Source: Candidatus Levyibacteriota bacterium (GTDB lineage: Bacteria > Patescibacteriota > Microgenomatia > Levybacterales > UBA12049). From it: a stretch of DNA of 64,000 bases. Below are positions 1-64,000 of this stretch, one piece after another (the stretch's first letter is position 1; every line of letters starts with the position of its first letter). The notes under the pieces were generated by a model. The model ran no database searches. It had not been told where the DNA came from and saw only the letters and a list, made by a program, of their open reading frames with translations. The translations under genes were made by a program, and so were the position numbers. Where the stretch lies: the NCBI GenBank assembly GCA_041906785.1, contig JAYRIM010000023.1, positions 64,019 through 128,018 on the forward strand, in the 5' to 3' direction.

Positions 1-153
1 TTCGTCTGCAAATCCTATACCACAATCGACAATAAGAATTTCATCTTTATACTCGTAGACATAAAGATTTCTGGTGACATCTTCAATACCGCCTAGGGGG
101 ATAATTGAAACACTTTCTTCGTGGGGAATATTTTGTTGTTTGTTCTGATCCAT
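1..153 (-). CDS. rnj: Ribonuclease J (metallo-beta-lactamase/beta-CASP RNase), N-terminal fragment running off window start
   Basis: Reverse complement from ATG at 153..151 reads MDQNKQQNIPHEESVSIIPLGGIEDVTRNLYVYEYKDEILIVDCGIGFADE, matching the RNase J N-terminus (..ALGGLGEIGKN.Y....DEI.LID.GIKFPED). Missing from the ORF track because it is short and partial. Confidence 0.65.
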   Translation of the reverse strand, partial: MDQNKQQNIPHEESVSIIPLGGIEDVTRNLYVYEYKDEILIVDCGIGFADE

Positions 154-241
154 TCGCAGCTTTATTTTACCTTTCTTATGGTTAATTGTCAAAAGGCTAT
201 CTTACATTGACAGAAAAATTTCCACATGCAATACTTTACCC

Positions 242-841
242 ATGTCTCCCCAACCTCTCAATACAGAGAAACAATTACCTTCACCTCATGATATGCAGCT
301 GCCAATGTCTCATTGGCAGTTATTACGTAAACCAACCTTCTCTGAAAAGTATAGATATTTTAGATGGCTTTTAATTTTATTACTTCTACCCCTCCTTTTT
401 TTTCTACCCGTACCGTATTATCAGAATAAAGTACAATGTCCTACAGATCCTGTCTCACCATGCCCAAAGGAAGGTTTTTACTTTGGGTTATCATTATGGG
501 AGCAAGTTATAATGACAAGACAAATTTCTCCAAACAATGAAATTTATATTTCACCTACAGCTATTCCACTATCTCCAAAATCAAGTTCCAATGAACTTAT
601 TGTCATCGATTTAGCTAAGAAAGATTTAGCTGCTAGATTAAAAATTAATACTGAAGAAATACAAATACAGTCTTATAAAGAAGTTAACTGGAATGATTCA
701 AGCCTAGGATGCGCAAAGCCTGGAATGAATTATTTGCAAGTTATTACACCTGGATATGAAATAATTCTTGAGGCTAATGACCAGGAGTATAGCTATCATA
801 CAAATACACAAACACGCGTAGTACTTTGCGATTTACAATAA
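242..841 (+). CDS. Hypothetical single-pass membrane protein (N-terminal TM WLLILLLLPLLFFLPVPYY, then Cys-containing extracytoplasmic region)
   Basis: 199-aa ORF with one strong hydrophobic segment. Convergent with the Lon-like gene and abuts its stop. No recognisable family. The opposite strand has stops in every frame, so this is not a Lon protease remnant. Confidence 0.4.
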   Translation: MSPQPLNTEKQLPSPHDMQLPMSHWQLLRKPTFSEKYRYFRWLLILLLLPLLFFLPVPYYQNKVQCPTDPVSPCPKEGFYFGLSLWEQVIMTRQISPNNEIYISPTAIPLSPKSSSNELIVIDLAKKDLAARLKINTEEIQIQSYKEVNWNDSSLGCAKPGMNYLQVITPGYEIILEANDQEYSYHTNTQTRVVLCDLQ

Positions 842-1978
842 TTACCAACTTGGAAGGAATTGTTTCACATTCTCTGCAGTGACACGAATAGGAGTAGAAG
901 CACCTTCGACAATTAATCTCGCAGCTTTACGACAAATACCAGATACTGTTCTTTCTAGGCTACGAATACCTGAATCATATCCTAATGGTCGGATGATTTG
1001 CATCCACAAATCCTCATCAATAGTAATATCGGTATCATTTAAGCCCATGTCGTCGCGAATACGTCTAAAAAGATAATTTTTTCCAATCGCCATTTTTTCT
1101 TCGTCAGTATATGAAGGCATTTGCAGTATTTGCATACGATCGAGAACAGCTGTTGAGACATTTGTGGTATTATTTCCTGTAGCAATAAATAGAACATTCG
1201 ACAGATCAAATGGATAGTCAATATAATGGTCTGTAAATGCTTTATTTTGTCCAGGATCTAAGAGTTCCAGTAATATACCCATAATATCCCCACGTGCGGC
1301 TTCTGTTACGCGATCAAGCTCATCAAGAAGAATAACAGGATTTCTGGTACCAGCATGAATGAGTTTTTTTATTACAGCACCTGGTTCTGCATCAGGAAAA
1401 GCTCGTGATTGTCCACGAATAACTCGCGAATCAGCCATTCCTCCGAACGGAATACGCTCAAATTGCCTACCAAGAGCTCTTGCAACGGAAATAGCTAATG
1501 TCGTTTTACCTGTACCAGCAAGTCCAACTAACATTAATACAGGCGCATGGCCAATAGATCTTCCTTTATTTCTTTGAAAGTTAAGAATAATTGTAGATAA
1601 ATATTCAAGAATCGCATTTTTAATATTTTCAATACCATAGTGATCCTCGTCGAGAACTTGTTTTGCTTTTTTGAGATCCAGAATATCTTGTGATTGTTTT
1701 TCCCAAGGCAAACTTGTTACCCAGTTAATATACGTCGAGGTACTTTCATATTCCGTAATATAGTTTGCGCTCATAAACCCTGATCCCTGTCGAATAAGCG
1801 CTAAACGAGCAACCCTATCAATAAGAATTTGTTTTATGTCTGCAGGCATTGGGGTTTGTTCAACTCTTTCGCCGAGTTTTCGTATCTGATCAGTAGAATT
1901 ATCAGTTAAACCTCCTTGTAATGGGGATGAAGCAGTAGTATCTTTTGGGGGAGATTGATCCATGGGTATATTATACAA
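842..1978 (-). CDS. Lon-family AAA+ ATPase module lacking both the N-terminal LON domain and the C-terminal serine protease domain
   Basis: LPWEKQSQDILDLKKAKQVLDEDHYGIENIKNAILEYL, then Walker A GLAGTGKTTLAISVARALGR, Walker B ILLDELDRV, and SGIRSLER (sensor-2). The ORF ends right after the AAA+ small domain (…ENVKQFLPSW*). No protease domain follows in any frame. Confidence 0.7.
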   Translation of the reverse strand: MYNIPMDQSPPKDTTASSPLQGGLTDNSTDQIRKLGERVEQTPMPADIKQILIDRVARLALIRQGSGFMSANYITEYESTSTYINWVTSLPWEKQSQDILDLKKAKQVLDEDHYGIENIKNAILEYLSTIILNFQRNKGRSIGHAPVLMLVGLAGTGKTTLAISVARALGRQFERIPFGGMADSRVIRGQSRAFPDAEPGAVIKKLIHAGTRNPVILLDELDRVTEAARGDIMGILLELLDPGQNKAFTDHYIDYPFDLSNVLFIATGNNTTNVSTAVLDRMQILQMPSYTDEEKMAIGKNYLFRRIRDDMGLNDTDITIDEDLWMQIIRPLGYDSGIRSLERTVSGICRKAARLIVEGASTPIRVTAENVKQFLPSW

Positions 1979-2123
1979 GAAGTATGAAAGGTATCAAATG
2001 TATCAAAAGTAAGGTGAAAGGGACAAATGAGACACAGGAGCCAAATGGGCCATAGGTTCTATCTATTTCTCTGATTTCCTTTGTCTCCTTTGACTCTTTG
2101 GTCCCTTCTGGTTCCTGATCTTT

Positions 2124-4490
2124 TCAATAGTGGGCTTTGCGGCCATATGATGGTTTTCGCTGCTGTGTTCTCTCACGCTGAAATTGTCTTGATAAAGGAT
2201 GTGCGCTGCGCATTCTATCATCTCGGTCAAATCCTCTTCTTTCACCACGATCAAAATTCTGTCGATCTCCTCTATCAAAACTTCTTCTTTCTCCTCGATC
2301 AAATCCTCTTCCTCGTCCTTGTGGTCGACTACTTCTTTCTGGGCGTTCTCTATTACCTGAATCTGACTCCCCAGAATCATCGAGTAACATAGTTAAATTA
2401 ATTCTTCCTTGGTCATCAATCTCAATAACTTTTACAGTCACTTTCTGACCTAAACTGACAACTTCTTCTGGATGGTTTACAAAACCTTTTGCCATTTTTG
2501 AAACATGAACCATGCCTTCTTTTCCTGGTAAGAATTCCACAAAAGCTCCAAAAGGCAAAATGCGTTTTACTTCACCTTCATATACCTCACCTGGTTTTAC
2601 TTCTTTTGTGATGCCTTGAACCATGTTTAAAGCACTCTGTACTGATTCTTCAGAAGTACCAGCAATAGTAACTGTACCATCATCTTCTACATCAACAGTT
2701 GCACCTGTCGTAGCGATAATATTTTTAATAATCTTTCCACCCGGACCGATCAGTTCACCAATCTTATCAACAGGAATTTGTAATAACTCTATCTTTGGTG
2801 CAAACTCAGAAACTTCATCACGTGATTGTGGAATAGCTTTTAACATTTTTTCAAGAATACTCATTCTTGCAACCCGAGCTCTTTCAAATATTTGTTCTAT
2901 CTGTTCAACTGTTAAACCTGGAATTTTGACATCAAGCTGTATAGCTGTTACACCTGTATCTGTTCCAGCCACTTTAAAGTCCATGTCACCTGAAAAATCT
3001 TCAAGACCGATGATATCTGTGAGCAATACATATTCTCCTTCTTTTGTGGATCCATGAGGATATGACATCATTCCTACAGAAATACCTGCAACTGGTTTCG
3101 TAATAGGTACTCCAGCATCCATTAATGCTAATGTCGAACCACATGTTGATGCCATTGATGTTGATCCGTTTGATGAAGTTACTTCAGAAACGAGGCGAAT
3201 TGTATAAGGGAATTTTTCTTTACTAGGTATAACGGCTTCGAGCGCACGTTCTGCAAGGGCACCATGCCCGATTTCACGTCGAGACGTAAAACCGACTCTC
3301 CCTGCTTCTCCTACAGAGTAAGGGGGCATTGAGTAATGATGGATATATCTTTTAGACTCTTCTCCTTCTGCTGACTCTATCAGCTGTTCCATTCTTGGGG
3401 ATCCGAGTGTAGCAATAGTAAGAACTTGTGTTAATCCTCTTTGAAATATCGCTGAGCCGTGTGTACGAGGGAGTACTCCTACCTGGATATCAATCTGACG
3501 AACTTCATCCATAGCACGACCATCAACTCTTTTATTCTTTTTAACAACATCAGAACGAATTCCTTGGAATAAGACATATTCCAATGCCTTTGCGATAATC
3601 TTAGAATCAATTTCACTTTCTGGGTTAGCCATTTTTTCCTGTTCATAAATTTTTTTGACTAGATCTTGTTCTTCTGTACCCCCGAACTCTTTATTTGCTT
3701 TCGCTTTTGCTAATGCCGTAACCTCATCTTTATATGCTTTTTCGATTCGCTTTGCCATTTCAGCCATCAGGGCATTTGGATAAACCTGTACCTTCTGTTG
3801 TCCAACTTTCCCAACCAAATCGATAATAAAATTCAAGACTTTGTCAGTTTCCTCATGTGCACGTTTAATCGCTTCAAGCATAATCTTTTCTGACACTTGT
3901 TTCGCGCCAGACTCAATCATGACTGTTTTTCCTTTTACCTGAGATACGACTAAATCTAAATCAGAATATGCCATTTCTGTGGCTGTAGGATTAATAATAT
4001 ATTGTCCTTCATCATTTTCACCACGAACATATCCTACGCGAACTGCTCCAATAGGGCCATTCCAAGGGATAGGAGATGTTGCTATTGCCGCTGACACTGC
4101 ATTTATTGCGAGGATATCTGGTGCATGTTCACCATCAACTGATAAAACAGTAACCATCACTTGTACTTCACGTTTAAATTCTTTTGGAAAAAGGGGTCTA
4201 ATTGAACGGTCTATTAAACGACCAATAAGGATAGCTTCGTCAGAAGGTCTGCCTTCACGTTTTACCCAACGACTTCCTTTTATACGCCCTCCAGCATACA
4301 AACGTTCGACATATTCAACTGAGAGAGGGAAATAATCGAGCTCTGTTTCTTTACCTAATACAACTGTAGCCAGAACCATGGTATCACCAATTCGTCCCAA
4401 TACAGAAGCTGTTGCTTGCGGTGCAAGCTTACCCGTTTCTAAGGTTAATGTTTTCCCTGCAAATTCTAACGTTTCTGAGGTCTTAGTCAT
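2124..4490 (-). CDS. pnp: Polynucleotide phosphorylase (PNPase) with an arginine-rich repetitive C-terminal tail
   Basis: Two RNase PH domains, KH and S1 domains across the full length. C-terminal ~80 aa is low complexity: GRGRGFDRGERRSFDRGDRQNFDRGERRGFDRDDR. Confidence 0.95.
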   Translation of the reverse strand: MTKTSETLEFAGKTLTLETGKLAPQATASVLGRIGDTMVLATVVLGKETELDYFPLSVEYVERLYAGGRIKGSRWVKREGRPSDEAILIGRLIDRSIRPLFPKEFKREVQVMVTVLSVDGEHAPDILAINAVSAAIATSPIPWNGPIGAVRVGYVRGENDEGQYIINPTATEMAYSDLDLVVSQVKGKTVMIESGAKQVSEKIMLEAIKRAHEETDKVLNFIIDLVGKVGQQKVQVYPNALMAEMAKRIEKAYKDEVTALAKAKANKEFGGTEEQDLVKKIYEQEKMANPESEIDSKIIAKALEYVLFQGIRSDVVKKNKRVDGRAMDEVRQIDIQVGVLPRTHGSAIFQRGLTQVLTIATLGSPRMEQLIESAEGEESKRYIHHYSMPPYSVGEAGRVGFTSRREIGHGALAERALEAVIPSKEKFPYTIRLVSEVTSSNGSTSMASTCGSTLALMDAGVPITKPVAGISVGMMSYPHGSTKEGEYVLLTDIIGLEDFSGDMDFKVAGTDTGVTAIQLDVKIPGLTVEQIEQIFERARVARMSILEKMLKAIPQSRDEVSEFAPKIELLQIPVDKIGELIGPGGKIIKNIIATTGATVDVEDDGTVTIAGTSEESVQSALNMVQGITKEVKPGEVYEGEVKRILPFGAFVEFLPGKEGMVHVSKMAKGFVNHPEEVVSLGQKVTVKVIEIDDQGRINLTMLLDDSGESDSGNRERPERSSRPQGRGRGFDRGERRSFDRGDRQNFDRGERRGFDRDDRMRSAHPLSRQFQRERTQQRKPSYGRKAHY

Positions 4491-4596
4491 TTAGTTTTTG
4501 TATATTCCTTTCGTTCATTGTATACGTGGAGGTTTGGAGTTAGTATACTCTTTCAATCTACACTACGTATTCATGAAATGTCAATTAATAAAAAGC

Positions 4597-4866
4597 TTAG
4601 TCTTTTAATCCAATTTTTTTTAATATTCCTGATGCTCGTTTATCGTCAACCTTCTTAAGAAAATTAACCAGTCTGCGTCTCTTCGCAATCATTGATAATA
4701 ATCCCCTTCTACTATGTGTATCATGTAAATGCTGCTTTAAATGCTCTGCAAGGCGATTTATTCTATGGGTCAATAATGCAATTTGAACTTCAGGACTTCC
4801 TGTATCTCCATCTACTGTCTGAAAATCTTTAATAATTTGTTGTTTTTGTGTTAGGCTCAATGGCAT
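4597..4866 (-). CDS. rpsO: 30S ribosomal protein S15
   Basis: 89 aa; LTHRINRLAEHLKQHLHDTHSRRGLLSMIAKRRRLVNFL is the canonical S15 signature. Sits immediately upstream of pnp, the classic rpsO-pnp arrangement. Confidence 0.95.
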   Translation of the reverse strand: MPLSLTQKQQIIKDFQTVDGDTGSPEVQIALLTHRINRLAEHLKQHLHDTHSRRGLLSMIAKRRRLVNFLKKVDDKRASGILKKIGLKD

Positions 4867-4931
4867 AGTCGTAATTATATCACAGAAAATCTGTTACCGG
4901 CAAGTAGGCAGACAGTTTAGCATATTTTTGC

Positions 4932-6065
4932 TTAAACGTTCGAAGATCCTTTATAGACTTTTGGCGTTAACCAATCAGTCGGAGGATTTATATCATCGAA
5001 ATTATTTTGCTGTTCCTGTGGTGGAAGAGTTACCTGCTGTAATTGTGGCTGTCTTTGCTGTACAGGCTGTTGTTGTGGTTGGGATTGCTGTTGATTTTGC
5101 TGAGCAGGTTGCTGCTGTTGGCGACGTTGATCAAACTGTGGTCTGCGATCCCTGTTATCATTTCTATCAGATTGACGTTGGTCGAATTGTCTTCTATCAC
5201 GATTATCTCGTTGCTGCTGAGACTGCTGTTGAGGTTGCTGTTGAACCACTGGGCGTTGTTGTTGAAAATTTCCTTGAGGTTGCGTCTGCGGTTGAGGTTG
5301 TCGCATTTGTTGTGTAGTTGTAGGCACTTGCTGAGTTCGTGAACGGACAGCTCCTTGTCTCATAAGAATACCTGCCATTTCAAAAGCTATGGGAGTTGTT
5401 CGTGGACTTTGGAAATTTTCTGTTCCATATGAAATACCATCAATAAGATTCTGAGCGATATCAACATCAAGTGGAGCTTTCAAGTCATTTAATACTTGAA
5501 CAATCTGTTCACTTACAGACGATGCTCGTGGATTTACAATAACAATATCGCCAAATCCTTGATTTTCTTGTTTATTATCGATGTTAACAAGTGTAACATT
5601 CTTTAACGCGTCAGGGCTAAATGCTGAATGAATATCTGCTAACCGTGGAGTACCAACCACAAAGAGTAAATCTAACTCACCATTTCCTCGGGTATAACGC
5701 ACATCTTGTTCACTGAATGTAAGGCCTTGGTCTCCAGCTTTAACGACAATATTCAGATACCCATTTTCGATCGTATATGATACTTTCTCGATGTCACCCT
5801 CACGATAGGGGAACGATACCACCAGATCAGCTCCTCCACCTTCATAACGAGTTTTTACTTTATCAACACCCACGAGGTTAGAGACTTCGACAATAGGTTC
5901 AGTAGCGGAAAGTACTGCAGTATTTTTACCCATAGCTTGGAGGGAGAGATAGAGAGAAAGAGCAGCAGCCATTTCATCAATTGAGGGCTCTTTACCCACT
6001 GCTACGGCTACTGATTTACTACGTTGTAGCGCTTCTTTTAGGCGCTGAAGTGTCGCATTGTCCAT
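4932..6065 (-). CDS. NrnA-like DHH/DHHA1-fold protein with degenerate catalytic motifs and a Gln/Pro/Arg-rich C-terminal tail
   Basis: Aligns to B. subtilis NrnA (LLFVVGTPRLADI ~ LVIVCDTANQERI; PRASSVSEQIVQVL ~ TSASSVSEMIYELY). DHH motif is IDNKQEN instead of IDHHPNE. The N-terminal DxD motif reads SID. No GGGH motif. Tail: QQQRDNRDRRQFDQRQSDRNDNRDRRPQFDQRRQQQQ… Occupies the infB/rpsO position where nrnA, rbfA and truB are often found. Confidence 0.6.
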   Translation of the reverse strand: MDNATLQRLKEALQRSKSVAVAVGKEPSIDEMAAALSLYLSLQAMGKNTAVLSATEPIVEVSNLVGVDKVKTRYEGGGADLVVSFPYREGDIEKVSYTIENGYLNIVVKAGDQGLTFSEQDVRYTRGNGELDLLFVVGTPRLADIHSAFSPDALKNVTLVNIDNKQENQGFGDIVIVNPRASSVSEQIVQVLNDLKAPLDVDIAQNLIDGISYGTENFQSPRTTPIAFEMAGILMRQGAVRSRTQQVPTTTQQMRQPQPQTQPQGNFQQQRPVVQQQPQQQSQQQRDNRDRRQFDQRQSDRNDNRDRRPQFDQRRQQQQPAQQNQQQSQPQQQPVQQRQPQLQQVTLPPQEQQNNFDDINPPTDWLTPKVYKGSSNV

Positions 6066-6090
6066 ATATCCTATATTATAATTTGTTCAA

Positions 6091-7551
6091 TTATGCGACT
6101 GATATTATCATATCTCCTATAGTAATGTCAAGCTGGTGAGACAAAACTATCCCTGCCTCACCTTTTGTTACTTTTGAAGTTACATTTTTACCTACTCTTA
6201 AGGATTGAATAGTAGTTTCTCCTATTACTGTGTCACCACGAAGAACACGTATTTTATCTCCACGAACGATTCTTCCTTCAATAATGGAAATTCCATAAGC
6301 AAATGTCTTTTCAAATGGAAACTTTGCAAGGATTTTTGCTTTTCCTAGTTCAGTCTCAAGCTGCATTTGTTTTTTACCTTCTATAACATCGGCTATCTCG
6401 TCAAGCATTTCATAGATAATCTGATAATTTTTAATTAATACCTTTTCAGCCAAGGCTAACCTTTGAACCTCGGGACGTATTTTTACATTAAAACTCAATG
6501 CTAGAGCACCTGTGGCTTTTGCCTGTAGAACGTCAGCCTCGGTTACCTCACCAGTTTTTTGTGTAACGATAGTCACTTCCTTCGGCAGTGCGGCTACAAT
6601 AGCCTCGAGTGCACCTTCAGTATCAGCTGCTAAAATAAGATAGAGCGTATCACCATCTTGAGGCTTATGATAGAGAACATCTTCTGGTTTTCTTTCAGCT
6701 TCCTTAGCTGAAACTGTAACTTCAGCTTGTTTGGGAGTCACTATGCTTCCAACAGGTAAAACATCAGGAGCGCCTAGAATTTCTACTCCTTCTCCTACTG
6801 AGGCTTTATCAATAGGTTTTCCAAGATAATTCAGTACTGTCCTTAACCTGAATGTTTTTCCTTCACATGATACTTCTTCTCGTGTATGTAAGGTTCCTTG
6901 CTTAATAATAATCGTAGATTTAGCACCAGCGCGTGGATCGAGCTTTGATTCAATAACAATAGCCTTCAAGGCAGCAGAAGAAGAAGCTTTTTGATGAACT
7001 CCCCGCAGTTCAGATACTAATAAAATAAGATCAAGTAATTCTTTCATATTCTCACCTTTTTTTGCAGATACTTCTATAACAGGAATATCGCCACCATATC
7101 CTTCAAGAAGTACATTTTCACGAAGGAGTTGTTGTTTCACTTTTTCTACGTTTTTCGTTGGTAAGTCACTCATAGTTAACACAACGATAATAGGAAGATT
7201 TGCTGATTGAAGTAATTTTATACTCTCTCGTGTCTGTGGCATTACACCATCGACAGCAGAAACAATCAATAATCCAATATCAGCAGCTTGTGCTCCACGA
7301 CTACGCATGTTAGTAAATGCTTCATGACCTGGAGTATCGATAAACGTTATACGTCTCTTTTTACCTTCGTATTCCACTTCAACAGAAGATGATCCAATTC
7401 CTTGTGTAATACCACCATACTCGCGTTGAGCAACTGAAGTTTTTCTTAGAGCATCTAAAAGAGTAGTTTTACCATGATCGACATGACCTAATACAGTTAC
7501 AACTGGAGGAAAATCCCAATTTGTTTTCTGCTCTATATGTGTATTCTGCAT
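6091..7551 (-). CDS. infB: Translation initiation factor IF-2, short form (G domain + domain II + C-terminal domain, no N-terminal extension)
   Basis: VVTVLGHVDHGKTTLLDALRKT, DTPGHEAF, NKxD-like TMSDL. 486 aa. Confidence 0.95.
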   Translation of the reverse strand: MQNTHIEQKTNWDFPPVVTVLGHVDHGKTTLLDALRKTSVAQREYGGITQGIGSSSVEVEYEGKKRRITFIDTPGHEAFTNMRSRGAQAADIGLLIVSAVDGVMPQTRESIKLLQSANLPIIVVLTMSDLPTKNVEKVKQQLLRENVLLEGYGGDIPVIEVSAKKGENMKELLDLILLVSELRGVHQKASSSAALKAIVIESKLDPRAGAKSTIIIKQGTLHTREEVSCEGKTFRLRTVLNYLGKPIDKASVGEGVEILGAPDVLPVGSIVTPKQAEVTVSAKEAERKPEDVLYHKPQDGDTLYLILAADTEGALEAIVAALPKEVTIVTQKTGEVTEADVLQAKATGALALSFNVKIRPEVQRLALAEKVLIKNYQIIYEMLDEIADVIEGKKQMQLETELGKAKILAKFPFEKTFAYGISIIEGRIVRGDKIRVLRGDTVIGETTIQSLRVGKNVTSKVTKGEAGIVLSHQLDITIGDMIISVA

Positions 7552-7585
7552 AATAATTCCTTCTTAAATGAAGCTTTCTACTGTA

Positions 7586-7674
7586 ATTTCCAATCACCAA
7601 TTGCAATTTTCGAATTAATTGACTAATTAACGAATTCATAATTAATTGGAAACTGGAAATTCGAGATTGGAAAC
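7586..7674. repeat. AT-rich imperfect inverted repeat (AATTTCCAATC … GATTGGAAA, with internal AATTAATT palindromes) in the nusA-infB intergenic region
   Basis: Outer arms are exact reverse complements (TTTCCAATC / GATTGGAAA). Three AATTAATT palindromic cores inside. Confidence 0.5.
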
Positions 7675-7698
7675 TCTCCTATCGAATTTCATAAATGA

Positions 7699-8919
7699 TT
7701 ACTTAGTCTCCTCAGTTGGCGTTTGCACATCATTCGAGGTTTCAACTGTTTCTTCAGGAGTCTCAACTGCTTCAGTAGTTTTTACTTCTTCGCTTGCCGT
7801 GGTCACATCTTGGGTATCATCTTGAGTTGTCTGCGATGATGAATCTGTTTGTACATCTGAAGATGTTGATTCCTTCGCTTCAGTTTCTTCAGCTGGCGCA
7901 GCGGCCTCCGCTTCTTTTGCTGCTCCGGGCTCCTCTTTTCCTTCAATCTCTATACGATATCCTGTTAATTTTGAAGCTATTCGAACATTTTGACCATCTT
8001 TTCCAATTGCCAATGATAATTCTTCTTTTGGAACTGAAACAACTGCAAGTTTTTCATCCTCTTTTAGCGTCACACTGATATTTTTCGCTGGGGACAATGC
8101 TTGTGTGATATATACTTTCGAATCTTCAGACCACTGGATGATATCAATCTTTTCAATGCCACCAAATTCTTGAATAATTGCTTGCACACGGACACCTTTT
8201 TGGCCAACACAACTTCCAACTGGATCAATTCCTTGCTGATTTGATGCAACGGCGATTTTCGTCCTATTTCCTGCTTCTCTCGCGATTGCTTTAACAATGA
8301 CACTACCTTGGGCAACTTCAGGTACTTCTCGACGGAATAATCCTTCAATAAGCCCTGCATGAGATCGAGAAACAACAATTTCTTCACCTTTTAATCCTTC
8401 TCTAATCTCCTTAAGATACACTGCAAATCGTTGATTTAAGTGATATTTCTCTTGGGAGATCTGCTCTGTCGGGGGCATAATAGCTTCTGTTTTTCCAATA
8501 TCAACAATAATATTTTGGCCAGCAAACCGTAGTACCATTCCATTGACGACTGTTCCAATTTTTACTCGATAATCTGAAAAAATTGCTTCTTTTTCCTTTT
8601 CACGAATTTTCTGCAAGATAACTTGTTTCGCAGTTTGCGCGGCAATTCTTCCAAATCCAGGAGGTGTTACATCTTCATCATTATGAAAGATTCTAGCTTC
8701 ACCTGTAGATGAATTAAGTTCTGCACGGTATTCTTCAACCTCAACTCCTGGATGATCCTTTCTATAAGCAGCGAGAATCGCGTTTTTTACAGTCTCTAAA
8801 ACAACATTTGGATCGACTCCTCGCTCGGAAGCAACCTGATTAAGAGCTAACACAAATTCTGATCTTTGTACAACTGGCATAGTAGGGTACAGTATAGCAA
8901 ATAAGCATGTTACGATCAA
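7699..8919 (-). CDS. nusA: Transcription termination/antitermination factor NusA with an acidic Thr/Glu-rich C-terminal tail
   Basis: N-terminal domain, S1 and two KH regions (GxxG: IGKDGQNVRIASKLTG). Likely true start at the internal MPVVQRSEF (about 8880). Tail AEETEAKESTSSDVQTDSSSQTTQDD…. Confidence 0.9.
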   Translation of the reverse strand: MIVTCLFAILYPTMPVVQRSEFVLALNQVASERGVDPNVVLETVKNAILAAYRKDHPGVEVEEYRAELNSSTGEARIFHNDEDVTPPGFGRIAAQTAKQVILQKIREKEKEAIFSDYRVKIGTVVNGMVLRFAGQNIIVDIGKTEAIMPPTEQISQEKYHLNQRFAVYLKEIREGLKGEEIVVSRSHAGLIEGLFRREVPEVAQGSVIVKAIAREAGNRTKIAVASNQQGIDPVGSCVGQKGVRVQAIIQEFGGIEKIDIIQWSEDSKVYITQALSPAKNISVTLKEDEKLAVVSVPKEELSLAIGKDGQNVRIASKLTGYRIEIEGKEEPGAAKEAEAAAPAEETEAKESTSSDVQTDSSSQTTQDDTQDVTTASEEVKTTEAVETPEETVETSNDVQTPTEETK

Positions 8920-8939
8920 CCGTAGGTTTCATATATAAG

Positions 8940-9614
8940 CTATTTTTCCTTTTTAAATAACTTATATTGTTGAAGAAGAAGAAAAAGAGCTGGCAATAAC
9001 AGAAGATAGAGAAAACCTACCGAACTACTGTGTTTAACTATATATTTATATGTAACATCACTAAAATAATAGAGAGCGATATTTGGCAGCTCAGAAAGTG
9101 CTGTCGCAAAGAAAAATATTCTAAAATTAATCTTACTTAGCCCTGCGATATAACTAATGAAATCCATAATAGGCGCTGTTGTCAAACGAATTCCCAAAAA
9201 TGCTAGAAATTCTTTTTTCCTTGAAACCTTTTCTTCCCAGGCATGTAATTGTTGGAGAGGTACAAAACGTGAAACTAATGGTTTTCGATATACTCGAGCA
9301 ATCCAAAAAGCTATCGATGCACCGATAATAATTCCTAAAAATGCGAATATATAAGACCACAACCATCCATAAATAGGAATTAATAAAAATGATAATATAC
9401 CCCCTGGAATGGGAGGAATAACTACTGCGAGGATACGCCAAATAATTACAATGATGGGAGCGAGAATAACGTGCGCAATTGCAAAAGCCACGATTTGTTC
9501 TTGATTTGCAGGAAACCAAAAAAGAAAAAAAATAATAAGCAAAGAAGTTATGAGAAAAGATATATTAATAAGTCCTCGGGATTTCATAGTAGTATTATCG
9601 GAGAACAAAGGCAT
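8940..9614 (-). CDS. DedA/TVP38/TMEM64-family membrane protein
   Basis: Multi-TM protein with the VIPPIPGG motif characteristic of the DedA/SNARE-associated family. Start overlaps the stop of the upstream ClpB-like gene (TAATG). Confidence 0.65.
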   Translation of the reverse strand: MPLFSDNTTMKSRGLINISFLITSLLIIFFLFWFPANQEQIVAFAIAHVILAPIIVIIWRILAVVIPPIPGGILSFLLIPIYGWLWSYIFAFLGIIIGASIAFWIARVYRKPLVSRFVPLQQLHAWEEKVSRKKEFLAFLGIRLTTAPIMDFISYIAGLSKINFRIFFFATALSELPNIALYYFSDVTYKYIVKHSSSVGFLYLLLLPALFLLLQQYKLFKKEK

Positions 9615-12187
9615 TATTGTACAGCAACTATAATAGTATTCCCTTCATCAGTCGTCATCGTAAGGGTATTACCACGTTGTATCTCATCACGAAGTTTTTT
9701 CTGTGCAATAATATCCTCAACAGTGTCCTGAATATATCGTCGTAAAGGACGAGCACCGAACTGTTGATTAAAGCCTTCTTTCATAACTTTATTAAGAAGT
9801 CTATCATCGTACGAAAATGTTATATCCTGTTCGGCCAATCGCTTTTTAATACCATCTAACATAATTCGTGCTATGGAGCCCATTTCTGCTTCTCCTAAAG
9901 GCTTAAAGATAATAACATCGTCAAATCTATTCAATAATTCAGGTCTAAATAAACCCTTTTTCTGCAATTCATCAAGTAATCTATTCGAAAATTCATCTGT
10001 GACAGCAGAACCCTTTTCAATCTCCTCACGAATAAATTCTGCTCCCGCGTTTGATGTAGCAATAACAATACTGCTCGCAAAACTTACTGTTCGCCCTTTA
10101 TTATCTGTCAATCGTCCATCTTCAAGTACTTGCAAGAATAAATCAAGAATTTTAGGATGCGCTTTTTCAAATTCGTCAAGAAGTACTAAAGAAAATGGAT
10201 GATCTGCAATTTTATCTGTTAGTTCACCCCGCTCTTGTCCTTCACCAGGAGGAGCCCCAAGTAGTCTTTTTTCTCCTTCTATATCTGAATATTCACTCAT
10301 ATCAAGACGTATCATTTTATCTTCTCCACCGAAATAAAGTTCTGCTAACGCTTTCGCTGTTTCTGTTTTACCTACGCCTGTTGGGCCAAGGAAGAGGAAT
10401 GAGATAGGCCGTTTCATTGTGGTCATCCCCGCACGTAATCTTCGCATCGCTTCTGCTATAGCACGAATAGCATCCTCCTGTGCAATAACTCGCTTGTGCA
10501 TCAATTCTTCAAGGTGTAGCAGTATATCTTTTTCTTTCGCCGTGGGTTGGGATATAACAATGTGCGTTTTTTCTTGTATTGCGGTAACAATATCATCACC
10601 TCCAACAAATACTGTTTTCGTCTTACTAAACAAACCGCCAGCACCATGACTACGTGATGCAACAGTGTGGGAAACATCTTCTAAAACATTTACAGCACTT
10701 CCAGGTAATGCAGCTTCCTGGAAAAATCTATCGGCGTAATCTACTGCATTTTCAATTGCTTTGTAAGTCAACACAACTCTATTTTTTTCTTCAACTGCCG
10801 ATGCCCTTTCGAGAACCATTTTCATAGCTGTATGTTTATCTGGCTCTTCTAACTTAATAACAGTAAATGCTTCGAGCAATGAACTTTTTTCAATAAATGT
10901 TTTAAAATTACCTACCGTGACTGTCCCAATAACAGGCGTTTTTCCGGAAGTTAGATAAGGATATAGTGCACCAGATAAATCAATTTCGTAGGATGACGAT
11001 CCTGTAATGTTCTGTAATTCAGGAATGTATATCACTACATTTCCTGAGTGACTAACTTCTTCAATGATGGCTTGTAAACGACTTTCTAATTCTGCACGAT
11101 TTGCAGCGCCTGCGATGAGAGGACCTACCATAAGCTCAAGAACCTTAATATGAGGAACGCTTAATGATGTACTGTGAAGAAAGCTTTCTGTTGCCAATAA
11201 AGATACAAGATTTTCTCTACCACTACCTGGATCACCAACTAAGAGTATACTATTATTTTCTCGTTTAGAAAGAGTCTCAAGCATCTGTATAAATTCTTTT
11301 TCCCTACCAGTAATTTCTGGTTTCTTTTCAAATGCTTCATAAGAAAAATTTACAGTATATTTTTTCGTCTCATATGTCCATCCAGTTGTGAGTCCTTCAC
11401 CAATTCCACTACCATACATATGAACACGGCGTTTTTTCGGTTTTTCCTCATAAGGATACATATGTCTTGCCCAAGAAAGAATTTGCATAAGTTCTTCTTG
11501 TTTCAGTTGATGATTGAAAAGCAATTTGGTTTGTTGTTCTGTTAAAAAAAGATACGATCCGAATATATCAATTGAAGTTATATATGTTCCGCGAACACTT
11601 TTCGCTAGTTCGGCTGCATAGGTTATAACCTGTGTTAATGGAATATCTAGCAGCTGTATCGATTGCTTTTCAACTGGAATTTTATTCATTATGAATTGGA
11701 CTTGTTCATAATCCAGTAAGGAATATACAACTTGTTTTGTATTCTGATATACCAAAATTTTTTCTAATGCCTCTCGAGTCATCGATTCATACCAATTTTG
11801 ATCTTTATTATTTACTACTGAAATAACGGGTAAAACCTTTGCTATTTTATGCCTAAAGAAAAGCTCGATCTGTAAAGTAACAGAAAGGAAAAAAAGTGGA
11901 AGTTTTATATTTCCATGTTCACGAAATGTATTAAAAAACCAAACAGAAATGAAAAAAAGAACAACGACTCGTAATGTTCTCATAAGCGCTGTCTTATAAA
12001 AGTGATAAATCTTTGTATACGCCACCATATTTAAAAATGTATAAAAAGCTGAACGATAGTTACAACAGGCCAGGCCAGAAATAAAAGGAGAAATGCAATT
12101 TGAAATATTAGGATAACTGATAATAAAAGGAAACTGATAAGGATAAGTAATGTTTTTATACCTATTCCCATTCCTATTGAAAACCAA
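9614..12187 (-). CDS. Membrane-anchored ClpB/ClpC-like double-AAA+ protein with a degenerate first Walker A and no M-domain
   Basis: N-terminus from MRTLRVVVLFFISVWFF (probable start near 11983) has about 2 TM helices. NBD1 Walker A reads GDPGSGRE instead of GxxGxGKT. NBD2 is intact: GPTGVGKTETAKALAE, LVLLDEFEKAHP, sensor RPELLNRFDDVIIF. No IGF/LGF ClpP loop. Confidence 0.75.
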   Translation of the reverse strand: MVFNRNGNRYKNITYPYQFPFIISYPNISNCISPFISGLACCNYRSAFYTFLNMVAYTKIYHFYKTALMRTLRVVVLFFISVWFFNTFREHGNIKLPLFFLSVTLQIELFFRHKIAKVLPVISVVNNKDQNWYESMTREALEKILVYQNTKQVVYSLLDYEQVQFIMNKIPVEKQSIQLLDIPLTQVITYAAELAKSVRGTYITSIDIFGSYLFLTEQQTKLLFNHQLKQEELMQILSWARHMYPYEEKPKKRRVHMYGSGIGEGLTTGWTYETKKYTVNFSYEAFEKKPEITGREKEFIQMLETLSKRENNSILLVGDPGSGRENLVSLLATESFLHSTSLSVPHIKVLELMVGPLIAGAANRAELESRLQAIIEEVSHSGNVVIYIPELQNITGSSSYEIDLSGALYPYLTSGKTPVIGTVTVGNFKTFIEKSSLLEAFTVIKLEEPDKHTAMKMVLERASAVEEKNRVVLTYKAIENAVDYADRFFQEAALPGSAVNVLEDVSHTVASRSHGAGGLFSKTKTVFVGGDDIVTAIQEKTHIVISQPTAKEKDILLHLEELMHKRVIAQEDAIRAIAEAMRRLRAGMTTMKRPISFLFLGPTGVGKTETAKALAELYFGGEDKMIRLDMSEYSDIEGEKRLLGAPPGEGQERGELTDKIADHPFSLVLLDEFEKAHPKILDLFLQVLEDGRLTDNKGRTVSFASSIVIATSNAGAEFIREEIEKGSAVTDEFSNRLLDELQKKGLFRPELLNRFDDVIIFKPLGEAEMGSIARIMLDGIKKRLAEQDITFSYDDRLLNKVMKEGFNQQFGARPLRRYIQDTVEDIIAQKKLRDEIQRGNTLTMTTDEGNTIIVAVQ

Positions 12188-12366
12188 ATTAATCCTTGTC
12201 TATACTCATTTTTAAGAGGCTGGAAAAATGTACGAAGTAAAAGTGGTAAAGAAAATAATTGTAAAAATGCAGTGTTAAATGATAAAAAATAACGGATAAT
12301 TTCTTCAGGAGCTTCCCGATACCAAAATTTTAAAAAATCTATAGGAAGAAATAAATATGTTTGCAT
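12031..12366 (-). CDS. Small hypothetical polytopic membrane protein
   Basis: 111-aa hydrophobic ORF directly upstream of the ClpB-like gene, in a different frame. No recognisable family. Confidence 0.3.
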   Translation of the reverse strand: MQTYLFLPIDFLKFWYREAPEEIIRYFLSFNTAFLQLFSLPLLLRTFFQPLKNEYRQGLIWFSIGMGIGIKTLLILISFLLLSVILIFQIAFLLLFLAWPVVTIVQLFIHF

Positions 12367-12405
12367 ATAGCTAGTATAGAAACGATATATGAAAATTACA
12401 AATAG

Positions 12406-12996
12406 CTAGCGTTTAATGAAGCTGAGTTTTTCAAACAAGAGAAAAGATGCGGCAACAGTTCCTGTAGACCAGATCTCTCCTTTCATAATCATACGATATA
12501 CCTCTTCAAACGATAATGTTAAGAGTTCAATATCTTCTGTTATTTCAAGTACTGGTTTTTGTTTTAAAAAAACATCTTTCGCAATAAACATATAAATGTT
12601 ACCTAGTTCTTTGGAAGGATTGTGATTGAACTTTGCTAAAAAGGAGATGGAATCGGATGTGTATCCTGTTTCTTCTAATAATTCTCTTTTTGCAGCTTCG
12701 AATGGGATTTCGTTTTCATCAATATATCCTGCAGGATATTCAATCATAAACTCTCCAACTGCGTGTTTGTACTGTTTTTCTAGAATCAACTTATAATCTT
12801 TCGTTACAGGAATTACCTGTGCAACAGATTTATCCTGCCAAATATAATAGTCGTCAAGAATTTTCCCATTTGGAAGTTGGACTGTGTCCTGGCGAACTTT
12901 AAACCACTTATGATCAAGAGCGAGTCGAGAAGAAAGAGTTTTCCATTTCTTCATATGAATTCCACACAGTATCTCATGTATATTAATCCTTTGCAA
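12406..12996 (-). CDS. NUDIX hydrolase (ADP-ribose/nucleoside diphosphate pyrophosphatase-like)
   Basis: Nudix box GYIDENEIPFEAAKRELLEETGY (GX5EX7REUXEEXGU). The track's first codon is TTG; a likelier ATG start is at 12954 (MKKWKT…). Confidence 0.8.
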   Translation of the reverse strand: MQRINIHEILCGIHMKKWKTLSSRLALDHKWFKVRQDTVQLPNGKILDDYYIWQDKSVAQVIPVTKDYKLILEKQYKHAVGEFMIEYPAGYIDENEIPFEAAKRELLEETGYTSDSISFLAKFNHNPSKELGNIYMFIAKDVFLKQKPVLEITEDIELLTLSFEEVYRMIMKGEIWSTGTVAASFLLFEKLSFIKR

Positions 12997-13321
12997 GGCT
13001 ATTTAGAAAAGAAGAAATAATGGAAAGAAGGACACTAAATAATAAAGCCCACCAAAAAGAGTTTACTCGAAATCCTTCAATAAGAAGGTCTGTAAGAGAA
13101 ATCATTAATGCATTGAGAACAAGCGCAAAAACACCCAATGTAACCAATGTTATGGGGAGTGTTAGGAAAAACAGAATTGGCTTAATTGAGGCGTTAATAA
13201 TGCCTAATACCAATGCAACAATTAAAGCAGTTACAAACGAATCAACATACACTCCTGGTAATAAATATGCCGCAACGAAAACAGCCATTCCACTTATAAA
13301 CCAGTTAATTAATATTTTCAT
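12983..13321 (-). CDS. DUF360 / phage-holin-4-superfamily small membrane protein
   Basis: 112 aa, about 3-4 TM, with GMAVFVAAYLLPGVYVDSFVTALIVALVLGIINASIKPIL matching the DUF360 (YvlD/YqxA-like) pattern. Its ATG overlaps the ClpC-NBD2 stop as ATGA. Confidence 0.6.
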   Translation of the reverse strand: MKILINWFISGMAVFVAAYLLPGVYVDSFVTALIVALVLGIINASIKPILFFLTLPITLVTLGVFALVLNALMISLTDLLIEGFRVNSFWWALLFSVLLSIISSFLNSLAKD

Positions 13322-14979
13322 GATGATTCATGTAATCCATCTACACCTGAAGCATTTATTTCCCCATTTTCTAGTACAGAAACATGAGCTTGTTCGTTCG
13401 CATAGTTTTGTGAGCCTAGACCTACTGTAGCACTTGTTCCTCCTGCCACATATGCTCCACCTGAAGCATAGTTTGGCGGCGGAGTACCTTGAATGAATTG
13501 ATTTGTAAATGATTGATTAGTTTGCACAGATGGCTCATCAGACGGATTTATAGAAGGTGTTGCTGTTGGGTGAGTCGAATCTGGAGACAAAACACTTAAA
13601 GGATCAAAAGATGTCGCTACTGTAGGCGCTGATTGGCCCGTCGAAGGAACTGTCTGCTGTCCATAAACATAAGGTTGCTGTGATAACTGTGGCGTTTGAG
13701 TACTAGAAACTTGAGGTTGAGTATGCTGATCAGGTTGGTCTGTTGTTGGCTGAACCGTGGGGTTGTTTGTCTCCAAAGTAGCTTGAGCTGGCTGTTTTCC
13801 ACCTTCAGGTTTTTTAAACAAGAATTGGTTTGTTCTCGTGTCGTAATCTATCACAATAGTATCTCCTTGAACAAATTGTTTCCCGATGATTTGCAGCGCT
13901 ATTGGATTTTCTATAGATGTCTGGATTAACCTGCGCAACGGACGAGCACCGTACATTGGGTCATAACCTTCTTGTGCAAGCTTATTTAATGCTCTATCGG
14001 TTACTTTTACTGCAAATCCTTGTTCTTTTAATAATTTTGCAGTTTTTTCAAGACCTCGTTTCGCAATACCTACCATATCAGATCTCTGCAGTGGTTTAAA
14101 AATAACAATATCATCATAACGATTAAGTAATTCTGGCCGGAAAAATTTCCGTAGTTCAGTATTAACGACTGTTGATAGTTCAGCAAAATCTTTTTCATAT
14201 TGTTCTTTTGATTTTTCTTTTTTCGCATCTTGTTCACCTAATTTTTCAGTGATCATACCACTACCTATATTAGATGTACAAATGACTATAGTGTTTTTAA
14301 AGGATATCGTATTTCCTTTATTATCAGTTAAACGTCCGTCTTCTAAAAGCTGTAACAGAATATTAAAAACATCAGGATGTGCTTTTTCAACTTCATCAAG
14401 AAGGACTATTGAATATGGTTTCGCTCGAACTGCTTCGGTTAATTGTCCACCTTCTTCATATCCTACATACCCAGGAGGAGCGCCTATTAACTTAGCCACT
14501 TCATGTTTTTCCATATACTCTGACATATCTAAACGAACCATTGCATCATCACGTCCGAATAAAATTTCAGCAAGAGTTTTTGCTAATTCTGTCTTTCCTG
14601 TTCCGGAAGGTCCTAAAAATATAAAAGAGGCAATAGGTCTCTGTCCGCTTGCTAAACCAATTCTGCCACGGCGTACTGCTTCTGCAACTTTAACCACTGC
14701 TTCTTCCTGATCAACAAGTCGAAGATGGATTCTATCTTCAAGTTGCAAGAGTTTTGCGCTTTCATCCTCTGTCAACTTAGAAATTGGTATCCCTGTCCAA
14801 CTACTTACCACATTTTCAACATCACGCTTTGTAACAGCCATGCTATTTTCAACAGGTTCTGGTGTAGTTTGCTTACTCGGTGTAGGTGTACCAGGAGCAG
14901 CAGAAACTGGCTGGACTTCTGTCGCTTGTTGTTTTTCTTCTTTTACATTTACTGTATTTTGGGTATTTTTATCGTTCAT
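13318..14979 (-). CDS. clpC: ClpC/ClpA-type chaperone, C-terminal half (NBD2/D2 AAA+ module) as a separate ORF with a Gln/Thr/Pro-rich C-terminal tail
   Basis: Begins MNDKNTQ…VTKRDVENVVSSWTGIPISKL (canonical D2 start). Walker A GPSGTGKTELAKTLAE, Walker B IVLLDEVEKAHPDVFNILLQLLEDGRLTD, sensor-2 RPELLNRYDDIVIFKPL. No [LIV]G[FL] ClpP-docking loop. Long PTVQPTTDQPDQHTQPQVSSTQTPQ tail. Confidence 0.85.
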   Translation of the reverse strand: MNDKNTQNTVNVKEEKQQATEVQPVSAAPGTPTPSKQTTPEPVENSMAVTKRDVENVVSSWTGIPISKLTEDESAKLLQLEDRIHLRLVDQEEAVVKVAEAVRRGRIGLASGQRPIASFIFLGPSGTGKTELAKTLAEILFGRDDAMVRLDMSEYMEKHEVAKLIGAPPGYVGYEEGGQLTEAVRAKPYSIVLLDEVEKAHPDVFNILLQLLEDGRLTDNKGNTISFKNTIVICTSNIGSGMITEKLGEQDAKKEKSKEQYEKDFAELSTVVNTELRKFFRPELLNRYDDIVIFKPLQRSDMVGIAKRGLEKTAKLLKEQGFAVKVTDRALNKLAQEGYDPMYGARPLRRLIQTSIENPIALQIIGKQFVQGDTIVIDYDTRTNQFLFKKPEGGKQPAQATLETNNPTVQPTTDQPDQHTQPQVSSTQTPQLSQQPYVYGQQTVPSTGQSAPTVATSFDPLSVLSPDSTHPTATPSINPSDEPSVQTNQSFTNQFIQGTPPPNYASGGAYVAGGTSATVGLGSQNYANEQAHVSVLENGEINASGVDGLHESS

Positions 14980-14981
14980 AT

Positions 14982-16628
14982 TTATACAGTTGGTGGTGGC
15001 GCAAAATCAGCAACTGTTGGCGCGCCATATCCTTGGATAGCACCTACTGGTCCATTTCCAATTTGTTCTTGCGCACTTGGTTCTGAGACACTCATCGGCG
15101 CACCTGGAGCAATTGACTCTTGCTCTGCCACCTCTTCTTTTGGTTTCTCTGTTTCTGTTTCTTTTTTATCAGAGCCAGGCTCAGTTTTAATTACTTCTAC
15201 TAATTCCTGCTGTGAATCTGTTTTATTTGAACCGATACGAGGAAGATGCGTTTCAGAACGGCCAAGTTTCACCCATGCAGCTGCTTCATCAAGTAAATCA
15301 ACAGCTTTATCAGGAAGATATCGCTCACCAATATATTTCTTAGATAATTTCACTGCTGCTTCAATTGTTGCATCGCTGATCGTAACACCATGGAACCGCT
15401 CATATTTAGACTTTAACACTTTTAACATCTCCATTGCTGCTTCTTCACTTGGCTCTTCAGCAAGCACAGGCTGGAATCGTCGCTCTAAGGCTTTATCTTT
15501 CTCAAAATTTTTTCTATATTCCATAGTAGTTGTCGCACCAATAATTTGCAATTGGCCACGAGCCAAATGAGGTTTAATTATATTTGACGCATTCATCGAA
15601 TCTCCACCGTCTCCCCCCGCACCCATAAGAATATGAATTTCATCAATAAAAAGAATAACTTGTCCAGCAGCAGCCATCGCTTCCTGGATGACAGTTCGTA
15701 ACCGTTCTTCAAATTCTCCACGATGACTCGCACCCGCAACAATAGATGATAAATCTAACTGAATAATCCGTTTATTAAGTAATTCTTTCGGTGCACTTCC
15801 AGCGACTATCGCTTGCGCTAATCCTTCTATAATGGCAGTTTTTCCTACACCTGCTTCTCCGATAATAATCGGGTTGTTTTTTGTTCTTCTGAGTAGGATA
15901 TGAACAAGTCTGTCAATCTCTTTATCTCTTCCGGCAATTGGATCTAGTTTACCTTCACGAGCTTGCTGGGTTAAATCAATACCAAACCGATCTAATACTG
16001 ACTTTTTCCCATATGCAGACCCATGGGTTTTGGCTAATTTATCCTGAACCTGTTCTTTCTGCATACCTTGTGTCTGTAATAAATTTGAAGTAGGTAACGT
16101 GTCTGAATATAAAGCTAATAATACATCCTCAGGTGTTATAAATGCGGATTCGCGGGATTTCGCATCTCGATACGCTTGTTCGAACACTTGTCTCGACTTA
16201 TCACTGAGGGTGGGCTGTCCCATAAATGATCCTGGTTGTTCTTTACTTTGAATTTCTCTGGTGACTTTTGCTGGATCAACAGAAAAATCTTCAAGTAATT
16301 TAAAAATATCTTCATCATAGAGTAAACCTATGAGAATCTGTTCAGGCTCAATAAAAGGTTGTCTAATTCTTTTCGTTTCCTCCTGTGCGTGTTGAAGAAC
16401 CTGTGTTGCTCGTTGATCTAAATGAGAAAGCGCTGACAAGTTTTGACGAAATGAAGCATTCATTTTAGAACCACCCATCTCTATCTGAGGATTCTGGGGT
16501 GGGGTATTGATGCCTCCACTACCGGACGATTGCATACCTGGCTGCTGTTGAGGGACACCTGCAGCCTGCGATTGCTGCATTGGTGGTGTTTCCTGTTTTT
16601 TAGATTGACTAAATAAATTACCAAACAT
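14982..16628 (-). CDS. clpC: ClpC/ClpA-type chaperone, N-terminal half (Q-rich extension + Clp-N repeats + NBD1/D1 AAA+ module) as a separate ORF
   Basis: Clp N-domain repeats, Walker [17 protein letters not shown], Walker [10 protein letters not shown], then [14 protein letters not shown]. It then runs into a disordered E/K/T/P-rich tail instead of an M-domain. Stop TAA at 14984..14982 is followed 2 nt later by the ATG of the NBD2 ORF (TAATATG). Confidence 0.85.
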
Positions 16629-16683
16629 AGTACTTACTTACCATTGTGTCGTCTTTCACAAGAATCGTCAAGTCCTCTGCCAT

Positions 16684-17100
16684 TTAACCGAATCCAGGGA
16701 TTTTAAGAATATCTTGTGTGATAACTTCGATGAACAGAAATCCAAAAACAGCGAGAAATAATCCTATTAGCGCATACATAATATAACTTTTTCCATTACT
16801 TAACTGTTGTGGATTACCTCTAGAAGTCATGATTAAATATCCGCCTATAATGATAAATAATAAAGAAAGACCACCAACTAGTCCTAAGCCCCATTTGTAA
16901 TATGTCTCAACAAATGAACCGACATCTGTGGGAATACAACCAAGATCTGATTTCACGCAGTTATCTTCTGCCAATGCATACGGGAGAGTATTTTTATTCG
17001 TTAGAAAAAACGAGAGGAAAAATAGAAAAAATAAGCCACGTTTAAAGGCAGTCATATATTCATCGTAACAGAGGATAAACAGAATTACAACATTGCACAA
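16684..17100 (-). CDS. Small secreted 2-TM protein, VirB2/TrbC-pilin-like topology (tentative)
   Basis: Signal-peptide-like N-terminus (probable start MTAFKRGLFFLFFLSFFL… near 17055), AxA-type cleavage site (YALA|EDN), Cys-containing short mature N-terminus, then two hydrophobic helices with GG motifs. Assignment rests on topology only. Confidence 0.35.
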   Translation of the reverse strand: MCNVVILFILCYDEYMTAFKRGLFFLFFLSFFLTNKNTLPYALAEDNCVKSDLGCIPTDVGSFVETYYKWGLGLVGGLSLLFIIIGGYLIMTSRGNPQQLSNGKSYIMYALIGLFLAVFGFLFIEVITQDILKIPGFG

Positions 17101-17163
17101 AATAAAGCTTGATTGCCTGTCTTATCAAAGAAAATGATAAGACAATACAATATCTTAAGTTAT

Positions 17164-18048
17164 CTATATTTGATACTTTTTTAACTTATTTGAATAATGA
17201 TTGAGAACAGATTTTCTATAATCAAATGGATGAAATGCTAAAAATGCGTCAGTTACTACTTCTGTCGTTAACGTCTTTCGTATCGAAAACAATTGAATTT
17301 TTTTTAAGAACAAATTTAATAAATAGAAGGCGGGCAGTACACTTACCATAAACAAATTTTTAACCAAACTTACTCTTTTCTGATAAAACAGTCTTTTCTC
17401 TTTTACATTTGGCATAAAAGCATATATCCACGCATTTTCTTGAAGGAGTTTTCTATATATATGTTTTTTATCCACAAGAGGATAAAGTTGTGCTAATTCA
17501 TGAGCTGTATAAACATCTTGCCGGTTTTTAGGAAAAACACATGAGTTCTCATCGATCATCATATTAATACACACGGTATTACTCTCATTATGCTGGTTTT
17601 TCTTCCTACGCACACCTAAAAACTCTAAGAGTATTAACATTAAGAAGCGAGAAATCCACAGGGTTTTTTTACTAGCAATAATAAAAAAATCTATATCATC
17701 ATCTCTTTCTGCGTTTTTTGCTGCTAGACTTCCACTTATCCCTATAAACTGTATGGTCGGGATGTTAGATAGTATATTTGCAATTTTTTTAGCTAAAGCA
17801 ATTTTTTTTCGATTCTCGTACTGTAATGAAATTCGTCTTTCAATAATAGATTCTCTATCTGCAAAAGAAAAAAATCCTCTTTTTTGAACGATTATGTCTT
17901 TTAAACTGTTAAGTGCTTTATTAAAATCTCCTTTATGTATTGGTTTTTTACTTTTTAAGTAATACCAAAGTTCCTTTTTCGTTAAAGGATAATTAAATAA
18001 ATCACTATAAATCAATGTCTGTAGAACTTGTTTTCTATAATATTCCAT
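17164..18048 (-). CDS. Polymerase-beta-superfamily nucleotidyltransferase-like protein
   Basis: GISGSLAAKNAERDDDIDFFII fits the G[SG]x(9-13)[DE]x[DE] NTase signature. About 90 aa of N-terminal and about 170 aa of C-terminal sequence of unknown fold. Its start overlaps the upstream SBP gene by 14 nt. Confidence 0.45.
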   Translation of the reverse strand: MEYYRKQVLQTLIYSDLFNYPLTKKELWYYLKSKKPIHKGDFNKALNSLKDIIVQKRGFFSFADRESIIERRISLQYENRKKIALAKKIANILSNIPTIQFIGISGSLAAKNAERDDDIDFFIIASKKTLWISRFLMLILLEFLGVRRKKNQHNESNTVCINMMIDENSCVFPKNRQDVYTAHELAQLYPLVDKKHIYRKLLQENAWIYAFMPNVKEKRLFYQKRVSLVKNLFMVSVLPAFYLLNLFLKKIQLFSIRKTLTTEVVTDAFLAFHPFDYRKSVLNHYSNKLKKYQI

Positions 18049-19723
18049 TTTTGGTGAAGACTGTTTTTACTCCATTAATAATGGTACTTACAGCAGACTC
18101 TATAGACGTATAAGAAAAAATCGCTTGTATCGCACGAGAAAGATACTCATTTAAATCTTCCGTAAATGTATCATCGTATGTATCACTCGCAAAGTAGCTT
18201 GATTTGGCATAGGGTGCTTGCTCAATAAATCGATATACCATTGGATTATTTTTTAACGACTCTGCCAAATCCTTTCTCGCATAAGGAGTACCAAATGCTC
18301 TTGTCTTACTACTTTCCGTATATAATTTTTGCACGACATCTTTTTCGCTTAAATATTTTAGAAACAATAATGCTTCTTTCTGATGTTGACTTTTCTTCGA
18401 CACACCATTTACCCAATAACTCGCTATAGTCATCTTGTCATGTTTCGGGATATAGGGGACAGGATATAGATCAAATTTTAAATTGACACCATTTTCTTTA
18501 CTTATTTTTTGAATGCTAAAAATATCCCAAGAGAAACCAAAATAAAATCCTACCTTTCCCTTAGCAAAAGCCGTCATAGAAGTGTTGGTTTTATCATTCG
18601 GATCCCACGTTCTATCTGAACTCGAAGCAAAAGGTGTATAGAATCGTAATGCAGCAACCATACTATCTGAAGTTTCAGCTAACTGATCAAATTTCATTCC
18701 ACTTTGTAAAAAAAGGAGAGAAACTATATCTGCTGCATGATTTATATTGTCGTAGGCTCCCATCGCAGCTCCTGAAATTGTGATTTTGTTATTATCTTTT
18801 GTCGTCATAGTCTTTGCAGCAATACTGAACTGATCCCATGTTTGCGGAATCTGAATCTGTGCAGCATTAAATATCTGCCTATTAACAAAAAGTGTAAGCG
18901 TATCAATGCCTTGGGGAATGCCATAGATTGCACCATTCAGAACCAGATCATCTAGAACAACTGGATAATACGTTGCCTTAAAATCATCTAACGTCACAAC
19001 ATCACTTGGCAATGGTAGTAAGACTTCCTGAAGAGTTGGTACCCATGTATTATGATAAGTAAACACATCAGGTGCCGTATTCGTCGTAGTTCTCCCTAGG
19101 ACTCTATCTTTATATTGTTTTTTATCGCGTTTTTCATATACCACTTTAATACCCGGATATTTTTTCTCAAAGTCATCGATAATAGGCTTTAGAGTCTTCG
19201 CATCTTCCCATAACCCCCAATAAGTAATTGTCGCATTGTTATACTTTTTATCACCAGAGAAAAAGCGAGATACTCCTCCTATAAGTAATGCTAAAACTAC
19301 GAGTATACCTATTCCTCCAAAAACCATTTTTAAAATTTTACTTCTAAGCGGACCAGCCATTGGCGGCGCTGAATCAGGAAGATTTCCTCCCATACTGTCA
19401 GGCGGAACATCAGGTGGAGGAGGCTCAGCCGGTCCTGATGCTTGTGGTAGTGGTTGCTCTACCGATGTTTCCTCTTGAGGTAGTGGTGGGGGTAGTATTT
19501 CTTCTGTTGGCTGTTGTGTACTATCAGGTTGTGCGACATCAGTCTGCGTAACTGGCGGAGATGGCTCTGAAACAGACTGTTCTACTGGCTGCGGAGGTTG
19601 TGATGCAGATGGTCCATATAAATCTTGCACTGTTATCCTCGGAGAATCTTGTGTAGCTGGTTGATTTCCTGCACTCTGGTCATTATTTGGTGGATTGTAG
19701 ACTACATTATTGTTTTCATCCAT
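18035..19723 (-). CDS. ABC-transporter extracellular solute-binding protein (family 1, sugar-type) with a Pro/Gln-rich N-terminal region and a TM anchor
   Basis: After the low-complexity N-terminus and one TM helix: TYWGLWEDAKTLKPIIDDFEKKYPGIKVVYEKRD…, typical of SBP_bac_1 proteins. Confidence 0.7.
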   Translation of the reverse strand: MDENNNVVYNPPNNDQSAGNQPATQDSPRITVQDLYGPSASQPPQPVEQSVSEPSPPVTQTDVAQPDSTQQPTEEILPPPLPQEETSVEQPLPQASGPAEPPPPDVPPDSMGGNLPDSAPPMAGPLRSKILKMVFGGIGILVVLALLIGGVSRFFSGDKKYNNATITYWGLWEDAKTLKPIIDDFEKKYPGIKVVYEKRDKKQYKDRVLGRTTTNTAPDVFTYHNTWVPTLQEVLLPLPSDVVTLDDFKATYYPVVLDDLVLNGAIYGIPQGIDTLTLFVNRQIFNAAQIQIPQTWDQFSIAAKTMTTKDNNKITISGAAMGAYDNINHAADIVSLLFLQSGMKFDQLAETSDSMVAALRFYTPFASSSDRTWDPNDKTNTSMTAFAKGKVGFYFGFSWDIFSIQKISKENGVNLKFDLYPVPYIPKHDKMTIASYWVNGVSKKSQHQKEALLFLKYLSEKDVVQKLYTESSKTRAFGTPYARKDLAESLKNNPMVYRFIEQAPYAKSSYFASDTYDDTFTEDLNEYLSRAIQAIFSYTSIESAVSTIINGVKTVFTKNGIL

Positions 19724-19825
19724 AGCATTTTTTAATTGTCGTTTATATATATGGTTAGGTAATAAATTTAGGGAGATTCAATACCGATTTTATAGTATAA
19801 TACCAAAGGGTACTTACGCAATATT

Positions 19826-21262
19826 ATGCCTTCTCTACTTTCAAAAATACCAAAAGATAAAAGACGATTTTTTTCTTCGCTATTAAATGGATATTTCTGG
19901 TTTATCTGTGGTGTTACGTTCGGTCTATTCTTTTTTATAAGCTTTCTTTACATCGTCCATAAAAATACATATCAATCGAAAATTTATCCTGGTGTATATG
20001 TCGACGGAAAAGATTTTGGAGGCAAAACGAAAGAACAGTTAGAAGATTATTTCCAGAAAAAAAACGAGAAAATACAACAATCCTTAATCATTTTTACGCT
20101 TGGAGATAAAGAGGCAACGGTATCAGCAAAAGAGCTTGAATTCGGATATAATCCTACGCTCCTGGCTGATCAGGCTTATAGCATAGGAAGAAGTTCTAAT
20201 ATGTTTTCTAATTTTAGTCTTATCACCCAAGCGTATTTTTCAGGTATTTATCTTCCTGCTACCTATCAATATCAAGTAGAGAAACTTGATGAACTTTTGA
20301 AACCCTTAAGAGATCTTGTGTATGCTGAACCAGTTGATGCAAGGTTTTCCTTTGAAGATGGTCGTGTAAAAGAGTTTAAGACTTCTTCAGATGGAAAGGA
20401 TATTGATATGGAAGTACTGAAATTACGTTTTTCAGAAAAAACACTGTCTGTTATTCGTGCTGAGAAACCTTTACGGTTAGTTATTCCTGTACCTGTCAAA
20501 ATCCTTAAACCAAAAGTTACTACTAATGAAGTGAACGACATAGGAATTACTGAGCTAGTGGCGAGTGGTTCTTCTCTCTTCGTCGGATCAATTCCTAATA
20601 GGATTTATAATATTACACTTGCAGCAACAAGGTTAAATGGCATACTGATTAAGCCAGATGAAATATTCTCTTTTAATAAAGCAATTGGTGATATCTCAAC
20701 ATTTACAGGGTATAAACAAGCATATGTCATCCAAAATGGGAGAACTGTTCTCGGTGATGGAGGAGGCGTATGTCAAGTTTCAACTACTCTTTTTAGAGCG
20801 GCATTAAACGCTGGACTTCCTATAATTGAGAGAAATCCACATGCTTATCGAGTGAGTTATTATGAGCAGGATCAAGGTCCGGGTCTTGATGCATCTATCT
20901 ATGTACCAACAAATGATTTTCGTTTCAAAAATGATACTGGCCATTATTTACTTATTCAAACGATTGTTGATCCTAACACTGGAAGTTTGACTTTCGAGCT
21001 GTATGGAACGAAGGATAATAGAGAAGTTACTATTTCTAAACCAGTCATTACATCAGTAACTTCTTCACCAGAACCACTTTATATTGATGATCCAACAATG
21101 CCTAAAGGAGAAGTTAAACAAATAGATTATGCAGTGTCAGGCGCGACAGTGTATTTTACGAGAGAAGTTAAGAAAGATGGACAAGTTATACTTTCAGATC
21201 GATTTAATTCTAATTATCGTGCATGGCAAGCAGTCTATTTACGAGGAACGAAAGAAGGATAA
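19826..21262 (+). CDS. VanW-family protein
   Basis: N-terminal TM, then the VanW core LGDGGGVCQVSTTLFRAALNAGLPIIERNPH. Confidence 0.8.
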   Translation: MPSLLSKIPKDKRRFFSSLLNGYFWFICGVTFGLFFFISFLYIVHKNTYQSKIYPGVYVDGKDFGGKTKEQLEDYFQKKNEKIQQSLIIFTLGDKEATVSAKELEFGYNPTLLADQAYSIGRSSNMFSNFSLITQAYFSGIYLPATYQYQVEKLDELLKPLRDLVYAEPVDARFSFEDGRVKEFKTSSDGKDIDMEVLKLRFSEKTLSVIRAEKPLRLVIPVPVKILKPKVTTNEVNDIGITELVASGSSLFVGSIPNRIYNITLAATRLNGILIKPDEIFSFNKAIGDISTFTGYKQAYVIQNGRTVLGDGGGVCQVSTTLFRAALNAGLPIIERNPHAYRVSYYEQDQGPGLDASIYVPTNDFRFKNDTGHYLLIQTIVDPNTGSLTFELYGTKDNREVTISKPVITSVTSSPEPLYIDDPTMPKGEVKQIDYAVSGATVYFTREVKKDGQVILSDRFNSNYRAWQAVYLRGTKEG

Positions 21263-21266
21263 GGAG

Positions 21267-21308
21267 AATGTCAAATTTCCAATGTCAAATTCCAAATGAC
21301 AAATGAAC
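21267..21308. repeat. Three tandem 14-nt repeats (AATGTCAAATTTCC / AATGTCAAATTCCA / AATGACAAATGAAC) between vanW-family gene and the cytidylyltransferase gene
   Basis: Direct reading of the sequence. Repeats begin right after a AAGGAG motif. Confidence 0.6.
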
Positions 21309-21368
21309 TTTCCCTTATTATTTGAAACTTGATATTTGGAATTGGTATTTATTTGAAATTTCACACCT

Positions 21369-21857
21369 ATGGAAAAAAAAATTGTAAGATTTGAGGAATC
21401 AGTAAACCTTACAAAACAACTACACAATAATGGAAAAAAAATTGTTGTGGCTGGTGGTTGTTTTGACATTCTGCATGTCGGACATATATCCTTTCTAGAA
21501 AATGCAAAAAAAGCTGGTGATATCCTTATAGTCTTTCTAGAAAGTGATAAACACATTGAACAGATGAAAGGAATTGGTAGACCGATTAATACTCAAATCG
21601 ATCGAGCAAGACTGCTAGCAGCGTTATCAATAGTAGATTATATTATTTTACTTCCTGATAATGTCAGTGACCAACTCTACGATTCTCTGATTTTAGATAC
21701 TAAACCTGCTATAATCGCTACAACCCAACCGGATGTAAATAGAAGGCATAAGGAACGACAAGCCAAAATGGTTGGGGGGACCGTAGTAGACGTAATCCCG
21801 AAAATTGAAAATCAATCGACGTCCCGTATAGCATCATTACTGGAAAAAGAAATATAG
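21369..21857 (+). CDS. Cytidylyltransferase-fold nucleotidyltransferase (RfaE domain II / TagD-like, HxGH motif)
   Basis: KIVVAGGCFDILHVGHISFLENAKKAGDILIV resembles HldE domain II and glycerol-3-phosphate cytidylyltransferases. Confidence 0.75.
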   Translation: MEKKIVRFEESVNLTKQLHNNGKKIVVAGGCFDILHVGHISFLENAKKAGDILIVFLESDKHIEQMKGIGRPINTQIDRARLLAALSIVDYIILLPDNVSDQLYDSLILDTKPAIIATTQPDVNRRHKERQAKMVGGTVVDVIPKIENQSTSRIASLLEKEI

Positions 21858-21858
21858 T

Positions 21859-22314
21859 ATGACAAGAAATAAAATATTTTTTATTGGCATTACTATCGTT
21901 TTATTAGCTGTTGTATTTCTCTCTTACGCGAAAGTACAAATGCTCTGGAATAAAACCGCTGTTATTAATGGGAAAACAATTACGCTCGACATTGCTAAAA
22001 CTCCTGATGAGCTGCAGAAAGGTTTATCTATTTACGACAAACTTCCCTCAGATAAAGGAATGCTTTTTCTGTTTAATAAGCCGGGAAGATATCAATTCTG
22101 GATGAAGGACATGAAATTTCCTATTGATATTATTTATTTAGATAATGAAAAAGTGGTTACTATTTTTGAAAATGTACCACATAAAATAGACAATGTGGCA
22201 AATCTGAATTTATACCAGCCTACACAACCAGCTACGCGTGTCTTGGAATTAAATGCAGGAAAGTCGAAAGAATTAAAACTGAAAGAAGGAGATACTATAA
22301 AATTAAATATTTAG
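21859..22314 (+). CDS. DUF192-family protein (COG1430)
   Basis: Signal anchor plus FWMKDMKFPIDIIYLD, typical of DUF192. Starts 2 nt after the preceding stop. Confidence 0.65.
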   Translation: MTRNKIFFIGITIVLLAVVFLSYAKVQMLWNKTAVINGKTITLDIAKTPDELQKGLSIYDKLPSDKGMLFLFNKPGRYQFWMKDMKFPIDIIYLDNEKVVTIFENVPHKIDNVANLNLYQPTQPATRVLELNAGKSKELKLKEGDTIKLNI

Positions 22315-22324
22315 AAAGAATTAG

Positions 22325-23236
22325 TTAAAACCATCCCTTATTTTTTTGTCCTTCGTTTTCAAACTCTTCAAGCAACTCTTTTTGTCTCTTCGTGAGCTTT
22401 TGTGGAATAGCAATCTTTATTCGCACATAATGATCTCCACGTCCCTGTCGTCGAAGAAGAGGAACACCTTTTCCACGTAAACGGATAAGCGTGCCCGGCT
22501 GCGTTCCTTCAGGAACACGTATTGTCACCTCACCATCAATTGTTTGTACAGGTAGTTCTGTTCCCACTGAAGCTTTCGCAAACGAAATTGTTTCTTCAGT
22601 AATAATATCTGCACCTTCTCTTTGGAATCGACTGTCAGAAGTAACATCTATAACGATATCATATGTATCAAATCGAATCCGAGAGCCTGAGTCTACTCCA
22701 GCTGGAATTTTAATTTTTTGTTTTTTACCTTCAATTGTTACTTCTTTCTCTACACCTTTTACTGCATCCATAAAAGAAATTGTTAGTGAATAAATAGGTC
22801 GCCTCTGTCGAGAACCGAATGGTGCACCACCAAAAAATTGTTCAAATATATCAAAAGGATCAGAAAATCCACCAAAGTCAAAACCTGCACCATCTCCTCC
22901 AGTTGAATACGTATATGTAAATGGACCGTACTGACCCGTTCTATTCCCACCAAACGGCCCCTGCCCGCCTTGAGCTCCGCCGAAGGGTCCAGCACCTTGT
23001 TCAAAAGCAGCTGCACCGAACTGATCATATGTTTGTCTTTTTTGCGGATCAGATAAAACCTCATACGCTTGTGTTACTTCTTTAAATTTGACTTCAGCTT
23101 CTTTTGTTTTGTTTCGATCAGGATGATACTGTAACGCTAGTTTGCGATATGCTCTTTTGATTTCATCTGCACTCGCATTTTTTGTAACCCCTAATGTTTG
23201 ATAATAATCTTTAGCCATATACTCTCCCTTTCTCAA
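22325..23236 (-). CDS. cbpA: DnaJ-class co-chaperone without zinc-finger domain (CbpA-like, J domain + G/F region + C-terminal domains)
   Basis: DYYQTLGV…[13 protein letters not shown] (HPD motif), Gly/Phe-rich linker, no CxxCxGxG repeats. Probable start MAKDYYQ at about 23218. Confidence 0.85.
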
Positions 23237-24191
23237 ACAAAATTATACCATTTTCTCCTTTTCTTCGTTGCCTTTCCAATCGATCACCTTTATATTTTCC
23301 AACCGTAAATTCATCCAGCGTCATGGGGCGTAAGACTCTCTGCTCCATGATAGCTACTTGTCTATTTCTCACCGCTTGTGCTGTAGGAACTTTCGGATCA
23401 TGAAATACTACTACCTCACCCACATGTAATCCATGGCTGTCAGATCCCGCATCAACCCCACCCAATAAATGTTGATATTTTTGAAAAATAACCTTAGCTC
23501 TTTTATTTGAGCTATATGATGGAAGTACGTTTTCTACCCGCCCACTCAATCCTTGAAGTAATCGATGTTTACCGATAAGTTTGCGTACTGTTCTTGATAC
23601 GTTATCTACATGGACGGAAGCCCCGTTATGAACTTCTATATTAAACTTATCTCTTATATTTGCCCCATCTCTACCCCAAGCGGCTATTAAAGCTACTATT
23701 TCAGCTTCTGTCATTGAAATATCACCCAATTCTGGATGAGCTATAGATACCATAACATCTTCCCATCCTGTCTGAGATCTCCTGCGAGAATTAACCTCTC
23801 GTAGTAATTCCGATACTGGAGCATTGGTTAACGGTGGTGAAGATTCACCAGAGAAATTCCAAATACGAATATGTCGTGGCGCCCATTGTTTTCTTTTTAG
23901 GTCATACATTAACTCGCTTATCGCTGTACTTTCTACACCAGGTATGAGTTTTATACCTATTTTTCGAGCTATCTCTATAGCATCAGGAATATGATGAGTC
24001 ATATCATGATCAGTCAAGCCAACGATATCTACACCTTGCCTTGCAGCATCATCAAGAATATCTTCAGTATTTCTTACTGCATCCGCCCCAGGGTTAACAT
24101 GGACATGCAAATCAGCTGCAACCATACCTGAAACGTACGGAATACCATATTGATGAATATAGGTTGCTTGCACATACTCTGCCGACATCAT
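23211..24191 (-). CDS. PHP-domain (polymerase/histidinol phosphatase family) metal-dependent phosphoesterase
   Basis: [14 protein letters not shown]…VGLTDHD…HPELG motifs of the PHP family. Inserted between dnaK and the dnaJ-like gene. Confidence 0.7.
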
Positions 24192-24257
24192 ATTTTGCCA
24201 AAAAAAACCTCGTGTTAAGAGGTATAATCTACGAGGTTATAAGAACAATGATGAGGT

Positions 24258-26174
24258 TTATTCAACAACTTCACCTTCTACAGGTTCATCACCTTTTTTA
24301 TCTTTTGTTTCATCTCTCCCTGGCTCTTTGGTCTCTTCTGTTCCTGGCGTTTCTTGTTGTCCTCCATTTTGTGGTGAGCTTGTCGAACCATACATCGCCT
24401 GCCCTATTTTTTGTAAGCTTTCAGAGAGATCTCGTGTCTTCATCTCTAGATCTTCTTTTGAACCTGATTCGAGAATACCTTTTAATACTGAGATTTTTTC
24501 TTCTATTTCTTTTTTAACATCTTCAGCTACTTTATCCCCCGCATCTTTTAAGGATTTTTCTGCCGTGAATATCATAGCGTCTGCTTGATTCCGTGTTTCG
24601 ACTCGAGCTTTCTTTTCTTCATCTTCTTTCGAGTGCAGCTCTGCTTCTTTCGTCATTTTCTCAACTTCTTCTTTCGAAAGACCAGTAGAACCTGTTATTT
24701 TAATACTTTGTTCTTTACCTGTTGCTTTATCTTTTGCAGTAACATGTAAGATACCATTTGCATCAATGTCAAATGTTACTTCAACCTGTGGCATACCACG
24801 CGGTGCTGGAGGAATACCATCGAGAATAAATCTACCCAATGATTTATTATCACCAGCCATTGGCCGTTCTCCTTGAAGAATATTTATTTCTACTTGTGTT
24901 TGATTATCTGCTGCCGTTGAAAAGACTTGTGATTTTGTTGTTGGAATTGTCGTATTTCTTGGAATTAGTGGGGTAGAAACACCACCAAGTGTTTCTAAAC
25001 CGAGCGTTAACGGAGTAACGTCAAGGAGAAGAACATCTTTTACTTCGCCACCGAGTACTCCTCCCTGTACTGCTGCTCCAATTGCGACAACCTCATCAGG
25101 ATTTACAGATTTGTTAGGTTCTTTTCCGAAAAACTTCGTGACGACTTCTACTACTTTCGGCATACGTGTCATACCTCCCACGAGTACAACTTCATCGACT
25201 TGTTTTTCTGTTATACCAGCATCTTTCAAGGCAAGCCGTACTGGATCTAAGGTCTTCTGGATTAACTCATCAACAATCGACTCTAATTTCGCCCGAGTCA
25301 AAGTCATGGTTAAATGCAATGGACCTTCTTTCCCTTGTGTAATAAATGGTTGGTTAATTTGTGCTTCCTGGGATGATGAAAGTTCTATTTTTGCTTTCTC
25401 TGCAGATTCTTTCAGACGTTGTAATGCTTGAGGATCTTTTCGTAAATCAATACCATTTTCTTTTTGAAATTCTGTGGCAATATATTCAATTATTTTCTGA
25501 TCAAAATCATCTCCACCGAGATGTGTATCTCCATTTGTTGACTTTACTTCATATACACCTTCTCCAAGTTCGAGGATAGAAATATCAAATGTACCTCCGC
25601 CCAAATCATATACTGCAATTGTATGTGCATTCTTTTTATCTAATCCATACGCAAGCGCTGCTGCTGTAGGTTCATTGATAATACGTTTAACATCTAACCC
25701 AGCGATTTCGCCTGCCTGTTTTGTTGCTTGTCTCTGACTATCATCAAAATATGCTGGAACAGTAATAACTGCTTCAGTTACTTTCGAACCGAGATAGCTT
25801 TCAGCATCTGCTTTAATTTTTTGCAGAATCATTGCTGAAATTTCCTGAGGTGTGTATGTTTTTCCTTCTACCTCAACCACAGCCATGTCATCACGTCCAG
25901 CTTTTACTGTATACGGTAGCCATTTCATGTCTCGCTGAACAGATTCATCATGGAATTTTTTCCCCATTAGTCGTTTTATAGAAAAAATAGTTCGTTTTGG
26001 TTTTAAGACCATCTGACGTTTTGCCACATCTCCCACGACACGACTCACTGGATCTACAACAGATGGGATAACATTTCTTCCTTCTGCTGAATGGATCACT
26101 TTAGGCTGTCCGCCTTCCATGACCGCTACACATGAATTTGTTGTTCCTAAATCAATCCCTATAATTTTTCCCAT
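24258..26174 (-). CDS. dnaK: Molecular chaperone DnaK (Hsp70)
   Basis: [22 protein letters not shown], full-length Hsp70 with substrate-binding domain and acidic C-terminus. Confidence 0.97.
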
Positions 26175-26250
26175 ATGTTCCTTTCAGTCAATCTAAAAAA
26201 TAAAAAATCAAATCTAAAATATCTTTGAGATTTAATCTTTAATTTTTTAT

Positions 26251-26766
26251 TTAACTTCCACTCCCTACTGTTACTTGTGCTGGCCTTAATATTTTATCAT
26301 GTAACAGATATCCTGCCCGTAACTCTTTAATAACCGTATTCTCCTTCCCTTCTTCTGTCGTAACAGCCTCCATAAGATGAGGATCAAACTCTTTCCCTAC
26401 TGTTTCAATCTTCGTAACACCTTCTGTTTTTAAAACATCGAGAAACTGGCCAATACTCACTGCAAGATTTTTATCATCGCTATGCAATTGTGCAAGCATG
26501 AGCGTATCTAAAACAGGAAGTATTCGTAAAAGCAACTCTCGATTTGCAGACCGAATCCATTCTGTACGCTGCTCTCGCATCCATTTCTCTTGGTTTTGAT
26601 AATCAGCAACTGCTCGTTTCCACTTCGCTTCTAGATCTCTTACTTGCTCTTCCAACTCCGCAACCTTTCTACTCTGTTTTCCCTTTGTCTCTTCTGGCCC
26701 TTTTGTCTCCTTTATTTCCGCCTGCTGATTATCAGTGTTGTCATTTTGTTTTTCGTCTTTTGCCAT
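26251..26766 (-). CDS. grpE: Nucleotide exchange factor GrpE
   Basis: Coiled-coil N-terminus and GrpE core …RILPVLDTLMLAQ…EFDPHLMEAV. Confidence 0.9.
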   Translation of the reverse strand: MAKDEKQNDNTDNQQAEIKETKGPEETKGKQSRKVAELEEQVRDLEAKWKRAVADYQNQEKWMREQRTEWIRSANRELLLRILPVLDTLMLAQLHSDDKNLAVSIGQFLDVLKTEGVTKIETVGKEFDPHLMEAVTTEEGKENTVIKELRAGYLLHDKILRPAQVTVGSGS

Positions 26767-26807
26767 TTTACAATTTTTATCTTTTAATTTTAACTTTTAA
26801 TTTACTA

Positions 26808-27551
26808 CTACCATCCTCTCACTATTTCAGGAATTAATATTTTAATGGTTCTCACTGTTGGAACAATATTCGTATAATTCAAACGGACAGGACCTATCAC
26901 TCCGATTATCCCTTTATGCTGCATTGGCGTTTGATAAGTGCTATATACTAAACTGTATGGACCTTGGAGCATAGATCCTAATTCATCTCCTAATAAAATA
27001 TGAACATCCTCATCTGTTTCTTCTGATTGCTGCAAAAGCTGTTGAATGTAATCTGCACTATCAATCGCCTCAAGTAAATTCTTTGTGACGTCGATATCAT
27101 AAAACTCTGGCATATCGAGAATATGAGCATAACCAGAACAATATAATTCCCCTTCATCAGTCGTCGCGATAGCAAGTGTCTTTGTTTTTTCTGCTAATGA
27201 ACGCGTCACTTCCCGCAGAAAGCGATTAGCTTGATCTCGATAATCCCACACTCGTTCTTTTAATGCAACCTCTTCTCCTACAGATAGCTCTTTTTCCTTC
27301 ATGAGCTCACTCACATAGAACTTCATACCGTTCGGAGTGGGCATTCTGCCTGCAGAAGAGTGCGGTTTTTGCAGGTAACCTAATTCTGTTAATCTAACCA
27401 TCTCGTTCCGAATAGTAGCTGGAGATGCACTAATACTGTGTCTTTTTTCGAGTGTTTCAGAACCAACCGGCTCTGCTGTCTTAATGTACTCTTCGATAAG
27501 CGCTTTTAGAATTTCTATTTGTCGTTGTGTTAAATTCTGTAGTCCTTCCAT
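26808..27551 (-). CDS. hrcA: Heat-inducible transcription repressor HrcA (short form)
   Basis: LTQRQIEILKALIEEYIKTAEPVGSETL…SPATIRNEMVRLTELGYLQKPHSSAGRMPT. 247 aa, shorter than typical HrcA. Confidence 0.8.
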   Translation of the reverse strand: MEGLQNLTQRQIEILKALIEEYIKTAEPVGSETLEKRHSISASPATIRNEMVRLTELGYLQKPHSSAGRMPTPNGMKFYVSELMKEKELSVGEEVALKERVWDYRDQANRFLREVTRSLAEKTKTLAIATTDEGELYCSGYAHILDMPEFYDIDVTKNLLEAIDSADYIQQLLQQSEETDEDVHILLGDELGSMLQGPYSLVYSTYQTPMQHKGIIGVIGPVRLNYTNIVPTVRTIKILIPEIVRGW

Positions 27552-27593
27552 AAATATAGTGTTAGTCTAATAATTCAATCGAAATGTTTCGTA

Positions 27594-28130
27594 ATGAAGA
27601 TTAGCAAAATAATAACACGACTGCCAAAGCCTGTCAAGTCCGGTATGCTTTCTCTTTCTTTTTTCTTACTCTTCTGTAACGCATCTATAAAATATTGTCG
27701 GTATATTTTTTATATGTTTGCATTACTCGTTGTCGTATTATTCGGTATTTTATTTTCGTTCTTTGCGACACAAAACACTCAAGGTGTCGGCATTCAATTA
27801 TTCCAATATCATTATGGTAATGTCCCTCTCTATCTTATAGCCCTTATCTCTCTTCTTCTCGGAGTATTTATCTCATGGCTTCTTAGTGTTATAGAATGGG
27901 CTTCAACGTCCCTAACACTTCATGGAAAAGATATGCATATTAAAAAATCTGAAAAAGCGATCGAGCATCTCCAACAAAGAATTTATGAACTTGAAAGAAA
28001 AAATGCTTTATTACAACATGAAAAGGAAGATGTGAAAGAAGACGCAAAAGAAGAAATACATGATGCGAAAGAAGAACAAATGCATCGTGGAAGCTTCTTC
28101 GACCACTTCCGCCACAAACCCGCAATTTAG
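27594..28130 (+). CDS. LapA-domain (DUF1049) inner-membrane protein with C-terminal coiled-coil/acidic region
   Basis: FFATQNTQGVGIQLFQYHYGNVPLYLIALISLLLGVFISWLL matches the LapA/DUF1049 domain. Probable real start at MFALLVVVLF (about 27714). Confidence 0.5.
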   Translation: MKISKIITRLPKPVKSGMLSLSFFLLFCNASIKYCRYIFYMFALLVVVLFGILFSFFATQNTQGVGIQLFQYHYGNVPLYLIALISLLLGVFISWLLSVIEWASTSLTLHGKDMHIKKSEKAIEHLQQRIYELERKNALLQHEKEDVKEDAKEEIHDAKEEQMHRGSFFDHFRHKPAI

Positions 28131-28140
28131 ATTTTCTCTC

Positions 28141-28923
28141 TCAATGTTCTTCTTCAATGAATTGCATTAATCTTATTAGTTCCTTATAAATATTCATTGT
28201 TCCATACTCATCATGCAAATCTGCCGTATCTCTTCTTTCTTGAGCTTCAGATTTTGTTAATTCCCTCGTTCGACCTGCATACGGTGTGAATGTATAAGTT
28301 AGTTGCCCTTCTTCAGCCTGTCTTGCGGTAAATAAACCGAAATGTCTTGTATCTAACATTGTAGTACCTCCAAAAGGATCTCTTGAATCATTAAATCCTA
28401 AAACATGTGCCTCTTCTATCTCATCAGGGTAATATACTTTAGCAATTGTCTGCATAACAAGAGGGAATTCAAAACAATTTGTTCTTCCATGCAGGGCTCT
28501 ATCTACTACTGAACCAAAATTTCCGAAGAAACCTGCTTTCACCATTGCTAGTGGATTTGCACCAAGGTTAACCGACAAATGTGGATATATATTTCCATTT
28601 TTTTTATTTAATTCATCTAATACAGAAAAAAAGTTTTTCTTTGGTAAATTCGCTAACTGTAACTCTTCGCGTAGCACTTGTGACGTCGCTGCAGATACTC
28701 CTGAAATATATGGATCACATGATTTTGTTGCAGGCTGCAATGTAGTATATCGCATTAATGCATGTATAAATTGTTTTTCATGAGATCTCAACGAAGGATT
28801 TCGTTCAATTCTTAGCAGATCTGTAGCTTGAATTGCTTTTGCTTCATGAACAGATTGTGTGATGCTATCTCTTTCTCCTCTAAACATGAAGCACATTCTA
28901 GTAGAAACCGTATCTGAGAGCAA
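28141..28923 (-). CDS. Hypothetical soluble protein (no family recognised)
   Basis: 260-aa ORF with coding-like composition, tightly linked upstream of tsaD. No motif recognised by eye. Confidence 0.4.
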   Translation of the reverse strand: MLSDTVSTRMCFMFRGERDSITQSVHEAKAIQATDLLRIERNPSLRSHEKQFIHALMRYTTLQPATKSCDPYISGVSAATSQVLREELQLANLPKKNFFSVLDELNKKNGNIYPHLSVNLGANPLAMVKAGFFGNFGSVVDRALHGRTNCFEFPLVMQTIAKVYYPDEIEEAHVLGFNDSRDPFGGTTMLDTRHFGLFTARQAEEGQLTYTFTPYAGRTRELTKSEAQERRDTADLHDEYGTMNIYKELIRLMQFIEEEH

Positions 28924-28937
28924 TAGTATACATTTAC

Positions 28938-30095
28938 TTAATAGTACAGCTCAGGATCAGCAATCACTTTTTCCCAGGAAGTAAAATTCCGATTATAAAA
29001 CCCTGCGGATGCGATCATGGCAGCGTTATCAGTACAAAGAGACGCAGGAGGAACAGAAAATGCCACTTTTTTTTCTGACCCTGCTATCTTTTTTTTAAAT
29101 TCTTCTACCAACTTTTTATTTGCAGCTACTCCTCCGCACATGATAAACGATGAAACATTATATTCTTCGATTGCACGCATCGTTTTTATCACAAGAGTAT
29201 CGATAATTGCTTTTTCAAGCGATGCACATAAATTATAAAGAATTTGTTTTTTTTCTTCTGGTAATGTTTCTTCTAACGCTATCTGATCCCATCCTATTTT
29301 TGCGTTTGAGGTTCGAGAAATTGGGAAGTACTGCTTCGTGAGGTTTAAAAATGATGTTTTTAACCCAGAAAAAGAGAATTCGAAATCGTGACTATTAAGC
29401 ATTGGCCGCGGAAGTGTAAATGCTTTCGGATCACCTTTTTCAGCAAGCTTCGAGATTTTCGGACCGCCTGGATAAGCATACCCTAATAATCGAGCACACT
29501 TATCAAAACACTCTCCTGCAGCATCATCGCGAGTTCCACCAATAACCTGCAAATCCCCATGATTTTTAATTAGTACTAAATCTGTATGGCCCCCAGACAC
29601 AACAAGAGCTAATGCCGGCAATTCAATATGAGCATAGGGCTTAGTGCTTAGGGCATAGGGTTGATTTTTATGCTGTTTACTCTTCGCTCTAGGCTCTACG
29701 CTCTCAGCTATCCAATTGGCATATATATGTCCATACATATGATTTACAGGAATAAGCGGAATATCCCAAATATACGAAAGGGTTTTTGCAGTTTCTACTC
29801 CTACAAGCAGAGAACCTATCAATCCAGGCCCATATGTCACAGCTATGGCATCTATATCCGGTTTTTTTTCATTAAAAACATTTGCTTTCTCTAAAGCCTC
29901 TTTAATTACTGGCTGTAAATATTTCACTTGTTCACGAGCAGCGATTTCCGGAATAACACCTCCAGTTTCAGCATGACTTGCTAGAGAAGTCGCTAAACTG
30001 TTTGATAATAACTGCACAGGCTCCATAAGACTTTTACCTTCAATAACAGCAGCCCCTGTCTCATCACAGCTTGTTTCAATACCTAAAATACGCAT
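28938..30095 (-). CDS. tsaD: tRNA N6-adenosine threonylcarbamoyltransferase TsaD (Kae1/Gcp family)
   Basis: MRILGIETSCDETGAAV…, metal-binding HMYGH-type motif (NHMYGHIYA), GGVAANKKL. Contains an about 40-aa insertion relative to typical TsaD. Confidence 0.9.
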   Translation of the reverse strand: MRILGIETSCDETGAAVIEGKSLMEPVQLLSNSLATSLASHAETGGVIPEIAAREQVKYLQPVIKEALEKANVFNEKKPDIDAIAVTYGPGLIGSLLVGVETAKTLSYIWDIPLIPVNHMYGHIYANWIAESVEPRAKSKQHKNQPYALSTKPYAHIELPALALVVSGGHTDLVLIKNHGDLQVIGGTRDDAAGECFDKCARLLGYAYPGGPKISKLAEKGDPKAFTLPRPMLNSHDFEFSFSGLKTSFLNLTKQYFPISRTSNAKIGWDQIALEETLPEEKKQILYNLCASLEKAIIDTLVIKTMRAIEEYNVSSFIMCGGVAANKKLVEEFKKKIAGSEKKVAFSVPPASLCTDNAAMIASAGFYNRNFTSWEKVIADPELYY

Positions 30096-30123
30096 AGCGA
30101 CATTGTACCTTCGTTAAGACTTA

Positions 30124-30152
30124 TTGACAAGCATTTATGATTTCTCTATACT
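30124..30152 (+). promoter_or_regulatory. Sigma70-type promoter: TTGACA (30124..30129), 17 nt, TATACT (30147..30152), upstream of greA
   Basis: Perfect -35 hexamer, 17-nt spacer, 5/6 -10 hexamer, about 65 nt upstream of the greA start. Lies in the divergent tsaD/greA intergenic region. Confidence 0.45.
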
Positions 30153-30217
30153 TTGTGTGATTATGATTTTGTCTCTTCTGAACTAGAGCTTTCGGAAGAG
30201 CTTTTCTTTTATAAACT

Positions 30218-30688
30218 ATGCCAATGAACGCCAAGAAAATCTTCCTCACCCAAAAAGGATTAGATGAATTAAAAAAAGAATATGATGAATTACTCCATCA
30301 TAAACGCCCAGAAGTTGTACAACGAGTTGCAGCAGCACGAGAAATGGGCGACCTTTCTGAAAATGCCGAATATTCAGCAGCACGGGAAGAGTTGGCATTC
30401 ATTGATGGACGAATAGAAGAACTCGAAGAATTATTAAAGCAGGTTAATGTCATTAGTGATCAAACAGCCTCAAATCAAGTAAAACTCGGCAGTGTTGTCA
30501 CAGTGAAACATAATGGAAATAAAACAGTATATTCTGTTGTCGGGGAATGGGAAGCTGATCCTGCAGAAAAGAAAATATCACATGAGTCCCCTCTTGGAAA
30601 AGCACTCATGGGTAAAGCTGTTGGTGAAACTGTCGATGTTCAGGCTCCAGCTGGAAAAATCGCTTATACAATAGTTGAAATTCAATAA
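30218..30688 (+). CDS. greA: Transcription elongation factor GreA
   Basis: LTQKGLDELKKEYDELL…GDLSENAEYSAAREELAFIDGRIEELE, C-terminal FKBP-like domain. Confidence 0.9.
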   Translation: MPMNAKKIFLTQKGLDELKKEYDELLHHKRPEVVQRVAAAREMGDLSENAEYSAAREELAFIDGRIEELEELLKQVNVISDQTASNQVKLGSVVTVKHNGNKTVYSVVGEWEADPAEKKISHESPLGKALMGKAVGETVDVQAPAGKIAYTIVEIQ

Positions 30689-30714
30689 CCTCCTTTACAT
30701 GGAGGAAAGATATT

Positions 30715-30906
30715 GTGAATACTATTTCTCCCGAACTTATTAAAGCATTAAAAGCACATACTATAACTCCTCTTGATCTTCATACTTCTTATGAAGAAAT
30801 GTATAAAGCAAAAACAGGTACTTCATGGAAAATAAAAAAAAAGAATGTAACTATAACCATTATAAAAAACAGCGAAAATAGTTATACTGTACAAACAGAT
30901 CAATAA
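30715..30906 (+). CDS. Small hypothetical protein (63 aa), GTG start
   Basis: GGAGG Shine-Dalgarno 9 nt upstream of GTG at 30715. Sits between greA and tdh with 7-nt spacing to tdh. No family recognised. Confidence 0.35.
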   Translation: MNTISPELIKALKAHTITPLDLHTSYEEMYKAKTGTSWKIKKKNVTITIIKNSENSYTVQTDQ

Positions 30907-30913
30907 TTTTTAT

Positions 30914-31933
30914 ATGGCAGATAAAACAATGCTCGCAGTCATAAAAGAAAAACCCCAGGCAGGTGTCGTGCTTAAACAAGTTCCAATACCAGAAACGAAA
31001 CAAGAAGAGGTGCTTGTGAAAGTTAAAGCCGCATCTATCTGTGGAACTGACGTTAGTATTTATAATTGTACTCCATGGGCTGAAGGTCATATTACCCCCC
31101 CAATTATCATAGGCCATGAAATTGTCGGTGAAGTTCTAGAAATAAATACATCGCTTCCCACCCATATTAAAAAAGGAGATCTTGTATCCTCAGAAACTCA
31201 TATTTTCTGTAATACATGCTATCAATGTTTAATAAATAACAGACATGTATGCGAAAAAATGGAACTTTTCGGCATAGGAAGGAATGGAAGTTTTGCTGAA
31301 TATGCTACTATACCTCTTCGGACGACTTGGAAAAATGATCCTTCTATTCCGCTTAATGTTATGAGCGTTCAAGAACCACTAGGAAATGCTGTTCACGTCG
31401 TGACAAAAGCACAAGTAGCAGGAAAGACTGTCTGTGTTTTCGGTCTAGGACCTACTGGTTTATGTGCTGTAGCTGCAGCAAAAGCATATGGCGCAAAGAA
31501 AGTCATAGGAGTAAACCGTGGTGAATATAGAAGAAATCTTGCTATGAAAATCGGTGCTGACGAAGTATACGATACATTACCTGAAACATATAATAATGGC
31601 TGTGATGTAGTTTTAGAGATGTCAGGTAATGCTCATGTTTTACAAGCTGCTTTGACTGCAGTTCGCATCGCAGGAACATTAGTCTTTTTCGGTATTCCGA
31701 AAGAACCAGCTACTATAGACATCGGAAAGTTTTTGATTAATAAAGAGATTAATACACATAGTGTTTTCGGAAGGCGTATCTGGGAAACATGGTTCCAAGT
31801 AACAGATGTACTTGTTAATAAGAAAGTTGATTTAGAACCAATGGTAACTCACACATTTACACTTTCTGAATTTGAAAAAGCTATGGATGTTATGAAAAGT
31901 GGAGAATGTGGAAAAATTCTTCTCATACCATGA
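30914..31933 (+). CDS. tdh: L-threonine 3-dehydrogenase (zinc-dependent MDR family)
   Basis: [42 protein letters not shown] Rossmann motif. Classic tdh-kbl pairing downstream. Confidence 0.85.
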
Positions 31934-33120
31934 AAGATTTCTACTCATATCTACATACTCAATTAGCAGATAAAACCGTTCCTACAGTCGAATCAGGCCA
32001 AGGAGCTTATTTAACAATTAATGGCAAGAAAAAGCTGAATCTTTGCTCAAATAATTATCTTGGATTTGCTGCAGATGAAAGATTAAAAAAAGCTGCTATA
32101 AAAGCAATCGAACAATATGGGGTAGGTACAGGTTCTGTACGTGCTTTATCAGGAACAAATACGCTACATATACAACTTGAGGATGCACTTGCGAAGTTCA
32201 AATATGCAGAAGGATGTATCGTTCTCACAGGAGGGTATATGGCAAATCTTGCAGCAATTCAAACGCTTATTGGGAAAGAAGATATAGTTATTTCGGATGA
32301 GTTAAATCATGCTTCTATTATTGACGCCATTCGGTTATCTGCAGTGAAAAACAAATTTATCTATAAACATGCCGATATGACCGACTTGGAGAGCAAACTG
32401 CAGGAAGCAAATAAAGTAGCACAGAATCCGAAATCAGATGGTCAACAGCCACTCATGTTACTTGTTACGGACGGTGTTTTTTCGATGGATGGTGATCTCG
32501 CACCATTACCACAAATTGTGACTTTAGCGAAACAATATAATGCAGTTACTATGGTTGACGATGCTCATGGTGAAGGTGTTCTTGGTACTCATGGACGTGG
32601 TATTGTTGATCATTTTAACCTTCACGGACAAATAGATATTGAAGTGGGAACATTATCGAAAGCATTTGGCGTCATGGGAGGATTTATTACTGGGAAAAAA
32701 GACCTTATTACATTTTACCGGCAAAAAGCTCGACAGTTTCTTTTCTCGAATGGATTATCTATTCCTGATACAGCCGCACTATTAGAGTCAGTTACTATTC
32801 TTGCAGAGTCTGACGAAGAAGTTAAAAAATTATGGAATAATGCGAAGTATATAAAAGAAAATCTTATTGCAGCGGGTTTTGATTGTGGAAAGTCAGAGAC
32901 GCCAATAACACCTGTTATGTTAGGTAACGAGGATACTGCCAAAAACTTTAGTGCAAAATTACTTGAACATGATGTATTCGCGACACCTATTGTATTTCCA
33001 ATGGTTCCAAAAGGGAAAGCCCGTATTCGTGTTATGCCTTCATCATCTCACGAGTTGAAGGATTTAGATTTCGGAATATCTATATTTAAAAAAGTTGCAC
33101 AGGATATGCAGATACTTTAG
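31930..33120 (+). CDS. kbl: 2-amino-3-ketobutyrate CoA ligase (glycine C-acetyltransferase)
   Basis: Full-length PLP-dependent aminotransferase class-II fold: [11 protein letters not shown]…[17 protein letters not shown]…[11 protein letters not shown]…VDDAHGEG…TLSKAF. ATG at 31930 overlaps the tdh stop (ATGA). The track ORF starts further upstream at 31906. Confidence 0.85.
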
Positions 33121-33151
33121 CCTCAATTTCTGCTATAATAAACCTCATCGT

Positions 33152-34330
33152 ATGGCTAGAAAAAGAATATCAGAATTCCGTGCAAAGACACTTCTCTATC
33201 AAGAACTTGGTGTCCCATATACAGGTATACAAGTCACCAATAAAAATCTTCCATTATTTCTCAATTCTCAATTCTCAACTCTCAATTCCGATCAGTATGT
33301 TGTAAAAGTAGATCAAGGTGTAAAAGGTCGATTTAAAAAAGGTCTCGTGTTACTCAACCAAACAGCTGAACAATTACCAAGAGCCTTAGAACAATTAAAA
33401 CAAAAAGGTTACTCTCAATTCCTCATCGAAGAAATGACCTCTCATGAACCATCAGACGAGAAATATCTTTCTATTGAAAGAGTGAGAGAAGGATATAAAA
33501 TTTTCTATTCTAAAACAGGTGGAGTGAATATCGAAGAATCTGGACATGTCAAACAAATAATTATTCCTTATTCAGAAGATTACTCAATGCAGACCGAAGA
33601 AATCGATTCAAATTTCCTACGCCAATTATTAAAAACCTTTGATACATACTATTTCTCATTCCTCGAAATTAATCCATACATAATACTTGATACAAAATAC
33701 TTACTACTTGACGCAGCTGTTGAAGTAGATAGCACAGCTGCTTTTTTCGTAAATAATGCATGGACTGAAAAGGATTTTACGGATGGGAGTATTAGGGAAA
33801 AAACTCCTGAAGAAAAGAATGTACAAAAACTAGCAGAAAACAGCCAAGCAGCATTCTCTCTCGAAGTTTTAAATCCAAATGGAAGTATTTTCATGATGTT
33901 ATCAGGAGGTGGCGCGAGTATCGTTCTTGCCGATGAGGTTTATAACGAAGGATACGGAAAAGAACTTGCAAACTATGGCGAATACAGTGGTAACCCAAAC
34001 GCAGAAGAAACATATATCTATGCAAAAAATCTTTTATCTCTTCTTCTACGATCAATTGCCAAAAAGAAGGTATTAATTATCGCAGGTGGTGTAGCGAATT
34101 TCACTGACGTCAGAATAACGTTTAAAGGTTTGATTAAAGCTCTAGATGAAGTCAAAACTCAGCTTCAGACACAAAATATACAGGTATTTGTCAGACGAGG
34201 AGGCCCTTATCAAGAAGAAGGTTTGCAACTTATGAAGCAGTTTCTTGAACAAAACCATTTATTAGGAGTAATAGCAGGACCTGAAATGGTATTAACTGAT
34301 ATTATTACGAAAGCAACTCAATCATTATGA
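33152..34330 (+). CDS. aclB: ATP-citrate lyase small (beta) subunit-like ATP-grasp protein
   Basis: Aligns with the N-terminal part of eukaryotic ACLY / Chlorobium AclB: KRISEFRAKTLLY, FLEINPY, LNPNGSIFMMLSGGGASIVLADE…ELANYGEYSGNPNAEETYIYAKNLLSLL, IIAGGVANFTDV…FKGLIKAL, VFVRRGGPYQEEGLQLM. ATG at 33152; the track ORF starts at an upstream TTG (33095). Confidence 0.75.
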   Translation: MARKRISEFRAKTLLYQELGVPYTGIQVTNKNLPLFLNSQFSTLNSDQYVVKVDQGVKGRFKKGLVLLNQTAEQLPRALEQLKQKGYSQFLIEEMTSHEPSDEKYLSIERVREGYKIFYSKTGGVNIEESGHVKQIIIPYSEDYSMQTEEIDSNFLRQLLKTFDTYYFSFLEINPYIILDTKYLLLDAAVEVDSTAAFFVNNAWTEKDFTDGSIREKTPEEKNVQKLAENSQAAFSLEVLNPNGSIFMMLSGGGASIVLADEVYNEGYGKELANYGEYSGNPNAEETYIYAKNLLSLLLRSIAKKKVLIIAGGVANFTDVRITFKGLIKALDEVKTQLQTQNIQVFVRRGGPYQEEGLQLMKQFLEQNHLLGVIAGPEMVLTDIITKATQSL

Positions 34331-36120
34331 TCGATATCGAATTATTACGAAATACGAAACATAAGATAATCTGTATTGGTTCGCATAAGCCGATCATTCA
34401 ATCAATGTTCGATTTTGATTTCCTCTCCGGAAAAACAGAACCAAGTATTATATGTATTATCGCTTCAGGAAGACGATTTGAACGCTATTTCTTTGGAAAA
34501 GAAGAAGTTCTTATTCCGGTATATGACTCTATAGAAAAAATTCCAGCCAGTATCAAAAAAAGTCTCACATTGTTTTTTAATACAACATCTGCTCGTCGGG
34601 CGAAGCAGAGTAGTATCGATATTCTAGAATCAATGCCCAATCTTCTTGGAGGAACTATTTTTGCAGAGGATGTTCCTGAGAAACACGCTTTAGAGTTAAC
34701 TCAATTTGTGAGTAAAAAAAAGCAATGGATTGTCGGACCAGCTAGTGTTGGTTTTATTATCCCTGAGTCTTTTAAAATTGGGGCAATAGGAGGAACTGAC
34801 TATAGACAGCTCGTCGCTTCAAATGTGTTAACTTCAGGAAATGTCGCTATTCTTTCTGCTTCTGGAGGCATGGTAAATGAAATAATTCGTATCTCAGGAC
34901 AAAATGAAAAAGCAATCTCCTTTTCATTATCGTTCGGTGGAGATCGATTTCCTATTCTTTCTCCGAAAGAAGCATTTCTGGCTGCGGAGAAAGATGCTCA
35001 GACCGAACATATCCTTTATTACGGAGAATTAGGAGGAAATGATGAATATGATATTATCGATTTAGTAACCTCAAAAAAGCTTACAAAACCTATTATCTGT
35101 TATATAGCAGGCACTGTTTCAGACCTTTTTGAAACCCCCCCACAATTCGGCCATGCGAAAGCAATGGCAAAATCCCAAGGTGAAAGCGCGAAAGAGAAAC
35201 GGGAAGCGATGAGAAATGCAGGAATAACAGTTGCTGAGACATTCGGCCAATTTGTGGGATATGTTAAACAAATACCATCGAAAAACTTGGTAGAAAAAGA
35301 TAAGTATAGTACAATGATGCAAACTATGACTGACAGAAAATCAGCTCTCATAACCTCAACGATTTCTTCCGATCGAGAAGGTGATGCTACTATTCTGGGA
35401 GAAAATCTGCTCTCTTTCGCAGAAACACGTACTTTCGCTGGAATAGTAAGTTCCCTATTTCTAGGCAAAAAAGATGTTTCGAAAGATTTAGAGACATTTA
35501 TAGATTTCGTACTTCGGTTATTAGTGGACCATGGGCCATATGTTTCAGGAGCTCTCAATACTATTGTTACCGCAAGGGCAGGAAAAGACCTCGTCTCATC
35601 TCTCTCTGCTGGTTTACTTACAATTGGCCCGCGTTTTGGCGGTGCTATCAATCAAGCTGCTATGAATTGGTTACAAGGTGTGATCGAACAAAAAAATGCA
35701 TACAATTTCGTAGAAGAATTCGCAAGTCAGAAGATATATATCTCTGGCATTGGACATCGTAAATATCGTATAGATTTTCCAGATCCACGAGTTACTGCTC
35801 TTTTAGAACATGCAAAACATCTTGAAAAAAAACGATTTACATATTTTGCCTTAGAGGTCCAAAAGATTACTACATCAAAAAAAGGTAATCTTATTTTGAA
35901 TGTTGATGGTGCAATCGCTGCAATACTTCTAGATATCCTTTCTGAAAAAGAAGGTATGTCAGATCACGAATTAAAACAACTCACTGAAACAGAATTTTTC
36001 AATTCTTTATTCGTACTTTCAAGATCCGTCGGCTTTATCGCCCATTATCTCGACCAGAAACGACTCGATGAAGGCTTATTACGATTACCAGATGAGTTAG
36101 TAAGTACAAGCGAAATATAA
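34327..36120 (+). CDS. aclA: ATP-citrate lyase large (alpha) subunit-like protein (CoA-binding/succinyl-CoA-synthetase-alpha-like + citryl-CoA-lyase domains)
   Basis: Phosphohistidine loop [32 protein letters not shown] (ACLY: [30 protein letters not shown]). Citrate-synthase-like C-terminus [47 protein letters not shown] (ACLY: [44 protein letters not shown]). Start overlaps the aclB stop (ATGA). Confidence 0.75.
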   Translation: [597 protein letters not shown]

Positions 36121-36173
36121 CTAGAAAAGTAATTTATTACTATGTTCAGTTTAAATTAAAAATAGTAATTATT

Positions 36174-37145
36174 ATGCATGTCTATACAGATTATCAGCTC
36201 TCAGATACCCTATGGTATAAAATCGGTGGAAAAGCGAGATATTTTATCCAAGCCTCAAGCAAAGAAGAAATTATACAAGCGGTAGAGTTTATTCACGAAA
36301 AAGGAGTTAAAAAAATATTTGTATGTGGATTAGGTTCAAATGTTGTCTTTACAGATGGCTTCTTTGATGGTGCTGTCATCCAGATAACGACACCTGATAA
36401 AAAAGATATTACACTTTTAGATGATAATCACATACAAGCGTTTGCGGGGGTGTTACTTGACGATGTTATAAATGTAGGATTTGAGAACCAACTTGTAGGT
36501 CTTGAATGGGCAGGAGGTTTACCTGGAACTGTAGGCGCTGCTGTGAGAGGCAATGTCGGAGCATATGGTGGGGAAATAAAAGATATTCTTCAAGAAGCTG
36601 AGGTTCTTATGCTTCTTGATGATGAAACATATGAGATAAAACGCTATACAAATGCAGAATTACGATTTACCTATCGGGGAAGCCTTATTAAAGAAAATCA
36701 TGGAAGAATGATCATACTTTCAGCTCTATTTAAACTCAAACGTGCATCTGAAAACGAACTTGTTGAAGCGAAACATATATACGAAAAGCATATTCAACAA
36801 CGAAAAGAGCGACATCCGCTCGAATATCCAAACACAGGATCCGTATTTAAAAATATTCGTGAACCTGAAAAAGTTGCTGAAATTATTAAAAAATTTCCTG
36901 AAATAAAAGATTTGGTTAAAGAAAAATGGTTTAATAAAGTTGCAGTAGCTTATTTCATTCAGAAATTTGGTTTACAAGGATATCGCGTTGGTGATGCGCA
37001 AATTTCAAAAAAACATGCACTCTTTATAGTTAATCTCGGCAAAGCTACAGCAAACGATGTGAAACAAGTCATTGAAAGAGTACAATCCACATGTAAAGAA
37101 ATGTTTGGATTCCCACTAGAAACCGAGGTTGAGATAGTAACATGA
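36174..37145 (+). CDS. murB: UDP-N-acetylenolpyruvoylglucosamine reductase
   Basis: FAD-binding domain (KIGGKARYFI…VCGLGSNVVF) and C-terminal MurB domain. Confidence 0.85.
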   Translation: MHVYTDYQLSDTLWYKIGGKARYFIQASSKEEIIQAVEFIHEKGVKKIFVCGLGSNVVFTDGFFDGAVIQITTPDKKDITLLDDNHIQAFAGVLLDDVINVGFENQLVGLEWAGGLPGTVGAAVRGNVGAYGGEIKDILQEAEVLMLLDDETYEIKRYTNAELRFTYRGSLIKENHGRMIILSALFKLKRASENELVEAKHIYEKHIQQRKERHPLEYPNTGSVFKNIREPEKVAEIIKKFPEIKDLVKEKWFNKVAVAYFIQKFGLQGYRVGDAQISKKHALFIVNLGKATANDVKQVIERVQSTCKEMFGFPLETEVEIVT

Positions 37146-38374
37146 AGATAGCTCAACCTCGACTTTTTGAACCAATTGATACAACACTTCGTGAAGGAGC
37201 ACAATCACCTCTTCTGGATGACACTAATAAATTTTTCTTTTCGCAAAAAGAGAAATTAGATCTTATTGATGCGTTATCTAGATTTGGTGTTCGCTATTTT
37301 GAAGTTTTTTCTCCTATAGTTAGTCAACAAGAACATCAAGATTTATTAGCAATAATTGCAAAGAAAAAAGAGCTTCAGGATGAACTGAAAACGAAAATTT
37401 TTATTTTGTCACATGTGCGTTGTCATCCTGCTGATATCGAATTAGCGATAAACGCAGGAGTAGACGGCTTAAATATATATATAGGGACGTCTGAACATTC
37501 ACGAAAGTATAATCATGGAAAAGAATTAGACACGATTATAGGAAAGGCCAGACCTCTTCTAGCTCAGATAAGAAAACAAAATCCTCATATGATAATTCGA
37601 TTTAGCGGAGAAGATGCATTTCGAACTTCTGAAAAAGATCTTTTTTATGTCTATGATCAGATAATAGAATATGTCGATCGACTCGGTACACCAGACACTG
37701 TTGGAATAGCAGATCCAGAACATATTGCTAAAAGAATACAAGCTCTAAAAAAACGCTATCCTCATATACCGCTTGAAGGACACTTTCATAATGATCGGGG
37801 TTTTAGTTTAGTGAATGCATTGACTGCTGTGTATAATGGAATGGAATTTATCAATACCTCTATTTTAGGATTAGGCGAACGTTCTGGAATAACTTCAATG
37901 ACTGGTCTTTTCCTTAATTTATATCTACACGATCCTACGTATTTAAAAAAATTTGACAGTTCTGTTATGTACGCTTTAAACGTATTAGTGGCAGACATGT
38001 TAAACATACAAGTACCTACAACAGAACCTGTCAGTCTTACAAACCGAACCCATTCTGCTGGTGTACATACAGGTGCTCAGCTGAAAGGTAGTAGCGCATA
38101 TGAAGCACTTCCTTTAGCGGAGTTTGGGGTGAATGAGACGAGATTACTCCTAGGACCGCTCAGCGGATCACATATTATTCGGTATTATCTCAAACATATT
38201 TTAAATTATGCAGTAAATGATGAAATTGTTCCAGTGATTACTAACGAATTTAAAAATCGGATATATAAAAAGACAAAAAAACAAACTCCAACAGTAGTAT
38301 TAGAACAGATTGCCAAATCATTTAAAATCCCACATATTTCAAGACCTGTAGCACACGAGGAGTATCTTCAGTAG
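37142..38374 (+). CDS. LeuA/NifV-family (DRE-TIM metallolyase) 2-oxoacid:acetyl-CoA condensing enzyme - homocitrate/citramalate/Re-citrate-synthase-like
   Basis: DTTLREGAQSP (canonical DTTLRDGEQ), LEGHFHNDRGFSLVNALTAVYNGMEFINTSILGLGERSGITSM (HxH…GxGERxGN), LLLGPLSGSH (LGKHSGRHA). 410 aa. ATGA overlap with murB. Confidence 0.7.
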   Translation: MKIAQPRLFEPIDTTLREGAQSPLLDDTNKFFFSQKEKLDLIDALSRFGVRYFEVFSPIVSQQEHQDLLAIIAKKKELQDELKTKIFILSHVRCHPADIELAINAGVDGLNIYIGTSEHSRKYNHGKELDTIIGKARPLLAQIRKQNPHMIIRFSGEDAFRTSEKDLFYVYDQIIEYVDRLGTPDTVGIADPEHIAKRIQALKKRYPHIPLEGHFHNDRGFSLVNALTAVYNGMEFINTSILGLGERSGITSMTGLFLNLYLHDPTYLKKFDSSVMYALNVLVADMLNIQVPTTEPVSLTNRTHSAGVHTGAQLKGSSAYEALPLAEFGVNETRLLLGPLSGSHIIRYYLKHILNYAVNDEIVPVITNEFKNRIYKKTKKQTPTVVLEQIAKSFKIPHISRPVAHEEYLQ

Positions 38375-38392
38375 ATAAAGATGAAGAAAAAG

Positions 38393-39883
38393 TTAGTATT
38401 TGTACGGATACCCGCTATTGCCTGTATTTAACATAAAGTAAACAATAACAATTGCGACAATAAAGTACACAAGAAGCCAAAGGAAAGTTGCCACGAAGTT
38501 CAAAACTCCCCAGACCAATCCTCGTTTCGTACCTATAATATATGAAGGAGCTATGAGTAATGCGAAGTACACACCGAGAGAGAAAACCAGTATCATTAGT
38601 GACAGTAATGTATTAAAGGTATAATCATATGAATATTTGTTTATAACGAATGAATACAGGAAAAATATAAGTAGCGTATGTATAGTCGCGAAAAGTGAAG
38701 TGAAAAAACTTACGCCAGATGTAATAAGAAAGCTTTTTTGTACTGATGATAATAACGCATGTTGATCTGTCGCAGGCTGTACATTTCGCCGGGATCGTAT
38801 TTTCTTAATCATTATAAAAGCTATAATAATAATTACTGCTAATAAGAAAAGTAATACAAGAGCTCCTATGAGTACCTCTTTACCGTATAGTCTCCATAAG
38901 CTTTTCGCATATGCACCTTTCACCGTATAGGTTTCCATTGGACTCAAATTACTTGCATATTTTGTTAAAGAACCATAGCCGATATTATTTATGAAATCAT
39001 CAAGTTGATAGCTGCGAATTTCATCATCAGAATCAAATGATGAAGGTCGTAATGAAGTGCTAAGTCCCTGATTATATCCTACAGAACCTGATCCACCTTT
39101 AAGAACATAATCCTGTTCTGTAGAAATACCTACTTGTAATGAACTGATGGTGTTGTCTGTCTTTAATGTTTTAAATTCATATCGATAGACTTGAAACAGA
39201 TCTTCTGAAGTAAAATCAGAAGTTCTATAACTTAGTAAAAGAGTAGTAGATTCATTTGATGAGGTAGGATTTGGTAAGGTTATTTTTAATCTGTCTCCTT
39301 CTCTATCTACAGATGCTTTTTTGTATATATAGCTACTGGAACTATAATCTGTATAACAATCATCATTAGGAACTGGATATGCTTTCGACGATTCAGAATA
39401 TCCAGGGGTAGGTGTAATTGGATATGCAGTGGGAGTTGGATAATAATATGATCCATCTTCCTTATACATTGGTTCTGAAAGTGGATATGGAGGATTAGGA
39501 AGATATGGATAACATGATTTTTGTGGTCTATATAACTGCTCAAGTGCTACTACATCACGTATTTCTTGAGAACTCGGTAATTCATAAGTTAAAGTTTTAA
39601 TTGAACCTTCACTTATACTAGATAAAAGTACCCGTAGACTGACAACTGCCTCACCATTACCCCGAAGATATACAGAATAATAATGTGTCTCACCAAAAAA
39701 GAGTGGCTGCTTATATGAAGGTGGAGGAACTCGAATTGGCATTAATTTTTCCTGAGCTCTACTTTGTGAAATAAAGAGAGGTAAACCGAAAAGTAAAAGA
39801 CCTATGGTGATGAATGTTAAACGAAGAATATGATTTCGCATACTAAATATAGTAGAGCATATGAATAGAGCGATGTCAATCAA
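38393..39883 (-). CDS. Hypothetical secreted/membrane protein: signal peptide, Pro/Tyr/Ser-rich extracytoplasmic domain, multi-TM C-terminal region
   Basis: Probable start MRNHILRLTFITIGLLLFGL (about 39841). Low-complexity PTPTAYPITPTPGY region. About 5 C-terminal TM helices. No family recognised. Confidence 0.45.
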   Translation of the reverse strand: MIDIALFICSTIFSMRNHILRLTFITIGLLLFGLPLFISQSRAQEKLMPIRVPPPSYKQPLFFGETHYYSVYLRGNGEAVVSLRVLLSSISEGSIKTLTYELPSSQEIRDVVALEQLYRPQKSCYPYLPNPPYPLSEPMYKEDGSYYYPTPTAYPITPTPGYSESSKAYPVPNDDCYTDYSSSSYIYKKASVDREGDRLKITLPNPTSSNESTTLLLSYRTSDFTSEDLFQVYRYEFKTLKTDNTISSLQVGISTEQDYVLKGGSGSVGYNQGLSTSLRPSSFDSDDEIRSYQLDDFINNIGYGSLTKYASNLSPMETYTVKGAYAKSLWRLYGKEVLIGALVLLFLLAVIIIIAFIMIKKIRSRRNVQPATDQHALLSSVQKSFLITSGVSFFTSLFATIHTLLIFFLYSFVINKYSYDYTFNTLLSLMILVFSLGVYFALLIAPSYIIGTKRGLVWGVLNFVATFLWLLVYFIVAIVIVYFMLNTGNSGYPYKY

Positions 39884-42182
39884 CCGCTTCCCTCCTAGCC
39901 TGAAAAGCTCTATAATAGCACCTATGTACTGGGCTGATACTATTGCAAAAGAAATTAAAAAACGCGGTCTTACTCTAGAATGGGTTGATGATATGAAAAC
40001 ACCCTCTGGAAGAATTCATGTAGGATCTCTTCGTGGTGTAATCGTACATGATCTTGTATATAAAGCCTTAAAAGATACAGATGTGAAAACTAAATACACC
40101 TATGTTTTCGAAGATCAAGACCCTATGGATGATCTTCCTGTATATTTACAACGAGAAAAATATGAAAAATATCTGGGACTACCTCTTTTTAAAGTTCCAT
40201 CTCCAGAACCAGGATATGCTCACTATGGAGAGTTTTTTGCTTTAGAATTTAAACAAGTTTTTAATGCTATTGGTTGTCAACCAGAAATTATTTGGACTTC
40301 CCACCTCTATAAAAGTGGAAGAATGAATACAGACATCAAACTGTGTCTCGATAACGCTGCAGATATTCGAAAAATCTATGAGGAACTGTATAAAAAACCT
40401 ATGCCAAAAGATTGGTATCCTTTTCAAGTGTATTGCGAAAACTGTGGGAAGGTTGTAACGACAAGAGTATTTGCTTGGGACGGTGTAAAAGTTTCATATA
40501 GATGTGTAAAGAATGCGGTAGACTGGACTAAAGGATGTGGATATGAAGGAAAAGTAACACCTTTCAGTAACGAACAAGGAATGACAGGAAAGTTACCATG
40601 GAAAATAGAATGGCCTGTCAAATGGAAAGTTATTGGAGTGACTGTCGAAGGAGCTGGAAAAGACCATATGAGTGCCGGTGGATCACATGATTTTGCTAAA
40701 TTAGTTTGTGAACGAATTATAGATTACCCAGTACCCTATCCTTTACCATATGAGTTCTTCCTTGTTGGAGGTAAAAAAATGTCCTCTTCAAAAGGCAGAG
40801 GTACTGCAGCTATAGATATGCTCGAAATCTTACCTCCAGAAATTCTTCGATTCCTTATGGTAAAAACAAAGCTAAATCAAGCAATCAATTTTGATCCTTC
40901 TGGAGATACTATTCCTAAATTATTTGACGAATATCAAAAAGCAGCAGAAGCATATTTAGAGAAAACTGATACTGATTTAGCGAGAGAATTTGAATTATCC
41001 CAAATAGATGGAGTACATAAACCACCTACTATACGCTTTTCAGCACTTACCCAGTGGATACAAATGCCTAATATGGAGAGCAAAATAAAGGACGAAGGAT
41101 TAGAAGAGTGGGCCAAATTTGCTCGTACATGGGTTGACCGATATGCGCCAGAATCAGAAAAATTTGTTGTTCAAAAAAATACACCGTCTGAAGCAAATAA
41201 TTTAACCTCCAATCAAAAATATTATTTACAATTAATCGCTGATGAACTTGAAAAAACTCGTAGCCCAGAAGAATTACAATTAAGAATGTATGAAATTTCT
41301 CAAGAAAGAAATCTCTCTTCTAAAGAAGCTTTTGCTGCCATTTATACTGCTTTACTAGGTAAAAACCATGGTCCTAAAGCCGCATGGCTGTTATTATCTC
41401 TTGATAAACAGTTTGTAAAAGAAAGATTCACAAAAATCTCATCCAATAAAACCTCTCAGGAAAACCCAAGAAATATTACAAAACTTAATCGTCCCGAGTT
41501 ATTTCACATAGACAAGCAAGTCAGCGGAAACTATCCCACGATCTCTGTCGGTTTAGCAATAATAAAAAATATTAACGTTCGTAAAAGTAATGATACTCTC
41601 GAGAAAGAAAAAGAGACGCTTCTAAAAAATTTTGAGGAATTAACAACAGAACAGCTTGGGGCATATCCAGAAATACAAAGTTATAGAAAATTATATAAAC
41701 AGATGGGTGTTGATTGGCATTCACGTCGGCCAAGTCCCGAAGCACTGCTCCGAAGAGTGGCGTTAAAAAAAGGACTTTACACCGTAAATACGTGTGTCGA
41801 TGCGTATAACCTTGTTGTAATGAAAGAAAGAGTTTCAGTAGGAGCGTTTGATTTAGATAAACTGCAATTCCCAACTCTTATGCGTTTTCCTAAACCGGGT
41901 GAAGAAATACTCCTCTTAGGAGATAGTGAACCAACTGCGTATAAAGAGACAGAGCTTGCATATTTTGATCAACAGGGAGGATATAACATTGACTTCAATT
42001 ATAGAGATGCTCAAAGGACGGCAGTGACTGAACAAACAAAAAATGTATATATAAATGTTGATGGTATTTACGATATTACTCCAGATAAAGTGCAACAAGT
42101 TCTAGAAGAAACCTGCGAGATTATAATGAAATATTGTGGGGGAAAATTAGAACTTTTCGGTGTACAATTAGCAAAAGAATAG
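39861..42182 (+). CDS. lysS: Class I lysyl-tRNA synthetase fused to a C-terminal B3/4-type domain (PheT editing-domain fold)
   Basis: Class I aaRS motifs PSGRIHVGSLRG (HIGH-type) and KMSSSKG (KMSKS), archaeal-type LysRS-I core. Residues about 530-773 carry YPEIQSYRKLYKQMGVDWHSRRPSPEALLRRVALKKGLYTVNTCVDAYNLVVMKERVSVGAFDLDKL, resembling the B3/4 domain. Probable start MYWADTIAKE (about 39924). Confidence 0.8.
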   Translation: MNRAMSINRFPPSLKSSIIAPMYWADTIAKEIKKRGLTLEWVDDMKTPSGRIHVGSLRGVIVHDLVYKALKDTDVKTKYTYVFEDQDPMDDLPVYLQREKYEKYLGLPLFKVPSPEPGYAHYGEFFALEFKQVFNAIGCQPEIIWTSHLYKSGRMNTDIKLCLDNAADIRKIYEELYKKPMPKDWYPFQVYCENCGKVVTTRVFAWDGVKVSYRCVKNAVDWTKGCGYEGKVTPFSNEQGMTGKLPWKIEWPVKWKVIGVTVEGAGKDHMSAGGSHDFAKLVCERIIDYPVPYPLPYEFFLVGGKKMSSSKGRGTAAIDMLEILPPEILRFLMVKTKLNQAINFDPSGDTIPKLFDEYQKAAEAYLEKTDTDLAREFELSQIDGVHKPPTIRFSALTQWIQMPNMESKIKDEGLEEWAKFARTWVDRYAPESEKFVVQKNTPSEANNLTSNQKYYLQLIADELEKTRSPEELQLRMYEISQERNLSSKEAFAAIYTALLGKNHGPKAAWLLLSLDKQFVKERFTKISSNKTSQENPRNITKLNRPELFHIDKQVSGNYPTISVGLAIIKNINVRKSNDTLEKEKETLLKNFEELTTEQLGAYPEIQSYRKLYKQMGVDWHSRRPSPEALLRRVALKKGLYTVNTCVDAYNLVVMKERVSVGAFDLDKLQFPTLMRFPKPGEEILLLGDSEPTAYKETELAYFDQQGGYNIDFNYRDAQRTAVTEQTKNVYINVDGIYDITPDKVQQVLEETCEIIMKYCGGKLELFGVQLAKE

Positions 42183-42277
42183 AAGCACTACAAATATTTT
42201 AGCGATTTACTACCTCTAATACTTTTCCCACCTTTGATACCTTTTTCTTTTTTGCTATAGTATCATTTATCTGCGTT

Positions 42278-43147
42278 ATGAAGAAACTCGCATATCTGCT
42301 TATCCCTATTATTATAGTAGGGTTTATAGTATACGCACTCTTTACATTCTTTATATTCAGCGATAATGGCAAGGGAGCACTTCAAATAACATCAAAACCT
42401 TTTAGTAAAGTCTATTTAAACGGTTCTTATATAGGTACAACGCCATTATGCCGATGTGAAGCGCATACAATGATCGCAAGTGGAACATATACATTAAAAC
42501 TCGTACCTTTAGAAAAAGGACTTCCTGAATATGAGGAACAAGTAAAAATAAATAAAGGAGTTTTGTCAGTTGTAGATAGAAAAATTGATACAGGAGTGTA
42601 TTCAGAAGGAAGTGTTATTACGTTAGATACTCTTCCTGATAAAAATGCTGCAGAACTTTTAGTCATCACATTCCCCGATAAAGCTGACGTATTTATTGAT
42701 GCAAATCCGGAGGGGACATCTCCTTTACATCGAACAGAGCTCACAGATTCTGACCATACCATAAGAATTAAAAAAAATGGCTATAAAGATAAAACTGTAA
42801 GGATACGTACTCCTTCAGGTTATAAGCTCACAGCACGTGTCTATCTAAGTATTCTCAAAGACGATGAACAGATACTGCCAATACCGACTCAAGCAGTTAC
42901 ACCATCTATTACTCCAGTACCGACAGGAAAACAGCAAATATCGATTCGAATTCTTGAAACCCCAAATGGATTTTTACGTGTTCGGGAACAAGCCTCTACT
43001 GATGCTTTAGAAATCGGCAGAGTGTCTACTGGAGAAACATTCCAGGTGCTTGAAGAACAAAAAGGATGGTATAAGATTTCTCTCCAAAATGGAACAATTG
43101 GTTGGATCAGCGGCCAATATGTTACCAAACTAACGACTAACGACTAA
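42278..43147 (+). CDS. PEGA-domain protein with C-terminal SH3b-like domain
   Basis: N-terminal TM, PEGA-like FIDANPEGTSPL motifs, C-terminal GWYKISLQNGTIGWISGQYV typical of bacterial SH3. Confidence 0.6.
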   Translation: MKKLAYLLIPIIIVGFIVYALFTFFIFSDNGKGALQITSKPFSKVYLNGSYIGTTPLCRCEAHTMIASGTYTLKLVPLEKGLPEYEEQVKINKGVLSVVDRKIDTGVYSEGSVITLDTLPDKNAAELLVITFPDKADVFIDANPEGTSPLHRTELTDSDHTIRIKKNGYKDKTVRIRTPSGYKLTARVYLSILKDDEQILPIPTQAVTPSITPVPTGKQQISIRILETPNGFLRVREQASTDALEIGRVSTGETFQVLEEQKGWYKISLQNGTIGWISGQYVTKLTTND

Positions 43148-43159
43148 CGACTTTTTATT

Positions 43160-44119
43160 TTACGTTTGTCCCCCAATAACGTAGATAATAATCATTACCA
43201 TTAATGCCCAGAGAACAACAGTTGCTAAGAGCGGTCTATCTGAAAAAAGAACTCTTTCGGGACTTTCACCTTCATGTTTCTCATAGATATCTTGAAGATA
43301 CCGCATCAAACCGTATACTACAGGTAGAATTGTTAACATGAGCCATTTTCGTTGTAAATATGCTGGGAGATATTCTGGTAAAAAAAGATCATTCGTAACT
43401 GTTAGTGATTGTTGCGAGTTTTCTAGAAATGTAAACAACGCATATGAAATAAATGTAGATGTAGCGAAAATAGAAGCATAGACATCTAATAAACGTTCAG
43501 AATAGTGAGAGAGAGATTTTCTTACCGCTGTGATATTTGCACTATTATGCTGAGAAACAAGAGTTAACTCTCTTCTTCGTTTTCCTACAGCGAGAAAAAG
43601 TGAAAGTGAAATAGTCGTTAATAACAACCAAACTGAAATATGATATTGAAAACCAATTACTACTTCTCCAGCATATACCCGAAGTATATATCCTCCAGCT
43701 AAAGCCAGAATATCAATGATCGCAATATGTTTCAAAAACATAGAATACGAGAGTTGCAACACAAGATAAATAATTGTGATAGCTAAAAATGCAGGCGAAA
43801 TTAGATAACTTCCTATAAGTGAAAACGTAATTAGGACAAAAGAAAGCACTTTCGCCATGTGTACTGGTATATCATTATTTGCCAGAGGTCGGAATCGTTT
43901 AAAAGGATGAAGTTTATCCTTATCTTTATCAAATATATCATTAATTATATAAATCCCGCTTGATATGCCACAGAAAATTATGAATCCATAAAAAACTCTG
44001 AGAAGATACTCTTCATAGAATAGAAGACCTGAAAACAAAATAGCAGCAGTAATCGCGAAGTTTTTAATCCATTGCCTGGGACGCAATAATCTAAAATAAT
44101 TACGTAGTAGTTTTTTCAT
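43160..44119 (-). CDS. UbiA-family prenyltransferase, decaprenyl-phosphate phosphoribosyltransferase (DPPR synthase)-like
   Basis: LLRPRQWIKNFAI…NDIFDKDKDKLHPFKRFRPLANN closely follows the Rv3806c-type motif (LRPKQWVKN…ND..D...D..HP.K..RP.A.G). Confidence 0.7.
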   Translation of the reverse strand: MKKLLRNYFRLLRPRQWIKNFAITAAILFSGLLFYEEYLLRVFYGFIIFCGISSGIYIINDIFDKDKDKLHPFKRFRPLANNDIPVHMAKVLSFVLITFSLIGSYLISPAFLAITIIYLVLQLSYSMFLKHIAIIDILALAGGYILRVYAGEVVIGFQYHISVWLLLTTISLSLFLAVGKRRRELTLVSQHNSANITAVRKSLSHYSERLLDVYASIFATSTFISYALFTFLENSQQSLTVTNDLFLPEYLPAYLQRKWLMLTILPVVYGLMRYLQDIYEKHEGESPERVLFSDRPLLATVVLWALMVMIIIYVIGGQT

Positions 44120-45182
44120 GCTTTTGACGCAAGAGTATATGTAAAAAAGATAAACCTCCTCCTACGATTGCAAGCAGCATGATTAATGCAAATAATTTAT
44201 TTCTACTTTGCAAATGCAATGCAGCTATTCCTAATATAGCAGATATTGACCAGTAAAACAACGCAATTTGTCTTTGTGTCCAACCAAATTGTAATAAAAG
44301 ATGATGTAAATGTTTTCTATCCCCTCTAATTGGAGATTGTCTGGTTAAAATTCTTCTCATTATAGTAAATAAGGCATCAACAGTAGGTATTCCTAACACT
44401 AAGATTGCTGTTGCCAGTTTAGCGCTCGATAACATTGAAACTACTGCGAGCAGCAAATATAAGGATGTTGCTCCATAACCAGGAAAAATTTTTGCAGGAT
44501 GAAAATGATAAAAAAGAAAACCTAAACTACTTCCAGCAATTATAAACGACAGTTTTGCTTCTACAATAACGTTTGGATCTAATAGAGGAAAACGTAAACT
44601 TAATATTCCTATAACGATAGCGGCAATAGCGACGATACCCGGCATCTGACCATCAACTCCACTACTCCAATTAAGCATATTCACTACCCAAATAATCCAT
44701 ATACCGGCAACTAATTGCGAAAGCAGAATATATTGGTCAAATAATAACGGAATTCTAAAGGTATCAAAATGAAGGATTCCACCAAGCGGACTTGTTATAA
44801 ATGGAACAGTTACTCCGCTTCCCACCACAATAATCGCACATAAAATATTAACTAGGAAACGAAAATATGGCGAAAGATCTTTTGATTCAGCATTCAATTT
44901 GTCATCGATAACACCAATAGCGAGAGCTACAAAAGCTGAGAGAAAAATTGCAGCTATCATATTAGTCCATGGAAGAAAAAAAACTGCTGGGATAAAACAA
45001 CCAAAAAACAGTGCTATACCTCCGCCCCGAGGAATGGGTTTCGTGTGAAGAATAGCTGGATGGTTTCTTTTAGGATCATCTAAAAGCCCATATTTTGTAG
45101 CGTATCGGATAACAAACGGCGTTAAAAAAATTGTCACAAGAAAGGCAATAGTTAGAGGTAAAAGTAATATATCAATATACAT
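44100..45182 (-). CDS. Glycosyltransferase family 4 polyprenyl-phosphate N-acetylhexosamine-1-phosphate transferase (MraY/WecA-like)
   Basis: 10-11 TM, YGLLDDPKRNHPAILHTKPIPRGGG and DDKL…motifs of the MraY/WecA superfamily. Overlaps neighbours at both ends. Confidence 0.8.
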   Translation of the reverse strand: MYIDILLLPLTIAFLVTIFLTPFVIRYATKYGLLDDPKRNHPAILHTKPIPRGGGIALFFGCFIPAVFFLPWTNMIAAIFLSAFVALAIGVIDDKLNAESKDLSPYFRFLVNILCAIIVVGSGVTVPFITSPLGGILHFDTFRIPLLFDQYILLSQLVAGIWIIWVVNMLNWSSGVDGQMPGIVAIAAIVIGILSLRFPLLDPNVIVEAKLSFIIAGSSLGFLFYHFHPAKIFPGYGATSLYLLLAVVSMLSSAKLATAILVLGIPTVDALFTIMRRILTRQSPIRGDRKHLHHLLLQFGWTQRQIALFYWSISAILGIAALHLQSRNKLFALIMLLAIVGGGLSFLHILLRQKHEKTTT

Positions 45183-45185
45183 ATT

Positions 45186-45539
45186 TTATATAACAAGTAA
45201 ACTTGTCCTGATAATAAAAATTGATAACGCGAGAGTCACAAATAACGTTGTTATACTCACCATACGGACAATAAGAGGCATATGTTTATATGCGTATTGT
45301 GAAAAAATAATATTAATAAGAATAATACCACCCGTTAAAATAATTGGTAAGAATAACGTTACTTTCCCACCTAATCGTTCCATTCCCCATGGCAGTTGAT
45401 TAAAAACAGGAATGAATGGCGGAAACCTTCCGTATAAAAAAATTGTATAAAAGAAAGTAATTGCCAATAAAAAGCAGGAAACTAAATAACTTCTTTTAAC
45501 AATTCTATCTCTTTTTAAAGTGTTAAAGGCTTCTCTCAT
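45186..45539 (-). CDS. Small hypothetical 3-4 TM membrane protein within the glycosyltransferase cluster
   Basis: 117-aa hydrophobic ORF tightly packed between the GT-C and GT4 genes. Confidence 0.4.
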   Translation of the reverse strand: MREAFNTLKRDRIVKRSYLVSCFLLAITFFYTIFLYGRFPPFIPVFNQLPWGMERLGGKVTLFLPIILTGGIILINIIFSQYAYKHMPLIVRMVSITTLFVTLALSIFIIRTSLLVI

Positions 45540-47043
45540 AAATTTCTGTTCCTTCTAGTGAAAATAAGTACCTATATTCTTCCGGAATAAAAGATGGATA
45601 TTTTTCATCAGTCGTAATTATAATATATTTAGGTTTTACCTTCTTCATATCCTGCTCCATTTGAGTTACTGCTTCTTTCATGACAATATGATATGCGACA
45701 GTGTATTTATTAATCGGTTGTGTTTTTGATAAATAGTAAATTTGTGCACTATTACTCCATATAAAAACTTTATCATCTGCTTTAGTATGCTTTCTCAAGA
45801 ATGTTGCAATTGCATAGTCTCGTACATTACCATAATCGAAAAAACTTTGGTATGATGCAAAATTTTTTCTATGTACAATAAGGTCTATAAAATTTTGATA
45901 ATATTTTATAGTTTTTCTAGTAGTCCAATTATCGAAATGTTTATTCATGACAAAAAATGAAATTACTAAAAGCGTAAAAACCACGAGATTAGATACTGAT
46001 TTTTTCCTTATAAAAAGCAACCCAATCATGAGAGAAAAAGCAGGTAATGTAACAAGTATATAGTGGGTGTAAGGACGTTGTGAAAAAAAAGCATTAAAAA
46101 GAGAAAACGCAACCCAGATAAAAATAAATAGTATATATTTCTCAATTCGGTTTTTGAAATGATAAAGAACAAAAAGAGTGAAAAGTAATAAAAGACATTT
46201 TATAACAAGTAATCCTTGACCAAAAATAAATTCATTTTTCCATCCTACATATGACAAATTACCTGCTAGTGTGGCATCAAGAAAAAATCCTAAAGAACCT
46301 ATACTTACATAGTAAGCTAAGCAGAAAGAATAAGGCAATAAAAATCCGACTATAAAACTAAGAAGAAACTTTTTACTGTGTTTTAATACTTTAGCTATCT
46401 CCATATATGAACCATTTAATTTTGAAAACAAATAAAACATAAGTAAGGTAAGGAAATCAAACGCTGCAACAACTTTAAAAAGAAAGCTAATTCCTAAAAA
46501 CAAACCGCATCCGAAGATTAAGCTGTTATGTATTTTTTTTCTATTTAAAACTGTATAAAAGATAAAAAAAGAAAGAAGTGTAGGTAAGATCATAAAGTTT
46601 TCCGCATTTGCGATATTTCCTTCGATAATAGGTGAACCAAAAAAAACAGCAAATATCCCGGTACTTATAAAAGCTATACGGTTCTCCTTAAAAAGCGATT
46701 TCGCAAAAAGAAAAAACCAAACAATTGCTCCCATTCCTATAATGAGAGAAGCTGTACGAATTAAGAATAAATCACCATGGAACAATGCGTATACACTATA
46801 TAAAAGAGGCGGTTTGTTATCCCAAATATCTCTATAAAGTAATTTTCCTGAAAGCATTCCCTGAGAAACTGTCTGTGTAATACCTTCATCGCCATACCAA
46901 TAAGGCTCAAATAATGAAGGAAAACGTAGTAGAAAAAATCCAAAAATAAATACAAGAAGCAACCAAAAAGATTTACTTTTCTCTATTCGATCTATTATTT
47001 TCATAATTTTCCATTTATCATCTTCCATTTTTGTTTCCTTCAT
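45523..47043 (-). CDS. GT-C fold glycosyltransferase (ArnT/PMT family, GT39/GT83-like), polyprenyl-phosphate-sugar dependent
   Basis: Multi-TM with YWYGDEGITQTVSQGMLSGKLLYRDIWDNKPPLLY, resembling the first extracytoplasmic loop (DE motif) of ArnT/PMT-type enzymes. Confidence 0.7.
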   Translation of the reverse strand: MKETKMEDDKWKIMKIIDRIEKSKSFWLLLVFIFGFFLLRFPSLFEPYWYGDEGITQTVSQGMLSGKLLYRDIWDNKPPLLYSVYALFHGDLFLIRTASLIIGMGAIVWFFLFAKSLFKENRIAFISTGIFAVFFGSPIIEGNIANAENFMILPTLLSFFIFYTVLNRKKIHNSLIFGCGLFLGISFLFKVVAAFDFLTLLMFYLFSKLNGSYMEIAKVLKHSKKFLLSFIVGFLLPYSFCLAYYVSIGSLGFFLDATLAGNLSYVGWKNEFIFGQGLLVIKCLLLLFTLFVLYHFKNRIEKYILFIFIWVAFSLFNAFFSQRPYTHYILVTLPAFSLMIGLLFIRKKSVSNLVVFTLLVISFFVMNKHFDNWTTRKTIKYYQNFIDLIVHRKNFASYQSFFDYGNVRDYAIATFLRKHTKADDKVFIWSNSAQIYYLSKTQPINKYTVAYHIVMKEAVTQMEQDMKKVKPKYIIITTDEKYPSFIPEEYRYLFSLEGTEIYERSL

Positions 47044-47098
47044 TGACTTGTCTATTCCTTAAATGACAAATGGAACTTGGAAAATGAAAAATAAAATA

Positions 47099-48592
47099 TT
47101 ACACCTTATCTGTTACCTTATATTCTAAACGCTTGCCAAGCATTAACTGGGTATGAGAAATGAGGGCAGGCAAAGCAGAAAGAAAAAATCCGACAATAGG
47201 CATAAGTATAAACTCAAACGGAAAAAGTATTTTTTTATAACGAGGTAAGTCTTTATTAGTAGGTCTATTTTTATAATCAATATAAATCATTGCTACTAAC
47301 GCAATGAGTGTAGACGTTAAAATTAAACCAGCAAGCTGTGGTAGTTTATATCCTAAAGCCGTCCGTGAATATACAGGATTAAGTATAGGCATAATATTTG
47401 CAAAAACAGTAATAATAAACCAATTCACCGGCCACAGTAAGTGATCGCTGAAGACATTAAATAGTAATAACGTTTTTCTAAAAAAAGGAACTCCAGGAAC
47501 AGTAAACCACCATTTAATAAAAAGCGGATTATCTGAAACACCCCATGACCATCTCCGTTCCTGGTTATATTTATTCTTTAGACTATTTATATAACCTGCA
47601 GATAACGCTGCGTCCATTGATGTTTTTAGAAATAAAGGGTCAACCCATATATTCCCTTTTTTATGATAAAAAGCCTTGAAAAAAATACGATAATCTTCTG
47701 GAATAACATCTGCATCCCAAAAATCTACTTCCTTCAGTAACTGAAAGGACAATGAATAAGTAGAATGGGTGAGTAAACGATCTCCTTGAATAAGTAATGC
47801 TATACGCCATAAACTGCCGAAAAATGAAATAACTCTAGTAGGAGCTGGAACTTGCCAAATGTTGTTATAAAAAACAATAGCAGATTGCCAGAACTTGTTA
47901 TAGCGTTTTTTATCTGAGAGGAAAAGATATCCAAGATATGCAAAAAACTGCTTATCAAAAATAGCGTCAGCATCAGCTGTAGTTACAGTCGCGTATTGTA
48001 TATCGAGTTTTTCAGTTTCAAAAAGTTTTTTATCTACTTCCCTTGCAGCGTATGCTTCATTTGATGATTTTCCTTTCACTTCACCTGGAACATCTGGGTG
48101 ATATGTAGCAATAATGCCTCCGAAAATCGAATTAAATTCACTAATTAGTACCTCTGCCTTCTCTTTTGCTGTTTCTTCACGCTCTTCCATGGCTAGCACT
48201 ACATATATATTCTTTAAAGGAAAGGTCTGGAGTGATAATGTTTGTATGGTTCTTCGCAATTTTTCAACTCTCTCTTTATAATTAGGAAGAATTATAATAT
48301 GTGAAACTTTTTTGTTATGTTCTAAAGTAGTAAATTTTTCAAGCCAATTTTCTTCTTCAGCTTTACGGATCTTCTTAGAAGCCATATATGCAGTAACAGA
48401 AAGGAGAAAAGATTTATAAAAATAATATACATCAAAAAACAGTATGGCATATGCTAGCATTGCGGGAAAAAAGATAGATCCCCAAAGTGGAAGAGTAATA
48501 ACAGTCCAGGTTATAAATCCAGGTAGGATTTCTAAAAACCGACGGGTTTTTATTGGATACCTTGTAAAAATCTTTTGAAAAAATGGTGTCAT
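47099..48592 (-). CDS. Membrane-integrated processive family-2 glycosyltransferase (cellulose/hyaluronan-synthase-like; DxD and QxxRW motifs)
   Basis: TADADAIF (DxD), QERRWSWG (Q[RQ]xRW). TM helices at both N- and C-termini flank the cytoplasmic GT-A domain. Confidence 0.7.
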   Translation of the reverse strand: MTPFFQKIFTRYPIKTRRFLEILPGFITWTVITLPLWGSIFFPAMLAYAILFFDVYYFYKSFLLSVTAYMASKKIRKAEEENWLEKFTTLEHNKKVSHIIILPNYKERVEKLRRTIQTLSLQTFPLKNIYVVLAMEEREETAKEKAEVLISEFNSIFGGIIATYHPDVPGEVKGKSSNEAYAAREVDKKLFETEKLDIQYATVTTADADAIFDKQFFAYLGYLFLSDKKRYNKFWQSAIVFYNNIWQVPAPTRVISFFGSLWRIALLIQGDRLLTHSTYSLSFQLLKEVDFWDADVIPEDYRIFFKAFYHKKGNIWVDPLFLKTSMDAALSAGYINSLKNKYNQERRWSWGVSDNPLFIKWWFTVPGVPFFRKTLLLFNVFSDHLLWPVNWFIITVFANIMPILNPVYSRTALGYKLPQLAGLILTSTLIALVAMIYIDYKNRPTNKDLPRYKKILFPFEFILMPIVGFFLSALPALISHTQLMLGKRLEYKVTDKV

Positions 48593-48608
48593 ATTAAAGC
48601 TACAATTT

Positions 48609-48704
48609 CATCCGAATAGTAGAAAAATTCTATTATATACGAATTTCTACGAATAATTAGATATTCGAATACATTCGAATATAATTTGTAGTCATTCGGA
48701 TTAC
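48609..48704. repeat. Inverted-repeat-bounded element (ATCCGAAT … ATTCGGAT) enclosing 4-5 direct TTCGAATA/TACGAAT repeats, upstream of the GT2 gene
   Basis: Arms 48611..48618 and 48696..48703 are reverse complements. Internal TACGAAT / TTCGAATA copies at about 48639, 48649, 48664, 48674. Confidence 0.55.
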
Positions 48705-49501
48705 CTTAATTTACCAAATATAGTATACACGTTCTTTGTGGTTTGTTCTACGAAATCCTGATATGGTACTGTTTTTAACTCTGCAAGGAATTTTGCAGTA
48801 TGAATGATATATGCAGGTTCATTTCGCTCCCCTCTATGTGGAACTGGCGTTAAAAATGGCGTATCTGTCTCAACAACCATTCTTTCTATTGGAACATAGG
48901 CTGCAATATCTCTCAGATCTGTACTTTCACCGGGTGCTAAACCTTTATAAGTAATATTCCCATCAAAACCTATAAAAAAATCTAAATCTAAAGCATCTTT
49001 TAAAAATTGCATAGACCCTGCAAAACAATGAAACATTCCTGGCACTTTCAGCAAAGAATTCTTATAATATCGTAAAATTTCTATAACATCCTCCCCAGCC
49101 TGTCTATTATGGATCTGCAATGGTAACTTTAACTCGTAAGCCAATTCTATTTGTTTCTCAAATGTTTCTTTCTGTATTTTTGGATCAACTATTCCATTTG
49201 ATTTATAGGAAAAATAATCCATGCCGATTTCTCCTATCCCTATAACTTTTTCATGGTTTGCAAGTTTCCTCAGTTCCTCCAACCAATTATCCTCAAGTTT
49301 ATCAGCATGGTGTGGATGGTATCCGACTATTGCATACATCTGCTCATATTGCTCTGCGAATAGGACTGCCTTCTGACTTGAATCGAGCTTTGTCCCAACA
49401 TTTATTATCCGTGTCACTCCAGCATCAAATGCTCGTTTTGCTACGGCTTCATAGTCGTTTTGAAAAGAGTGAAATTGTAAATGACAATGAATATCGATCA
49501 T
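48701..49501 (-). CDS. tatD: TatD-family metal-dependent hydrolase/DNase
   Basis: MIDIHCHLQF…VGYHPHHAD…GEIGMDY…ETDTPFL. Confidence 0.85.
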   Translation of the reverse strand: MIDIHCHLQFHSFQNDYEAVAKRAFDAGVTRIINVGTKLDSSQKAVLFAEQYEQMYAIVGYHPHHADKLEDNWLEELRKLANHEKVIGIGEIGMDYFSYKSNGIVDPKIQKETFEKQIELAYELKLPLQIHNRQAGEDVIEILRYYKNSLLKVPGMFHCFAGSMQFLKDALDLDFFIGFDGNITYKGLAPGESTDLRDIAAYVPIERMVVETDTPFLTPVPHRGERNEPAYIIHTAKFLAELKTVPYQDFVEQTTKNVYTIFGKLR

Positions 49502-49518
49502 ATGCAGTAGGTTATGTT

Positions 49519-50223
49519 TTAGAAAAGACGAACGAAGGCAGCAAAAACAGTACCAACAGTATACGCTATTACGCTATATGTTGCTAAAGGATATCTTTTA
49601 TATTCACTTTTCACTTTTATAAAAAAATATACGCTGATACCAGTAAAAATAACTGCATATACTAAACCGACTAAAACTTTATCAAATGCAGCGTACGCGA
49701 AAATCGCAAAAGCATAGATAAACGCATTCAAAATCAGTAGTAGCATTTCTTTTTTCCTCATCTGTTTTTGTGGATTTTTCTGTTCAAACAATAACAAAGG
49801 TAGATTCATCAATATTGCTCCAATAAAGTAAAGTATGTTTCCAAAATAATAATCATTGAAGAACATTCCATTACACTGGATTGTACTTAAACGGTCAATA
49901 GGACAGTATGTATTAAAAAAGAAACTCGCAAGCTCGTGAATACCATTTCCTGTTGCATAGAAATAAATGCCACTAATAAAAATAACTCCTAATAGTATTC
50001 CTCTCCTTGTTTTTAATAAATCAAAATTTCTCGTCACTTCTTTTAACAACAAAAATGGAATGATAACCGTAAAAAGAATTAACGTAACAATCTGAAACAC
50101 CTCATGTAAACGTAGGAAATTAAAAGGTTGTAGTAGAACCTTCGTCGTGAAAGAAAAACGCTCAATAGTCACTAATAAAACGTTTAAAGAGGAAAAGGAA
50201 ATAAGATAAAGTATTCGTTTCAT
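49519..50223 (-). CDS. Hypothetical polytopic membrane protein
   Basis: 234 aa, about 6 TM. Overlaps the upstream HAD gene by 4 nt. Confidence 0.4.
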   Translation of the reverse strand: MKRILYLISFSSLNVLLVTIERFSFTTKVLLQPFNFLRLHEVFQIVTLILFTVIIPFLLLKEVTRNFDLLKTRRGILLGVIFISGIYFYATGNGIHELASFFFNTYCPIDRLSTIQCNGMFFNDYYFGNILYFIGAILMNLPLLLFEQKNPQKQMRKKEMLLLILNAFIYAFAIFAYAAFDKVLVGLVYAVIFTGISVYFFIKVKSEYKRYPLATYSVIAYTVGTVFAAFVRLF

Positions 50224-50870
50224 AAAGTATTAAATAATTGTTGAACCTCATTCCATGATTTAATTGTGTAGTCTGGCTTTGTCTGTTTCAACTGATCAAA
50301 ACTATAAATCTTTTTATGTTCTTTCGGAAAGAATAGCGCTGTTTTCGCCCCTGCTGCCTTTCCCATTATCATATCGCTTTTTGAATCTCCTATCACTAAG
50401 CATTCTTCAGGAAGTACTTTTAATGCTGAGCTAGCTTTTATTACAGCATCAGGCGCTGGTTTAGGATTCTCTACGTCTTCATAGGCTAAAACTATTTGGA
50501 AGTAATCTTTTAAAGCATGTGTAAGAAGCATCCGATCTATATACCATCTGTACGCAAAAGAAATAACCCCTAAATGTATATTCATTCCTTTTGCAGATTT
50601 CAAAACTTTAACAACATCGGAGAAAAGCGTCGCTTTTGCTGAAAATTCTTCGCAAGCACTAAAATATATCCTTTTAAATTCATTTACATGTTCAGGAATA
50701 CCAAGATTTTCACAAATAGTTTCTTCTGTTTTACCAAAACACTGCTCAACAATTTCTTTTTCTGTGAGAAAAATATCAAAAGTTTTGAGTGCTCTACTAT
50801 ACGCTTTTGGATATAACCATAGAGTATTTATTATTGTCCCGTCGAAATCACAGAGTAGTGCTTTTATCAT
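50220..50870 (-). CDS. HAD-superfamily hydrolase, subfamily IA (phosphatase/beta-phosphoglucomutase-like)
   Basis: LLCDFDGTII motif I, motif II/III present (…ISFAYR…, GDSKSDMIMGKAAG). Confidence 0.75.
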   Translation of the reverse strand: MIKALLCDFDGTIINTLWLYPKAYSRALKTFDIFLTEKEIVEQCFGKTEETICENLGIPEHVNEFKRIYFSACEEFSAKATLFSDVVKVLKSAKGMNIHLGVISFAYRWYIDRMLLTHALKDYFQIVLAYEDVENPKPAPDAVIKASSALKVLPEECLVIGDSKSDMIMGKAAGAKTALFFPKEHKKIYSFDQLKQTKPDYTIKSWNEVQQLFNTL

Positions 50871-52291
50871 TGTTTTATACGTGGAAACAAGGATTGCTGG
50901 GAAGTAACTTTTGGTCCTTTAAATTGCTCCAGAATTCTCCCAGCAGTTTCGGGTAGAAATGGTTGCAAATGGTAGCCAATATATTGGATATGTTTCGAAG
51001 CAGTAGTCAAAACTTCGACCAATTCTTGACCTGACAATTTCCATGGTTCTTTTTCATTAATATACTTATCTGCTTCGCGAATTCTGTCCCAAAGAATTGC
51101 AAGTGCTTCATGAAAAAGAAATTGCTCTATCTTAGAGTCAATATGCTCATCAAATATACCTGAGAATTCAGGAATCGTTACATCATTCTTTTCGATCAAT
51201 TTCGCGACACGTGCTACGAGATTTCCTAATCCATTTGCTAAATCTGAATTATATGTCTCTATAAGCTTCTCTTCAGAAAAATCGCTATCAGCAAAAGGCG
51301 ATATCTTCGCAAGACAATAATACCGCAACGCATCTGTACCATATTTATTCACCATTTCTACTGGATCTATTACATTTCCTACAGTTTTCGACATCTTCTG
51401 TCCGTTAACTGTAATATATTCATGAACAAAAAGCTTTTTAGGAGTCTGAAGTCCAGCAGAAAGTAACATTGCAATCCAATAAATTGCATGAAATCTCGTA
51501 ATACCTTTACCCACGACTTGAACATCTGCTGGCCACCATTTATTAAACTTCTCTTCGTCTGTGCCAAATCCTATACCACTTAGATAAACAATTAATGCGT
51601 CAAACCATACATAAATACGCTGTGTATCATCAGCCGGAACAGGGATTCCCCAATTTTTTGCTCTTTCATTACTACGTGATATGCTAAAGTCTTGTAACCC
51701 CGATTTTATAAATACTAATACTTCATTCTTTCTATGATCAGGAATTATAGTAAACTTTCCTGATTCGATAAGCTCTACTAACGCATTTTGATAGTTTGAA
51801 AGTTTGAAAAAGTAATTCTCTTCTGAAACTTCCTCTAATTTTTTACCTGGATGTTCAGGACATTCACCTTTATCATTAAGATCACTCTGAGTTTTAAATT
51901 CTTCACAGCCGATACAATATAAACCTGTATAAGATTTTTTATAAATATCTCCTTTCTTGTTACAAAGTTCCCATAGTTTTTGACTTGCTATTTTATGATT
52001 TTGAAGACTCGTTTTTTGGAAAATATCAAGTTGAACTTGTAGTTTTTTTGCAACTTCCTCGAATAGACGCGCGTTTTCATCAATATAAGTCTGAATAGGT
52101 AAACCTGCTTTTTCTGCAGACTGAACATTTTTTATTGCGTTTTCATCACTTCCCCACAAAAAATATGTTTCATCTCCGATTACTCTATGATATCGTGCAA
52201 TAACATCACTTTGAATAACCTCTAAAGCATGGCCTATATGAGGCTTATCATTTACATAAGGAATTGCTTCTGTTAGATAAAATTTGTTCAT
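50867..52291 (-). CDS. metG: Methionyl-tRNA synthetase (short form without C-terminal tRNA-binding domain)
   Basis: PYVNDKPHIGHAL (HIGH), zinc knuckle CIGCEEF…CPEH, KMSKTVGN (KMSKS). Confidence 0.9.
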   Translation of the reverse strand: MNKFYLTEAIPYVNDKPHIGHALEVIQSDVIARYHRVIGDETYFLWGSDENAIKNVQSAEKAGLPIQTYIDENARLFEEVAKKLQVQLDIFQKTSLQNHKIASQKLWELCNKKGDIYKKSYTGLYCIGCEEFKTQSDLNDKGECPEHPGKKLEEVSEENYFFKLSNYQNALVELIESGKFTIIPDHRKNEVLVFIKSGLQDFSISRSNERAKNWGIPVPADDTQRIYVWFDALIVYLSGIGFGTDEEKFNKWWPADVQVVGKGITRFHAIYWIAMLLSAGLQTPKKLFVHEYITVNGQKMSKTVGNVIDPVEMVNKYGTDALRYYCLAKISPFADSDFSEEKLIETYNSDLANGLGNLVARVAKLIEKNDVTIPEFSGIFDEHIDSKIEQFLFHEALAILWDRIREADKYINEKEPWKLSGQELVEVLTTASKHIQYIGYHLQPFLPETAGRILEQFKGPKVTSQQSLFPRIKQ

Positions 52292-52336
52292 ACCAGGACG
52301 ATTGTAGCAAAGCTAGCCTTGAATAACAAGAAATTA

Positions 52337-52690
52337 TTATTTTCTTCTTGTCCAGGAAGTGATCAAAAGTTCAATAGTAATTACTGTGCTTGCAAGTAAA
52401 ATGAAGAAAAGAGGGTTTCTCAAATTATTAATTAAAAAAACACCCGAAATTGTGAAGAAAATCCCTACAAGCAATGCATAAATTTTATTTTGTAATATTG
52501 CTAAAGTGATAAAAAACGAAACACAAAAAACTAGGAAATAGAAAATATATAGTACAGGTAAAAAAATTCCTGAAAAAAGTGGATATATATAATCTGGGGG
52601 AACATTGAAGATAAATAATAACAAAAAACAGATAAAAATAATTGCGAAAAAAAACGAGAGTCCTCTTTTCTTTTTTGTATGAGTCTTCAT
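52337..52690 (-). CDS. Small hypothetical membrane protein
   Basis: 117-aa hydrophobic ORF. No family recognised. Confidence 0.3.
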   Translation of the reverse strand: MKTHTKKKRGLSFFFAIIFICFLLLFIFNVPPDYIYPLFSGIFLPVLYIFYFLVFCVSFFITLAILQNKIYALLVGIFFTISGVFLINNLRNPLFFILLASTVITIELLITSWTRRK

Positions 52691-52694
52691 AGTA

Positions 52695-53477
52695 TTAATA
52701 CCCGGGGAATGTTTCCTGTATGATTCCAGATTCTTCCACTAAATGTTCTTGTAATAAAGTTCTCATTGCGTCAACCATTTGTCCTGGACCAGCAATATAA
52801 TACGTATATTTATCTAATTCTCCAAGATATCTTTTTAAAAGCTCTTCAGAGATTCTACCTATTTCACCTTTCCAAACATTTCCCAGTACAGAACCAGTAA
52901 CTGTATATATCATAGCAATGTTCTTATTTTGTTTTGTAAGAGCATGTAGCTCATCATAAAAAACTATATCATCTATACTCGAAAATGATGAGAAAAGCGT
53001 TATAGATATATCCACCTTTTTCTCTGCGGCGTACATAACCATACTATAAAAAGGCGTAATTCCTATTCCTCCTGATATAAAGACAAGAGGTTTTTTTACT
53101 TCCTCAGGCAGAATAAATGTACCTACTGGACCCCAAAATTGGACTTTTTCACCCTCCTTTAATAGCAACAAATGTTTTTTAAATGTACTTTCAATAATCT
53201 TAATAGTAAGAATAAAAGAATCTTTTTGAAGTGGTGATGAGGCTATAGTAAAAAACCGAGAAGTTCCCCTAGAGTCAGGACTATCATGTGGTAATACCAT
53301 ACGTATATATTGTCCAGCAGAAAAATCCCAATCTGTTATTTTTTTATTCTCATCGTTAGTAAGATCTTTCCTATCAAAGTAAAATGCATAGGTGTCTCGT
53401 GTTAACTGTACTTTCTTCAAAAATGTTGATAAAAACTGCTCTGTCATAAAGTGCTGATATTGTGATATAAATAACAC
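52695..53477 (-). CDS. Ferredoxin-NADP reductase-family FAD/NAD(P)-binding oxidoreductase
   Basis: RFFTIAS (RxY[ST] FAD motif), GGIGITPF (NAD(P) motif), YIAGPGQM C-terminal motif. Confidence 0.7.
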   Translation of the reverse strand: MLFISQYQHFMTEQFLSTFLKKVQLTRDTYAFYFDRKDLTNDENKKITDWDFSAGQYIRMVLPHDSPDSRGTSRFFTIASSPLQKDSFILTIKIIESTFKKHLLLLKEGEKVQFWGPVGTFILPEEVKKPLVFISGGIGITPFYSMVMYAAEKKVDISITLFSSFSSIDDIVFYDELHALTKQNKNIAMIYTVTGSVLGNVWKGEIGRISEELLKRYLGELDKYTYYIAGPGQMVDAMRTLLQEHLVEESGIIQETFPGY

Positions 53478-53518
53478 TTTCCTTGCAATAGGTATTGTCT
53501 ATATGTTAGCCTAAAAAT

Positions 53519-53752
53519 ATGAAACAAAGAGTAAAAAGACGGAAAAAAGGTACAAAGTATTCAACAGGACATGTCTATTTTTCATTACTGATAGGATTAG
53601 CAGTCATTGCATTCTGGCGAGGAGCATGGGGACTTATGGATCTTTATCTCTTACCGGAAAATCCGACTCTTAGTTTTATCTTATCTCTTTTTCTTGGATT
53701 TGTTGTACTCCTTATAACCCATTATCTTATTAAAGAACTTCTGGGTGAATAA
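53519..53752 (+). CDS. Small hypothetical membrane protein (77 aa, 2 TM)
   Basis: Basic N-terminus then two hydrophobic helices. Lies just upstream of the helicase-nuclease gene. Confidence 0.35.
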   Translation: MKQRVKRRKKGTKYSTGHVYFSLLIGLAVIAFWRGAWGLMDLYLLPENPTLSFILSLFLGFVVLLITHYLIKELLGE

Positions 53753-53787
53753 TACTACCACATAAGTATGGTAGAATAAATGTCCAC

Positions 53788-56712
53788 ATGGCAGACACCA
53801 TAGCCTTCAACGAAGAACAGATAAAAGCAGTACAGCATGGAGATGGTCCACTGCTGATAATTGCTGGTGCTGGAACAGGTAAAACAACAGTTATCACACA
53901 GCGCATAAAGTATCTTATTTTAGAAAAAAAAGTTGATCCATCATCGATCTTGGCATTAACCTTTACTGAAAAAGCTGCGAAAGAAATGGAAGAACGGGTA
54001 GATATCGCACTTCCTTATGGGTACACGCAACTTTGGATTTCTACTTTTCATTCTTTCTGCGACAGAATCCTCCGAGATGAAGCTGTTCATATAGGTCTTA
54101 ATCCGGCTTTCAAATTATCTACAGAAGCAGAATCAATGCTCTTTTTGAAAAAAAATCTTTTTAAACTCCAATTAGATTACTTCCGTCCTTTAGGTAATCC
54201 TTACAAGTTTCTTCAGGGAATGCTGCAGCATTTCAGCCGTGTGAAGGATGATGATATTACTCCAGAAGATTATTGCAAATTTGCAGAAGAAATGAAGCAA
54301 AATACAGCTGAAGATCCACTAGAAGTTAAAAAAGTGGTTGAGCTTGCATACGCTTATAAAACGTATGAAGAACTAAAAGTTAAAGAAGGTATTATGGATT
54401 TTGCTGATTTAAATGCTAATGTTCTTAAACTTTTCCGAATGCGTTCAAATATTCTCGCCTATTATCAAAAAAAATTTCAGTATATTCTCGTTGATGAATT
54501 CCAAGATACAAATTATGCCCAAAACGAATTGGCAATGTTGCTCGCAGGTAAAAAAAGAAATATTAATGTGGTAGGGGACGATGACCAATCAATTTACCGT
54601 TGGCGTGGAGCAGCAATTGCAAATATCATTCACTTCCGTGAACACTATCCTGAAGCTGCAATTGTAACATTAACTCACAATTACCGCTCGTCAGAAGAGA
54701 TCCTTGATGCTGCATACAGACTCATTCAACATAATAATCCTGACAGGTTAGAAGTAAAAGAACATATAAATAAAAAACTACTAGCTGTACGAGGAAAAGC
54801 CAAAACAGAAGTCGAATTCCTGTATGCAAATAGGGTAGAAAATGAAGCAGAAGCCGTAAAAAACACTATTAAAAAGCTCGTCAAAGAGAACAATCTCAGC
54901 TTTAGAGATATTGCTATTTTAGTTCGAGCAAATGACCATGCCCAGCCTTTCGTCCGGGCACTCGAACGGGCGAAAATACCCTATCAGTTTTTAGGACCGG
55001 GGCATTTATTTCATCAGGAAGAAATTAAAGATTTAATTGCGTATTTAAAAGTGCTTTATAACTTTGAAGATAATGCAGCAATGTATAGAGTGTTAACACT
55101 ACCCATGTTTCAATTAGAAGCGCGGGATATTGCTGCTTTACTGAACCATGCAAAAAAGCAGAATTGCACGCTATTTGAAGCTTGCGAGCAAGCAGAAACG
55201 CTTTACCTACAAGATAAGACGAAAACAAATATAAGCAAACTTATTGCGATGATTAAAAAACACTTACAATCAGTCCCACGTGAGACAGCTGGACAAATTC
55301 TATACTACTTTCTAGAAGATTCAGGATTACTCCAACAATATCTCGGTGCTCAGCTACCACAAGAAGAAAAAAAAGCGCAAAATATTGCAAGGTTTTTTGA
55401 GCGTTTGAAGTCATTTGAAGCAGGGCATCCTGATGCATCTGTTTTCGCTGTGGTTGATTGGATCGAGCTTGCCATGCAATTAGGAGAAAGTCCGCTTGCA
55501 GCAGATATGGATTGGTCGATCAATAATGCTGTCAATATACTAACTGTTCATTCAAGTAAAGGATTAGAGTTTCCTGCTGTATTTCTCGTCAGTCTTGTCT
55601 CACAACGTTTTCCGACAAGAGATAGAAAAGAACAAATCCCAGTGCCCGAGAACATGATTAAAGAGCAACTTCCAGAAGGTGACTATAATCTTCAGGAAGA
55701 GCGCCGGCTTTTCTATGTAGGTATGACTCGTGCGAAAGATTTCTTATTCCTTTCTGCGTCACAATTTTACGGAGAAGGACGAAGAGAACGAAAAATATCT
55801 CCATTTGTCTTCGAAACACTTGGCGAAAACAAAATTAATACAATTATTAAGAAAGAAAAGGATGCACAAGTTGTTCAGCAACTATCTTTATTAGATCTCG
55901 CGAATGATAAAATCCAGCAAGAAAACCCGACAACTCATACCCCACAACTCACAACCCACAACTCACAACCAATTTCATATATTTCTTATTCTCAAATTCA
56001 ATCTTTCGATATATGTCCCCTGCATTATAAATTGCGATATATTTTAAAAGTACCTCCAGTTACTACAGCTGCCCAAAGTTTCGGCATGAGTGTGCACGCT
56101 GTATTGCGTGATTATTACCAACATATGATTAATGGTGAGCCTATTGAAAAGCTATCAATTGAAACGCTCTTACGGGACCGCTGGATTCCAATCGGATTTG
56201 AAAGTAAAGAACACGCAGCATCAGCATTTGAGGAAGCAAAATCGGCTCTTATCCAATTCGTGGAAAAGAACGGAAATGCTTCAGTAAAACCGCTGGGATT
56301 AGAAATACCATTTTCTTTCTATATGAATGGTATTAAAGTTGCTGGACGGATAGACCGTGTTGATGCATTACCAGATAATAAGATTGAAATTATTGATTAT
56401 AAAACAGGCTACCAAATACCAGATGAAAAAAAACTAGGTGATGACTTACAGTTATCCTTATATGCACTTGCTGCTTCTGAAGTTCATGATGTAATTTTTA
56501 ATAAAAAACCTGAAGAAATAATTCTTTCGTTATGGTATGTTGAAAAGGACGTAAAAATCTCTACCACTCGAACTGCCGCAGAACTTGAAGTCGTAAAACA
56601 GCAACTGCTAGAAAAGATTGAACAGATCAGTAAAAGTCCGTTTACCTGTCGTGGAAGTATGCTTTGTAATAATTGTGAATATAAAATGCTTTGCCAGACC
56701 TTTTTAAGTTAA
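53788..56712 (+). CDS. UvrD/PcrA-family SF1 helicase fused to a C-terminal PD-(D/E)xK (RecB/Cas4/AddB-type) nuclease with Cys cluster
   Basis: Helicase motifs GAGTGKTT, DEFQDTN, VGDDDQSIYRWRGA, VHSSKGLEF. C-terminal IDRVD…IIDYKTG…QLSLY nuclease motifs and FDICPLHY…CRGSMLCNNCEYKMLC (4 Cys, Fe-S-type as in AddB/Cas4). Confidence 0.8.
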   Translation: MADTIAFNEEQIKAVQHGDGPLLIIAGAGTGKTTVITQRIKYLILEKKVDPSSILALTFTEKAAKEMEERVDIALPYGYTQLWISTFHSFCDRILRDEAVHIGLNPAFKLSTEAESMLFLKKNLFKLQLDYFRPLGNPYKFLQGMLQHFSRVKDDDITPEDYCKFAEEMKQNTAEDPLEVKKVVELAYAYKTYEELKVKEGIMDFADLNANVLKLFRMRSNILAYYQKKFQYILVDEFQDTNYAQNELAMLLAGKKRNINVVGDDDQSIYRWRGAAIANIIHFREHYPEAAIVTLTHNYRSSEEILDAAYRLIQHNNPDRLEVKEHINKKLLAVRGKAKTEVEFLYANRVENEAEAVKNTIKKLVKENNLSFRDIAILVRANDHAQPFVRALERAKIPYQFLGPGHLFHQEEIKDLIAYLKVLYNFEDNAAMYRVLTLPMFQLEARDIAALLNHAKKQNCTLFEACEQAETLYLQDKTKTNISKLIAMIKKHLQSVPRETAGQILYYFLEDSGLLQQYLGAQLPQEEKKAQNIARFFERLKSFEAGHPDASVFAVVDWIELAMQLGESPLAADMDWSINNAVNILTVHSSKGLEFPAVFLVSLVSQRFPTRDRKEQIPVPENMIKEQLPEGDYNLQEERRLFYVGMTRAKDFLFLSASQFYGEGRRERKISPFVFETLGENKINTIIKKEKDAQVVQQLSLLDLANDKIQQENPTTHTPQLTTHNSQPISYISYSQIQSFDICPLHYKLRYILKVPPVTTAAQSFGMSVHAVLRDYYQHMINGEPIEKLSIETLLRDRWIPIGFESKEHAASAFEEAKSALIQFVEKNGNASVKPLGLEIPFSFYMNGIKVAGRIDRVDALPDNKIEIIDYKTGYQIPDEKKLGDDLQLSLYALAASEVHDVIFNKKPEEIILSLWYVEKDVKISTTRTAAELEVVKQQLLEKIEQISKSPFTCRGSMLCNNCEYKMLCQTFLS

Positions 56713-56764
56713 ACAAGCCTGAAAAATTGCTAAAAAAGAGCCTATAGCATTCGATTTAAGAAAA

Positions 56765-56778
56765 TGGTATACTATAAT
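56765..56778 (+). promoter_or_regulatory. Extended -10 promoter element (TGgTATACTATAAT) immediately upstream of the rnpB 5' end
   Basis: TG-n-TATACT overlapping TATAAT, ending 2-7 nt before the predicted RNase P RNA P1 helix start. Confidence 0.4.
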
Positions 56779-56779
56779 T

Positions 56780-57159
56780 GTTCTGAGAATCTGAACCACT
56801 ACTCCGACGTACGTCGGAGAGGAAAGTCCAGACAGCAGTATGCATGGAGCGGAGTGTAAACTCCGGCTAGCAATAGCCAGTGTCTTGATTGCTTTTCCAC
56901 ATATGTAATCAAGAACAAATTCTGAATTGACAGAATTTGAGAGGAACAGAGACGAGTGGAGATGAAACGGCCAATCCTACCTGCTGCAACTTCCGAACGG
57001 TACGTTATTACCAGCATACGGAAGTACCAAAGTTAGAAGGCATTCCGATAACATCGGAACAATGTGACTTAACATCATATTGAGAGAGATTGTGGTTAAA
57101 CCCGACTTCGCTAAAGCTATGACGGGTGAAACAGAATCTGGCTTATACATTCTCAGAAC
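56780..57159 (+). ncRNA. rnpB: RNase P RNA (bacterial RNase P RNA)
   Basis: P1 helix GTTCTGAGAAT (56780..56790) pairs with ATTCTCAGAAC (57149..57159). Conserved P4 strands GGAAAGTCCAGAC (56821-) and ACAGAATCTGGCTTATAC (57131-), and GTAAACTCC. Terminator follows. Confidence 0.85.
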
Positions 57160-57163
57160 ATTA

Positions 57164-57193
57164 AAAATCCCCCCTTGAAAAAAGGGGGGGTTT
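57164..57193. terminator. Bidirectional rho-independent terminator (AAAAATCCCCCCTT-GAAAAA-AGGGGGGGTTT) shared by rnpB (+) and the ABC permease operon (-)
   Basis: Perfect GC-rich stem CCCCCCTT/AAGGGGGG flanked by an A-run upstream and a T-run downstream, between convergent transcription units. Confidence 0.7.
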
Positions 57194-57198
57194 AATGG

Positions 57199-57981
57199 CT
57201 AACTGCTCGCACTCGAGTATTGTCGTAGAGCATATCTCCAGAATGAATAGCTTAAAATCAGCGACAGCATACTAAAACCACAAGCCAAAAAAATACCTTG
57301 CAAAGATACCAAACCCAAAACAGCTTTTGCCGGAATTGTGATCATAGCTGCAACTGGAATAAAAAAGGTAAGGATCCATCGAAATGGATCTTTATAAATA
57401 TCTATCGGTATTCTTCCGAGTTGAGAGATATTTCTAAACATCCAAACTGCGTTATCCACCTCAGTTGTGATAACTCCCAATGAGAGAACAAAAATATGAA
57501 AAGAGATTGCGATAAGAATACCGTTCATTACTAATGTTACATACAGAATAATATCTATCAATTGTATATTCCCTATTTGCTGAAAAACATACGCGATATA
57601 CAGTCCCAGAGGAAATAATGTAAATAAATCTAAGATATCCGGCCCCCCAAAAAGACTTTGAAACAATGGCGACATGGGTTTTAATAAGAGATAATCAAAA
57701 CTTCCAGTTACTATATGGGATCTAAACCTGTAGACTTCTCGTAGAAGAAACTGGGCGATAATATCAACTAAATTATAGGTTAGAAAGAAAACAATTGCTT
57801 GCCACATACTGTATGTTCCTAATGATTTTGTTTTTCCTAAAAGAAGCATAAGAAATATGAGGAAAAAGGTAAACCGAATGATTTTTCCAAACAGAAAGAG
57901 AAGTACTCCAGACCGAGATGACATAGTTGTTTGTAATGTGCGCTGCATAATAATAATCCAGATATATAAATACTTTTTCAT
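57199..57981 (-). CDS. ABC-2-family transporter permease (paralog 4 of 4)
   Basis: About 6-TM ABC-2 type permease, 260 aa. Last gene of the minus-strand ABC operon. Confidence 0.65.
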   Translation of the reverse strand: MKKYLYIWIIIMQRTLQTTMSSRSGVLLFLFGKIIRFTFFLIFLMLLLGKTKSLGTYSMWQAIVFFLTYNLVDIIAQFLLREVYRFRSHIVTGSFDYLLLKPMSPLFQSLFGGPDILDLFTLFPLGLYIAYVFQQIGNIQLIDIILYVTLVMNGILIAISFHIFVLSLGVITTEVDNAVWMFRNISQLGRIPIDIYKDPFRWILTFFIPVAAMITIPAKAVLGLVSLQGIFLACGFSMLSLILSYSFWRYALRQYSSASS

Positions 57982-58805
57982 CTTCCTTGTGCTGTATATT
58001 CTTTAATACCTTTTTGCCAGATATAGCGTGTTAATCCATAAATGATAAAAACCCAGAATATCCCTATCAAAAACCCTTTAAAAATAAATATGTAAGATAT
58101 ATGCCCAAGATATACTTTTAACGGAAAATAAACCAAATACATAAAAGGTAAAAGCTCGAAAATACCATATACAGCTCTCGGAAGAATATCGAGAGGGAAA
58201 AGTCCCCCGGAAAAGAAACCTAATAATGTAATAAAAAGAAATCTTGGTCCCCATACTTCGTTACTCCAAAACCCATAGAAAGAAATAACAACACTGATAA
58301 AATAAAACAACAAAATTCCAATTATAATTGCTACTAGGAAAAGCACTAAATTTACAATATTCGTTTGCAGAAATATTGGCGGTTTTAATAAAAAATATAA
58401 AATAATAAACTCAATACATGCGAAAAAAACATTCATGGTTTTATCTGCGATATCTTTCGCGAAGTAGTACCTTAAATACTTAACAGGACGAAGTAAATAA
58501 TTTGAGAGGTTCCCATTGTTTATATCATCACCTATTTTTGACGTTTGAGATGAAAAAACTAAGGCTGTAATCACAGTCATTCCGAAAACATATGTTAAGA
58601 TTTGTGACCTTGAATAGTTAAAGATCGCTGTTTGATTTCCTAATACTCCTGTCCAAAGGAAAAACAATGTTAATACTTCAAGAACACTTCGAACTCTCCA
58701 AATAGCGAAGCTTACTCGATAGGTTACTGCTTCTTCCCAGGTATTTCTAGCGACAATAAAATATTTTTTCATACCAAATTTATCTGCAACTATGTGACTT
58801 TGCAA
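57978..58805 (-). CDS. ABC-2-family transporter permease (paralog 3 of 4)
   Basis: 275 aa, 6 TM. 4-nt overlap with the downstream permease. Confidence 0.65.
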   Translation of the reverse strand: MQSHIVADKFGMKKYFIVARNTWEEAVTYRVSFAIWRVRSVLEVLTLFFLWTGVLGNQTAIFNYSRSQILTYVFGMTVITALVFSSQTSKIGDDINNGNLSNYLLRPVKYLRYYFAKDIADKTMNVFFACIEFIILYFLLKPPIFLQTNIVNLVLFLVAIIIGILLFYFISVVISFYGFWSNEVWGPRFLFITLLGFFSGGLFPLDILPRAVYGIFELLPFMYLVYFPLKVYLGHISYIFIFKGFLIGIFWVFIIYGLTRYIWQKGIKEYTAQGR

Positions 58806-58820
58806 CTCTGCAACTCTTAA

Positions 58821-59609
58821 TCATCCACTCGCACTTGTGTAGTATCGTAATGCAAATTTCCAAAATGTTCTAGAAAGGAAGAAAAATAAAAATGCGAAAA
58901 AGAATAAAGCAACTACTTCAATTTTATCTGCTTTTCCTAATAAAAATTTTGTTGGAACAGACACCACCAAAGTAAATGGCATAAATACTAACAGACTAAA
59001 TAAAACGAGATTATCAAAAATTTCTCGCGGATATCTTGTGAGACCTGTAAACTGATCCAATAGCGCCTTTAGATTCATCAAATTTGTAAACCAGATGGTA
59101 AGTGTCATTATCATAAGCCATATACTGTATATAATAAGTAAACCAGCGATCAAAAGAAATAAAAAAAGAAAAAAATCTAAAAAACCTGGCGATTTTCTAA
59201 GTAGATGAAGCAAATAAAATGTAATTCCAATAGCAACAGGGATTCTGAAAAAAGCTCCAATATTTACATATCTGAAACTCATCCAAAATTGTGCATCTAC
59301 TGGTTTAATAAGATATTGATCTAATTTCCCGAAATGTATTATCCAAGCAAATCTATCCATATTTTTAGCTACAGTAGTTCTAAATATACCAATCATAATA
59401 TTAAAAATAGCAGTTAGCAGAAATAACTCTTCTCTTGTCCAGCCTTGCACAGACTTTGTTCTTGAGGTTAAAAGAAACATAACGATAAATGTAAATGATC
59501 CCCATGCCAAATGCGAAAATAAACTGTTGTAAAAACTCAGACGAAACGCGGTCATTTCTAAAAAACTATATTTTATAAAAAGATAATAAATATACATGTA
59601 CCGTTTCAT
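58821..59609 (-). CDS. ABC-2-family transporter permease (paralog 2 of 4)
   Basis: 262 aa, 6 TM, same family. Confidence 0.65.
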   Translation of the reverse strand: MKRYMYIYYLFIKYSFLEMTAFRLSFYNSLFSHLAWGSFTFIVMFLLTSRTKSVQGWTREELFLLTAIFNIMIGIFRTTVAKNMDRFAWIIHFGKLDQYLIKPVDAQFWMSFRYVNIGAFFRIPVAIGITFYLLHLLRKSPGFLDFFLFLFLLIAGLLIIYSIWLMIMTLTIWFTNLMNLKALLDQFTGLTRYPREIFDNLVLFSLLVFMPFTLVVSVPTKFLLGKADKIEVVALFFFAFLFFFLSRTFWKFALRYYTSASG

Positions 59610-59611
59610 AA

Positions 59612-60403
59612 TTATTGACCCATCCCTGTAAATTTTCTAATTCCTTTATTCCAGAGAAACCTATATAGCATCGCAAAAATCCCTATCCATAGTAGTTGAT
59701 TACATATCACATAGACTACACCTAATAAAGGTAACTTCCCTTGAAAACTAATTACTGGATAATAAATCATATAAGAGAAAGGTAATGCTTTTGCTATTCT
59801 ACTTATAGTGTCAGGCATAAGATCCAAAGGTAAAATATATCCTGCAAAAATTGTGATAGCAATATCAATAAAACTATAGAATCCTCTTGCATCTGTAAAC
59901 CAAAACGCGGTTAATCCAAGTACCATTTTGAAAACATGAGATAACATAAATGCAAAGATAACAGTTATGAAAGAGAGTAAAATAATAAATATATTTGAAG
60001 ATATTGTGAAAAATTGACCAAACAGATTTACAAAGAACAAACAAACTATAATTCCAAAAAAACCTTGTAGTAAACGATATGGAATTTCTCGAATAAAGTT
60101 TATCCAATAGTAAGAAAAAGGTTTTATAATGTATTTTACAAGCTGTCCTTGTTCGATATCTTCATGAGCTACATCATCTTCAATATGTGACATAAGCATT
60201 GCGCTTGCAATTATTAATAGAAAATAATAAGAAGCGACAGAAGAAAGTGACCACCCGTTAATACTCCCTTTCGTCAGAACACTTTTCCAAAAAAAAAGAA
60301 AAATTAAAGGGTCAAAAAGAGCGATAAGAAACCATACGAGTGAAACTCCTCGTCTTTCGAACACATATTGGAAATGGAGCAAAAAAATTCTGACATAACG
60401 CAT
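59612..60403 (-). CDS. ABC-2-family transporter permease (paralog 1 of 4)
   Basis: 263 aa, 6 TM, same family. 2-nt gap to the next gene. Confidence 0.65.
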   Translation of the reverse strand: MRYVRIFLLHFQYVFERRGVSLVWFLIALFDPLIFLFFWKSVLTKGSINGWSLSSVASYYFLLIIASAMLMSHIEDDVAHEDIEQGQLVKYIIKPFSYYWINFIREIPYRLLQGFFGIIVCLFFVNLFGQFFTISSNIFIILLSFITVIFAFMLSHVFKMVLGLTAFWFTDARGFYSFIDIAITIFAGYILPLDLMPDTISRIAKALPFSYMIYYPVISFQGKLPLLGVVYVICNQLLWIGIFAMLYRFLWNKGIRKFTGMGQ

Positions 60404-60472
60404 AAAAAGAATTAGCGATTAGCGAATAAGCGATTAGCTTCTAGATTTTAACTAAACGCTAGACCTCATGTT

Positions 60473-61450
60473 CTAAACGCTTTTCTTAGTAAATATATCC
60501 CTAATAATATCTTCTATATCTGGCTCTTCGATATTAATATCATCAACTGGAAATTCTTCAAGCAACTTCGCTGCTACATGTTTCGTTTTTTCAAATGGAA
60601 CAGATAAAACTACTTTTGGGAAATCATATTGTTCAATGTTACCTAATTTTTCCAGTTTTTCTTTCGAAACTTTTTCTTCAAAGGTTACAGAAAGATATTT
60701 ATTTGCAGAATATTCTTTTACGATATCAGCTAATTTTCCATCATAGAGAATTTTTCCATGGTCAATGATGATAACCCGCTCACAAAGTTGACGGACATCT
60801 TCCATATAATGACTGGTTAATAAGATAGTCGCTTTATATCGAGCATTATATTCTTTAATAAAATCGCGAAGTTTCTTCTGCATAACCACATCAAGCCCGA
60901 TAGTTGGCTCATCAAGAAATAAAACTTTTGGCGAATGAATTAACGCAGCGATAAGTTCACATTTCATCCGCTGCCCGAGTGATAATTTTCGCACCTGGAC
61001 ATTCAATACATCTTTAACGTCGAGAAGTTCTGATAATTCATGTAATACTTCGTGATATCTCCTGTCTGGAACTTCATAAATTTCTTTATTTAATAAGAAT
61101 GAGTCTATAGCTGGGAGATCCCACCATAATTGGTTTTTTTGCCCCATGACGAGAGCTATTTTCTTTAGAAAATTGTTGTTTCGTTCAAATGGAGTGAAGC
61201 CAAGAACGTTCACATCGCCGCTCGTCGGATAGAGGAGACCAGATAAACATTTTAATGTCGTAGTTTTACCAGCGCCATTTGGACCGATAAATCCGACAAG
61301 TTCACCTTCTTCTATAGAAAAAGAGATAGCATCTACAGCTTTTGCATCATAATGTTTTCTATTAAAAAGAGATTTTAAAGAACCGATAAAACCAGGCTCT
61401 TTTTGATAAACTTTGTAATACTTTGAGAGATTGGATACTGATATTACCAT
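60473..61450 (-). CDS. ABC transporter ATP-binding protein
   Basis: Walker A GPNGAGKTTTLK, signature LSLGQRMK, Walker B VLFLDEPTIGLD, H-loop TSHYM. 325 aa with a C-terminal extension. Confidence 0.9.
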   Translation of the reverse strand: MVISVSNLSKYYKVYQKEPGFIGSLKSLFNRKHYDAKAVDAISFSIEEGELVGFIGPNGAGKTTTLKCLSGLLYPTSGDVNVLGFTPFERNNNFLKKIALVMGQKNQLWWDLPAIDSFLLNKEIYEVPDRRYHEVLHELSELLDVKDVLNVQVRKLSLGQRMKCELIAALIHSPKVLFLDEPTIGLDVVMQKKLRDFIKEYNARYKATILLTSHYMEDVRQLCERVIIIDHGKILYDGKLADIVKEYSANKYLSVTFEEKVSKEKLEKLGNIEQYDFPKVVLSVPFEKTKHVAAKLLEEFPVDDINIEEPDIEDIIRDIFTKKSV

Positions 61451-61463
61451 AAGCGTAAAGCAA

Positions 61464-61841
61464 CTAGCGTTTAGCGTCTAGATTATTATTCATTTTTTTA
61501 ATCATTGAATTCAACATACGTAAAACCTCGTCTAGTAATTGTTCTGCTTTCAAAAAATATTCATTCTCTGTTAGTTGAAGTTCTTTCGCAATAAGCATTT
61601 GTGTTTCTAGCTCAAGAGCAGATCCATATGATATCAGACATGCATGAATATATTCTTTTTTCGATCCTCTGCCATATCCTTCAGCAATATTTGATGGTAT
61701 AGAGACAGATGCTTTACGCATTTGTATGATAATGCCATACATCTCTGATTTTGGAAACTTTTCTGTTACTATATACACTTCTTTTACTAACTCTATAGAT
61801 TTTTTCCAAACAATTAATTCTTTATATGTTTTAATGTACAT
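61464..61841 (-). CDS. Four-helix-bundle protein (TIGR02436 family; '23S rRNA intervening-sequence protein'-like)
   Basis: YKELIVWKKSIELVKEVYIVTEKFPKSEMYGIIIQMRKASVSIPSNIAEGYGR…EYIHACLISYGSALELETQMLIAKEL matches this family's characteristic pattern. Confidence 0.75.
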   Translation of the reverse strand: MYIKTYKELIVWKKSIELVKEVYIVTEKFPKSEMYGIIIQMRKASVSIPSNIAEGYGRGSKKEYIHACLISYGSALELETQMLIAKELQLTENEYFLKAEQLLDEVLRMLNSMIKKMNNNLDAKR

Positions 61842-61896
61842 TATCTAAACGCTATACGCTAATTTACTAATTACTCTGCTACATATGATTATAACA

Positions 61897-61930
61897 AAAG
61901 AAGCCCTTCAATAATATGAAGAGCTTCTTT
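61897..61930. terminator. Hairpin terminator downstream of the HU gene (AAAGAAGCCCTTCA-ATAATAT-GAAGAGCTTCTTT)
   Basis: Imperfect 12-13 bp stem with A-rich and T-rich flanks, 20 nt past the HU stop codon. Confidence 0.5.
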
Positions 61931-61950
61931 ATATAAAACGAGTAACAATG

Positions 61951-62253
61951 TTATTTAATCGATCTTTTAAATGACTTTCCTGCAGTAAAACCAGGTGTTT
62001 TTCTGGCTGGAAGTTGAATTCTTTCTCCAGTCTTTGGATTCCGTCCTGGTCGAGCTTTTTTCGGACGAAGACTAAATGTTCCAAATCCGGTTAATACTAC
62101 TTTCTCTCCTCGCTTTAAAGAATCTTGAACAGTTGAGAGAAACGTTTGGACGACATCACGCGTGGCTTTACTAGTAAGATTCGTTTTTTTCGCAACAACT
62201 TCAATAATATCGTTCTTAGTAATATGAATCACCCCCCAAAAAAGTCTGATCAA
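61951..62253 (-). CDS. hup: HU/IHF-family nucleoid-associated DNA-binding protein
   Basis: GFGTFSLRPKKARPGRNPKTGERIQLPARKTPGFTAGKSFK (HU beta-arm). The true start may be the internal GTG (MIHITKNDIIE…) just after a GGGGGG run. Confidence 0.85.
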   Translation of the reverse strand: MIRLFWGVIHITKNDIIEVVAKKTNLTSKATRDVVQTFLSTVQDSLKRGEKVVLTGFGTFSLRPKKARPGRNPKTGERIQLPARKTPGFTAGKSFKRSIK

Positions 62254-62352
62254 ATGGAGATATTTTCGCAGATAATAAATAGTATGAGCAGTTTGTCATG
62301 AACAACGACGAACAGATTAACAATACAATGAAAACGAAGTGTTTGTCAAGAG

Positions 62353-63660
62353 TTATGCAATCATTCTTTCAGGATATACAGCTCGGAATTCTCGTATTGC
62401 TGTCACTTTCACTTCTCCAGGAACCGCAAGAGATTTACTGACTTCTTCTTGAATTTTTCGTGAGATGAGTAACGTCTGATTATCATCAAGAACTCCAGGA
62501 TTTATAATAACACGTAATTCACGACCAGCCTCAAATGCATACGCATCTTCTACGCCTTCATACCGTTTTGCGATCTCTTCCATTTCCGTCAAACGCTTTG
62601 CGTAGTTTTCAATATCTTCATATCTCGCACCAGGCCGCATGCCTGAAATTTTATCTGCAGTCGCAACGACGATAGATTCTATTCTCGAAAATGGCTTATC
62701 TTCATGATGTTCAGCAACACAGTCAATAACTTCTTCAGGAAAGTTATATCGTTTTAAGAAATCAACACCGAGTTTCACATGGCTTCCTTCACCTTCGAGA
62801 ACTTTTCCTATATCATGAAAGAGACATCCAAGTCTAACAATATCCACATTCGCGCCTATTTCTTGTGCGAGATGAATACCAATCTTTGTTTCCTCAAGCG
62901 TATGCACTACTAAATTCTGTCCGAAAGATGTACGGAATTTAAATCGCCCGAGTGCTGCATATAAATCTGCTGAGAGATTGAAAACGCCTACTTCTGCTGC
63001 TAATTTCTGTCCTTCATCTAGCATAATCTTCTCAACTTCTTTTTTCGTTTGTTCTACGACTTCTTCAATTCTGAAAGGCTGAATTCTCGCATCTTTGAGA
63101 AGAATTAATAATGCGCGGCGTCCGATTTCCCGACGGACTGAATCAAATGATGAAAGTTTAATCACTCCTTCTTCATCCAAATCTACATCTACACCAGTCG
63201 CCTGCTCAAAAGCACGAATATTCCGGCCTTCTTTACCGATAATTCGTCCTTTCATTTCTTCATTTTCGACATGAACGATTGAAACAGTATATTCTGGAAT
63301 ATAATTTATCGCGCCATGGCGAATACTATCGAGGAGGATTTCCTGAGCTTTTACATCTGCAGTCGCTTTCGCTTCTTCTTCACGTTCTTTTATAATTTTC
63401 GCCATTCCAGCTGCAGCGAGCTGTTCTGCTTCTTTTAGAAGTTCTTCCTTCGCCTCATCTCGAGTTAAAGAAGATACTTTCTCAAGCTTTTCGAGATAGT
63501 CTTCTTGTTTTTGCCTAAGCTGCTCGTCTAACTTTTCAAGCTGTTCTTGTTTTTGTTCGAGTTTCTCTTGACGTTCTAAAAGTTTTTTCTCAAGAAGTAT
63601 TAAATCTTGCTGTGTTGCTACATCTGCCATACTATTTTCTAGGCAATAAGAAGAAACCAA
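62353..63660 (-). CDS. rny: Ribonuclease Y (KH + HD domains), apparently without N-terminal TM anchor
   Basis: Coiled-coil N-terminus, KH (IGKEGRNIRAFEQATGVDV), HD (HSLEVA-like …LFHDIGK…). ATG start at 63630 (MADVATQQ). Confidence 0.85.
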   Translation of the reverse strand: MVSSYCLENSMADVATQQDLILLEKKLLERQEKLEQKQEQLEKLDEQLRQKQEDYLEKLEKVSSLTRDEAKEELLKEAEQLAAAGMAKIIKEREEEAKATADVKAQEILLDSIRHGAINYIPEYTVSIVHVENEEMKGRIIGKEGRNIRAFEQATGVDVDLDEEGVIKLSSFDSVRREIGRRALLILLKDARIQPFRIEEVVEQTKKEVEKIMLDEGQKLAAEVGVFNLSADLYAALGRFKFRTSFGQNLVVHTLEETKIGIHLAQEIGANVDIVRLGCLFHDIGKVLEGEGSHVKLGVDFLKRYNFPEEVIDCVAEHHEDKPFSRIESIVVATADKISGMRPGARYEDIENYAKRLTEMEEIAKRYEGVEDAYAFEAGRELRVIINPGVLDDNQTLLISRKIQEEVSKSLAVPGEVKVTAIREFRAVYPERMIA

Positions 63661-63753
63661 GTTGGACTTGGTTGTTTATGCTTCGTATAACGAAAGAAGG
63701 ACTCTTAACATAAATACGTAAGTGCAATCTTCTCTTGCCACTCTTAGAAGGTA

Positions 63754-64000
63754 TTATACTCCATCACGTAAAACCTCGTCAATGCTGGACTTAATCGTGT
63801 CCCAATCAAAACCTCTTCGTGCTAGGTGAGCGCCGAGCTTTTGATATATTTCATATTTTGGTAGATCTTTATATTTTCCAATCTTTTTCTCAACTATCTT
63901 TTTCGCAGACTCATCATCATTCTGAATTCTTAATTCTGAACTCTGAAGTACTTTATCGATAATATCTTGTCCAATTCCTTTTTGTTTCAATTCCAGTTTT
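63754..64000 (-). CDS. recX: RecX-family regulatory protein, C-terminal part (N-terminus beyond window end)
   Basis: …KYEIYQKLGAHLARRGFDWDTIKSSIDEV resembles the last RecX repeat. The reading frame stays open to the window edge, so the track's TTG start is not a true start. Confidence 0.55.
   Translation of the reverse strand, partial: KLELKQKGIGQDIIDKVLQSSELRIQNDDESAKKIVEKKIGKYKDLPKYEIYQKLGAHLARRGFDWDTIKSSIDEVLRDGV

Follow-up and report, generated by a model that had tools for sequence, protein, structure and literature searches.

A conserved Levybacteria gene cluster for a predicted cell-envelope glycan with a putative lipid-linked pentofuranose module

Five consecutive genes of an uncultured Candidatus Levybacteria bacterium (CPR/Patescibacteria) appear to represent a conserved operon whose products build a cell-envelope glycan with a module for lipid-linked pentofuranose, a reading to which we give a probability of roughly 0.55. 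They run from 48592 to 43160 on the minus strand of the window, i.e., the 64-kb stretch of DNA that was analyzed, where the ORF listing gives exactly five consecutive reading frames; all of them code for membrane enzymes or membrane proteins (Table 1). In gene order, the first two genes are 55 nt apart, the sm117 frame starts 17 nt within the end of the GT-C gene, the GT4 gene follows after 3 nt, and the start of UbiA_319 overlaps it by 20 nt. Such tight junctions fit a single operon.

Table 1. Genes of the cluster and of its surroundings in the window
Feature	Position	Strand	Description
GT2_497	47099..48592	-	497 aa; first gene of cluster
GTC_506	45523..47043	-	506 aa; GT-C fold, ArnT/PMT-like
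sm117	45186..45539	-	117 aa; three-helix membrane protein without family match
GT4_360	44100..45182	-	360 aa; MraY/WecA superfamily, WecA/TagO-like
UbiA_319	43160..44119	-	319 aa; PPPRS/DPPR synthase, Rv3806c family
TatD-family hydrolase	48701..49501	-	Pfam TatD_DNase, E 1e-80; TIGR00010
Membrane-anchored PEGA + SH3b protein	42278..43147	+	Pfam PEGA and SH3_3; one N-terminal transmembrane segment
HAD-IA phosphatase	50220..50870	-	HAD_2, E 1e-35; PpaX/phosphoglycolate-phosphatase-like

The five-gene order is kept in nearly all of 84 related loci, which come from different species-level genomes (>80 species), and this recurrence indicates that the cluster is more than chance. Gene presence was counted in 82 of these 84 loci: UbiA was found in 82, GT4 in 81, sm117 in 80, the GT-C gene in 78, and the GT2 gene in 74, missing genes being mostly explained by contig ends. 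Order and tight or overlapping junctions persist in approximately 78 of the 82 loci at 40 to 87% protein identity. The five genes are thus predicted to form a conserved Levybacteria operon, the linkage of their functions resting on synteny. The families that the original prediction had proposed for them, a processive GT2, a GT-C, a small membrane protein, a GT4, and a UbiA protein, all hold.

By its sequence, UbiA_319 is a polyprenyl-phosphate 5-phosphoribosyltransferase of the Rv3806c clade. It scored 223 bits with the NCBIfam DPPR-synthase model NF008978, above the cutoff of 207, and 228 bits with NF008977, below the cutoff of 234, and it matched the Rv3806c structure (PDB 8j8j) with an E value of 7e-41 and 35% identity. 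All 13 residues of Mycobacterium tuberculosis Rv3806c that contact PRPP, Mg2+, and decaprenyl phosphate are kept: R13, K19, Y57, N60, D64, K74, R77, Q122, Y125, K130, Y144, K180, and K201 of UbiA_319 correspond to R22, K28, Y70, N73, D77, K87, R90, Q135, Y138, K143, Y157, K191, and K208, respectively, and 12 of the 13 positions are invariant among 25 orthologues. The proposed match to decaprenyl-phosphate 5-phosphoribosyltransferase is thereby borne out. An aromatic prenyltransferase of the UbiA/MenA type is what about half of the JGI annotations of the orthologues state ("4-hydroxybenzoate polyprenyltransferase"), and the Pfam match of UbiA_319 is to the generic UbiA family; however, models for aromatic and heme prenyltransferases gave at most 48 bits, those for ubiA, MenA-type, and heme O enzymes 23 to 31 bits, and UbiA_319 has every one of the phosphoribose-binding residues that separate Rv3806c from UbiA enzymes (K28, Y70, Q135, Y157, and the K/R cluster). 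By model scores the protein thus falls with Rv3806c, and an assignment to MenA, UbiA, or heme O enzymes is effectively refuted by these scores and residues, an aromatic function being extremely improbable.

GTC_506 is a GT-C glycosyltransferase of the ArnT/PMT type and is predicted to use a polyprenyl-phosphate-sugar donor. Enzymes of this class work with polyprenyl-phosphate sugars at the outer face of the membrane. GTC_506 itself gave no Pfam match, and its orthologues carry PF02366, PF13231, and PF27757 (PMT/PMT_2) and are annotated as GT39 or "phospholipid carrier-dependent glycosyltransferase." Its AF2 model (pLDDT 88, pTM 0.89) retrieved ArnT (5f15) as the best Foldseek match (E value of 5e-6), followed by AglB, DPY19, OST, Pmt4, EmbB, and AftD. 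About 10 transmembrane segments are predicted, and the motifs E46-P-x-W-Y-G-D52-E53, in the first loop, and D75-N-K-P-P79 are invariant. NCBI places the start of this gene 5 codons later, giving a protein of 501 aa.

GT4_360 is a predicted polyprenyl-phosphate sugar-1-phosphate transferase of the MraY/WecA superfamily and is WecA/TagO-like. It matched Pfam Glycos_transf_4 (E value of 3e-21); among NCBIfam models, wecA scored best with 77 bits (cutoff, 326), and mraY gave 58 bits (cutoff, 192), neither passing. MraY structures were the best PDB matches of its profile (E value of 6e-15). Approximately 10 transmembrane segments are predicted, and D93-D94, D288, and H291-L-H293-H294 are invariant among orthologues of about 60% identity.

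The model of GT2_497 suggests a hyaluronan/cellulose-synthase-type family-2 glycosyltransferase that is embedded in the membrane. Its Pfam match, Glyco_tranf_2_3, is weak (E value of 0.0046), and its orthologues, which are approximately 70% identical and uniformly 497 aa long, carry PF13632. The AF2 model is of moderate quality (pLDDT 73), poorest around the QERRW helix; its best Foldseek matches were Cv-HAS (7sp7), Xl-HAS1 (8smm), and BcsA (4p00/4hg6), with E values of 1e-7 to 1e-6. Model helices form N-terminal and C-terminal transmembrane blocks, of which four segments pass the hydropathy threshold. The motifs D207xD209, PEDYR (298 to 302), and QERRW (344 to 348) are invariant in 40 orthologues.

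The small protein sm117 remained without a match in Pfam, NCBIfam, and PDB searches, also with a 34-sequence profile. It has three predicted transmembrane segments and a conserved loop, LPPxIPxFNQLPWGxxRL; P44, W51, G52, N76, and R92 are invariant, and N47, Q48, and R55 occur in at least 90% of the sequences. In a set of 1.8 billion proteins, the family comprises only 202 cluster representatives, each about 117 aa long and none fused.

Our best reading of the cluster is a lipid-linked pentose donor that feeds an extracytoplasmic GT-C. UbiA_319 would transfer ribose-5-phosphate from PRPP to polyprenyl phosphate at the cytoplasmic face, and the product would be 5′-dephosphorylated by a phosphatase and flipped by a flippase. 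The resulting polyprenyl-P-ribofuranose would be the donor from which GTC_506 adds pentofuranose to an acceptor at the surface. This acceptor would most likely be a glycan that GT4_360 initiates on polyprenyl phosphate and/or GT2_497 polymerizes and exports. The acceptor may be a protein or a glycan; CPR bacteria are rich in pili. No flippase of a known family (GtrA/MATE) and no dedicated phosphoribose phosphatase was found linked to the cluster. The sole unassigned flippase candidate in it is sm117, for which no similarity to GtrA was found. The HAD-IA phosphatase upstream is a weak candidate for the missing 5′-phosphatase: it scores under every equivalog cutoff, is a variable insert between the MetRS and TatD genes found in this position only in the window and three related loci (L005, L006, and L084), and showed no similarity to the HAD-IB phosphatase that adjoins the PPPRS of Lactococcus.

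As to the sugar, a decaprenyl-P-arabinose-type pathway as in Corynebacteriales, in which PPPRS, a phosphatase, and DprE1/DprE2 provide lipid-linked D-arabinofuranose for the GT-C, appears unlikely. UbiA_319 does belong to the Rv3806c family, and PPPRS-DprE1-DprE2-GT39 clusters exist beyond Actinobacteria, on a Chondrinema plasmid and in the Pseudomonas aeruginosa pilin system cited in PMC11127046. Epimerase genes lie inside the cluster in known systems, but no DprE1-like or DprE2-like gene was found in the window or in approximately 1.5 Mb of the 84 related neighborhoods: the window yielded no FAD/ALO-type oxidase or DprE2-like SDR, and tblastn searches of the window and the 84 loci with the DprE1-like and DprE2-like proteins of Chondrinema found no match. 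The search covered these regions rather than whole Levybacteria genomes, and epimerase genes may lie outside them; in one relative (L082), an SDR epimerase/dehydratase gene directly follows the UbiA gene. Since none is linked to the cluster, D-ribofuranose is more likely than D-arabinofuranose, and lipid-linked ribofuranose is the product by default. Of the lipid-linked pentose pathway first proposed, the link to a GT-C is supported, PPPRS being genetically locked to this gene across the lineage, and the arabinose part is not.

Two further alternatives separate the pentose enzyme from its neighbors. GT2_497 could synthesize a polyprenyl-phosphate hexose (GtrB/GacI/DPMS-like), sm117 acting as a GacJ-like activator and GTC_506 as a GacL/YfhO-like enzyme; the PPPRS would then stand apart from a classical three-component system for hexose side chains. 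The archaeal DPMS-like PcManGT (6yv7) is indeed also a good structural match of GT2_497 (target-normalized TM-score, 0.60), and the set parallels the streptococcal group A carbohydrate side-chain genes, which code for the WecA-like GacO, the GT2 GacI, the small activator GacJ, and the GT-C GacL. Both have these four kinds of membrane proteins in common, the small one, of about 115 aa, being encoded next to the GT2 and the GT-C. However, GacI is a GtrB-type lipid-P-GlcNAc synthase, whereas GT2_497 resembles HAS: full-length synthases, HAS and BcsA, lead its structural matches, it has transmembrane blocks at both termini, and the QERRW and PED motifs that are invariant in it typify processive synthases. 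GacJ belongs to the DUF2304 family, whereas sm117 matches neither this nor another family; the Gac system also lacks the PPPRS present in Levybacteria. We consider a hexose synthase very unlikely.

Mere colocation of separate pathways has some, if modest, probability. GTC_506 would then be a PMT/GT39-like protein O-glycosyltransferase (acting, e.g., on pilin or S-layer) or a lipid-P-hexose user, GT2_497 would serve an independent exopolysaccharide, and the UbiA product would go to another GT-C paralogue. This agrees with the PMT/PMT_2 matches and GT39 names of the GTC_506 orthologues and with the first-loop D52-E53, which we take to resemble the PMT "DE" motif. The GT-C gene is the least conserved of the cluster (about 44% identity among orthologues), is not in its usual place in L027 and L078, and is set apart by his genes in L082, with the other four genes retained; GT-C paralogues lie near the cluster in L078 and L084. 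The UbiA product therefore need not feed GTC_506. Against separate pathways stand the persistence of gene order and junctions across the loci, the bridging of the GT-C and GT4 genes by sm117 with overlapping frames, and the fact that the PPPRS product has no known use except as a GT-C donor (PMC11127046, PMC10994848).

In other bacteria, an established pathway already pairs a phosphoribose synthase with a GT-C. PPPRS, a flippase, and a GT-C add α-pentofuranoses extracytoplasmically, Ribf if there is no epimerase; this pathway was characterized in Citrobacter and reported to be widespread, occurring in Gram-negatives and Gram-positives and in a phage (Kelly et al., PNAS 2024, PMC11127046). Annotated DPPR-synthase genes already exist on replicons from Lactococcus, Bacteroidota, Alphaproteobacteria, cyanobacteria, and haloarchaea. 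The original prediction overstated its case in calling such a pathway notable outside Actinobacteria; new here are the lineage, the constant association with a synthase-type GT2 and a GT4, and the orphan protein sm117.

In Citrobacter youngae O1/O2, ORF15 is a PPPRS-PRP, ORF14 a MATE flippase, and ORF12 a GT136 GT-C (PMC11127046). As in Levybacteria, a UbiA-fold PPPRS adjoins a GT-C in a glycan gene cluster, and ArnT is the closest solved relative of the GT-C; the sugar is Ribf where no epimerase occurs, as is predicted here. The Levybacteria PPPRS, in contrast, has no fused HAD PRP domain, there is no MATE flippase, and the GT-C belongs to a PMT_2/GT39-like sequence family; the module is part of an operon that is conserved throughout the lineage and also encodes a synthase-type GT2 and a GT4, not of a variable O-antigen locus, and the host, a CPR bacterium, is presumed to be monoderm. 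The mycobacterial and corynebacterial decaprenyl-P-arabinose and arabinogalactan cluster (Rv3806c UbiA, Rv3807c, DprE1/E2, Rv3789, AftA/B, Emb, and GlfT2, with WecA elsewhere) shares the Rv3806c-family enzyme with its substrate contacts and a parts list of WecA-type initiator, GT2, GT-C, and small membrane protein. Unlike there, DprE1/E2, a PAP2 phosphatase, and a homologue of the GtrA-like Rv3789 were not detected in Levybacteria; the GT2 is a membrane-embedded synthase whereas GlfT2 is soluble, and the single GT-C is of a family other than Emb/Aft.

In the P. aeruginosa group IV pilin system, as cited in PMC11127046, PPPRS, DprE1/E2 homologues, and the GT-C TfpW mediate D-arabinofuranosylation. 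It likewise combines PPPRS and GT-C beyond Actinobacteria, and a protein could be the acceptor, but the Levybacteria cluster contains neither epimerase genes nor a pilin gene. The EPS cluster of Lactococcus cremoris plasmid pF27D encodes a hypothetical 462-aa membrane protein, PPPRS, a HAD-IB phosphatase, and GtrA, with no epimerase, and a cluster on a Chondrinema litorale plasmid encodes PPPRS, a FAD oxidoreductase (DprE1-like), an SDR (DprE2-like), and GT39. In these glycan clusters of non-actinobacterial hosts, the PPPRS is homologous to UbiA_319 (31 to 38% identity over aligned regions; E values of 1e-30 to 1e-53), whereas the helpers (HAD-IB and GtrA; DprE1/E2-like) have no counterpart in the Levybacteria loci, and no sequence relationship of the accompanying GT-Cs to GTC_506 was detected.

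The TatD gene lies immediately upstream on the same strand and adjoins the GT2 gene in 71 loci, with a gap of 4 to 12 nt in L001 and L083; it is probably cotranscribed with the cluster. Adjacency of MetRS and TatD genes is common in Firmicutes, and the gene is most likely a legacy MetRS neighbor rather than a pathway enzyme. At the other end, the convergent PEGA + SH3b gene directly follows the UbiA gene in 80 of 82 loci; its product may be a wall-binding protein with a putative link to the pathway. T4SS_pilin-like genes occur several kilobases upstream of the cluster in L083 and L084 only.

The five genes of the proposed polyprenyl-phosphate-linked glycan assembly cluster were all found to be real, consecutive open reading frames (ORFs) on the minus strand (see the table). 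From GT2_497 to UbiA_319, successive genes lie 55 nt apart, overlap by 17 nt, lie 3 nt apart, and overlap by 20 nt, a tight packing as expected for a single transcription unit. A scan for promoter and terminator consensus sequences between positions 42000 and 53600 revealed sites that did not rise above those of shuffled sequence, and the operon boundaries are thus defined by spacing only. The window has a GC content of approximately 35%, and a Pfam scan of most of its ORFs of at least 110 aa revealed the housekeeping gene set of a small-genome bacterium; tRNA and Rfam RNA searches of the window found none. Homologues of the cluster proteins that carry real names come from Candidatus Levybacteria/Levyibacteriota or the "Patescibacteria group," and the Levybacteria lineage lies within the Microgenomates group of the CPR. 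A literature search combining CPR, Patescibacteria, or Levybacteria with UbiA, polyprenyl, decaprenyl, or glycosyltransferase returned no paper on the cluster.

Features of the window and of related loci (L numbers). Identities are those to the window proteins in tblastn searches of related loci.
Feature	Position	Strand	Description	Identity (%)
Five-gene cluster	43160-48592	minus	GT2_497 to UbiA_319	
GT2_497	47099-48592	minus	497 aa, synthase-type GT2	60-79
GTC_506	45523-47043	minus	506 aa, predicted GT-C	37-52
sm117	45186-45539	minus	117 aa, orphan membrane protein	29-62
GT4_360	44100-45182	minus	360 aa, MraY/WecA superfamily	55-71
UbiA_319	43160-44119	minus	319 aa, predicted phosphoribosyltransferase	62-87
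PEGA + SH3b gene	42278-43147	plus	Membrane-anchored protein	
HAD-IA gene and membrane protein gene	49519-50870	minus	Between MetRS and TatD	
HAD-IA phosphatase	50220-50870	minus	PpaX-like	
Lysyl-tRNA synthetase	39861-42182		Class I, 773 aa	
orf496	38393-39883	minus	496 aa, no family	
Inserted genes around MurB	30914-38374			
ATP-citrate-lyase-like genes	33095-36120		Two subunits	
HMGL/homocitrate-synthase-like gene	37142-38374			
ClpB/ClpC-like genes	9614-16628	minus	Three AAA+ genes	
ABC-2 genes	57199-61841	minus	Four permeases, one ATPase	
Region upstream of TatD	L078:3569-6309		GT-C-like and 462-aa membrane proteins	
Histidine-biosynthesis genes	L082:3350-6764		Between GT2 and GT-C genes	
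SDR epimerase/dehydratase gene	L082:10978-12015		Directly after UbiA gene	
T4SS_pilin-like genes	L083:2580-3845			
T4SS_pilin-like genes	L084:3399-4595			

UbiA_319, encoded by the last gene of the cluster, matched only the generic UbiA family in Pfam. It passed the NCBIfam model NF008978 for decaprenyl-phosphate phosphoribosyltransferase (DPPR synthase; 223.3 bits, cutoff 207) and scored slightly below the cutoff of a second such model, NF008977 (228 bits, cutoff 234). Scores were 150 bits with the HAD-fused "UbiA family" model and at most 48 bits with models for heme O synthase, ChlG, UbiA, and GGGP-type and aromatic prenyltransferases. Its only relatives of solved structure are the cryo-EM structures of Mycobacterium tuberculosis Rv3806c (E value of 7e-41, 35% identity over 225 aligned residues). 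Gao et al. listed the Rv3806c residues that bind Mg2+, pyrophosphate, ribose, the 5-phosphate, and decaprenyl phosphate, namely R22, K28, Y70, N73, D77, K87, R90, Q135, Y138, K143, Y157, K191, and K208, and the phosphoribose contacts are absent from ordinary UbiA enzymes (PMC10994848). All 13 are kept in UbiA_319, and 12 of them are invariant in 25 orthologues. N60 and D64 align to the Mg2+/pyrophosphate ligands N73 and D77 of the NDxxDxxxD motif, and R13, K74, R77, K130, and K201 to the K/R cluster R22, K87, R90, K143, and K208; at K201, the sole variable contact, 24 of the 25 orthologues have K or R. The invariant residues K19, Y57, Q122, Y125, Y144, and K180 match K28, Y70, Q135, Y138, Y157, and K191, phosphoribose or lipid-phosphate contacts that separate Rv3806c from UbiA enzymes using prenyl diphosphates.

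Because of the model scores and of contact residues that include phosphoribose ligands not common to ordinary UbiA enzymes, we assign UbiA_319 as a polyprenyl-phosphate phosphoribosyltransferase (PPPRS), a predicted activity on which all available sequence tests agree and to which we give a probability of about 0.85. This bears out the original prediction of a DPPR-synthase-like enzyme; the protein does not group with MenA or heme O enzymes, and a role as a quinone or heme prenyltransferase was rejected on the NCBIfam scores. About half of the JGI annotations name its orthologues "4-hydroxybenzoate polyprenyltransferase." Judging from the same comparisons this label is wrong, and it calls for correction, as it would falsely imply quinone biosynthesis in organisms devoid of it.

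When one genome was scanned for each species, 412 genomes proved to have a UbiA_319 relative, and the best 80 of these are Levybacteria-type. The "uncultured Gammaproteobacteria" titles among the relatives are placeholders used in one series of MAGs, and the few soil MAGs with other labels show the same synteny. Using tblastn with the window proteins, we found the order TatD-GT2-GT-C-sm117-GT4-UbiA, followed by a convergent PEGA/SH3 gene; the order from TatD to UbiA is kept in essentially every sufficiently long locus, including independently fetched ones. The GT-C gene lies two genes upstream of the UbiA gene in approximately 78 of the 82 loci scored. In L027, it is absent within 20 kb; in L078, its usual slot is empty and a 430-aa GT-C-like gene is found upstream of TatD; and in L082 only, histidine-biosynthesis genes separate it from the GT2 gene. 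Together with the identities, these exceptions indicate that the four-gene core is extremely stable and that the GT-C is its fastest-evolving and most movable companion. The GT2 and the PPPRS evolve very slowly, with approximately 70% identity across the lineage, and such components in a strictly conserved operon point to an important surface glycan.

Several neighbors of the cluster were also considered. MetRS and TatD form an old conserved pair, also in Firmicutes, and TatD was rejected as a pathway enzyme on that ground. The gene for a PEGA and SH3b protein follows the UbiA gene immediately in 80 of 82 loci; its product is a possible partner that binds the wall or a glycan. In L082, the gene directly after UbiA codes for an SDR epimerase/dehydratase that may alter the pentose made; since no other locus has it, it was discarded as a general feature. 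The region upstream of TatD in L078 also codes for a 462-aa multi-helix membrane protein, which may be DUF2079-like, with relatives in L038, L054, L060, and L072.

The sequence of GTC_506 itself, the second protein of the cluster, matched nothing in Pfam or NCBIfam; its orthologues carry PMT, PMT_2, and PF27757 domains and are annotated as GT39, as ArnT-like, or as "phospholipid carrier-dependent glycosyltransferase." An AlphaFold model computed with 40 sequences (pLDDT of 88, pTM of 0.89) had as its top match in the PDB ArnT with bound undecaprenyl phosphate, followed by archaeal and yeast oligosaccharyltransferases, DPY19, Pmt4, EmbB, and AftD (E values of 5e-6 to 8e-4 for ArnT, AglB, DPY19, OST, and Pmt4). 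The protein has approximately 10 hydrophobic segments and then, at the C terminus, a small alpha/beta domain. Following the first helix, a loop harbors an invariant E-P-x-W-Y-G-D-E motif, with D52-E53 just past TM1, and then D-N-K-P-P; this is where the catalytic acid of GT-C enzymes sits (PMC11127046). By its modeled fold, GTC_506 belongs to the GT-C superfamily (ArnT/PMT-like, GT-C_A). As a candidate second GT-C we considered the product of orf496, which was rejected because it has a large extracellular domain and four C-terminal helices instead. That protein is found only in the window and in its closest relative, L003, and consists of a signal or anchor helix and an extracellular region of approximately 300 aa rich in Ser, Tyr, and Pro ahead of the C-terminal helices.

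GT2_497, the product of the first gene, gave a weak Pfam match, and its orthologues carry PF13632. Its sequence is strongly constrained, with approximately 70% identity, and nearly all relatives are exactly 497 aa long. Across 40 sequences, D207-x-D209 (DAD207-209), P-E-D-Y-R (298-302), and Q-E-R-R-W (344-348) do not vary. The structural model (pLDDT of 73, poorest at residues 329-357 and at the C terminus) has helical blocks at both the N- and C-terminal ends, and its best PDB matches are the hyaluronan synthases of a Chlorella virus and Xenopus and bacterial cellulose synthase BcsA, ahead of soluble or two-helix GT2 enzymes. By motifs and model, GT2_497 is of the BcsA/HAS/chitin-synthase type, which predicts processivity. 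As an archaeal mannosyltransferase similar to DPMS is a fair structural match, we keep a lipid-phosphate-sugar synthase role as a minor rival; the ranking of the synthases among the structural matches favors the processive enzyme.

Membership of GT4_360, encoded just upstream of UbiA_319, in the MraY/WecA (PNPT) superfamily is secure by sequence comparison, with a Pfam E value of 3e-21. A search of the PDB with the single sequence gave no match, and only a 28-sequence profile reached MraY structures, its best relatives (E value of 6e-15). The protein scored below the NCBI equivalog thresholds for both wecA (77 bits against a cutoff of 326) and mraY (58 bits against 192), which places it in a divergent subfamily. 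As a lead, the D-D pair and the D-R-K-H-L-H-H segment, both invariant, may be WecA/TagO-like.

The remaining protein of the cluster, sm117, has three hydrophobic helices, with a strongly conserved loop between helices 1 and 2 (L-P-P-x-I-P-x-F-N-Q-L-P-W-G-x-x-R-L) that probably faces outward according to the positive-inside rule. Searches of Pfam, NCBIfam, and the PDB, as a single sequence or as a profile, assigned it to no family. Among 34 members, Pfam gave no recurring family (at best DUF5453 in 2 of the 34 and DUF1648 in 1, with an E value of 0.36), and no similarity to GtrA was found. Among 1.8 billion proteins, it is represented by only 202 cluster representatives, all of approximately 117 aa and stand-alone, and a "Rosetta stone" inference of its partner failed for lack of domain fusions. 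Candidate roles for sm117 are those of the missing flippase or of a subunit of the GT-C or the synthase.

Known systems provide points of comparison. [quoted passage not shown] Annotated PPPRS genes also occur on replicons of Lactococcus, Bacteroidota, Alphaproteobacteria, cyanobacteria, and haloarchaea. On the Lactococcus cremoris plasmid pF27D, an EPS cluster includes genes for a hypothetical membrane protein of 462 aa, a PPPRS, a HAD-IB phosphatase, and GtrA; a cluster on a plasmid of Chondrinema litorale includes genes for a PPPRS, an oxidoreductase that binds FAD, and an SDR, along with several GT39 genes. The combination of a DPPR-synthase-like enzyme with a GT-C, originally deemed notable outside Actinobacteria, is thus no longer surprising.

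Homologues of these helper functions were sought in the window and its relatives. Both the Lactococcus and Chondrinema PPPRS proteins matched the window and all 84 related loci. The Lactococcus GtrA, Wzx, and HAD-IB proteins and the comparator GT-C proteins matched none of these sequences, nor did the DprE1-like and DprE2-like proteins of Chondrinema by tblastn. Likewise, a profile of the Levybacteria GT-C showed no relationship to the GT-Cs beside the PPPRS of Chondrinema and Lactococcus. The Pfam scan of most window ORFs of at least 110 aa detected no FAD/ALO oxidase, DprE2-type SDR, PAP2 phosphatase, PRPP synthetase, MATE, GtrA, or Wzx protein, and the cluster itself contains no MATE, GtrA, or SMR flippase gene. 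The arabinose route invoked originally, with its DprE1/DprE2 pair, therefore finds no homologue in the ORFs scanned or in the 84 loci. It is possible that helper genes are encoded elsewhere in the genome, as the searches covered the window and these loci. UbiA_319 has no fused HAD domain. A HAD-IA phosphatase gene between MetRS and TatD, found only in the window, L005, L006, and L084, could be the source of the missing 5'-phosphatase, although nothing supports this role. The protein is generic and PpaX-like and bears no similarity to the HAD-IB of Lactococcus. Also encoded between MetRS and TatD in the window is a 234-aa membrane protein with five helices and no assigned family.

The Levybacteria cluster has the same logic as the Citrobacter system, a PPPRS with a co-encoded GT-C, and it differs in that no flippase of a known family and no known phosphatase were found by homology. 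Orthologues of its GT-C carry PMT/PMT_2 domains and the GT39 name. By analogy, we describe it as probably working like a three-component system, and the missing known flippase and phosphatase are why we do not file it as a canonical member. A more distant likeness is that to the mycobacterial decaprenyl-P-arabinose pathway. What sets the cluster apart from known systems is its CPR host, a lineage-wide conservation instead of a serotype-variable distribution, the fixed partnership of a HAS-like GT2 with a divergent GT4, and the orphan 117-aa protein. It reveals no new principle.

The sequence comparisons establish, as predicted functions linked across the lineage, a PRPP-dependent lipid-phosphate phosphoribosyltransferase, a GT-C from the class whose donors are polyprenyl-phosphate sugars on the outside of the membrane, a synthase-type GT2, and a polyprenyl-phosphate sugar-1-phosphate transferase. 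In the pathway that we propose, UbiA_319 would generate polyprenyl-P-ribose-5-P, and a phosphatase would strip the 5-phosphate. The lipid-linked ribofuranose would then be flipped, for which sm117 is the only candidate left in the cluster, and GTC_506 would move the pentofuranose onto a surface glycan that GT4_360 and/or GT2_497 would make or, possibly, onto a protein. Ribofuranose would be the default sugar, given that no epimerase is linked to the cluster (PMC11127046). The reading of the original prediction, a lipid-linked pentose donor feeding a GT-C, is strengthened by the PPPRS identity, the GT-C fold, and the lineage-wide linkage, and its arabinose branch is not supported, as the epimerase pair was not found in the window ORFs scanned or in the 84 loci. 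We lean slightly toward GTC_506 being the downstream user of the UbiA_319 product, and regard ribose rather than arabinose as an even call; that the acceptor is the GT4/GT2 product is a tentative suggestion. We consider it unlikely that all five genes form one machine building a Levybacteria-wide wall glycopolymer with ribofuranose drawn directly from PRPP and with sm117 as a new flippase or an obligatory GT-C or synthase subunit. Were it so, obtaining pentofuranose from PRPP and not from nucleotide sugars would be economical for bacteria with minimal metabolism, and the cluster would represent a minimal non-actinobacterial analogue of arabinogalactan assembly, with a WecA-type primer, a backbone from the GT2, and pentofuranosylation by the GT-C.

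To our knowledge, almost nothing is known from experiment about the envelope of CPR/Patescibacteria cells, even though it is the site at which these episymbionts contact their hosts. Besides annotation correction, the cluster contributes to CPR envelope biology a specific, testable hypothesis, the presence of PRPP-derived ribofuranose on the Levybacteria surface, and would add a new part of the bacterial tree to the range of the recently defined pentofuranosylation pathway. In L083 and L084, T4SS_pilin-like genes are found a few kilobases upstream of MetRS; they would be relevant only if the GT-C glycosylates pilins.

Other features of the window were noted. In some relatives, L001 among them, GreA, MurB, and LysRS are adjacent, and the window has extra genes inserted around MurB, coding for a Zn-alcohol dehydrogenase, a class I/II aminotransferase, two ATP-citrate-lyase-like subunits, which are unusual in a CPR genome, and an HMGL/homocitrate-synthase-like protein. 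The lysyl-tRNA synthetase has a C-terminal B3_4 domain, a domain of the PheRS beta subunit, that its orthologues of 507 to 524 aa in L001 and L083 lack. A NUDIX gene is interspersed among the three ClpB/ClpC-like genes (857, 553, and 548 aa), and the 548- and 553-aa products look like a Clp ATPase split into its N- and C-terminal halves. The four consecutive ABC-2 (ABC2_membrane_6) permease genes and their ATPase gene are preceded by a gene for a "23S rRNA intervening-sequence protein" (four-helix bundle).
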